From contig JAUCBJ010009044.1 in assembly GCA_032718475.1 (NCBI GenBank), positions 23,237 to 87,236 on the forward strand: a stretch of DNA of 64,000 nucleotides. Reading direction: 5' to 3'. Source of the stretch: Nemertoderma westbladi (lineage: Eukaryota > Animalia > Xenacoelomorpha). Both the position numbers and the translations under genes were made by a program. Below, piece by piece: positions 1 through 64,000 of this stretch (positions are counted from its first letter, which is position 1; every line of letters begins with the position of its first letter). The notes under the pieces were generated by a model. The model made no database searches, was not told the DNA's origin, and saw nothing but the letters and a program-made list of their open reading frames with translations.

Positions 1-507
1 TAAATGGGGAGTTTGGAAAAAATACAAAATTATACAAAGGGTGCACCTAAATGGGGAGTTTGGAAAAAATACAAAATTATACAAAGGGTGCACCTAAATG
101 GGGAGTTTGGAAAAAATACAAAATTATACAAAGGGTGCACCTAAATGGGGAGTTTGGAAAAAATACAAAATTATACAAAGGGTGCACCTAAATGGGGAGT
201 TTGGAAAAAATACAAAATTATACAAAGGGTGCACCTAAATGGGGAGTTTGGAAAAAATACAAAATTATACAAAGGGTGCACCTAAATGGGGAGTTTGGAA
301 AAAATACAAAATTATACAAAGGGTGCACCTAAATGGGGAGTTTGGAAAAAATACAAAATTATACAAAGGGTGCACCTAAATGGGGAGTTTGGAAAAAATA
401 CAAAATTATACAAAGGGTGCACCTAAATGGGGAGTTTGGAAAAAATACAAAATTATACAAAGGGTGCACCTAAATGGGGAGTTTGGAAAAAATACAAAAT
501 TATACAA
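1..507. repeat. 47-bp tandem minisatellite, ~11 near-identical copies, runs off the window start
   Basis: Unit TAAATGGGGAGTTTGGAAAAAATACAAAATTATACAAAGGGTGCACC read directly. Confidence 0.97.
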
Positions 508-675
508 ATAATTACAATTAAATATGGTTGAAGACAGACTACGTAAAATCTACAACTATTGTGATACTCAACCTAATATTGTATCGTTAATTAATTAATT
601 AATTAATTATATTAAAATAATGTATATATAAAATAAATCGACGGGGCAGTTTTAATGATTATTTCGAAATACTAC

Positions 676-707
<32 letters not shown>

Positions 708-760
708 CTATATATATACTATATATATATACTATATATAAATAAATTCGACATACTACA

Positions 761-3700
761 GTACTCCCGTACTGTTCGTACTCCCGTACTGTTCGTGCTC
801 CCGTACTGTTCGTGCTCCCGTACTGTTCGCACTCCCGTACTGTTCGTGCTCCCGTACTGTTCGTGCTCCCGTACTGTTCGCACTCCCGTACTGTTCGTGC
901 TCCCGTACTGTTCGTGCTCCCGTACTGTTCGCACTCCCGTACTGTTCGTGCTCCCGTACTGTTCGTGCTCCCGTACTGTTCGTGCTCCCGTACTGTTCGT
1001 ACTCCCGTACTGTTCGTGCTCCCGTACTGTTCGCACTCCCGTACTGTTCGTGCTCCCGTACTGTTCGTACTCCCGTACTGTTCGTGCTCCCGTACTGTTC
1101 GCACTCCCGTACTGTTCGTGCTCCCGTACTGTTCGTGCTCCCGTACTGTTCGTGCTCCCGTACTGTTCGTGCTCCCGTACTGTTCGTGCTCCCGTACTGT
1201 TCGCACTCCCGTACTGTTCGTGCTCCCGTACTGTTCGTGCTCCCGTACTGTTCGTGCTCCCGTACTGTTCGCACTCCCGTACTGTTCGTGCTCCCGTACT
1301 GTTCGTGCTCCCGTACTGTTCGTGCTCCCGTACTGTTCGTGCTCCCGTACTGTTCGTGCTCCCGTACTGTTCGTGCTCCCGTACTGTTCGTACTCCCGTA
1401 CTGTTCGTACTCCCGTACTGTTCGTGCTCCCGTACTGTTCGTGCTCCCGTACTGTTCGTGCTCCCGTACTGTTCGCACTCCCGTACTGTTCGTGCTCCCG
1501 TACTGTTCGTGCTCCCGTACTGTTCGTACTCCCGTACTGTTCGTGCTCCCGTACTGTTCGTCCTCCCGTACTGTTCGTGCTCCCGTACTGTTCGCACTCC
1601 CGTACTGTTCGTACTGTTCGTACTCCCGTACTGTTCGTGCTCCCGTACTGTTCGTGCTCCCGTACTGTTCGTGCTCCCGTACTGTTCGTGCTCCCGTACT
1701 GTTCGCACTCCCGTACTGTTCGTACTGTTCGTACTCCCGTACTGTTCGTGCTCCCGTACTGTTCGCACTCCCGTACTGTTCGTACTCCCGTACTGTTCGT
1801 ACTCCCGTACTGTTCGTACTCCCGTACTGTTCGTACTGTTCGTGCTCCCGTACTGTTCGCACTCCCGTACTGTTCGTACTCCCGTACTGTTCGTACTCCC
1901 GTACTGTTCGTACTCCCGTACTGTTCGTACTCCCGTACTGTTCGTACTCCCGTACTGTTCGTGCTCCCGTACTGTTCGTGCTCCCGTACTGTTCGTGCTC
2001 CCGTACTGTTCGTGCTCCCGTACTGTTCGTGCTCCCGTACTGTTCGTACTCCCGTACTGTTCGTACTCCCGTACTGTTCGTGCTCCCGTACTGTTCGTAC
2101 TCCCGTACTGTTCGTGCTCCCGTACTGTTCGTGCTCCCGTACTGTTCGTGCTCCCGTACTGTTCGTGCTCCCGTACTGTTCGTGCTCCCGTACTGTTCGT
2201 GCTCCCGTACTGTTCGTGCTCCCGTACTGTTCGTACTCCCGTACTGTTCGTGCTCCCGTACTGTTCGTGCTCCCGTACTGTTCGTGCTCCCGTACTGTTC
2301 GTGCTCCCGTACTGTTCGTGCTCCCGTACTGTTCGTGCTCCCGTACTGTTCGTGCTCCCGTACTGTTCGTGCTCCCGTACTGTTCGTGCTCCCGTACTGT
2401 TCGTGCTCCCGTACTGTTCGTGCTCCCGTACTGTTCGTGCTCCCGTACTGTTCGTGCTCCCGTACTGTTCGTGCTCCCGTACTGTTCGTGCTCCCGTACT
2501 GTTCGTACTCCCGTACTGTTCGTGCTCCCGTACTGTTCGTGCTCCCGTACTGTTCGTACTCCCGTACTGTTCGTGCTCCCGTACTGTTCGTGCTCCCGTA
2601 CTGTTCGTACTCCCGTACTGTTCGTGCTCCCGTACTGTTCGTACTCCCGTACTGTTCGTGCTCCCGTACTGTTCGTGCTCCCGTACTGTTCGTGCTCCCG
2701 TACTGTTCGTCGCTCCCGTACTGTTCGTGCTCCCGTACTGTTCGTACTCCCGTACTGTTCGTACTCCCGTACTGTTCGTGCTCCCGTACTGTTCGTGCTC
2801 CCGTACTGTTCGTGCTCCCGTACTGTTCGTACTCCCGTACTGTTCGTACTCCCGTACTGTTCGTGCTCCCGTACTGTTCGTACTCCCGTACTGTTCGTAC
2901 TCCCGTACTGTTCGTACTCCCGTACTGTTCGTACTCCCGTACTGTTCGTACTCCCGTACTGTTCGTACTCCCGTACTGTTCGTGCTCCCGTACTGTTCGT
3001 ACTCCCGTACTGTTCGTACTCCCGTACTGTTCGTGCTCCCGTACTGTTCGTGCTCCCGTACTGTTCGTGCTCCCGTACTGTTCGTGCTCCCGTACTGTTC
3101 GTGCTCCCGTACTGTTCGTGCTCCCGTACTGTTCGTGCTCCCGTACTGTTCGTACTCCCGTACTGTTCGTACTCCCGTACTGTTCGTACTCCCGTACTGT
3201 TCGTACTCCCGTACTGTTCGTACTCCCGTACTGTTCGTACTCCCGTACTGTTCGTGCTCCCGTACTGTTCGTACTCCCGTACTGTTCGTACTCCCGTACT
3301 GTTCGTGCTCCCGTACTGTTCGTACTCCCGTACTGTTCGTACTCCCGTACTGTTCGTGCTCACGTACTGTTCGTACTCCCGTACTGTTCGTGCTCCCGTA
3401 CTGTTCGTGCTCCCGTACTGTTCGTACTCCCGTACTGTTCGTACTCCCGTACTGTTCGTGCTCCCGTACTGTTCGTGCTCCCGTACTGTTCGTGCTCCCG
3501 TACTGTTCGTGCTCCCGTACTGTTCGTACTCCCGTACTGTTCGTACTCCCGTACTGTTCGTGCTCCCGTACTGTTCGTGCTCCCGTACTGTTCGTACTCC
3601 CGTACTGTTCGTACTCCCGTACTGTTCGTGCTCCCGTACTGTTCGTGCTCCCGTACTGTTCGTACTCCCGTACTGTTCGTACTCCCGTACTGTTCGTGCT

Positions 3701-6700
3701 CCCGTACTGTTCGTGCTCCCGTACTGTTCGTGCTCCCGTACTGTTCGCACTCCCGTACTGTTGCGTACTGTTCGGCTCCCGTACTGTTCGTGCTCCCGTA
3801 CTGTTCGTGCTCCCGTACTGTTCGTGCTCCCGTACTGTTCGTGCTCCCGTACTGTTCGTACTCCCGTACTGTTCGTGCTCCCGTACTGTTCGTGCTCCCG
3901 TACTGTTCGCGCTCCCGTACTGTTCGCGCTCCCGTACTGTTCGTGCTCCCGTACTGTTCGCGCTCCCGTACTGTTCGTGCTCCCGTACTGTTCGTGCTCC
4001 CGTACTGTTCGCGCTCCCGTACTGTTCGTGCTCCCGTACTGTTCGTACTCCCGTACTGTTCGTACTCCCGTACTGTTCGTGCTCCCGTACTGTTCGTGCT
4101 CCCGTACTGTTCGTGCTCCCGTACTGTTCGTGCTCCCGTACTGTTCGTACTCCCGTACTGTTCGTGCTCCCGTACTGTTCGCGCTCCCGTACTGTTCGTG
4201 CTCCCGTACTGTTCGTGCTCCCGTACTGTTCGTGCTCCCGTACTGTTCGTGCTCCCGTACTGTTCGCACTCCCGTACTGTTCGTGCTCCCGTACTGTTCG
4301 TTCTCCCGTACTGTTCGAGCTCCCGTACTGTTCGTGCTCCCGTACTGTTCGTGCTCCCGTACTGTTCGTGCTCCCGTACTGTTCGCACTCCCGTACTGTT
4401 CGTGCTCCCGTACTGTTCGTGCTCCCGTACTGTTCGTGCTCCCGTACTGTTCGTGCTCCCGTACTGTTCGTGCTCCCGTACTGTTCGCACTCCCGTACTG
4501 TTCGTGCTCCCGTACTGTTCGTTCTCCCGTACTGTTCGCGCTCCCGTACTGTTCGTACTCCCGTACTGTTCGTGCTCCCGTACTGTTCGTGCTCCCGTAC
4601 TGTTCGTGCTCCCGTACTGTTCGCACTCCCGTACTGTTCGTGCTCCCGTACTGTTCGTGCTCCCGTACTGTTCGTGCTCCCGTACTGTTCGTGCTCCCGT
4701 ACTGTTCGTGCTCCCGTACTGTTCGCGCTCCCGTACTGTTCGTACTCCCGTACTGTTCGTGCTCCCGTACTGTTCGTGCTCCCGTACTGTTCGTGCTCCC
4801 GTACTGTTCGCACTCCCGTACTGTTCGTGCTCCCGTACTGTTCGTTCTCCCGTACTGTTCGCGCTCCCGTACTGTTCGTACTCCCGTACTGTTCGTGCTC
4901 CCGTACTGTTCGTGCTCCCGTACTGTTCGTGCTCCCGTACTGTTCGCACTCCCGTACTGTTCGTGCTCCCGTACTGTTCGTGCTCCCGTACTGTTCGTGC
5001 TCCCGTACTGTTCGCGCTCCCGTACTGTTCGTACTCCCGTACTGTTCGTGCTCCCGTACTGTTCGTACTCCCGTACTGTTCGTGCTCCCGTACTGTTCGT
5101 GCTCCCGTACTGTTCGTGCTCCCGTACTGTTCGTGCTCCCGTACTGTTCGTGCTCCCGTACTGTTCGTACTCCCGTACTGTTCGTGCTCCCGTACTGTTC
5201 GTACTCCCGTACTGTTCGTACTCCCGTACTGTTCGTACTCCCGTACTGTTCGTACTGTTCGTACTCCCGTACTGTTCGTACTGTTCGTACTCCCGTACTG
5301 TTCGTGCTCCCGTACTGTTCGTGCTCCCGTACTGTTCGTGCTCCCGTACTGTTCGTACTCCCGTACTGTTCGTGCTCCCGTACTGTTCGTACTCCCGTAC
5401 TGTTCGTGCTCCCGTACTGTTCGTACTCCCGTACTGTTCGTACTCCCGTACTGTTCGTACTCCCGTACTGTTCGTACTCCCGTACTGTTCGTACTCCCGT
5501 ACTGTTCGCACTCCCGTACTGTTCGTGCTCCCGTACTGTTCGTGCTCCCGTACTGTTCGTGCTCCCGTACTGTTCGTGCTCCCGTACTGTTCGTGCTCCC
5601 GTACTGTTCGTACTCCCGTACTGTTCGTGCTCCCGTACTGTTCGTACTCCCGTACTGTTCGTACTCCCGTACTGTTCGTACTCCCGTACTGTTCGTACTG
5701 TTCGTACTCCCGTACTGTTCGTACTGTTCGTACTCCCGTACTGTTCGTGCTCCCGTACTGTTCGTGCTCCCGTACTGTTCGCACTCCCGTACTGTTCGTA
5801 CTGTTCGTGCTCCCGTACTGTTCGTGCTCCCGTACTGTTCGCACTCCCGTACTGTTCGTACTGTTCGTGCTCCCGTACTGTTCGTGCTCCCGTACTGTTC
5901 GTGCTCCCGTACTGTTCGCACTCCCGTACTGTTCGTACTGTTCGTGCTCCCGTACTGTTCGTGCTCCCGTACTGTTCGTACTCCCGTACTGTTCGTACTG
6001 TTCGTGCTCCCGTACTGTTCGTGCTCCCGTACTGTTCGTACTCCCGTACTGTTCGTGCTCCCGTACTGTTCGTGCTCCCGTACTGTTCGTGCTCCCGTAC
6101 TGTTCGTACTCCCGTACTGTTCGTGCTCCCGTACTGTTCGTGCTCCCGTACTGTTCGCACTCCCGTACTGTTCGTACTCCCGTACTGTTCGTGCTCCCGT
6201 ACTGTTCGTGCTCCCGTACTGTTCGTGCTCCCGTACTGTTCGTGCTCCCGTACTGTTCGCGCTCCCGTACTGTTCGTGCTCCCGTACTGTTCGTGCTCCC
6301 GTACTGTTCGTGCTCCCGTACTGTTCGTGCTCCCGTACTGTTCGTGCTCCCGTACTGTTCGCACTCCCGTACTGTTCGTGCTCCAGTACTGTTCGTGCTC
6401 CCGTACTGTTCGTACTCCCGTACTGTTCGTGCTCCCGTACTGTTCGTGCTCCCGTACTGTTCGTGCTCCCGTACTGTTCGCACTCCCGTACTGTTCGTGC
6501 TCCCGTACTGTTCGTGCTCCCGTACTGTTCGTGCTCCCGTACTGTTCGTGCTCCCGTACTGTTCGTGCTCCCGTACTGTTCGCGCTCCCGTACTGTTCGT
6601 GCTCCCGTACTGTTCGTGCTCCCGTACTGTTCGTGCTCCCGTACTGTTCGTGCTCCCGTACTGTTCGTGCTCCCGTACTGTTCGCACTCCCGTACTGTTC

Positions 6701-9642
6701 GTGCTCCAGTACTGTTCGTGCTCCCGTACTGTTCGTACTCCCGTACTGTTCGTGCTCCCGTACTGTTCGTGCTCCCGTACTGTTCGTGCTCCCGTACTGT
6801 TCGCACTCCCGTACTGTTCGTGCTCCCGTACTGTTCGTGCTCCCGTACTGTTCGTGCTCCCGTACTGTTCGTGCTCCCGTACTGTTCGTACTCCCGTACT
6901 GTTCGTACTCCCGTACTGTTCGTGCTCCCGTACTGTTCGTGCTCCCGTACTGTTCGTGCTCCCGTACTGTTCGCACTCCCGTACTGTTCGTGCTCCCGTA
7001 CTGTTCGTGCTCCCGTACTGTTCGTACTCCCGTACTGTTCGTGCTCCCGTACTGTTCGCCCTCCCGTACTGTTCGTGCTCCCGTACTGTTCGTACTCCCG
7101 TACTGTTCGTGCTCCCGTACTGTTCGTGCTCCCGTACTGTTCGTGCTCCCGTACTGCTCGCACTCCCGTACTGTTCGTGCTCCCGTACTGTTCGTGCTCC
7201 CGTACTGTTCGTGCTCCCGTACTGTTCGTGCTCCCGTACTGTTCGTGCTCCCGTACTGTTCGTACTCCCGTACTGTTCGTGCTCCCGTACTGTTCGTACT
7301 CCCGTACTGTTCGTGCTCCCGTACTGTTCGTGCTCCCGTACTGTTCGTGCTCCCGTACTGTTCGCCCTCCCGTACTGTTCGTGCTTCCGTACTGTTCGCC
7401 CTCCCGTACTGTTCGTGCTCCCGTACTGTTCGCCCTCCCGTACTGTTCGTGCTCCCGTACTGTTCGCCCTCCCGTACTGTTCGTGCTCCAGTACTGTTCG
7501 TGCTCCCGTACTGTTCGTGCTCCCGTACAGTTCGTGCTCCCGTACTGTTCGTGCTCCCGTACTGTTCGTGCTCCCGTACTGTTCGTGCTCCCGTACAGTT
7601 CGTGCTCCCGTACTGTTCGTACTCCCGTACTGTTCGTGCTCCCGTACTGTTCGTGCTCCCGTACTGTTCATACTCCCGTACTGTTCGTGCTCCCGTACTG
7701 TTCGTGCTCCCGTACTGTTCGTGCTCCCGTACTGTTCGTGCTCCCGTACTGTTCGTACTCCCGTACTGTTCGTGCTCCTTTACTGTTCGTACTCCCGTAC
7801 TGTTCGTGCTCCCGTACTGTTCGTGCTCCCGTACTGTTCGTGCTCCCGTACTGTTCGCCCTCCCGTACTGTTCGTGCTCCCGTACTGTTCGCCCTCCCGT
7901 ACTGTTCGTGCTCCAGTACTGTTCGTGCTCCCGTACTGTTCGTGCTCCCGTACTGTTCGTGCTCCCGTACTGTTCGCCCTCCCGTACTGTTCGTGCTCCC
8001 GTACTGTTAGTACTCCCGTACTGTTCGTGCTCCCGTACTGTTCGCCCTCCCGTACTGTTCGTGCTCCCGTACTGTTCGTTCTCCCGTACTGTTCGTGCTC
8101 CCGTACTGTTCGTGCTCCCGTACTGTTCGTACTCCCGTACTGTTCGTGCTCCCGTACTGTTCGTGCTCCCGTACTGTTCGCCCTCCCGTACTGTTCGTGC
8201 TCCAGTACTGTTCGTGCTCCCGTACTGTTCGTACTCCCGTACTGTTCGTGCTCCCGTACTGTTCGTGCTCCCGTACTGTTCGTGCTCCCGTACTGTTCGC
8301 CCTCCCGTACTGTTCGTGCTCCAGTACTGTTCGTGCTCCCGTACTGTTCGTGCTCCCGTACTGTTCGTGCTCCCGTACTGTTCGTACTCCCGTACTGTTC
8401 GTGCTCCCGTACTGTTCGTACTCCCGTACTGTTCGTGCTCCCGTACTGTTCGTACTCCCGTACTGTTCGTGCTCCCGTACTGTTCGTGCTCCCGTACTGT
8501 TCGTGCTCCCGTACTGTTCGTGCTCCCGTACTGTTCGTACTCCCGTACTGTTCGTGCTCCCGTACTGTTCGTACTCCCGTACTGTTCGTGCTCCCGTACT
8601 GTTCGTGCTCCCGTACTGTTCGTGCTCCCGTACTGTTCGCCCTCCCGTACTGTTCGTGCTCCCGTACTGTTCGCCCTCCCGTACTGTTCGTGCTCCAGTA
8701 CTGTTCGTGCTCCCGTACTGTTCGTACTCCCGTACTGTTCGTGCTCCCGTACAGTTCGTGCTCCCGTACTGTTCGTGCTCCCGTACTGTTCGTGCTCCCG
8801 TACTGTTCGTGCTCCCGTACAGTTCGTGCTCCCGTACTGTTCGTACTCCCGTACTGTTCGTGCTCCCGTACTGTTCGTGCTCCCGTACTGTTCATACTCC
8901 CGTACTGTTCGCCCTCCCGTACTGTTCGTGCTCCAGTACTGTTCGTGCTCCCGTACTGTTCGTGCTCCCGTACTGTTCGTGCTCCCGTACTGTTCGTGCT
9001 CCCGTACTGTTCGTACTCCCGTACTGTTCGTGCTCCCGTACTGTTCGTGCTCCCGTACTATTCGTGCTCCCGTACTGCTCGTGCTCCCGTACTGTTCGTG
9101 CTCCCGTACTGTTCGCCCTCCCGTACTGTTCGTGCTCCCGTACTGTTCGCCCTCCCGTACTGTTCGTGCTCCAGTACTGTTCGTGCTCCCGTACTGTTCG
9201 TGCTCCCGTACTGTTCGTGCTCCCGTACTGTTCGTGCTCCCGTACTGTTCGTACTCCCGTACTGTTCGTGCTCCCGTACTGTTCGTGCTCCCGTACTGTT
9301 CGCCCTCCCGTACTGTTCGTGCTCCCGTACTGTTCGCCCTCCCGTACTGTTCGTGCTCCAGTACTGTTCGTGCTCCCGTACTGTTCGTGCTCCCGTACTG
9401 TTCGTGCTCCCGTACTGTTCGTGCTCCCGTACTGTTCGTGCTCCCGTACTGTTCATACTCCCGTACTGTTCGTGCTCCCGTACTGTTCGTGCTCCCGTAC
9501 TGTTCGTGCTCCCGTACTGTTCGTGCTCCCGTACTGTTCGTGCTCCCGTACTGTTCGTACTCCCGTACTGTTCGTGCTCCCGTACTGTTCGTACTCCCGT
9601 ACTGTTCGTGCTCCCGTACTGTTCGTACTCCCGTACTGTTCG
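761..9642. repeat. 17-bp tandem minisatellite, ~520 copies
   Basis: Unit CTCCCGTACTGTTCGTG with variants ending GTA/GCA/GCG/GCC/GTT and occasional 9-bp partial units; source of the spurious six-frame ORFs. Confidence 0.98.
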
Positions 9643-10109
9643 AGTTCGTCCTTGTAGTCAATTACTAGTAATTAAATAATTAATAACCTGTAATATTTCC
9701 TTAGTATCTCTGTTAATAAGATTAATACCGTGTCGGTTTATCGCTATTAGCAAAACTTCGGGTAGATTTGGTTCCGTTACTTGCTGCAAATATGAATGAA
9801 AAAAAATATAACAAATTACTAAGAAACGTTACATAAAAGCGCCAAGATAAAAAAATCCTCCAACAATAGTAATATTATGCGTTGTAGGTAATACACAAGG
9901 ATAATATAAAAAAACTAGAGATAAAAACATACAATATTTCTAACTCACCACTCACTATCATAATGATACCAAGCATATAAGCAATAAGGTTCAATAATGG
10001 TGGCAACTCATGGCTATAAAACCAAGATTTACCTTGCCTGCTTATAGCCAGCTGGTCACTGATGTCACACAGAGGATCAACATGTTAACGTTAACATGGC
10101 AACCTCCCG

Positions 10110-10346
10110 GTAGTAACTGTAGTACCGGTAATAACTGTAGTACCGGTACTAACTGTAGTACCGGTACTAACTGTAGTACCGGTACTAACTGTAGTACCGG
10201 TACTAACTGTAGTACCGGTACTAACTGTAGTACCGGTACTAACCGTAGTACCGGTACTAACCGTAGTACCGGTACTAACTGTAGTACCGGTACTAACTGT
10301 AGTACCGGTACTAACTGTAGTAGCGGTACTAACTGTAGTACCGGTA
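10110..10346. repeat. 18-bp tandem repeat with palindromic core GTACCGGTAC, ~13 copies
   Basis: Unit TAACTGTAGTACCGGTAC; related units recur at 11470-11510 and 11955-12030. Confidence 0.93.
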
Positions 10347-10387
10347 CGAGTATTCCCAATCCTTACACTAATAGGAACATCTCTTGA

Positions 10388-11397
10388 ATTGGTGCCTGGG
10401 ATTGGTTAATAAACTATTATTTGATTGTTCGTTGATATCATGTAAGGAATGGAGAGAGGAGTCGAACTAGTGTAAGGGTTTTATACTCAGTTGGCAGGTA
10501 GAAAGTGTTCCAAACGGTGTAAGGAATCGATAAATTGGGTTAATTCATGTAAGGGTTATCTGCCTATTAAACGGTTTATTGTCATTATCATATAGACTGT
10601 ACGACCAACAGTATAGACATATAGATTGGAAATAATAATGTTGTTTAAGGAATCGTTTTACAGACCATTATTGACCTCCTTGATTATTCAGATTCTCCTT
10701 GAATATCCTAATAATAAAGTAGGTTTATTGTTAGTAATATTGAAATTTTAACTTCAGTCAATCAGTCAATCAATCATTCAATCAGTCAATCAATCATTCA
10801 ATCAGTCAATCAATCATTCAATCAGTCAATCAATCATTCAATCAGTCAATCAATCATTCAATCAGTCAATCAATCATTCATTTGCATTTACAGTATGTTT
10901 AGCGACAGGTCTCTAGAGCGTTTTTAGCGCGTCAAGTCTTATCAGTACCATGAGGTCGGCCACGGCTAGCAAGCATCCGTTTACTACTTATTGTACACGT
11001 CAACGCGCTAGTGTAGTTGGCTGCACACCAATATCAGAGCGACTATTCCTAAGCAAACCTACTCTTGAACGCTGCTGTGTATGAAGGAATGTATCCCTAG
11101 TACTGTAGTCACATATTGCAATTGTTTTAGCATACGCTTGCAACCCTGTATAAACCACGTTCTACTATAGCGCTAGTCTATTCTTCTAAAGTAATACTGT
11201 TGGTATAATAAACCTTAACATGATTTCACCAACTTTCTCCACTCCTTACAGCAGCGAGCGTTTGGAAAATTCTATACCTGCCAATTGTGCCAACTGAGTA
11301 TAAAACCCGTACACTAGTTCGACCCCTATCTCAATTCCTTACATGATTTCAACGACTAATCAAATAATAGTTTATTAACCAATCCCAGGCACCAATT
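10388..11397. mobile_element. MITE / non-autonomous DNA transposon with ~130-bp terminal inverted repeats
   Basis: AATTGGTGCCTGGGATTGGTTAATAAACTATTATTTGATT... at 10388 is the reverse complement of ...AATCAAATAATAGTTTATTAACCAATCCCAGGCACCAATT ending at 11397; internal TCAA-rich microsatellite 10753-10880; no ORF. Confidence 0.82.
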
Positions 11398-11523
11398 GTC
11401 CATTGTACTTGACACAATGAACCCGGCGTAGCATTCTTGTCAATGTGCCATCCAGAGATTTGGATGCACAGTTAGTACCGGTAGAACAGCTGTACTACCG
11501 GTACTAACTGTGCATCCAAATCT

Positions 11524-11883
11524 GTGGATGGCACATTGACAAGAATGCTACGCCGGGTTCATTGTGTCAAGTACAATGCACACATCTCCAACCAGACACT
11601 ATATAACATTGCAGGTGTCTTATTGGTTCCCCCAAGCTTGACACTAGAACAAAATCGCCTCCGCTTTGCAGGACATTGCTTTCGCTGTGAAGACCAGCCA
11701 GTGCATAATCTTGTACTTTGGCAGCCTCATGGAGTGAATAAGCATGGTGGACAGCCCATGACTTTCTTGAGACGCATCTTAAAGGACACTGGCCTTGAAG
11801 ATGGGGATAATCTAGCAAATGTCATGGGTGATAGGGAGTTGTGGCGGCGCAATTTTGTTGATAAGCCGGCACAGTATTCTTAG
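11524..11883 (+). mobile_element. 3' fragment of an RTE-clade non-LTR retrotransposon ORF2
   Basis: DGTLTRMLRRV...RLRFAGHCFR...LVLWQP...KDTGL...MGDRELWR matches the typical RTE C-terminal motif series. Confidence 0.75.
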
Positions 11884-12031
11884 AAATGCAGCTGCAATGC
11901 AGCATGCCGATCCTAGTAGTACTAGGTCCTAGTACTCCTAGTAGTACTAGTATCCTGTACTACCGGTACTAACTGTAGTACCTGTACTACCGGTACTACA
12001 GTTAGTACCTGTACTACCGGTACTAACTAAC

Positions 12032-26248
<14,217 letters not shown>

Positions 26249-26542
26249 CTGTTAATGTTAAAAAGTACAATTAACTCGATATTATTGACATAATTTAGTA
26301 GTAAATATATTGATATAGCTGAAGTGATATGTGAATGATCGTTGCCACCCCAGCCAACTTAGTAGTCTAATCCCCCGCAGCACCCCAGTTGGGGGGTGGT
26401 GGCTTTAAGATGCAATAAAAATTCACCCCTCTATGGGATAAAATCGACGGGGCAAATAACAGCCGATTACTCCCAAAAATAAAATAAAAACTGTAAGCCG
26501 TTCTATTGCCTTTAGTTTATTGTTTTGGTATGCCCCCCCCCC

Positions 26543-29500
26543 CACTCACCTGTAACTCCAATCACTCACCTGTAATTCCAACCATCAAGGCGGCTGTCTT
26601 CTCGTCCCCCTATGGGTCTGCCCCCCTCCCATTTACCTGTAACTCCAACCAACTTGGCGGCTGTCTTCTCGTCCTATGGGTCTGCCCCCCTCCCATTTAC
26701 CTGTAACTCCAACCAACTAGGCGGTTGTAATCTCGTCCCCCTATGGGTCTGCCCCCCTCCCATTTACCTGTAACTCCAACCAACTTGGCGGCTGTCTTCT
26801 CGTCCCCTTATGGGTCTGCCCCCCTCCCATTTACCTGTAACTCCAACCAACTTGGCGGCTGTCTTCTCGTCCCCCTATGGGTCTGCCCCCCTCCCATTTA
26901 CCTGTAACTCCAACCAACTTGGCGGCTGTCTTCTCGTCCCCTTATGGGTCTGCCCCCCTCCCATTTACCTGTAACTCCAACCAACTTGGTGGCTGTCTTC
27001 TCGTCCCCCTATGGGTCTGCCCCCCTCCCATTTACCTGTAACTCCAACCAACTTGGCGGCTGTCTTCTCGTCCCCTTATGGGTCTGCCCCCCTCCCATTT
27101 ACCTGTAACTCCAACCAACTTGGCGGCTGTCTTCTCGTCCCCCTATGGGTCTGCCCCCCTCCCATTTACCTGTAACTCCAACCAACTAGGCGGTTGTAAT
27201 CTCGTCCCCCTATGGGTCTGCCCCCCTCCCATTTACCTGTAACTCCAACCAACTTGGCGGCTGTCTTCTCGTCCCCTTATGGGTCTGCCCCCCTCCCATT
27301 TACCTGTAACTCCAACCAACTTGGCGGCTGTCTTCTCGTCCCCATATGGGTCTGCCCCCCTCCCATTTACCTGTAACTCCAACCAACTAGGCGGTTGTAA
27401 TCTCGTCCCCCTATGGGTGTGCCCCCCTCCCATTTACCTGTAACTCCAACCAACTAGGCGGCTGTCTTCTCGTCCCCCTATGGGTCTGCCCCCCTCCCAT
27501 TTACCTGTAACTCCAACCAACTAGGCGGTTGTAATCTCGTCCCCCTATGGGTCTGCCCCCCTCCCATTTACCTGTAACTCCAACCAACTTGGCGGCTGTC
27601 TTCTCGTACCCTTATGGGTCTGCCCCCCTTCCATTTACCTGTAACTCCAACCAACTAGGCGGCTGTCTTCTCGTCCCCCAATGGGTCTGCCCCCCTCCCA
27701 TTTACCTGTAACTCCAACCAACTAGGCGGCTGTAATCTCGTCCCCCCATGGGTCTGCCCCCCTCCCATTTACCTGTAACTCCAACCAACTAGGCGGTTGT
27801 AATCTCGTCCCCCTATGGGTCTGCCCCCCTCCCATTTACCTGTAACTCCAACCAACTTGGCGGCTGTCTTCTCGTCCCCTTATGGGTCTGCCCCCCTCCC
27901 ATTTACCTGTAACTCCAACCAACTTGGCGGCTGTCTTCTCGTCCCCATATGGGTCTGCCCCCCTCCCATTTACCTGTAACTCCAACCAACTAGGCGGTTG
28001 TAATCTCGTCCCCCTATGGGTCTGCCCCCCTCCCATTTACCTGTAACTCCAACCAACTAGGCGGCTGTCTTCTCGTCCCCCTATGGGTCTGCCCCCCTCC
28101 CATTTACCTGTAACTCCAACCAACTAGGCGGTTGTAATCTCGTCCCCCTATGGGTCTGCCCCCCTCCCATTTACCTGTAACTCCAACCAACTTGGCGGCT
28201 GTCTTCTCGTACCCTTATGGGTCTGCCCCCCTTCCATTTACCTGTAACTCCAACCAACTAGGCGGCTGTCTTCTCGTCCCCCAATGGGTCTGCCCCCCTC
28301 CCATTTACCTGTAACTCCAACCAACTAGGCGGCTGTAATCTCGTCCCCCCATGGGTCTGCCCCCCTCCCCCACCCCACTCACCTGTAACTCCAACCAACT
28401 TGGCGGCTGTCTTCTCGTACCCTTATGGGTCTGCCCCCCTTCCATTTACCTGTAACTCCAACCAACTTGGCGGCTGTCTTCTCGTCCCCATATGGGTCTG
28501 CCCCCCTCCCATTTACCTGTAACTCCAACCAACTAGGCGGCTGTAATCTCGTCCCCCCATGGGTCTGCCCCCCTCCCATTTACCTGTAACTCCAACCAAC
28601 TAGGCGGTTGTAATCTCGTCCCCCTATTGGTCTGCCCCCCTCCCATTTACCTGTAACTCCAACCAACTTGGCGGCTGTCTTCTCGTCCCCTTATGGGTCT
28701 GCCCCCCTCCCATTTACCTGTAACTCCAACCAACTTGGCGGCTGTCTTCTCGTCCCCATATGGGTCTGCCCCCCTCCCATTTACCTGTAACTCCAACCAA
28801 CTAGGCGGTTGTAATCTCGTCCCCCTATGGGTCTGCCCCCCTCCCATTTACCTGTAACTCCAACCAACTAGGCGGCTGTCTTCTCGTCCCCCTATGGGTC
28901 TGACCCCTCCCATTTACCTGTAACTCCAACCAACTAGGCGGTTGTAATCTCGTCCCCCTATGGGTCTGCCCCCCTCCCATTTACCTGTAACTCCAACCAA
29001 CTTGGCGGCTGTCTTCTCGTCCCCTTATGGGTCTGCCCCCCTCCCATTTACCTGTAACTCCAACCAACTAGGCGGCTGTCTTCTCGTCCCCTTATGGGTC
29101 TGCCCCCCTCCCATTTACCTGTAACTCCAACCAACTAGGCGGCTGTCTTCTCGTCCCCCTATGGGTCTGCCCCCCTCCCATTTACCTGTAACTCCAACCA
29201 ACTAGGCGGCTGTCTTCTCGTCCCCCTATGGGTCTGCCCCCCTCCCATTTACCTGTAACTCCAACCAACTAGGCGGTTGTAATCTCGTCCCCCTATGGGT
29301 CTGCCCCCCTCCCATTTACCTGTAACTCCAACCAACTTGGCGGCTGTCTTCTCGTACCCTTATGGGTCTGCCCCCCTTCCATTTACCTGTAACTCCAACC
29401 AACTAGGCGGCTGTCTTCTCGTCCCCCAATGGGTCTGCCCCCCTCCCATTTACCTGTAACTCCAACCAACTAGGCGGCTGTAATCTCGTCCCCCCATGGG

Positions 29501-31343
29501 TCTGCCCCCCTCCCCAACCCCACTCACCTGTAACTCCAACCAACTTGGCGGCTGTCTTCTCGTACCCTTATGGGTCTGCCCCCCTTCCATTTACCTGTAA
29601 CTCCAACCAACTTGGCGGCTGTCTTCTCGTCCCCATATGGGTCTGCCCCCCTCCCATTTACCTGTAACTCCAACCAACTAGGCGGTTGTAATCTCGTCCC
29701 CCTATGGGTCTGCCCCCCTCCCATTTACCTGTAACTCCAACCAACTAGGCGGCTGTCTTCTCGTCCCCCTATGGGTCTGCCCCCCTCCCATTTACCTGTA
29801 ACTCCAACCAACGAGGCGGTTGTAATCTCGTCCCCCTATGGGTCTGCCCCCCTCCCATTTACCTGTAACTCCAACCAACTAGGCGGTTGTAATCTCGTCC
29901 CCCTATGGGTCTGCCCCCCTCCCATTTACCTGTAACTCCAACCAACTTGGCGGCTGTCTTCTCGTACCCTTATGGGTCTGCCCCCCTTCCATTTACCTGT
30001 AACTCCAACCAACTAGGCGGCTGTCTTCTAGTCCCCCAATGGGTCTGCCCCCCTCCCATTTACCTGTAACTCCAACCAACTAGGCGGTTGTAATCTCGTC
30101 CCCCTATGGGTCTGCCCCCCTCCCATTTACCTGTAACTCCAACCAACTAGGCGGCTGTCTTCTCGTCCCCCTATGGGTCTGCCCCCCTCCCCACTCACCT
30201 GTAACTCCAACCAACTAGGCGGTTGTAATCTCGTCCCCCTATGGGTCTGCCCCCCTCCCATTTACCTGTAACTCCAACCAACTTGGCGGCTGTCTTCTCG
30301 TACCCTTATGGGTCTGCCCCCCTTCCATTTACCTGTAACTCCAACCAACTAGGCGGCTGTCTTCTCGTCCCCCAATGGGTCTGCCCCCCTCCCATTTACC
30401 TGTAACTCCAACCAACTAGGCGGCTGTCTTCTCGTCCCCTTATGGGTCTGCCCCCCTCCCATTTACCTGTAACTCCAACCAACTTGGCGGCTGTCTTCTC
30501 GTCCCCTTATGGGTCTGCCCCCCTCCCATTTACCTGTAACTCCAACCAACTTGGCGGCTGTCTTCTCGTCCCCCTATGGGTCTGCCCCCCCTCCCATTTA
30601 CCTGTAACTCCAACCAACTAGGCGGTTGTAATCTCGTCCCCCTATGGGTCTGCCCCCCTCCCATTTACCTGTAACTCCAACCAACTAGGCGGCTGTCTTC
30701 TCGTCCCCCTATGGGTCTGCCCCCCTCCCATTTACCTGTAACTCCAACCAACTAGGCGGTTGTAATCTCGTCCCCCTATGGGTCTGCCCCCCTCCCATTT
30801 ACCTGTAACTCCAACCAACTTGGCGGCTGTCTTCTCGTCCCCTTATGGGTCTGCCCCCCTCCCATTTACCTGTAACTCCAACCAACTTGGCGGCTGTCTT
30901 CTCGTCCCCTTATGGGTCTGCCCCCCTCCCATTTACCTGTAACTCCAACCAACTTGGCGGCTGTCTTCTCGTCCCCTTATGGGTCTGCCCCCCTCCCCCT
31001 CCCCACTCACCTGTAACTCCTACAAACTAGGCGGTTGTCTTCTCGTCCCCCAATGGGTCTGCCCCCCTCCCATTTACCTGTAACTCCAACCAACTAGGCG
31101 GCTGTCTTCTCGTCCCCCTATGGGTCTGCCCCCCTCCCATTTACCTGTAACTCCAACCAACTAGGCGGTTGTAATCTCGTCCCCCTATGGGTCTGCCCCC
31201 CTCCCATTTACCTGTAACTCCAACCAACTAGGCGGCTGTCTTCTCGTCCCCCTATGGGTCTGCCCCCCTCCCATTTACCTGTAACTCCAACCAACTAGGC
31301 GGCTGTAATCTCGTCCCCCTATGAGTCTGCTCCCCTCCCATTT
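26543..31343 (-). repeat. 67-bp satellite, ~70 copies, derived from the 3' end and splice donor of the MYO7A MyTH4-1 exon
   Basis: Minus-strand unit GGG ACG AGA TTA/AGA CAR CCG CCW AGT TGG TTG GAG TTA CAG|GTAAAT or GTGAGT = GTR[L/R]QPPSWLELQ plus donor. Confidence 0.92.
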
Positions 31344-32529
31344 TGTAAAGGCTTTTGCGGAATTAGCTGGTTATTTTCCCCGCAAAGTACTCTGTAGTTG
31401 TTTTAACGGACATAAAAAGCCGTTTCCTTACTGTACCGGTGTTTTAGTGGACATAAAAGCCATTTCTTCTGTATGTGTACTTTAGCGGACATAACTAGCG
31501 ATTTTATGTCGCAATAAGCCAAATACTCTAAACATCGGAACTCCGATGACGACATCTATCAGCTGTGTCCACGTGTAACTTTTCTTTGTTCTTTGTTCGT
31601 TCTTTGTTCGGTCGACCAATCAGAGCGGTTTTGACTCTGTGTTGGAGATTGTATACAGAAACTCATGCAATTCAGTCAGTGTGTGTATCTTTCTAAGCCC
31701 CGAACACCGGCTTAGGATTCTTCTGTACTTCTGTGGAAGTTTCAGACTTTAGCCAAACATTAGTAGGCTTTGGTCATAGAAACGTATAACTGTTATCGCA
31801 CCACATATCCTAATTCTATCAATGCAAATCATATTGTCAACTACAAACACCGCATTTTTACTGCTATTTACTGTCGGTTATTAATTATATCAGTTGATGG
31901 AATATTGTTATATTTGGATAATATCGATAAATAATCATAAAACCCCCAATCTTCTTGATATACTGAAGGTAAGAGACCGGTTACATATAACAATTGCGAC
32001 TTACATTAAAGTGGTTTTGGAGTGAATCTAATGCTATTTCATAGGCACTACATGAGTCGGTTGCTGTTCTCTTTATATGTGACTAAAATTAGTGAAGGTC
32101 GGCAGATCGGTGTGCAGCATTGTGCGGTAGTGTGCATGATTGTGACTGATAACAAAGCATCTCCTAAAGAATGCGCTTTATATGTGAATCAATAGCCATC
32201 CCGTTGCGTCTAGTGTAAGTCATAACTCTGTTTACATATTTAGAGCGCCACGTCCTAAAGGAACTGTTAATATTTCCCGAAAGTGAATAATATTGGTCAG
32301 AGATTATATATTAACAATCAGTCGAATAATACAGTAGGCCTACACCGCAATAAGGTCAAAGCTTCCGAATCCAGTCTCCCGGGTATATCCAGCGGGTGAA
32401 TGGTCGCGCATAGACTGGCTTCGGCTAATGTAGTGTATCAAATACTCGTCATAGGCTAAAGTCGATTTATAATCTAGAAGACATCTAAATTTGGCAGGTT
32501 AAACTACTAAAGGTCTGAAAGCGCGAACA
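31344..32529 (+). repeat. 5' LTR (matched portion; true right end uncertain)
   Basis: Matches 50168-51029 from TGT to GCGCGAACA with about ten substitutions by eye and one ~320-bp indel (32111-32432). Confidence 0.85.
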
Positions 32530-32815
32530 ATAACAGTTATAGAGTTCTGATTGCAGTGTAGGCAATAAATACAGTCTAAAGTACCGGTCGACCGGTAACT
32601 AGTAGGCCTGACTGCCTAACTACCCGAACCGGTACTTACAGCAGTACAGGTACAGCAGTATTATTCGATTTTGATAATTATATACCGGTAGGTCTTAATA
32701 AGTAATCGGGGACGCCTGGTTTTTATTGGGATTTTACTTAGGCCTATTTCTGTCAGTTTTATTTATTTGAAAGTTAATATTGAACAGAAGACGTGTAAGC
32801 CTGCTCAGATTGTAC

Positions 32816-33397
32816 AGATAATTTGTAGGCTGGACTGTTGTCTGACTGTTGTTAAGTCTGAAGAGATTGCGGTGTGTGTAGAGTGTATATCCGATAAAGT
32901 ACTAGTTAGGAACGTAGGGGCTTCCAGTGCTGTGAGGTAAATCCCCCTGAAAGAATAAGTCGTACTACTCGGTTAGAATGCATACTAACTAACCATTTCG
33001 GAGTCTGCATATACTGTAGTTTGTTTAGGCTTGATAGTAGTCTGCCAGCGTTTGGTCTGTATTTTTGTTTGTGTAGTCTGTACGGGTAGCGTAATATTTC
33101 TTATTTAGATAATTTGTAGGCTGGATTGTTGCCTGGCTGTTGTTAGGTCTGAAGAGATTGCGGTGTGTGTAGAGTGTATGTCCGATAAAGTACTAGTTAG
33201 GAACGTAGGGGCTTCCAGTGCTGTGAGGTAAATCCCCCTGATAGAATAAGTCGTACTACTCGGTTAGAACGCATACTAACTAACCATTTCGGAGTCTGCA
33301 TATACTGTAGTTTGTTTGGGCTTGATAGTAGTCTGCCAGTGTTTGGTCTGTATTTTATTTGAGTAGTCTGTACGCGTAGCGTAATATTTATTATTCA
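32816..33397. repeat. ~291-bp tandem duplication in the retrotransposon 5' region
   Basis: AGATAATTTGTAGGCTGGA...GTAGCGTAATATTT occurs at 32816 and 33107. Confidence 0.9.
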
Positions 33398-34249
33398 GAG
33401 TTTATGCGATTATTCGCAACATTCACAACCCCAAGTTTATTCCTACAGTAATTGTGCTTGTTATACATACCGTTATAGTTAAATTAACCCCGGTACTACA
33501 TCAGGGCTGCTTGGCGTAGGTAAAGACTGGTGATTTTGTGCCCCGGTCACTCCAGCAGATACCATGGTTCTTTTGGCTGTACAAGTATTTCTAACTGCTG
33601 ATTATTTGTTGTATAAGTACTTGTACCTAATTTAGGGTTTAGTGTACAGTGCTTTCCGAAGGTAATTAGTGTGTAGGCAGTATATTTGTGTTGTAAAGTG
33701 GTTAATAGGCACGTTGGCTCTGGTAGGCCGCGGTAATTAACTTCTAGGTAGGAACACTCCGTGATACATAACGTAGTACTTATAGCGATACGGCTATAAG
33801 TCGTCAGACGGTGGTATTTTTCCTATCTGGACAACGCAGTATATTTACTACTGCTTTGTTATTTTCAAATACCGTAGAATCCTGTCTGTTTGTAATAACC
33901 AGATATTCTAACCCTTTGTTAGGCTGGTTTGTAGACTTCTTGTAAAATTACCCTAAAAATTCGTACGTGTAAATTTCTGTGTTTATTTAGAGATTGTAAT
34001 CTCACCCCGAATTGTACGTAATTTGTAGTATTAAGTAACTTAGGTAAATTAGAATTATTTGTTTTTAGTGTCCAACAAGTAGCACTTCACTGAGAGCGCA
34101 CAGCTTCTGTGTAGTGACTCCTTCCCAGAAATAATAACATTTATTTCAAATATTGACAAAACCCATTATACGGGTATATATATATATTATAAATCAACTC
34201 AAACCGATTTATAAATTAGTAGGCCTGTCATACAACAATTAGGTCTTAA

Positions 34250-35613
34250 CCCTATTACCACTGGGGCGGGGGGCCGAATCGGCCCCTTCCTAGTTTTTAG
34301 TTGCTGTAACTATGCAACCACATTACGTACCGGCCCAATTTTTTGTGAGAATTAGCCAAATTTAATGCCGCATCTTTTGCAAATAACGCCGTTGCAATTG
34401 GATTTCTACTTTTCGATGTGGGTGCCACCTCAAAATTTGGTCTCCAGCACCAAATTTTTTGAAATTTTCGAATTTTACAAAGTCATTCGTGATTTAGTAA
34501 TTATTTATGTTTGGGCTATTTTTATTTATTTTTATTGGTTTGGATCACTCTAATGCTCTATACAAGTATGTAAGTGTAGTGGTACGTCATTTTTGGAGCA
34601 CCAAATTTAGGGCGTGGCACTTTAAAATTTCAAAATTACTTTATTCGGAAAATTTACTAAAGTTCTGATTTCTAAGCATTTTTATTGGTTATCTGGAGCG
34701 CTGAATCGATTAAAAGTAGTATAGAAGCCTGAAGACTTAGTGGTTCGCCATTTTTGGTGCACCAAAATTAGGGCGTGGCACTTCAAATTTTGAAAAATAC
34801 GAGATTCGGAAAATACACTAAAGTTTTGATTTGCAAAGCATTTTTATAGGTTTTCTGGAGCCTTGAATCGATTCAAAGCAATATAGAAGCCTGAAGACTT
34901 AGTGGTTCGCCATTTTTGGTGCACCAAAATTAAGGGCGTGGCACTTCAAATTTTGAAAAATACGAGATTCGGAAAATTCACTAAAGTTTTGATTTCAAAT
35001 TAATTTTATAGGTTTTCTGGAGCGCTGAATCGATTGAAAGTAATATAGAAGCCTCAAATTTTTCAAAATTTTAAGTGCCACGCCCTAATTTTGGTGCACC
35101 AAAAATGGCGAACCACTCAGTCTTCAGGCTTCTAAATTACTTTCAATCGATTCAGCGGCCCAGAAAACCCATAAAGATGCGTTGAAATAAAAAAATTAGG
35201 GGCATTTTCTGAATATCTAATTTTTCAAAATTTGAAGTGCCACGCCCACTTCTTATAGGTGCACGAAAAATAGCATCCACTTCAATTTTTGGAAGTGGAA
35301 TATAATCACATTCGATTCAGCGTCTTGAAAAACCTACTAAATCTAGCCAACACTGCCACACTATTAGTTTTTAGAAAACGAAAAATTTTGTAATTTTGTC
35401 CTGGGACTACTTTTATTTTTCATCAAAATTATGAGTCCCTGCTTATGAAATTTTAACTTTTTAAGGTTTGGTAGTGTTCATCTATAGTTGTTTCACCAAC
35501 AGCCCAAATTTTGTAGCATTTCATTGGACGACTACAAAAATATAGTGGGTGGGCCGAATCGGCCCCCCCCCCCCAGTGGTGCTAATGGTCAAAACACCCC
35601 AGTGGTAATAGGG
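34250..35613. mobile_element. piggyBac-like non-autonomous element (1364 bp) nested in the retrotransposon leader
   Basis: TTAA|CCCTATTACCACTGGGG ... CCCCAGTGGTAATAGGG|TTAA; internal ~165-bp direct and inverted subrepeats (TTTTGGTGCACCAAAATTAGGGCGTGGCAC). Confidence 0.88.
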
Positions 35614-36105
35614 TTAATATCAGTTGGACTACTGCTTAAATAACGGTAATAAAGTAAAGTAAAGTAACCAAGTAACCCCTAAAATTCAGAAATTCAATTA
35701 TTCTAAAATAATTGATATACCGGTATTTACAATAGGCTTATTATATTTATATTTATATATTTGCGCTGAAATTATATACCGGTATTCTGTAATTAATTCT
35801 AGTCTATAATTATACTTATATATACTATAAGTGTAAGCTGTATACCGGTATTCACGATAGGCCTATTATATATTTATATATATTTGCGCTGAAATTATAT
35901 ACCGGTATTCTGTGACAAACCTAGTCTGTAATAATACTTATATATATACTATAAGCATACCGGTATTCTAATATATTATATATATATATCACGTTACACT
36001 GAGTAACAGTATCGGTAATTAATTACTAGGCTAACAGTTGATACTGAATTACTAGACTTGCTTTAACTGTAATATAGCAGTAGGCATTCAACTGTACAAA
36101 CAAAC

Positions 36106-39100
36106 ATGTCTGACACAAAGCAAAACCTGTCAGACAGTCTCCTAGATACAACCATCTGTGACCCAGACAGGAGTGTGGAATGTGTGAGACCGAAGTTCAA
36201 TTCACCTCCTACTGTAAGAAAGATCATCCCTCCAGTAGTAGTATCAGACCCTAGGCTAGTCCAACACCGTAGGTCTATCATAGGCACTCGAGCTCAGGTC
36301 AAGTGGGACCAAGAAGCAGCAGAACAGCAGCAACACTCGAGCCGAGAACTTATTTCTCAGCGGCCCGACAGCTCCAGTAGTGCGGATACTGTAGAGCTGA
36401 CACCCGAGCGCGGAGCAAAGATGACGGAGGCGGTTTATTCGGATCCCCTTCTCATCCTTCCTGCGGCCGTACTCACTAGGTTATTGATTGCGGTGGAAGA
36501 ACACCAGATCGATTGGGCGAGAAGTAAGCGATCGACCAAGGATAGTTATGCGGGATACACAAGGGAAGAACTGAAGTCTATTGTCGAGTCGCAATGGAAC
36601 TTCCCCGGAGCCGGAATCCCGTTTGACTTATCGGAGGCTGCCTGGGAAGACATACACAGAATGGGAGTGACAAAGGAAACCAGCAATCCAGCTGTGTGGA
36701 AGAGGTCAGCAGCAGGATACGTACATGGATTCTTCAGCTCTATGGAGCGATTAGAGGAACAACTGTTTCGACAACCCCAAGGACCTCAAGAGCAGGGAGA
36801 GCTGCTTTATCAAGTTAGAGAAAGAATTCTAAGAATCAGACTAATCTTATCGGCCTTTGAGGAGGCTTCGAAAAGAAGACAAGACACGTCGTTGCAAGTT
36901 GCCGTAAAGACTTGGTTTCAGCGGGTGAGTCTCAAAGTTCAAGGAACTGCCCCGTGGAAATCTCAGTTGGCTGAGCGCTCAACCCATGGAGAATCAACAG
37001 ACGCTACCTTTTCCCAAGTGGAAAGTGAAGTGACAGCAGAAAAACCGCATAAGAGGGATGCTATTGACATCTATCTGTCAGACTATCAACGATTTGTAGG
37101 TGACGAAGAGTTGAGGAGACGGCTGTCTGGACTTCGCCCTAATAGTGAAGGAGCCAAGCTTGTGTTGGACGCAATCGATGTGGAAATGTTAGCTGCGAAC
37201 CAAGGTAAATTTGATGAAAGACTCCGCATCGCTAGGGTCCAAGAAGAACAAGTCAAGAAAAAACGTATAGAAGACAGAAAGACAACAGCAGCGGCAGCGG
37301 CAGTGGCAGTGGCCGAAGCGGAAAGAAAAGCGGCAGTGGCAGCGGCCGAAGCGGAAAGAAAAGCGGCAGTGGCAGCGGCAGAGGCAGTGGCAGAAGCAGA
37401 ACGAAGAGCATCTGAAGAGACCACCCAACTAGAGTTGGAAAATATTCAAGAGAATCAAGACTGCATAAATAAACAGTTAACAGCTAGTCAAATGCAGATG
37501 ATGAGTCGATCTACTCCCAAAAGACAGGGATATACATCATCTGAGGAAGGCGATACCACCGATCCTGAAGGCGGAGGAAATAGATCTCGTCTAAGCAGAC
37601 GTAGAAGAATGTCCCACCGTCAGAAATTGCCTGATTTGCCCCCAGCTGTTAGAAGGCAACTAACTAACACAGACTTAGGTAGTACAGAACCCACAGACCA
37701 AATAATTAAAATAGAAAGACTCCCTACTATAGTAGATGAGCCTGAAATAATTAGGCCTGTTCTTGAAACCACCCCTTCGGTGATAGAGACACCTGTGCTC
37801 CCAGAACCTACCTCTAAATTCCCTTTGCACAGCACTAAACTACCTGTGCCCCACAAAACAACCCCTGAGACAGTTCCTGTCCTGGACTCCGAGCGAAATA
37901 TCAATGATTTGTCGCCCGTTGTCCCTCGTCTACCCGCTACTACGTTGGCGGCTCCCGCTTCGGCGGTCGAGTGGGTGGATGAGGGGCGGCGGGGGATGAA
38001 TCTCCTGCTCGGGCAGATGCAGGAGACTGTTCATCAGTTTAAAGGAACAGTAAGGGAAAGTAGGTTAGAGTTGCAAAAAGTGCAGCAGAGTATCGCATTA
38101 GAACGCGATAAATTGGTAAATAGACAAAGGGGTATACCACCACCCCCTGTAACAATGTGTCAACCTGTTAGGTCTGAAGTATTTCATGCGCAAGGTGTGG
38201 AGCCTACACGCATCTATACTGCTAGTGAAGGGGAAACTCCTATAGTAAACCCTATTAAGGGTAATTATAAACCTGTTGACAATGATATTCCCTATAGACC
38301 TGATCATAATCCGAGAAATTTATATACCGATAACTCGATATTAAATAATACGATGGCCCAAGAAAGTTTTACGCATCAAATGGCTAGAACCGAAGCCCGT
38401 CAAGCGGTAAAGGTGGGAGAGATAGTCAAGTACAATGGAAATGAGATGAAATGGTTACCTTTTAATGAATATTACAAAGATAACATACAGAACTCTGTGC
38501 TATCTAACGGAGAGAAACTTATATTCCTCATCGAGTGCTTGGAAGGATCTCCCAAGTTAATGGCGTTAAAGTTTATTGGACATCCAGATGGATTAAGACA
38601 AGTTTGGGATACCCTAAACATCAGGTATGGTAATAGGAATAACATAGCTAAGTATTTGTATGCAAAATTGGTAGCGCCCCGAAAGTTCATTAGCAGCGGG
38701 ATTATAGAGTTTTCCGATGAGATTCAAGAGATCTGTAGACAATTAGATTGGCTAGGTAAGTCTCATTAATATCAGAGTTCTATGGTTATTGGAGCCGTGG
38801 CCTCTACTTTACCTAAGGGTGGAGTAGGCACCATCTGGGATAAGAAAGTGTTATATATAATGGAACAACAACGACGAGACCCTACCATGGTCGATCTCAT
38901 GTCATTCTTAGATGGAGAAGTGAAATTACAGCTCCTAAAGCAGTCCAGAGAGAAGACACCGGAAAACAAGGTAAGTGAGAAACCCGTTTCTAGGAGAAAG
39001 GTAACACCAGTGTGTTATACCGACGACGGCGAAAGCCAGGCTTCTCAAGAAGAAGACAGCGGAAAAGACACTGAAAGATCTTATTATGTCAACAAAACGC

Positions 39101-42100
39101 CTAAAGACGTATGTAAATTCAAGTCTCGAACCAATGACAGGAGAGAACAGGTAAGAAAAACGCCTCCTACGTCTCCTAAGAGAATTCAGGTAAGAAAGCC
39201 CGAAGAAAGAACGAGTGTGCACAACGTTACTCAAAATAAGGTAAGTAATATCAAACCGAAATGTGCGCTGTGTGACGGGACCCACCGTTTGAATGTGTGT
39301 GATGAATTCCTAAAGAAATCATTAAAGGATAGACGGGAAGTCATGTGGGATAAGCGGTTGTGTTATAATTGCCTCAGACAAGGACATCAACGGCGAACCT
39401 GTTACTCCGACGCAAGGTGTGCGAAGTGCGGCGCAAAACATCATCTCTTGTTGCATACTGAATTCGAACGAAACAGCCCGAGTCAGGTAAGTGATTCTGA
39501 ACTACATGTCCAATTCAGTGATGTGAACGACACTGACCAAAGTTCTGAGATGGAAGGATTCTATACGGACGAATTCTCCGATGAAAACGAATCCTGTTAC
39601 CTGATAAATACCGCAGTGTATCGAGCACTTATGTATGAAAAGGACACCGATAGCGAGCTCCCCCTAACTACTTCTGACCGACAACCATCTTGGAAAGCAC
39701 CAACTTCCAATGTAGGAATCCGAGAATTTCCCGTAGTACAGTTGAGGGTCCATGGACCTAAAAGGAGTTATATAGTGAACGCCCTCCTTGACTCCGGTAG
39801 CACAGGAACATTCATCGACAAAGAACTAGCCGAAGACATCTTTGCTGGACAACCCAAGTTCCGAACTAAGTTAAACATGTCAGGAATTATGCAGGTTTGG
39901 AAATCTACAGTAATAGCGGATTATTATGTAGGTGCGTTGTCCACCCCCCAGGATGAACTAGGAGAACACAGTATAAGGTCAGTAAAAATGGTGGCGATAA
40001 AGAACTTCGCTACCAGCCAAGTAGAACCTTATAACTGGGATGAGGACGATTCCACCCAGCAGCTTAATATACCTAGATTCAACACAGATTACCCTGGAGT
40101 GCAAATACTCATCGGCCATAATGCGCATGAGGCGCTTGAGACATTGGAGAAACGGCCTGCTCAACCGCAACCACTACAAGCCTATGCGGGAAGAACTAGA
40201 GTGGGTTGGTACTTTACTGGCCCTTCCTATAGAACTCTCATGGAAAGATTACCAAAAGAACAGGTATATCAAGTAAAGGAATGGGAAGTAGAGAGCAGTG
40301 AGGTAGATGACCCAACTGAGGGAACACCATACTCATCAGATAATGACGATATCCACCAACTCTTCGACGAGGAGAATACCATCGATCTCCTTACGGAAAA
40401 CGAGACTTGGCAAAACCAAGTGAACCTCTGTCAACTCATTCGTCCATCAGGACAAGTCGACTATAACGACGAACTGAATGACGTAATCGAGCGCTATAAT
40501 GCGAAGACTCGAGATGAACACGCCGTACGATTCTTTACTCAAGAGGCTGTAGAGCCCAATTCCTACGATAAGGCCCTATCGGTAGAAGAAGAAAGAGCCA
40601 AGCAGATCCAGGAGACAACTACACGTTTTCTTAAAGATCAAGGTAGATATGAAATCGGTCTCCCATTCCGAAAGCGAGAACCAAAATTCATAAACAACCG
40701 ACCCTTGGCGGAGAAAAGAATTGCTCAACTACATCGACGCCTTACGGCAAATGCTTCAGATAAAGAAATGTATCAGACTCAGTTGAAGAAATTTATTAAC
40801 AAGGGATATGCGGAGCGAGTACCGGAAGAAACACCCCTAACTGAGAGAACGTACTATTTAACACATCATTACGTTCCCAAACCCGGTAAACCCCATGAGG
40901 TACGAGTAGTATTTGATGGCTCCGCCCTCTACATGGGCCAATCCCTTAATTCCGAGTTGTTACCAGGACCCAACTTACTCCAATCCTTGTTGGGAATACT
41001 CTTAAGATTACGACAATATTCAATCGCTTTCGCCTCCGATATAGAAGGCATGTTCTTACAAGTCAAGGCGCTGGATAGGGATCGAGATAGCCTACGATTT
41101 CTGTGGTGGCCTGAAGGAGACCTCAACCAGAAACCGGTGGAGTACTGGATGACCATCCAGGCCTTTGGGATCATCTCAAGCCCTTCAAACGCCTGCTCAG
41201 TGGTACGAACCACTGCTGATGACAACCGGGACACCTTCTCTAAAGAGGTGATCGACAACATCAAACGGGATATATACATGGATGACAATTTAAAGTCCCT
41301 CCCATCAGTGGAAGAAGCCATTGAAGTCGCCAAAGGAACGGTAGAGTGCTTAAAAAGAGGTGGATTTCGATTAACTAAATTCACCAGCAACTCCCGTGAG
41401 TTTCTGGAATCGATCCCGATAGAAGATCGAGGAGCGAAGGATCTAGACCTAATCAAAGACGATCTTCCAGAAACCAAAACACTTGGTTTGAAATGGGACA
41501 CAGAGAGAGATATCCTGTTTTTCCAACTCAAACAGCGAGATAATCCAGTTCGGACTAAACGGATTTGTTTAAGTATCCTGAGCACTTATTTCGATCCATT
41601 GGGATTTATTAGCCCAGTTATATTGATTGCTCGGAGTTTAGTACAACAAATGTGGCTTGAAAAGGGAGAACTATTAAAGAAGTGGATGAAATGGGAAGAT
41701 TCTCTACCAGCCATCGAGAACTTTATAATTTCCCGTTCATATTTTGGTCATGTTCTCCCTACGTATTCCTATTAACTCCATGTGTTTGGAGACGCCAGCG
41801 ATATGGGAATAGGTATAGTAGCCTACCTGAGAGTGGAAACTCCGGATGGAATCAAAGTCGCCTTGATTACCTCTAAGGCATTGATAAACAACAAGTTGAA
41901 AGTTCCTCGAGCGGAGTTAAAAGCGGCTTTATACGGTACAGCCATCGGCCGGAATGTAACAGAACAGATCGAATATCCACTGGAGAAAACTGTCTATTGG
42001 ACCGATGCTTTACTCGTGTTGGAGTATATAACCAATGAAGTCTGTCAGTTCAGCGTCTTCATTACCAACAGAGTAGCCATTATACTTAGTCGCACGAAGA

Positions 42101-44128
42101 TGGATCAATGGAGACATTGCCCCGGAACGATTAATCCAGCAGACATTGCCTCTAGGGGAGCAACTCCACAAGAACTGATAGATACTACAGACTGGTTAGG
42201 TGGACCCGACTTCCTAAGCAAAGAAGAGGATGAATGGCCTCCTCATCTTACTACAGCGGAGATTAGACAGGCCAAGGGAGCGGAGAAAGTCAAACCTAAA
42301 ACTCGGGCGAGTAAATCGAAGTTATTTAAACCCGTGGTAGATCTATCTGTACTACACACTTCTGGAGACGACGCTTTGGATCCGAAACCCACAGCCACAA
42401 ATAAGTCTGTTGTGGAAATCAGAGAGAAGGATTGGAAATCTGGAATACCAGACGTCTCGCAAGGACTCTCACCTCTCCTGCAGAGAGCGATATATCACTA
42501 CAGTTCCTGGAATCGGCTCTGTAAAGCCGTTACATATTTAAAGCGATGTTTTCATCATCACTACTCCAGGGCGAAGACCAATAGTGATACCGCTCCACTG
42601 ACATCGGTGCAGGTCCATGTTGTTAAAGATCTTCCCAAATATAAGATATCCGACAGGTTTCTGAAGGAGAAGATCAGTTATCAGGAGCATGAAGAAACCA
42701 ACAAGCAGATGCTGAGACTCCTGCAATGCTATGAGGATTCCGATAACTATTTCCTGTTGTTGAGAAATCCACAGATGCGCTTAAGGGATCGTTTCTCTTG
42801 CACAATGATAGATGGGTTGATACGTGTTGGAGGGAGATTAACTAATGCTCCATTATCCTTTGACACTAAGTTTCCCATACTCATTAGAAATCTTGAAATA
42901 CAAATCAAGATGATTGTAGATGTTCACAGCAAACTTTATCATGCTGGTAGAGAACGAGTTCTTAGCGAAATTCGAACTCGCTATTATTTTTATAAACCCC
43001 GTAGAGCTCTGAACCAAGTTCTTAGGAACTGCATACCCTGTAGGAAAGTATTCAGTAGGCCTTTAACACAGCGAGAGGCAGAATTACCTAGGGAACGAGT
43101 AAGCTTCTATGAACCACCCTTTACTAATACCGGTGTAGATTTATCTGGCCCTATTGAAGTATATCGTGCTAGGACTATAGTCAAGAGATGGTGTGTCATC
43201 TTTGTTTGTATGACTTGTAGAGCTATCCATCTCGATATGGTGAACAATTTATCTACCAACAGCTTCCTATTGAGCTTACGACGACAGATCGCTCGCTTTG
43301 GAACTAGTAACACGATGAGATCTGATAAGGGAACGAACTTCATTGGTGCCAACAATGAAATCAAAGCTTACGTCAAAGATTGGAACCAAAGACAGGTGGA
43401 CGATCAGCTAAGGGTAACAGCGTCTAGCTGGACCTTCAACGCCGCCGACTCCCCTTGGTGGGGAGGAGAGATTAATCAGGAGCGTGAAGACCGCATTTCA
43501 CTTCATAGTGCCGTGCCGCGCGTATCTCACCGACGAACTTTTGCGGATGTTAATGGAGGAAATCGCCGCCTATCTCAACGAGAGACTGCTTATGCCAGTC
43601 TCATCGAGTCCCGATTCCCTGGAAGCGCTAACACCCGCGCACTTCCTACTGAAGAAACCTGTAGCCATGCTCCCACGATCGGAAATCACAGACGGAGATG
43701 AATACTGCCGGCAAACTTGGCAACTTATGCAGTTGTTATCCCGTCGTTTCGCTGACCATTTCGAAAAACATTATCTGCCCACGCTACAACTTCGAACTAA
43801 GTGGTTTGCGCAGCAAGAAAACGTCAGCGCTGGAGACATGGTCCTTATTGTGGATTCAGATCTTCCACGTAAGCGGTGGCAGACGGGTCGTATCATCGAG
43901 ACTCACATCTCGGATGATGGTTTGGTGCGATCGGTAGAACTCGTCGTCATGTGACGTAACTTCAAGAAACCTGGAATTGTCTTCGAGACACAGCAGCTCA
44001 ATCGCCCAGTTGGTCGTTTATGTTTGCTGGAAAGAGACAGAGAACTCTCCGGAAACTATGGAAGGCAAGATACTCTTCCCACGACCACCTCCCTAATCCA
44101 ACCAACATCTAGGGACTCCCCAACGTAA
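36106..44128 (+). pseudogene. BEL/Pao gag-pol polyprotein, disrupted (TAA 38767, TAA 41773, frameshift near 43470, TGA 43952)
   Basis: ORFs 36106, 38782 and 41782 share one frame. Gag CALC..H..C / CYNCLRQGH..C / CAKCGAKHHLLLH; protease LLDSGS; RT YMDD; RNase H LHVFGDASD; integrase H..H..CIPC, GVDLSGP, SDKGTNFIGA; C-terminal YLPTLQLRTKW...RPVGRLCLL. Confidence 0.92.
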
Positions 44129-45760
44129 CAGCGTCTGGAGTGGGTGTGTGACTATATTATTTTATATTCTTATTATTTTATATTTATGTATGTATTATTA
44201 TGTAATTTTATTATAATCGTTTTCTTTAATTTTATTTAGTAGAATGTTATTTTAGCAATTATTTAGTAGATTAGTGCAATATATATTAGTGTTTATTACT
44301 TAATTACTTATATATTATATATTTAGAGCGACGGCGAGAAATAATTCTTTTTCTCTTTCCTTACTGTCCGTATTACATTACAAATACGTAACTACAGTAA
44401 GATGAAATATCCGTACTTATTAAAGTACAATAAAGCTCCTACTATATTCAAGTATTATTGGTAAAGTAGAGTATTAGGAATGCAAAATTCAGATCCTCGT
44501 GTCTCGGCTAAACCAAGCTCTGGGTAGACCTTGGAAACGACTTGCCTCTTCTCACTGACATTGCTTCTTGCGATATTGCTCTCATACCGTATATTAAATA
44601 ATACATATAGTAGCGTGATGTCCCTTTAACAGTAGCGTACAACGCAAATAAATCTGTTAAACCCTTTGACCATCTGTAATTCTAGTCGATTAAGATATCG
44701 CGGCACCCACCAATATACTTGAAAGACAAAATTCTAGAATCAGTGGTTAACGTCCCCAGACAAGTTCTGGAATAAACCGGTGCCCATCTTAAATATTAAT
44801 TATTAATATTTATAAAATCTGTCAAATTTCAGATACTTTAAAATTCTAGTCGATTAAGATATCGTAGCACTTACCGATATTCTTAAAAGACAAAATTCCT
44901 AGAATCAAGGATCCCAGTCCCCAGACATGTTCTGGAATAAAATTGTGTCTATTTAATATTAAATAATAAATTTTACGGGAATAAATTTAAATTCATATTT
45001 TAATGAATTTGATAAATTGTTATTTTTATACAATTTATAACATTCCCAAAATTACATTAATTAATAGATCATGGGAGCGGAGATTCACCCTATTAAGTAT
45101 ATTAGTGTGCGAGAATCTCCAATATATAGTCAATAGCCGATAAAATTCATAAAATCATGTATAAAGGGGATATTGACAATTAAAGAATTACTATTAAATA
45201 GCATCCCAGATCTGTATGCATGAGAATTACCCTAATTCTACCGCTAGCTTTCCATAATGTCACCATAGCAACAACCACGCTAGAATTCGAAGTGAGTTAA
45301 AAGAACAATAGAAAGCTTGCCCCATTGAATAGCATAGGGAATAAATAGCACACTGTTAGTATCCAAGGATACATAATAATAACGTGGCATTCTGGAAGGC
45401 ACTTGACTAACGGACAAATTTCCCGAATGTGTACAATTTGTGACAGTTGTGTGGAATTTGTGCGTTTATAGGTGAATGTTACTACTAAAGTGTGTTTACA
45501 GTAGCGAGTCGCAATTGTGAAAGTAGCCCTAACTCTGCAGCAAGAACCTGAAGTAAATCTAAGCCTTTGGGACGGACAGTGGAGTGACTTGTGCCGGTTA
45601 TCGTTGTCGTTGTGTAGCTTCTACGTTGGCGAAAACACAGCGACGACAGTACATCGGCGCTGAGGATCTTGCACTGTCCGGGGGCAGAGAGGGGTAGGCA
45701 GCGACGCCCGCTAGCCTAAATATAAACTCATTATAATATTGATAAACTCATACAGCAGAT

Positions 45761-48700
45761 ATGACTGAGTTGATAGAAGAGGATCTTGGTATCAGGGAGC
45801 GATATACTCTACCTTTACAAGCGTTTGTTGATAGCTTGATACACGGTGACGCTGGTCCAACTATTACGGAGGACGATGGTCGTTATATCGAACCGCCAAT
45901 GTCCCAGGAGCAACTTACGCGTGAATTGGATTATAGAAAATTCACCGCTCGCTATACGCATCGTAATACTGGCCATCCTATCGATTTACACGATACGGAC
46001 GATGTAGACACCGAAAGGGAAATGGTTTTATTTAAATATCATACCCAGCGGAGTCGGAACGATAAACCGAGAATAGAACACGAGAATTCTATTCGAAACA
46101 GACTCGAAAGGGAAGACGTTGAAGAGCCGGATAAACGCTGCGACTTCAACGATTATCTGGAATTCCTGAGAGAAACATATCTCAATATTGCCAGTCAACA
46201 AAATCTAGAAACTCGATATCCTCAAGGTATACATCATGACCCTATGATAGAACTCAAACGACTCTATTTCACTATGATGTATCTTACCGCCGATCGACCG
46301 CTACCTGTCGTCCCAGATAGCTTCGAACAGATGGAGGAATATTGTGAAACTGGAGAACGATCACCCGCGTTTCCCCTGCAGGACGTGCGTCTTTGGTATT
46401 ACTGCGATGAATGCCCTAGACCCAATCAGCAAACGGAAAGACATAAACATCCGCGGAGACGTTGCGCTAAACACAGTTTTACACGATATACTTATGGAAG
46501 TTTCGAGCGAAACCTGTTCGACGTATCACCTACGCTCGCTCGACTCAAACAATCCTTGAATAAACCAATGATCAGAGTTCCGGAATACTCGGTCAGACCT
46601 CCTCATTCCTCAGTGAGACCTCAAACGCTTGATCCTAATAGTATAACGGATCCCCCTGAACTGTACTCACTATTTAAAGATCTTGTGTTACCCGAACAGT
46701 TGATCGGTGGCACTCCGGTAGTGGGCTCACTAGATATTTGCCAACCTTACCTAGCCGGATTAGGACGCGGTCATCTAATATCGCCGTTTAACCCGTACAA
46801 CCGTCCAGGCTTAACCCCGATACAACCCGTTACTGAAGTCGAAGAGAGTGTTGTCCGAAACGCGTTAGATGCTATTCGGCAGAAGATCGGAAAAGGAACT
46901 TACGATTGTTTAGAGAAACGCAAATTGCAGCAACAAGTTCAAGCGGTGAAAGAATTAGCTTTACCCCAGTTCGATAGAGAAATCCAGAATCTCGAGGAAG
47001 ACATCGAACGTGGACGAACCTACTCTTTACAAGAGTTCCTAGACGAGCGTTTACAACAACAAGCGGAGGAAAATCAGCTCGAGGAGAAACACATAGAAAT
47101 GGATGAGAGAGAAGAAGCAGCTTTAGCCCAGCCAGAAGCTCAAATTCTTATGACGGATATCTATTCTAAAACCATCATCCATCCTTCGATGGTTCCCCAT
47201 TTCGGAGACAAACTCTTCGCCACGGCACAGCCTCAACCGGTTGATATCAACCTAAGATCTCGAGATCTTATCGCTGACACTCCCATGTTGCAACGTCCGC
47301 CAATCGAGGCCGCTCGTGTCGATGGTATACTCGTTGAACCTCCGGACAATAGAGCGGATCTTGTCCATCGTATGGTACACAATGTTAAGATACGCGCTAG
47401 ACCTTTACCGAACTCGTTTTATGGGATCAAAGATCACCCTTATTACGTCAATCTAACGCAATATTACATGGTAAAACCGGAAGATCCTACACATAGTCTG
47501 AGGTTTCTACCACTAATAAATCCTCTCGATCTTGTCGAACTCGAACAACTGCAGAAACATCTTGATCAGTTAGTTAAAGTAAACTCATTTCGAAAACCCT
47601 ATAATGTTTCCAGGATAGAGAAAGAGACAATACCTCCGTATAATCTTGATGGATTCATCAAAACTCGATTAGTACACTGGAATCTCGACGTGTTATTCGA
47701 GGAGGAAAGAATACAACGATATGGAGATGTAGAAACATATACTACACAATATTTAAAGTATAGAGATCTACCTAATGCTAGTGAATGCGCTACCTTGTGG
47801 CATCCAGTGGGAATGACTCTAGAAAACGCCACTAAAGAGTGGAATGAGACTCTTAACGTTATCGAGATGTATGGAGTTGTCACTTACGATAACGAAGGTA
47901 GCGTTCTGGTTGGAGAACTGGGAACTACGCGAATGATACACATACGAGGACTAGCTGGTTCTACCCACGTATTTACTCGAGCGTGTTCCGATGTGATTGA
48001 TTATTCTTTTGAGACCCTTACCGAGATACAAAAGAAACTCCGACATGGACAATTCGAACTCGCGCAGCGTTACGTCACTGACACCGAGCGCAAACCGGCC
48101 ATGGGTATCGATGGATCGATGTTACCCCAGCCCGTGCTCGAGATGTTGTTTAACGAAAGAATCCTTAAAATCGGCTCAGCTGTTTATGGAGATCTCCAAA
48201 ACGACTTTCGGAACATGGAAAACATTCCATACCCTTTCGTCGATACTCAGCTGATTGCTCCCTGGGCAGAAGGCCGAGGTTTCTTCCGCACTATGTATGC
48301 AAATACACCCAGCGGCATTACTAAAGTACAACGAACCTCCATCGGACATCTTGCCTTTCAAGAATACGGATGGAATTTCAAGGTTGGAAATCCTATCAAC
48401 TACCGACAAGTATATGGAGATCATTATTCTCGATTATACTTTGACGGACCATTGACCGCCCCTGGCGCCGTGTATAGCTTTATGAGTGTTCCACTTCGTC
48501 CCTCCTTAGCTATATACACGATCTTTGAAAACGCCGCACTTGCCGGTTGGCTAGCCGATGTGTGCAGTCGTACCATACGCGCCCATCCCTTAATACTTGG
48601 AACCAAACTCGCCAAGCTAGATGAAAACAATAAATTCATCCGCTTCGAATGTTTCAGGCGCTTTCTGACTCCGTTCCGTAACGTTGATAGTCAGTTCAAG

Positions 48701-50089
48701 GACCGCGCTCTGACCAAACTCAGCCTAAGAGACTTCCGTAACGTTGATAGTCAGTTCAAGGAACGCGCTCTGACCAAACTCAGCCTAAGAGACTCAGCTG
48801 CGGAGAAGTTAGACAGCGCGGGATTCGCCCTTTTCAAGGACGTTTGTATACAGAACTTACATTCATCTGTTATACAAAGACCTCGAATACCCACGGGTTA
48901 TTCTGTCGTGGAAGTTCAGACAGTTGGTTCGCTTGCGGAGACAGCCGCACCTATCTCAGCTATGCAATTGGAAGACGAACCAATATGCTTAGAATCTGAG
49001 GCGATCCAGCCTACAGCGCCCCGGAGCAGCGATAACGACTACGTCTTGGAATGGTATCAAGGTCCACAATGTCTCACCGCATACGATTATCGGCACGCCA
49101 ACTATGTTTCTCGAAAACGTTGCCGATTATGCACATCGAGAGATCATTTCACCCCTATGGACTCAGACGTACCCTGCTCCTATTTCCACGAACAACCGAT
49201 GATGGAGATCTATTGCGCGTATTGCAGACTCAATAACTCCCACATTTTTGCAGTTTGCCCCCAATTTATGACTCAATGCCACCACTGTCAACTTAAAGGA
49301 CATGCCAGTTTTAATTGCCCTTTTAACCGCGATTTGGAAAGCGTAGATGAGATGATTACCCTGCGCTACATCCGAGCTTGGGAAGCGAACGCGGATTTGC
49401 ATTGTGAGTCACGCCATCGCTATTACCCTGGACGCACCTACGAGGGAGTTTACGCGTTCCATCCTTATCTATTCGCGTCTGTTGAACAAAAAACAAGCAC
49501 ACCGAGTTACGGACTAATGAAGCGTGTTGGTGAGTGTATTTCCACCAAATTTGTTCGAAAATATCTCAGTGAGTGTATTTCCACCAAATTTGTTCGAAAA
49601 TATCTCAGGAACGTCAATCCTAACGATATTAATTCATACCATTTGATCAATTTCATCCGTCAAGACCCTGAGTATGGCGATTTATTTATCAACTCGCACC
49701 CTGAGTTACAGGAAGTATCTCGACGGCCCTACGAATATCGAGCCAGAGAACACGAGCTGGAAAGAACCATTAAACCGAGGAAGTTTCTCACCACTCACGG
49801 TCCACCTACCGCTATTGTCCAGACAACTCGTCAGGGACCAGTAGGAGCTGCCGTCCTAAGACGCGCCCTAAAGGCCGTTAGACCTCGCTCCACTGAAGTT
49901 GATATCGATCAACCAGGTACCTCGACCGGTGGATACACCGATCGTAATCCTAAACCTTCTGATGCAATTGTAATGCACCCTTCACCCAGGAGTTATAGCT
50001 CTCCTAGTAAAGTGGCTCGCCCCAAAGAGAAAAGGACTCTTGCTAGCCTCAAAAAACTGCGTAAACGCCGTCCGCGTAAGAAAGACTAA
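45761..50089 (+). CDS. Retrotransposon accessory ORF, 1442 aa: DEDDy 3'-5' exonuclease-like domain, Cys/His zinc fingers, basic C-terminus
   Basis: Uninterrupted ORF inside the LTRs. ExoI VVTYDNEG; ExoII LPQPVLEMLFNERILKIGSAVYGDL; FVDTQLIA; ExoIII-like PLRPSLAIYTIFE; CRLC..H, CAYC.....H....CP, CHHCQLKGHASFNC; ends KKLRKRRPRKKD. The ORF is certain; the domain call is by eye. Confidence 0.75.
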   Translation: MTELIEEDLGIRERYTLPLQAFVDSLIHGDAGPTITEDDGRYIEPPMSQEQLTRELDYRKFTARYTHRNTGHPIDLHDTDDVDTEREMVLFKYHTQRSRNDKPRIEHENSIRNRLEREDVEEPDKRCDFNDYLEFLRETYLNIASQQNLETRYPQGIHHDPMIELKRLYFTMMYLTADRPLPVVPDSFEQMEEYCETGERSPAFPLQDVRLWYYCDECPRPNQQTERHKHPRRRCAKHSFTRYTYGSFERNLFDVSPTLARLKQSLNKPMIRVPEYSVRPPHSSVRPQTLDPNSITDPPELYSLFKDLVLPEQLIGGTPVVGSLDICQPYLAGLGRGHLISPFNPYNRPGLTPIQPVTEVEESVVRNALDAIRQKIGKGTYDCLEKRKLQQQVQAVKELALPQFDREIQNLEEDIERGRTYSLQEFLDERLQQQAEENQLEEKHIEMDEREEAALAQPEAQILMTDIYSKTIIHPSMVPHFGDKLFATAQPQPVDINLRSRDLIADTPMLQRPPIEAARVDGILVEPPDNRADLVHRMVHNVKIRARPLPNSFYGIKDHPYYVNLTQYYMVKPEDPTHSLRFLPLINPLDLVELEQLQKHLDQLVKVNSFRKPYNVSRIEKETIPPYNLDGFIKTRLVHWNLDVLFEEERIQRYGDVETYTTQYLKYRDLPNASECATLWHPVGMTLENATKEWNETLNVIEMYGVVTYDNEGSVLVGELGTTRMIHIRGLAGSTHVFTRACSDVIDYSFETLTEIQKKLRHGQFELAQRYVTDTERKPAMGIDGSMLPQPVLEMLFNERILKIGSAVYGDLQNDFRNMENIPYPFVDTQLIAPWAEGRGFFRTMYANTPSGITKVQRTSIGHLAFQEYGWNFKVGNPINYRQVYGDHYSRLYFDGPLTAPGAVYSFMSVPLRPSLAIYTIFENAALAGWLADVCSRTIRAHPLILGTKLAKLDENNKFIRFECFRRFLTPFRNVDSQFKDRALTKLSLRDFRNVDSQFKERALTKLSLRDSAAEKLDSAGFALFKDVCIQNLHSSVIQRPRIPTGYSVVEVQTVGSLAETAAPISAMQLEDEPICLESEAIQPTAPRSSDNDYVLEWYQGPQCLTAYDYRHANYVSRKRCRLCTSRDHFTPMDSDVPCSYFHEQPMMEIYCAYCRLNNSHIFAVCPQFMTQCHHCQLKGHASFNCPFNRDLESVDEMITLRYIRAWEANADLHCESRHRYYPGRTYEGVYAFHPYLFASVEQKTSTPSYGLMKRVGECISTKFVRKYLSECISTKFVRKYLRNVNPNDINSYHLINFIRQDPEYGDLFINSHPELQEVSRRPYEYRAREHELERTIKPRKFLTTHGPPTAIVQTTRQGPVGAAVLRRALKAVRPRSTEVDIDQPGTSTGGYTDRNPKPSDAIVMHPSPRSYSSPSKVARPKEKRTLASLKKLRKRRPRKKD

Positions 50090-50167
50090 CTGTTTAGAGT
50101 TTTTTTATATTTTAGAAACTGTGATTTTTTATATTTTATAGAATTAAATCCCATTTTCTGGGAGCGG

Positions 50168-51029
50168 TGTAAAGGCTTTTGCGGAATTAGCTGGTTATTT
50201 TCCCCGCAAAGTACTCTGTAGTTGTTTTAACGGACATAAAAAGCCGTTTCCTTACTGTACCGGTGTTTTAGTGGACATAAAAAGCCATTTCTTCTGTATG
50301 TGTACTTTAGCGGACATAACTAGCGATTTTATGTCGCAATAAGCCAAATGCTCTAAACATTGGAACTCAAATGACGACATCTACCATCAGCTGTGTCCAC
50401 GTGTAACTTTTTCTTTGTTCGTTCTTTGTTCGGTCGACCAATCAGAGCGGTTTTGACTCTGTGTTGGAGATTGTATACAGAAACTCATGCAATTCAGTCA
50501 GTGTGTGTATCTTTCTAAGCCCAGAACACCGGCTTCGGATTCTTCTGTACTTCTGTGGAAGTTTCAGACTTTAGCCAAACATTAGTAGGCTTTGGTCATA
50601 GAAACGTATAACTGTTATCGCACCACATATCCTAATCCTATCAATGCAAATCATATTGTCAACTACAAACACCGCATTTTTACTGCTATTTACTGTCGGT
50701 TATTAATTATATCAGTTGATGGAATATTGTTATATTTGGATAATATCGATAAATAATCATAAAACCCCCAATCTTCTTGATATACTGAAGGTAAGAGACC
50801 GGTTACATATAACAATTGCGACTTACATTAAAGTGGTTTTGGAGTGAATCTAATGCTATTTCATAGGCACTACATGTGTCGGTTGCTGTTCTCTTTATAT
50901 GTGACTAAAATTAGTGAAGGTCGGCAGATCGGGTGTATCAAATACTCGTCATAGGCTAAAGTCGATTTATAATCTAGAAGACATCTAAATTTGGCAGGTT
51001 AAACTGCTAAAGGTCTAAAAGCGCGAACA
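50168..51029 (+). repeat. 3' LTR (possibly truncated)
   Basis: Copy of 31344-32529 lacking ~320 bp, preceded by the purine-rich GGGAGCGG putative PPT. Confidence 0.87.
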
Positions 51030-51777
51030 GACCCCTTGGAAGAGTAAACTGCTCTTTGGGGCCGTTTCCCAGGTTGCGGGTAAGGATAACATTTCACACA
51101 TCGCAGTAATTGTGATTGTGATTTGTCTGCTTAGGCGACTGCGTATTATATTTATTTAGATAAATAAAATAAATGGGTAAAACAAACACACAGCTCTTAC
51201 ACCCCCCAAACTAACAAAAAACATAGGATCAGGACATTAAGCCCAAAGGTAGTACTCAGTCCTAAGGCGATCAAAAAACGACACAAACAAGAAAAACAAA
51301 AACGACATAAACAAATATATTAAAACATGCTCAACATACAGTTATGTATCGCACCCTAACCCTAACCTAACCGTCATACACTAAATGATACCGGTAGTAT
51401 AGTGCACAAAAGCTAAGCCTATATTCTATAGAAAAATATATGACATTTTGTCGCCGTAAAGGAGTAGAACTCGGGCAAAAATAATTAATTTTATCAAAAA
51501 TATGGTTGCCTGAGACACAGTACGCGGTAATCTGGACACCTCCTCAGCTGGACGAAGGATTACCCAAAGCCTATCTATATTGCACCAATGACCTAAAAAA
51601 TCGCACCATGAACTCTGTTACTGTACCACCTATCCCAGACAGACATCAGACCACAGAACATTGGAACCCTGTACAGTAAGTAAATCAGTGATACCAATGG
51701 AAAAACTGGTAGGTTGCTGGGGCAAACACACACAGTATAAAAAATATATTAGATTTTACAATTTGCAGTAACTATAA

Positions 51778-52168
51778 ATACTAACTAACTATAAATATAT
51801 TTATGCGCACCAACTAAAGTAGACTAACTATAAATATATGTATACACACCAACTAAAGTAGACTAACTATAAATATATATATACGCACCAACTAAAGTAG
51901 ACTAACTATAAATATATGTATACGCACCAACTAAAGTAGACTAACTATAAACATATGTATACGCACCAACTAAAGTAGACTAACTATAAATATATATATA
52001 CGCACCAACTAAAGTAGACTAACTATAAATATATATATACGCACCAACTAAAGTAGACTAACTATAAATATATATATACGCACCAACTAAAGTAGACTAA
52101 CTATAAATATATATATACGCACCAACTAAAGTAGACTAACTATAAATATATGTATACGCACCAACTAA
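51778..52168. repeat. 37-39-bp AT-rich tandem repeat, ~10 copies
   Basis: Unit AACTAAAGTAGACTAACTATAAATATATATATACGCACC. Confidence 0.92.
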
Positions 52169-52179
52169 CGCACAACGCA

Positions 52180-53006
52180 CAACGCACAGCAGCTCGGTTC
52201 ATTCCTGCGAGTATCTTTCCGTGCAGTGTTTGGTGGTGCAGCACCATGAGAAGATGGAAATTTGGCACTACAGCGCTCAGCATCTGCTACTAAAGCGTCA
52301 AACTCTTTGCGTTCCCACATCTGGATTCGACGCAGTAAAGTCGTCTCACATCTGGGCTTTTGGAAACATTCGGGTCACGCTGAAAAATAGTGACAATGAA
52401 GCAGAGGCAACGCTCCGAGGGAAGTGAACCGTTGGCAAGGCCACCCACCTCGGTAGTTAGGATGTCCACGATCTTGCGCCCAACTTTACCGTCTGGGACC
52501 ACGTAATGACGGCCATGCAGACGGGTGAGGCGTTCACGGCGGGATTCCCAGGCTTGGTCAGTCGATGAACCAGGGATGTTCAAAAACTCACCACCGAATG
52601 CCTGTTCAAGTAACTCAGGGGCCGAGGTGTTTCTGACCTGGCCAACTGAAGGACGAGGCGTGCTTGCCCCCAATGCAACTGGAGGTGAGCAAAGGCGAAA
52701 GGTCTGATAGAGGGTGGAATCACCACTGGTATCCCCATCGCTGCTCCCACTAGACGATTCGGCCTCCAAACTCTCGTCGGGATCGTAGTCAGGGCTGATT
52801 ATGGGCGAGATTTGAAGAGGACCCTGGGCCTGGTGTGTAGTACATGGGTGCGAATCTGGTGGATCGATGTTGTGGGGGTTCCTGCAACCTGACGTTGCCA
52901 GGGCGGGACAACTTGTGCAACCTTTCCCGGCCCGGGTGCAGCCACACCGACTGGTCGCACATACCCTTATAAAGCAGGAGCAGCATTTATTTAAATATCT
53001 GTCCAT
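52180..53006 (-). mobile_element. N-terminal fragment of a CRE-like (RLE-type) non-LTR retrotransposon ORF, frameshifted and truncated
   Basis: Cys-rich start CCSC...CGC...CTSC...CRNP, then W...YVVPDGKVGRK...SER...IFQRD...DVRR; after frameshifts RRIQMWERKEFDALV and ILAG..RAAVR, resembling the pre-RT region of CRE-like elements as recalled. Confidence 0.55.
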
Positions 53007-53958
53007 TTATTCGATTAACTTAGCAATATTAAATAAGCAGTTGGTGGTGCAGTAGAGTTTGTGGTAGAACAGTTTTTATCTTTATACTAGATGTTAGCTA
53101 TTTGTTTATAAAAAAAAATCAAATTTATAAAATTACAATCTCACTCATTTACCAACTCTTAAAATCAAATTAATTAATTTGAAATTTATTATATATATTA
53201 TATTATATTATACTGTATATTGGAAATTTATTATATAAGTTGGTTGGCAACAGCAGCGGTAATCCTATCCAATATATTGCGTAACTATTCATACTTAAAC
53301 AAAATGTTCCAGAACATCGTGTATTTATTAAATAGAATAAATGGCATCTAGCGAACGATACTTCTTGCAATCTTTGAACGCCTATATCTCAGCTGTTTCT
53401 CAACGAAATTCAGATATTGTTACATATTTCGAATCCTTGCAAGGCAAGCTTTTTAATGATATGAAAAAATTACGACTATTGTGAAGAATGTCCACGATAC
53501 GGAGGGTGCGATTTCGCAAAAGACACTTTTTTTAAACTCTTATAAAAAAATTTTGAAGGCAAAATCGAAAATTCCGGCTTCATGGGGTCGTCGACGGTGA
53601 GTGGAACTAGTTGATTTTCAAATTTCAAGCAATATGATAAAGATTTGTAGAAAAATCTGGGGGAGGGGGGGGGGGGGGGGGGGGTGGTCCGTGTCATCAG
53701 AAAATTACACTATATTACGGGACATGGTGTGTTTACTTTATGTTTACTTTTAGATCTTTGTTCTTACAATATGATTTTAGATTATCCAGAGCGTGTTGTA
53801 CAGATGAGATGGAGTTTCCACATATTATCAGATCGTCCGCATACATATTGGCCAAACAGCCTGCCGCTATTATAATGAGTGGCAGGTCCGCCACATATAG
53901 AATAAATAGGAGCCGTGAAAGTCTATCATCACCTTATAACGCCGATTGTTTGGGTTAT

Positions 53959-54617
53959 CGGTTCTAGAACGTACGAGCCAAGACAGACACAGACGTAAAT
54001 GACCGCGGTTCTAGAACGTACGAGCCAAGACAGACAAAGACGCAAATGACCGCGGTTCTAGAACGTACGAGCCAAGACAGACACAGACGTAAATGACCGC
54101 GGTTCTAGAACGTACGAGCCAAGACAGACAAAGACGTAAATGACCGCGGTTCTAGAACGTACGAGCCAAGACAGACAAAGACGTAAATGACCGCGGTTCT
54201 AGAACGTACGAGCCAAGACAGACAAAGACGTAAATGACCGCGGTTCTAGAACGTACGAGCCAAGACAGACAAAGACGTAAATGACCGCGGTTCTAGAACG
54301 TACGAGCCAAGACAGACAAAGACGTAAATGACCGCGGTTCTAGAACGTACGAGCCAAGACAGACAAAGACGTAAATGACCGCGGTTCTAGAACGTACGAG
54401 CCAAGACAGACAAAGACGTAAATGACCGCGGTTCTAGAACGTACAAGCCAAGACAGACAAAGACGTAAATGACCGCGGTTCTAGAACGTACGAGCCAAGA
54501 CAGACACAGACGTTAATGACCGCGGTTCTAGAACATACGAGCCAAGACAGACACAGACGTAAATGACCGCGGTTCTAGAACGTACGAGCCAAGACAGACA
54601 CAGACGTAAATGACCGC
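53959..54617. repeat. 47-bp tandem repeat, ~14 copies, inside the LINE RT region
   Basis: Unit CGGTTCTAGAACGTACGAGCCAAGACAGACAAAGACGTAAATGACCG. Confidence 0.95.
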
Positions 54618-55713
54618 TAGGCCCATATACTTGCTAAGAATTTCTTACTAATTCCAAGCCCCGATAATTTCCAGCACAGCTTTGTTCTATTTATAGATTC
54701 AAAACATTTCTGGAAGTGAATAAAGACGCAATACAAGTGACCCCTAGATGGCTGAATTGAATCTCTTATTCAGTTATAAATGTGTAAATAAATTTATAAA
54801 TTTATCTCCTTTGCCTTTATATAAAGGGATGAGATAAGATGTGAGCCACACAACTGGGCATTTGCTTGAAGAGAAACACATAGAGAAAAATGCCGATAAG
54901 AATGGTAATAAATGGCCGATCCGATTTCAGGATGTTGTTTGTGATTCCAACATTTGTTTGGTTTGTTGTTGTTTATCGCAATCGCGACTTCCGTGGCACT
55001 TATTGGGGAGTTCAGAGTCGGGTCGTAATTGTTTTCTGGCACATCCGGCATGGTTGGAGCTGGTCCTGCTGTCACTAGTTTTGAGAAGTGGCTGGCCCAT
55101 TTATCTTCTGTGATTTGGTTGGCTGTTGATTTAGATGTGTTTTTACTCTTTAGAATGTTCCAGAACTTGTCGTTTTCACATTCCTCGACAAGATTGTGTT
55201 GTTTGTTAGCCTGAAAGATTATCTTCTTGTCTAAAATTAGTTGTTTATAGTTCCGTTGACTGTTTCTGAATTGTTCACGGGATAGATCATTTGGGTTAGC
55301 TTTCATTAAATGCTGCCTTCGTTTCTTTGTGAGCACGGTGACAATTGGAGTCGAATCAGGGTTTAGGATTCCTGGTTGTTGGTGTGATGGCAGCGTTTGA
55401 GACTGCAGAATTCAGATTTGATCATGCTAGATCAATATCTTATTCATCCCGTTTCACGAATTCGTCTGGGTCTAGGAGTTGTTCTAGCTTTGTTGTATCG
55501 ATCTGTCGGGTGGGTTGAGTTCTCTGTTTCCTGTTGTTTATGCTATTTTGGAGTGTTAGATTAACAGACACCCGTTGGTGTTTAGTGTTCATAGTTTGGA
55601 TAACATCAATGGATATGTCATCCGCCGTGCTGTAATCTGTATAAACCGCATCGATGCTACTATAGATCCAATCTAGCAATGGTAAGTTGGAATATCCGGA
55701 TCATTTAGGCAAT

Positions 55714-58700
55714 GCAGCCCGAAACCATAAAGGCCCGTACTGAGTAGCTCGCCACGGCAGTCCGAAACCATAAAGGCCCGCACTGAGTAGCTCGCCACGG
55801 CAGTCCGAAACCATAAAGGCCCGCACTGAGTAGCTCGCCACGGCAGTCCGAAACCATAAAGGCCCGCACTGAGTAGCTCGCCACGGCAGCCCGAAACCAT
55901 AAAGGCCCGCACTGAGTAGCTCGCCACGGCAGCCCGAAACCATAAAGGCCCGCACTGAGTAGCTCGCCACGGCAGCCCGAAACCATAAAGGCCCGCACTG
56001 AGTAGCTCGCCACGGCAGTCCGAAACCATAAAGGCCGGCACTGAGTAGCTCGCCACGGCAGTCCGAAACCATAAAGGCCCGCACTGAGTAGCTCGCCACG
56101 GCAGCCCGAAACCATAAAGGCCCGCACTGAGTAGCTCGCCACGGCAGTCCGAAACCATAAAGGCCGCACTGAGTAGCTCGCCACGGCAGTCCGAAACCAT
56201 AAAGGCCCGCACTGAGTAGCTCGCCACGGCAGTCCGAAACCATAAAGGCCCGCACTGAGTAGCTCGCCACGGCAGCCCGAAACCATAAAGGCCCGCACTG
56301 AGTAGCTCGCCACGGCAGCCCGAAACCATAAAGGCCCGCACTGAGTAGCTCGCCACGGCAGCCCGAAACCATAAAGGCCCGCACTGAGTAGCTCGCCACG
56401 GCAGCCCGAAACCATAAAGGCCCGCACTGAGTAGCTCGCCACGGCAGCCCGAAACCATAAAGGCCCGCACTGAGTAGCTCGCCACGGCAGCCCGAAACCA
56501 TAAAGGCCCGCACTGAGTAGCTCGCCACGGCAGCCCGAAACCATAAAGGCCCGCACTGAGTAGCTCGCCACGGCAGCCCGAAACCATAAAGGCCCGCACT
56601 GAGTAGCTCGCCACGGCAGCCCGAAACCATAAAGGCCCGCACTGAGTAGCTCGCCACGGCAACCCGAAACCATAAAGGCCCGCACTGAGTAGCTCGCCAC
56701 GGCAGTCCGAAACCATAAAGGCCCGCACTGAGTAGCTCGCCACGGCAGTCCGAAACCATAAAGGCCCGCACTGAGTAGCTCGCCACGGCAACCCGAAACC
56801 ATAAAGGCCCGCACTGAGTAGCTCGCCACGGCAGTCCGAAACCATAAAGGCCCGCACTGAGTAGCTCGCCACGGCAACCCGAAACCATAAAGGCCCGCAC
56901 TGAGTAGCTCGCCACGGCAGCCCGAAACCATAAAGGCCCGCACTGAGTAGCTCGCCACGGCAGCCCGAAACCATAAAGGCCCGCACTGAGTAGCTCGCCA
57001 CGGCAGCCCGAAACCATAAAGGCCCGCACTGAGTAGCTCGCCACGGCAGTCCGAAACCATAAAGGCCCGCACTGAGTAGCTCGCCACGGCAACCCGAAAC
57101 CATAAAGGCCCGCACTGAGTAGCTCGCCACGGCAGTCCGAAACCATAAAGGCCCGCACTGAGTAGCTCGCCACGGCAGCCCGAAACCATAAAGGCCCGCA
57201 CTGAGTAGCTCGCCACGGCAGCCCGAAACCATAAAGGCCCGCACTGAGTAGCTCGCCACGGCAGTCCGAAACCATAAAGGCCCGCACTGAGTAGCTCGCC
57301 ACGGCAACCCGAAACCATAAAGGCCCGCACTGAGTAGCTCGCCACGGCAGCCCGAAACCATAAAGGCCCGCACTGAGTAGCTCGCCACGGCAGTCCGAAA
57401 CCATAAAGGCCCGCACTGAGTAGCTCGCCACGGCAACCCGAAACCATAAAGGCCCGCACTGAGTAGCTCGCCACGGCAGTCCGAAACCATAAAGGCCCGC
57501 ACTGAGTAGCTCGCCACGGCAAGCCCGAAACCATAAAGGCCCGCACTGAGTAGCTCGCCACGGCAGTCCGAAACCATAAAGGCCCGCACTGAGTAGCTCG
57601 CCACGGCAGTCCGAAACCATAAAGGCCCGCACTGAGTAGCTCGCCACGGCAGCCCGAAACCATAAAGGCCCGCACTGAGTAGCTCGCCACGGCAGTCCGA
57701 AACCATAAAGGCCCGCACTGAGTAGCTCGCCACGGCAGCCCGAAACCATAAAGGCCCGCACTGAGTAGCTCGCCACGGCAGCCCGAAACCATAAAGGCCC
57801 GCACTGAGTAGCTCGCCACGGCAGCCCGAAACCATAAAGGCCCGCACTGAGTAGCTCGCCACGGCAGCCCGAAACCATAAAGGCCCGCACTGAGTAGCTC
57901 GCCACGGCAGCCCGAAACCATAAAGGCCCGCACTGAGTAGCTCGCCACGGCAGCCCGAAACCATAAAGGCCCGCACTGAGTAGCTCGCCACGGCAGTCCG
58001 AAACCATAAAGGCCCGCACTGAGTAGCTCGCCACGGCAGCCCGAAACCATAAAGGCCCGCACTGAGTAGCTCGCCACGGCAGCCCGAAACCATAAAGGCC
58101 CGCACTGAGTAGCTCGCCACGGCAGCCCGAAACCATAAAGGCCCGCACTGAGTAGCTCGCCACGGCAGCCCGAAACCATAAAGGCCCGCACTGAGTAGCT
58201 CGCCACGGCAGCCCGAAACCATAAAGGCCCGCACTGAGTAGCTCGCCACGGCAGCCCGAAACCATAAAGGCCCGCACTGAGTAGCTCGCCACGGCAGCCC
58301 GAAACCATAAAGGCCCGCACTGAGTAGCTCGCCACGGCAGCCCGAAACCATAAAGGCCCGCACTGAGTAGCTCGCCACGGCAGCCCGAAACCATAAAGGC
58401 CCGCACTGAGTAGCTCGCCACGGCAGCCCGAAACCATAAAGGCCCGCACTGAGTAGCTCGCCACGGCAGCCCGAAACCATAAAGGCCCGCACTGAGTAGC
58501 TCGCCACGGCAGCCCGAAACCATAAAGGCCCGCACTGAGTAGCTCGCCACGGCAGCCCGAAACCATAAAGGCCCGCACTGAGTAGCTCGCCACGGCAGCC
58601 CGAAACCATAAAGGCCCGCACTGAGTAGCTCGCCACGGCAGCCCGAAACCATAAAGGCCCGCACTGAGTAGCTCGCCACGGCAGCCCGAAACCATAAAGG

Positions 58701-61700
58701 CCCGCACTGAGTAGCTCGCCACGGCAGCCCGAAACCATAAAGGCCCGCACTGAGTAGCTCGCCACGGCAGCTCCGAAACCATAAAGGCCCGCACTGAGTA
58801 GCTCGCCACGGCAGCCCGAAACCATAAAGGCCCGCACTGAGTAGCTCGCCACGGCAGCCCGAAACCATAAAGGCCCGCACTGAGTAGCTCGCCACGGCAG
58901 CCCGAAACCATAAAGGCCCGCACTGAGTAGCTCGCCACGGCAGCCCGAAACCATAAAGGCCCGCACTGAGTAGCTCGCCACGGCAGCCCGAAACCATAAA
59001 GGCCCGCACTGAGTAGCTCGCCACGGCAGCCCGAAACCATAAAGGCCCGCACTGAGTAGCTCGCCACGGCAGCCCGAAACCATAAAGGCCCGCACTGAGT
59101 AGCTCGCCACGGCAGCCCGAAACCATAAAGGCCCGCACTGAGTAGCTCGCCACGGCAGCCCGAAACCATAAAGGCCCGCACTGAGTAGCTCGCCACGGCA
59201 GCCCGAAACCATAAAGGCCCGCACTGAGTAGCTCGCCACGGCAGCCCGAAACCATAAAGGCCCGCACTGAGTAGCTCGCCACGGCAGCCCGAAACCATAA
59301 AGGCCCGCACTGAGTAGCTCGCCACGGCAGCCCGAAACCATAAAGGCCCGCACTGAGTAGCTCGCCACGGCAGCCCGAAACCATAAAGGCCCGCACTGAG
59401 TAGCTCGCCACGGCAGCCCGAAACCATAAAGGCCCGCACTGAGTAGCTCGCCACGGCAGCCCGAAACCATAAAGGCCCGCACTGAGTAGCTCGCCACGGC
59501 AGCCCGAAACCATAAAGGCCCGCACTGAGTAGCTCGCCACGGCAGCCCGAAACCATAAAGGCCCGCACTGAGTAGCTCGCCACGGCAGCCCGAAACCATA
59601 AAGGCCCGCACTGAGTAGCTCGCCACGGCAGCCCGAAACCATAAAGGCCCGCACTGAGTAGCTCGCCACGGCAGCCCGAAACCATAAAGGCCCGCACTGA
59701 GTAGCTCGCCACGGCAGCCCGAAACCATAAAGGCCCGCACTGAGTAGCTCGCCACGGCAGCCCGAAACCATAAAGGCCCGCACTGAGTAGCTCGCCACGG
59801 CAGCCCGAAACCATAAAGGCCCGCACTGAGTAGCTCGCCACGGCAGCCCGAAACCATAAAGGCCCGCACTGAGTAGCTCGCCACGGCAGTCCGAAACCAT
59901 AAAGGCCCGCACTGAGTAGCTCGCCACGGCAGCCCGAAACCATAAAGGCCCGCACTGAGTAGCTCGCCACGGCAGTCCGAAACCATAAAGGCCCGCACTG
60001 AGTAGCTCGCCACGGCAGTCCGAAACCATAAAGGCCCGCACTGAGTAGCTCGCCACGGCAGTCCGAAACCATAAAGGCCCGCACTGAGTAGCTCGCCACG
60101 GCAGCCCGAAACCATAAAGGCCCGCACTGAGTAGCTCGCCACGGCAGCCCGAAACCATAAAGGCCCGCACTGAGTAGCTCGCCACGGCAGCCCGAAACCA
60201 TAAAGGCCGGCACTGAGTAGCTCGCCACGGCAGCCCGAAACCATAAAGGCCCGCACTGAGTAGCTCGCCACGGCAGCCCGAAACCATAAAGGCCCGCACT
60301 GAGTAGCTCGCCACGGCAGTCCGAAACCATAAAGGCCCGCACTGAGTAGCTCGCCACGGCAGTCCGAAACCATAAAGGCCCGCACTGAGTAGCTCGCCAC
60401 GGCAGCCCGAAACCATAAAGGCCCGCACTGAGTAGCTCGCCACGGCAGCCCGAAACCATAAAGGCCCGCACTGAGTAGCTCGCCACGGCAGTCCGAAACC
60501 ATAAAGGCCCGCACTGAGTAGCTCGCCACGGCAGCCCGAAACCATAAAGGCCCGCACTGAGTAGCTCGCCACGGCAGTCCGAAACCATAAAGGCCCGCAC
60601 TGAGTAGCTCGCCACGGCAGCCCGAAACCATAAAGGCCCGCACTGAGTAGCTCGCCACGGCAGTCCGAAACCATAAAGGCCCGCACTGAGTAGCTCGCCA
60701 CGGCAGTCCGAAACCATAAAGGCCCGCACTGAGTAGCTCGCCACGGCAGCCCGAAACCATAAAGGCCCGCACTGAGTAGCTCGCCACGGCAGCCCGAAAC
60801 CATAAAGGCCCGCACTGAGTAGCTCGCCACGGCAGCCCGAAACCATAAAGGCCCGCACTGAGTAGCTCGCCACGGCAGCCCGAAACCATAAAGGCCCGCA
60901 CTGAGTAGCTCGCCACGGCAGCCCGAAACCATAAAGGCCCGCACTGAGTAGCTCGCCACGGCAGCCCGAAACCATAAAGGCCCGCACTGAGTAGCTCGCC
61001 ACGGCAGCCCGAAACCATAAAGGCCCGCACTGAGTAGCTCGCCACGGCAGCCCGAAACCATAAAGGCCCGCACTGAGTAGCTCGCCACGGCAGCCCGAAA
61101 CCATAAAGGCCCGCACTGAGTAGCTCGCCACGGCAGTCCGAAACCATAAAGGCCCGCACTGAGTAGCTCGCCACGGCAGCCCGAAACCATAAAGGCCCGC
61201 ACTGAGTAGCTCGCCACGGCAGTCCGAAACCATAAAGGCCCGCACTGAGTAGCTCGCCACGGCAGTCCGAAACCATAAAGGCCGGCACTGAGTAGCTCGC
61301 CACGGCAGCCCGAAACCATAAAGGCCCGCACTGAGTAGCTCGCCACGGCAGCCCGAAACCATAAAGGCCCGCACTGAGTAGCTCGCCACGGCAGCCCGAA
61401 ACCATAAAGGCCCGCACTGAGTAGCTCGCCACGGCAGTCCGAAACCATAAAGGCCCGCACTGAGTAGCTCGCCACGGCAGCCCGAAACCATAAAGGCCCG
61501 CACTGAGTAGCTCGCCACGGCAGTCCGAAACCATAAAGGCCCGCACTGAGTAGCTCGCCACGGCAGCCCGAAACCATAAAGGCCCGCACTGAGTAGCTCG
61601 CCACGGCAGCCCGAAACCATAAAGGCCCGCACTGAGTAGCTCGCCACGGCAGCCCGAAACCATAAAGGCCCGCACTGAGTAGCTCGCCACGGCAGTCCGA

Positions 61701-62210
61701 AACCATAAAGGCCCGCACTGAGTAGCTCGCCACGGCAGCCCGAAACCATAAAGGCCCGCACTGAGTAGCTCGCCACGGCAGCCCGAAACCATAAAGGCCG
61801 GTACTGAGTAGCTCGCCACGGCAGCCCGAAACCATAAAGGCCCGCACTGAGTAGCTCGCCACGGCAGCCCGAAACCATAAAGGCCCGCACTGAGTCGCTC
61901 GCCACGGCGGTCCGAAACCATAAAGGCCCGCACTGAGTAGCTCGCCACGGCAGCCCGAAACCATAAAGGCCCGCACTGAGTAGCTCGCCACGGCAGCCCG
62001 AAACCATAAAGGCCCGCACTGAGTCGCTCGCCACGGCGGTCCGAAACCATAAAGGCCCGCACTGAGTAGCTCGCCACGGCAGCCCGAAACCATAAAGGCC
62101 GGCACTGAGTAGCTCGCCACGGCAGCCCGAAACCATAAAGGCCCGCACTGAGTAGCTCGCCACGGCAGCCCGAAACCATAAAGGCCCGCACTGAGTAGCT
62201 CGCCACGGCA
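55714..62210. repeat. 43-bp GC-rich tandem repeat, ~150 copies
   Basis: Unit GCAGCCCGAAACCATAAAGGCCCGCACTGAGTAGCTCGCCACG with GCAGTCC and GCAACCC variants. Confidence 0.98.
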
Positions 62211-62711
62211 CGACGGGTGTTATTGTGATCCAGTCTGCAGTTAAGCAGACTCTCTTCTTCACTTTATTAATAAAATAGAAAAATTAAAATTAAAAAATTA
62301 AAATTAATATCCCTTTGAATAACCTGTTTTAAAAAAAGCGCTAAAACAAAAACATTCCGTCACTATTTATTTAGAACCGCCAGCCTTTTAATCAGTTATC
62401 CTCGCTCTCCTTCAAATCAAATGAACGAGGGGTTATTGATACTAGCTAGCTAATCTAATAATAGAACTAAAAGCATCATCTAACCTGGATGGATACCTTG
62501 CCACAGGGCCCGAAGCGGGCTGTGATTGGCCGACTATTTTTAGCCAAAGGAACGAAGAGTATTCGATTTTCTGTATTACTTTAACGGAAGCGGCTTCCTA
62601 TTGGCTATAGTAAGAGGTGTGAGGGAATCCCCAGGTTGTATTAGTAGGATGTATAAAGGTGCTATAATAAGTAAGAAAACGTTATAAATGAATGAATTAA
62701 AGTTTTCAAAA

Positions 62712-62944
62712 TGGTATTCAGGATGGTGGTAATTACATAATGATATTCAGGATGGTGGTAATTACATAATGATATTCAGGATGGTGGTAATTTCATAATG
62801 ATATTCAGGATGGTGGTAATTACATAATGATATTCAGGATGGTGGTAATTACATAATGGTATTCAGGATGGTGGTAATTACATAATGATATTCAGGATGG
62901 TGGTAATTACATAATGATATTCAGGATGGTGGTAATTACATAAT
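62712..62944. repeat. 29-bp tandem repeat, ~8 copies
   Basis: Unit TATTCAGGATGGTGGTAATTACATAATGA. Confidence 0.93.
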
Positions 62945-64000
62945 ACATATCAATGATGTTCTTATAGATTATATATACTGTATATTAATTGTCAATTATA
63001 TTCTTTTTCTATTATAGGATTAACTGGATGTCGAAAACGACTATCTGCGGACAATATGACCATACGATACCGGGATATAACATTTGATAATGATAAGTAT
63101 GCGTTGATAAGTATATATCAATATTTGATGTCATATTCCGACTATCAATGTACTATTAATTGTTGACGCATTTCACCTTACGTATACTAGGAGATTCTAT
63201 ATACATTCTGAATTAAAGAATATACGTTATTCTATACTGTCTGTATCTACTAGGACTGAGCTGCTTGGAGTACAAAATTAGAAAATTGTACGGTGATACA
63301 ACTACAGAGCCTAACAATGAAAGCCTAAATATGTAGAAAAAATGTAATGCAGCCAAGAGCAAAACGCACAATGCAATATCAATAAATAGTTTCGGTAATC
63401 AGATGTTATTTTGCAGCAAGACAATTTAGAAACGCAAAATGTGCAGAAGCGACCATCGCACTGGCATACTGTTGTTATTCCAACGTTATTCCAATTATAT
63501 TGTACATAACCTTTCTTTGGTTCAGTTGAATAACGTATTGTACCTAACCTTTTGGTTCTGATAACTGATAACATACAACTCGACAATTTTAAATTAAAAT
63601 GTTTGGTAATTTGAATAGTCCGGATTTTGTCCGTCTTCAGTCTATATTTCGGTTTTTGTCGGAGTTTTGTTTATTTTGGTGGTTCGTGCGTTAATTAAGG
63701 TAAAAAAATCACAGAAATTGACTTTATATCATATATAAAGTTATTTTTAGAAATTACACCTTTTTCAAAAACGGACAAAATCTAACGATTAAGTCGGTTT
63801 TTGTCAGTTTTCTTGTCCGTTTTTTGTCCGTTTTTTAATTTTATACGTTGTTCTAATTATAAGGTCATAAAATAAACCTTTTAAAACGCAATAAACGAGA
63901 TTTTTCTGAACAAAACTCATTTTTCATCAAAAAAATACCGTCCGATGTCGGATTTTTTTTAAAAACGGACAAAAAATGAGTGAACGCTTCACGATTTTGC

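Follow-up and report, generated by a model that had tools for sequence, protein, structure and literature searches.

A BEL/Pao retrotransposon of Nemertoderma westbladi carries, between a broken gag-pol region and its 3′ LTR, an open reading frame of 1,442 amino acids without internal stop (ORF3, 45761..50089). By profile and motif comparison, its residues ~690–935 are a divergent DEDDy (WRN/RNase D-like) domain, and this domain is under purifying selection across the element's family. The element lies in a stretch of 64,000 nucleotides (the window), whose positions are used throughout; all features described are on the + strand except a MITE-like insertion, to which no strand is assigned. Judged from sequence and analogy, ORF3 may encode an accessory RNA-directed 3′–5′ exonuclease that is supplied in trans and aids the element's RNA against host surveillance, a reading to which we give a probability of roughly 45%.

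The assignment to BEL/Pao was made by domain content, namely the gag-PR-RT-RH-IN order and the BEL-type domains DUF1759, Peptidase_A17 and DUF5641, and the direct LTRs with TG…CA ends and the polypurine tract are as in BEL/Pao LTR retrotransposons, so that the host proposed in an earlier note on this DNA holds. The 5′ LTR (31344..32529) contains a 322-bp segment (32111–32432) absent from the 3′ LTR (50168..51029), with which it is paired at 10 substitutions in 858 aligned bases (K2P 0.012, ~1.2% apart). A loose end at 50929 in read run X5 resembles the 322-bp segment. The MITE-like insertion (34250..35613), which has terminal inverted repeats and is flanked on both sides by TTAA, lies within a long 5′ leader. 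Downstream are BEL gag (36106..38769), whose DUF1759 domain is interrupted by a stop at 38767–38769, and the remaining gag-pol (38770..44128), comprising gag CCHC boxes, protease (LLDSG), RT (YMDD), Peptidase_A17/RNase H and integrase (H2C2, DUF5641). The latter is broken by stops at 41773–41775 and 43952–43954 and by a frameshift near 43465, and its last pol-derived codons end at a stop at 44126–44128. That ORF3 is intact beside four gag-pol lesions is not significant (2.2 expected, P(0) 0.12). At about 18 kb (~18.3 kb without the MITE-like insertion), the element has about twice the usual BEL/Pao length of 4.2–10 kb (PMC3118150). This copy has no target-site duplication, its LTR flanks being different, and no TGG of a tRNA primer-binding site after the 5′ LTR; the 3′ end of the LTR may have been cut short. 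Rfam and tRNA scans gave no match.

ORF3 starts 1.6 kb past the pol stop, behind an AT-rich spacer (44129..45760), and ends 78 bases short of the 3′ LTR, which a polypurine tract (50160..50167) adjoins. The spacer has a purine tract and TG at ~44148, AATAAA at 44429, a ~164-bp duplication and, in its 3′ part, TATAAA at 45721 and AG dinucleotides immediately before the ORF3 ATG; from these signals it is possibly a relic LTR and may hold a promoter or splice acceptor for ORF3. Right after the pol stop come a purine tract and TG, then AT-rich sequence and AATAAA, which is the pattern of a normal BEL 3′ end. Together with the missing target-site duplication and primer site and the lack of a contig across the pol–ORF3 junction, this pattern would suit a composite, in which a different element or a downstream cassette, the source of ORF3 and the present LTRs, became fused to the rear of an ordinary BEL whose old 3′ end is now a relic. 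Such an origin, which in its strong form makes ORF3 not a BEL gene, is nevertheless highly unlikely in our view: a single LTR pair surrounds the whole element, no second copy of the spacer precedes gag, and read cover is unbroken from pol across the spacer into ORF3 in four of four runs, none of the listed joints falling at 44148. Since none of the read contigs reaches from pol into ORF3, we infer their linkage in other copies from this continuous cover. In its weak form, an old fusion that has since become a single unit, such an origin fits the preferred explanation as well.

Read contigs reveal a multi-variant family in which ORF3 is present and conserved in other copies too, and it is thus not a one-off insertion. 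Within the exonuclease domain region (47780–48620), 33 of the 40 best-supported of 182 differences are synonymous (neutral expectation 0.23–0.30, p < 1e-11), the crude pN/pS from these listed differences being 0.06–0.09. The six motif residues are untouched by the listed domain variants, and any indels stayed below the 10% listing level. The comparison of copies proposed in the earlier note speaks for selection on the domain; across the whole ORF3, only 14 of 28 listed differences are synonymous. Joints at 46104>48970 and 47099>49927/49948 excise the exonuclease domain in other copies, which indicates that it is dispensable in cis.

The first 680 residues of ORF3 comprise an acidic start, a CxxC/His cluster (215–238) and an acidic helical stretch (~390–455). 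They precede the exonuclease-like domain (47828..48565) and three CCHC zinc knuckles (C1121–C1139, C1152–C1166 and C1173–C1186), a number previously left open, with a conserved extension to ~aa 1235 (together 49121..49465) that is common to the proteins P0001 and P0002. The frame closes with a basic tail (50051..50086) that is nuclear-localisation-like in composition. In-frame tandem duplications of 60 bp (48674..48793) and 39 bp (49530..49607) are each absent from one run X4 contig. The motifs quoted earlier were all recovered (VVTYDNEG at aa 706, FVDTQLIA at 826, YTIFENA at 919 and the tail KKLRKRR at 1431), as were SMLPQPVLEML at 786 and GSAVYGDL at 805; HRDC, Lsm, SAM-like and MUT7-C domains were not found by Pfam. 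The position downstream of pol is that of env in Atlas and Tas (PMC9094657). That ORF3 encodes an envelope-like fusion protein of the kind seen in nematode belpaoviruses is nonetheless extremely improbable: a highest 19-residue Kyte-Doolittle mean of 1.19 and the acidic N-terminus give no evident sign of a membrane segment or a signal peptide, the cysteines are clustered in the knuckles, the tail is basic, and neither Pfam nor PDB sequences gave a glycoprotein match. The earlier description of an intact, non-envelope frame between the integrase end and the 3′ LTR is thereby upheld.

The putative active site consists of D710, E712, D811 and E923 (DEDE), with Y919 also present and D828 as a conserved structural residue; D710, E712 and D811 align with acids of a bacterial WRN-like family (ExoI D-x-E, ExoII D). 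A profile built from 78 WRN-like proteins of bacteria matched aa 788–832 in hmmsearch at 8.4 bits (E 7e-5 when a single sequence is searched), compared with 3.8 bits for the best of 200 shuffles. An alignment of ORF3 and P0001 against bacterial PF01612 proteins reached a probability of 95.6–96.0% and a score of 59.5 in hhalign, while the best of 60 column shuffles scored 25.1 with a probability of at most 7%. The 78 reference loci of the first profiles included a PKD protein (L003), which was removed for the later hhalign comparison, and five of six spot-checked family members are PF01612. We also counted an NCBIfam RNase D match (E 0.0037) toward homology; P0001 matched PF01612 with E 0.047, and 25 of 30 ESM Atlas matches fell in the PF01612 set (score 0.92), at 165 shared features, below the guide value of 170, and with the two top rows unnamed. 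Pfam gave no exonuclease match for the whole ORF3 or four pieces of it, the likeness lying below its cut-off. PDB sequences likewise gave none, whether queried with the whole of ORF3, with its domain or that of P0001, or with a joint profile. The DEDDy/WRN-like domain of the earlier note is supported by these profile comparisons, of which the significant match spans only ExoII and the part downstream; ExoI aligned only in relaxed or P0001-centred alignments. The proposed change of YxxxD to E at ExoIII (Y919-x3-E923) fared less evenly, being backed by motif spacing and the P0001 alignment, whereas hhalign and MAFFT place ExoIII elsewhere.

A single-sequence structure model failed, with a pLDDT of 30. 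A second model (pLDDT 54) matched EXD1 (Z 11.1, rmsd 3.8 over 170), RNase D (Z 10.3) and WRN (Z 10.1), matches that are circular because 52 PF01612-type rows had gone into the model as seeds, and Foldseek with this model returned nothing with E < 0.02. The fold matches show no preference for EXD1, Egalitarian or Nibbler, which the earlier note had named, over RNase D, WRN and Pol I.

Egalitarian binds RNA, and ORF3 could likewise be a catalytically dead or weak adaptor that uses its DEDE domain and knuckles to bind genomic RNA of the element and to direct it into nuclear export or germline transport, an alternative that we consider somewhat unlikely. It would account for ExoIII, where D stands in 77 of 77 bacterial references and E923 in ORF3, so that an enzyme may be weak or dead. 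The basic tail, the top though tied EXD1 rank in the circular model, and P0002, a protein whose version of the domain is degenerate and has lost the acidic set while two knuckle modules are kept, are also in its favour. Precedents are CERV, exporter of Cer1 RNA, and EXD1, in which the same fold is usable as a non-catalytic RNA adaptor (PMC4712191). By contrast, the four acidic positions and the tyrosine are kept in ORF3 and in P0001, a distant protein that has the layout and the DxE..D..YxxxE signature in common with ORF3 at ~27% identity, whereas EXD1 has SDLN or AELE in the same source. No listed family variant affects these acids or the tyrosine.

Further relatives were not recovered: word-index searches scored none among 3,603, 7,444 and 245 candidates, locus searches of viral and metagenome contigs yielded no confirmed relative, and plasmid tblastn gave four chance-level rows in one search and none in another.

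In nidoviruses, ExoN plays a proofreading part for a large genome, and a comparable helper of reverse transcription, which would proofread or trim cDNA ends or priming RNA, might favour an element of this length. WRN and Pol I exonucleases, tied in the fold list, act on DNA, the knuckles resemble nucleocapsid, and a TGG-type primer site is missing, although that absence may be damage in this copy. We regard this helper as distinctly unlikely, given that 1.6 kb separates ORF3 from pol, that it is not fused to RT and that there is no sign of its packaging, and we give counter-silencing preference over any part in reverse transcription. As the accessory exonuclease that we prefer, ORF3 would be expressed apart from gag-pol and directed to the nucleus by its basic tail; the DEDE residues would still bind metal, and the knuckles would grip single-stranded RNA and feed it to the active site. 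Among runs recorded as RNA, none contained the stretch, which says nothing either way about expression. The model is T. brucei RNase D, which joins a nuclease to CCHC knuckles that are required for activity (PMC9181182). The least certain step is the substrate, for which we favour host small-RNA guides or tailed element transcripts, whose 3′ trimming or decay would counter silencing.

Contrary to the earlier note, the architecture is not without precedent. In bdelloid rotifers, DEDDy-exonuclease ORF3s downstream of pol are known from Juno and Vesta, which are LTR elements, and from the retroelements Athena/Terminon (Rodriguez, Kenefick, Arkhipova 2017, PMC5408684), and a later opinion paper counts a DnaQ-like domain among the accessory domains that are well known in LTR elements (PMC6338049). 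Like this bdelloid-type pool, the present element has a DEDDy frame between pol and the 3′ LTR, and, compared by description, the Juno, Vesta and Athena proteins share with it a non-envelope, RNase D-like character, retained acids and the lack of a membrane segment. They differ in a published DEED change in place of DEDE, and the present case in its BEL/Pao host and in its 1,442 residues with three CCHC knuckles, long N-terminus and basic tail. The literature yielded DEDDy ORF3s for bdelloid elements only and none for BEL/Pao, although Repbase, subscription papers and supplements may hold an earlier description.

T. brucei mitochondrial RNase D (TbRND; PDB 7c42 series), which is in the fold list and weakly matches the ORF3 knuckle profile (E 0.41), likewise joins a DEDDy-type domain to CCHC knuckles, but this cellular enzyme trims guide RNAs, has ~350 aa and carries four knuckles, and the homology seen with ORF3 goes no further than these shared parts. 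With WRN/EXD2-like PF01612 exonucleases, EXD1, Nibbler/MUT-7, Egalitarian and RNase D/Rrp6, ORF3 shares the ExoI DxE, the LP..L....I.K.G...D...D.Q core and, by motif reading, the L-x6-Y-x3-acid spacing, differing by ~40-residue insertions at ExoI–II and ExoII–III and by the E for D at ExoIII. Atlas, Cer13 and Tas also combine BEL gag-pol with an additional 3′ coding region; there, that region encodes a fusion glycoprotein resembling those of phleboviruses or herpesviruses (PMC9094657), whereas ORF3 is a separate frame predicted to encode a soluble nucleic-acid-binding protein.

DEDDy capture, known from rotifer elements, is thus extended to another superfamily, BEL/Pao, whose extra genes have so far been treated as envelopes and which here carries a non-envelope, selected, nuclease-type accessory gene. 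The rotifer study found no clear link of DEDDy ORF3s to copy number and left their benefit to the element open (PMC5408684). With strong constraint, an intact ORF3 and natural deletion derivatives, counter-silencing, RNA routing and proofreading become testable as roles of retrotransposon-borne DEDDy proteins with one protein. In a bolder version, which we think unlikely, the DEDE exoribonuclease and triple zinc-knuckle module would be a widespread retroelement-borne family of its own that, in this giant BEL/Pao element, actively suppresses small-RNA silencing by trimming or destroying host piRNA/siRNA guides, with ORF3-deleted copies riding along. If true, a transposon would be turning Nibbler/MUT-7-type chemistry of its host against that host.

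ORF3, an uninterrupted frame of 1,442 codons on the forward strand (45761-50089), lies 3′ of a BEL/Pao gag-pol region and within the same LTR pair. The host assignment made in the earlier note is borne out by DUF1759, Peptidase_A17 and DUF5641 upstream, accompanied by gag CCHC boxes, a protease LLDSG, an RT YMDD and an integrase zinc finger. The gag-pol region is disrupted by three stops (38767, 41773 and 43952) and, near 43465, by a frameshift; an intact ORF3 next to a dead pol is not significant by itself (P 0.12). Both the 5′ LTR (31344-32529) and the 3′ LTR (50168-51029) have TG...CA ends, and they differ by 10 substitutions in 858 aligned bases, the 3′ copy being without a 322-bp segment of the 5′ copy; a polypurine tract adjoins the 3′ LTR. 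A MITE inserted in the leader (34250-35613) has TTAA on both sides, terminal inverted repeats, internal ~162-bp repeats and ends that we take to be piggyBac-like. The element measures 19.7 kb, or ~18.3 kb after subtracting this MITE, 4.2-10 kb being usual for BEL/Pao (PMC3118150). That ORF3 is a proofreading or primer-trimming helper serving so long a genome seems to us quite unlikely.

We found neither a target-site duplication (flanks 31339-31343 and 51030-51034) nor a TGG-type primer-binding site 3′ of the 5′ LTR (32530-32550), and satellite flanks the element only on the left, which suggests that one end was rearranged or that the 3′ LTR was cut short. Directly after the pol stop, a purine tract and TG precede an AT-rich stretch and an AATAAA at 44429; this segment (44129-44460) has no copy upstream of gag, and the actual LTRs contain no AATAAA, one lying at 32564, 35 bases past the end of the 5′ LTR match. 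The segment resembles a 3′ end that persists as a relic within the element, suggesting, speculatively, that ORF3 was captured through fusion with a downstream cassette. Elsewhere in the window, tandem arrays occupy ~630-9500, ~26500-31340, 51706-52246, 53818-54728 and ~55700-62200, and comprise a 17-bp unit, a C-rich array adjoining the 5′ LTR, 39-bp and 47-bp arrays and one further array. Two ORFs of >2000 aa (652-7671 and 55673-62179) overlap such arrays and are probably artefacts. A 238-aa ORF on the reverse strand (52290-53006), with a cysteine-rich start and no Pfam match, has the look of the 5′ part of an ORF from a non-LTR retrotransposon.

Known extra ORFs of BEL elements are fusion glycoproteins (PMC9094657). 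Judged by its sequence, the ORF3 product is non-envelope, as previously proposed: hydropathy averaged over 19 residues peaks at 1.19, an acidic N-terminus and a basic tail enclose cysteines placed mostly within CCHC knuckles, and no glycoprotein was matched in Pfam or PDB sequences.

The proposed DEDDy, WRN-like domain also held up, although Pfam itself detects no exonuclease in ORF3. In the ESM Atlas, 25 of 30 matches to aa 660-960 belong to the PF01612 set (score 0.92), with two unnamed clusters ranking higher, and an NCBIfam search returned RNase D (E 0.0037). Scanning 1.84 billion representatives with aa 501-1248 (HMMER) recovered two distant proteins, P0001 (E 1.5e-6) and P0002 (E 1.8e-4). 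P0001 presents an exonuclease-like domain, a linker and three knuckles in the same order as ORF3, shares its DxE, D and YxxxE residues, and alone matches PF01612 (E 0.047). For reference, 120 bacterial loci were fetched by motif and 78 proteins extracted; PF01612 was verified in five of six checked, the sixth being dropped afterwards. The profile of the 78 matches aa 788-832 above 200/200 shuffles and gives nothing >0 bits on gag and pol. Profile-profile comparison yielded a probability of 95.6% with a score of 59.5, where the best among 60 shuffles reached 25.1; cleaning of the reference set brought the probability to 95.9-96.0%. When 52 of these bacterial proteins served to seed a structure model (pLDDT 54), its matches to EXD1, RNase D, Pol I, WRN and Nibbler spanned about one unit of Z (11.1-9.9), with a best Foldseek E of 0.023; such matches are circular because of the seeding and indicate compatibility only. 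Overall, we assign the exonuclease fold with high confidence.

Relaxed alignments set D710 and E712 opposite ExoI and D811 opposite ExoII. The ExoIII assignment at Y919/E923 appears less secure, since hhalign and MAFFT locate this motif differently; the family spacing L-x6-Y-x3-acid is present at L912-Y919-E923 and at the corresponding site of P0001. The ExoIII acid is D in 77/77 references, so the E of ORF3 is a real departure, common to two distant proteins. Predicted catalytic activity is slightly favoured. A dead RNA adaptor like EXD1 (PMC4712191) or CERV (PMC10309623), a reading that the altered ExoIII acid would support, is possible if unlikely.

The zinc knuckles of the earlier note are three CCHC motifs at aa 1121-1186, with a profile resembling retroviral nucleocapsid, Lin28 and Air2; 12/12 ligands and part of a downstream extension are invariant among ORF3, P0001 and P0002. 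In P0002, the triple-knuckle module and its extension occur twice, after a degenerate exonuclease-like N-terminal region, which suggests that the module may be a mobile unit in its own right. Within the N-terminal half, which has no assigned domain, a CxxC plus His/Cys cluster (46403-46474, aa 215-238) is a possible fourth zinc site.

DEDDy ORF3s of putative activity have been published for Terminons and for the Juno and Vesta elements of bdelloids (Rodriguez et al, 2017, PMC5408684), and reviews restate this (PMC6431247; PMC5718144; PMC6338049), so the suggestion that the architecture is undescribed does not hold. The feature is real, and its differences include the host element: no exonuclease ORF in BEL/Pao was found in the portions of the literature searched, including those of two BEL surveys (PMC3118150, PMC8556966), with Repbase, figures and supplements outside that search.

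Nor is ORF3 a one-off insertion. Part of the stretch is present in five of seven listed read runs, and contigs of four cover all 30 bins from pol to LTR, spacer and ORF3 included; in two of these runs, variant contigs number in the tens of thousands. No single contig from the four runs crosses the whole pol-to-LTR region, so we infer the pol-ORF3 linkage in other copies. That the element is a composite and ORF3 not a BEL gene, a reading opposed by the continuous contig cover and the shared LTR pair, is very unlikely. In one run with a second organism label (X5, organism B; run type guessed), contigs fall in all 30 bins of 43000-52000, mostly at 80-97% identity, a hint that the family extends past a single species. 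Of 182 differences across the exonuclease region 40 were listed, and 33 of these are synonymous, where 23-30% would be expected; among those listed, none affects D710, E712, D811, the structural D828, Y919 or E923, and none is an indel. The listed sample for whole ORF3 is weaker (14/28 synonymous), many differences being seemingly private to the window copy. Deletion junctions 46104>48970 and 47099>49927/49948 mark family members with 2.8-kb internal deletions and no exonuclease domain, probable non-autonomous derivatives.

We favour, at roughly 45%, an RNA-directed 3′-5′ exonuclease that would protect element RNA; the likeliest way would be to shorten or degrade small-RNA guides or tails. The precedent is T. 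brucei RNase D, in which knuckles joined to this nuclease type feed RNA to the active site (PMC9181182); those of ORF3 may likewise grip RNA for its exonuclease site. A separate ORF, just upstream of which a TATA box or splice acceptor may lie, its basic tail and the deletable copies suggest a product supplied in trans. That selection has acted between variants of this transposon family would mean that the protein helped active lineages.
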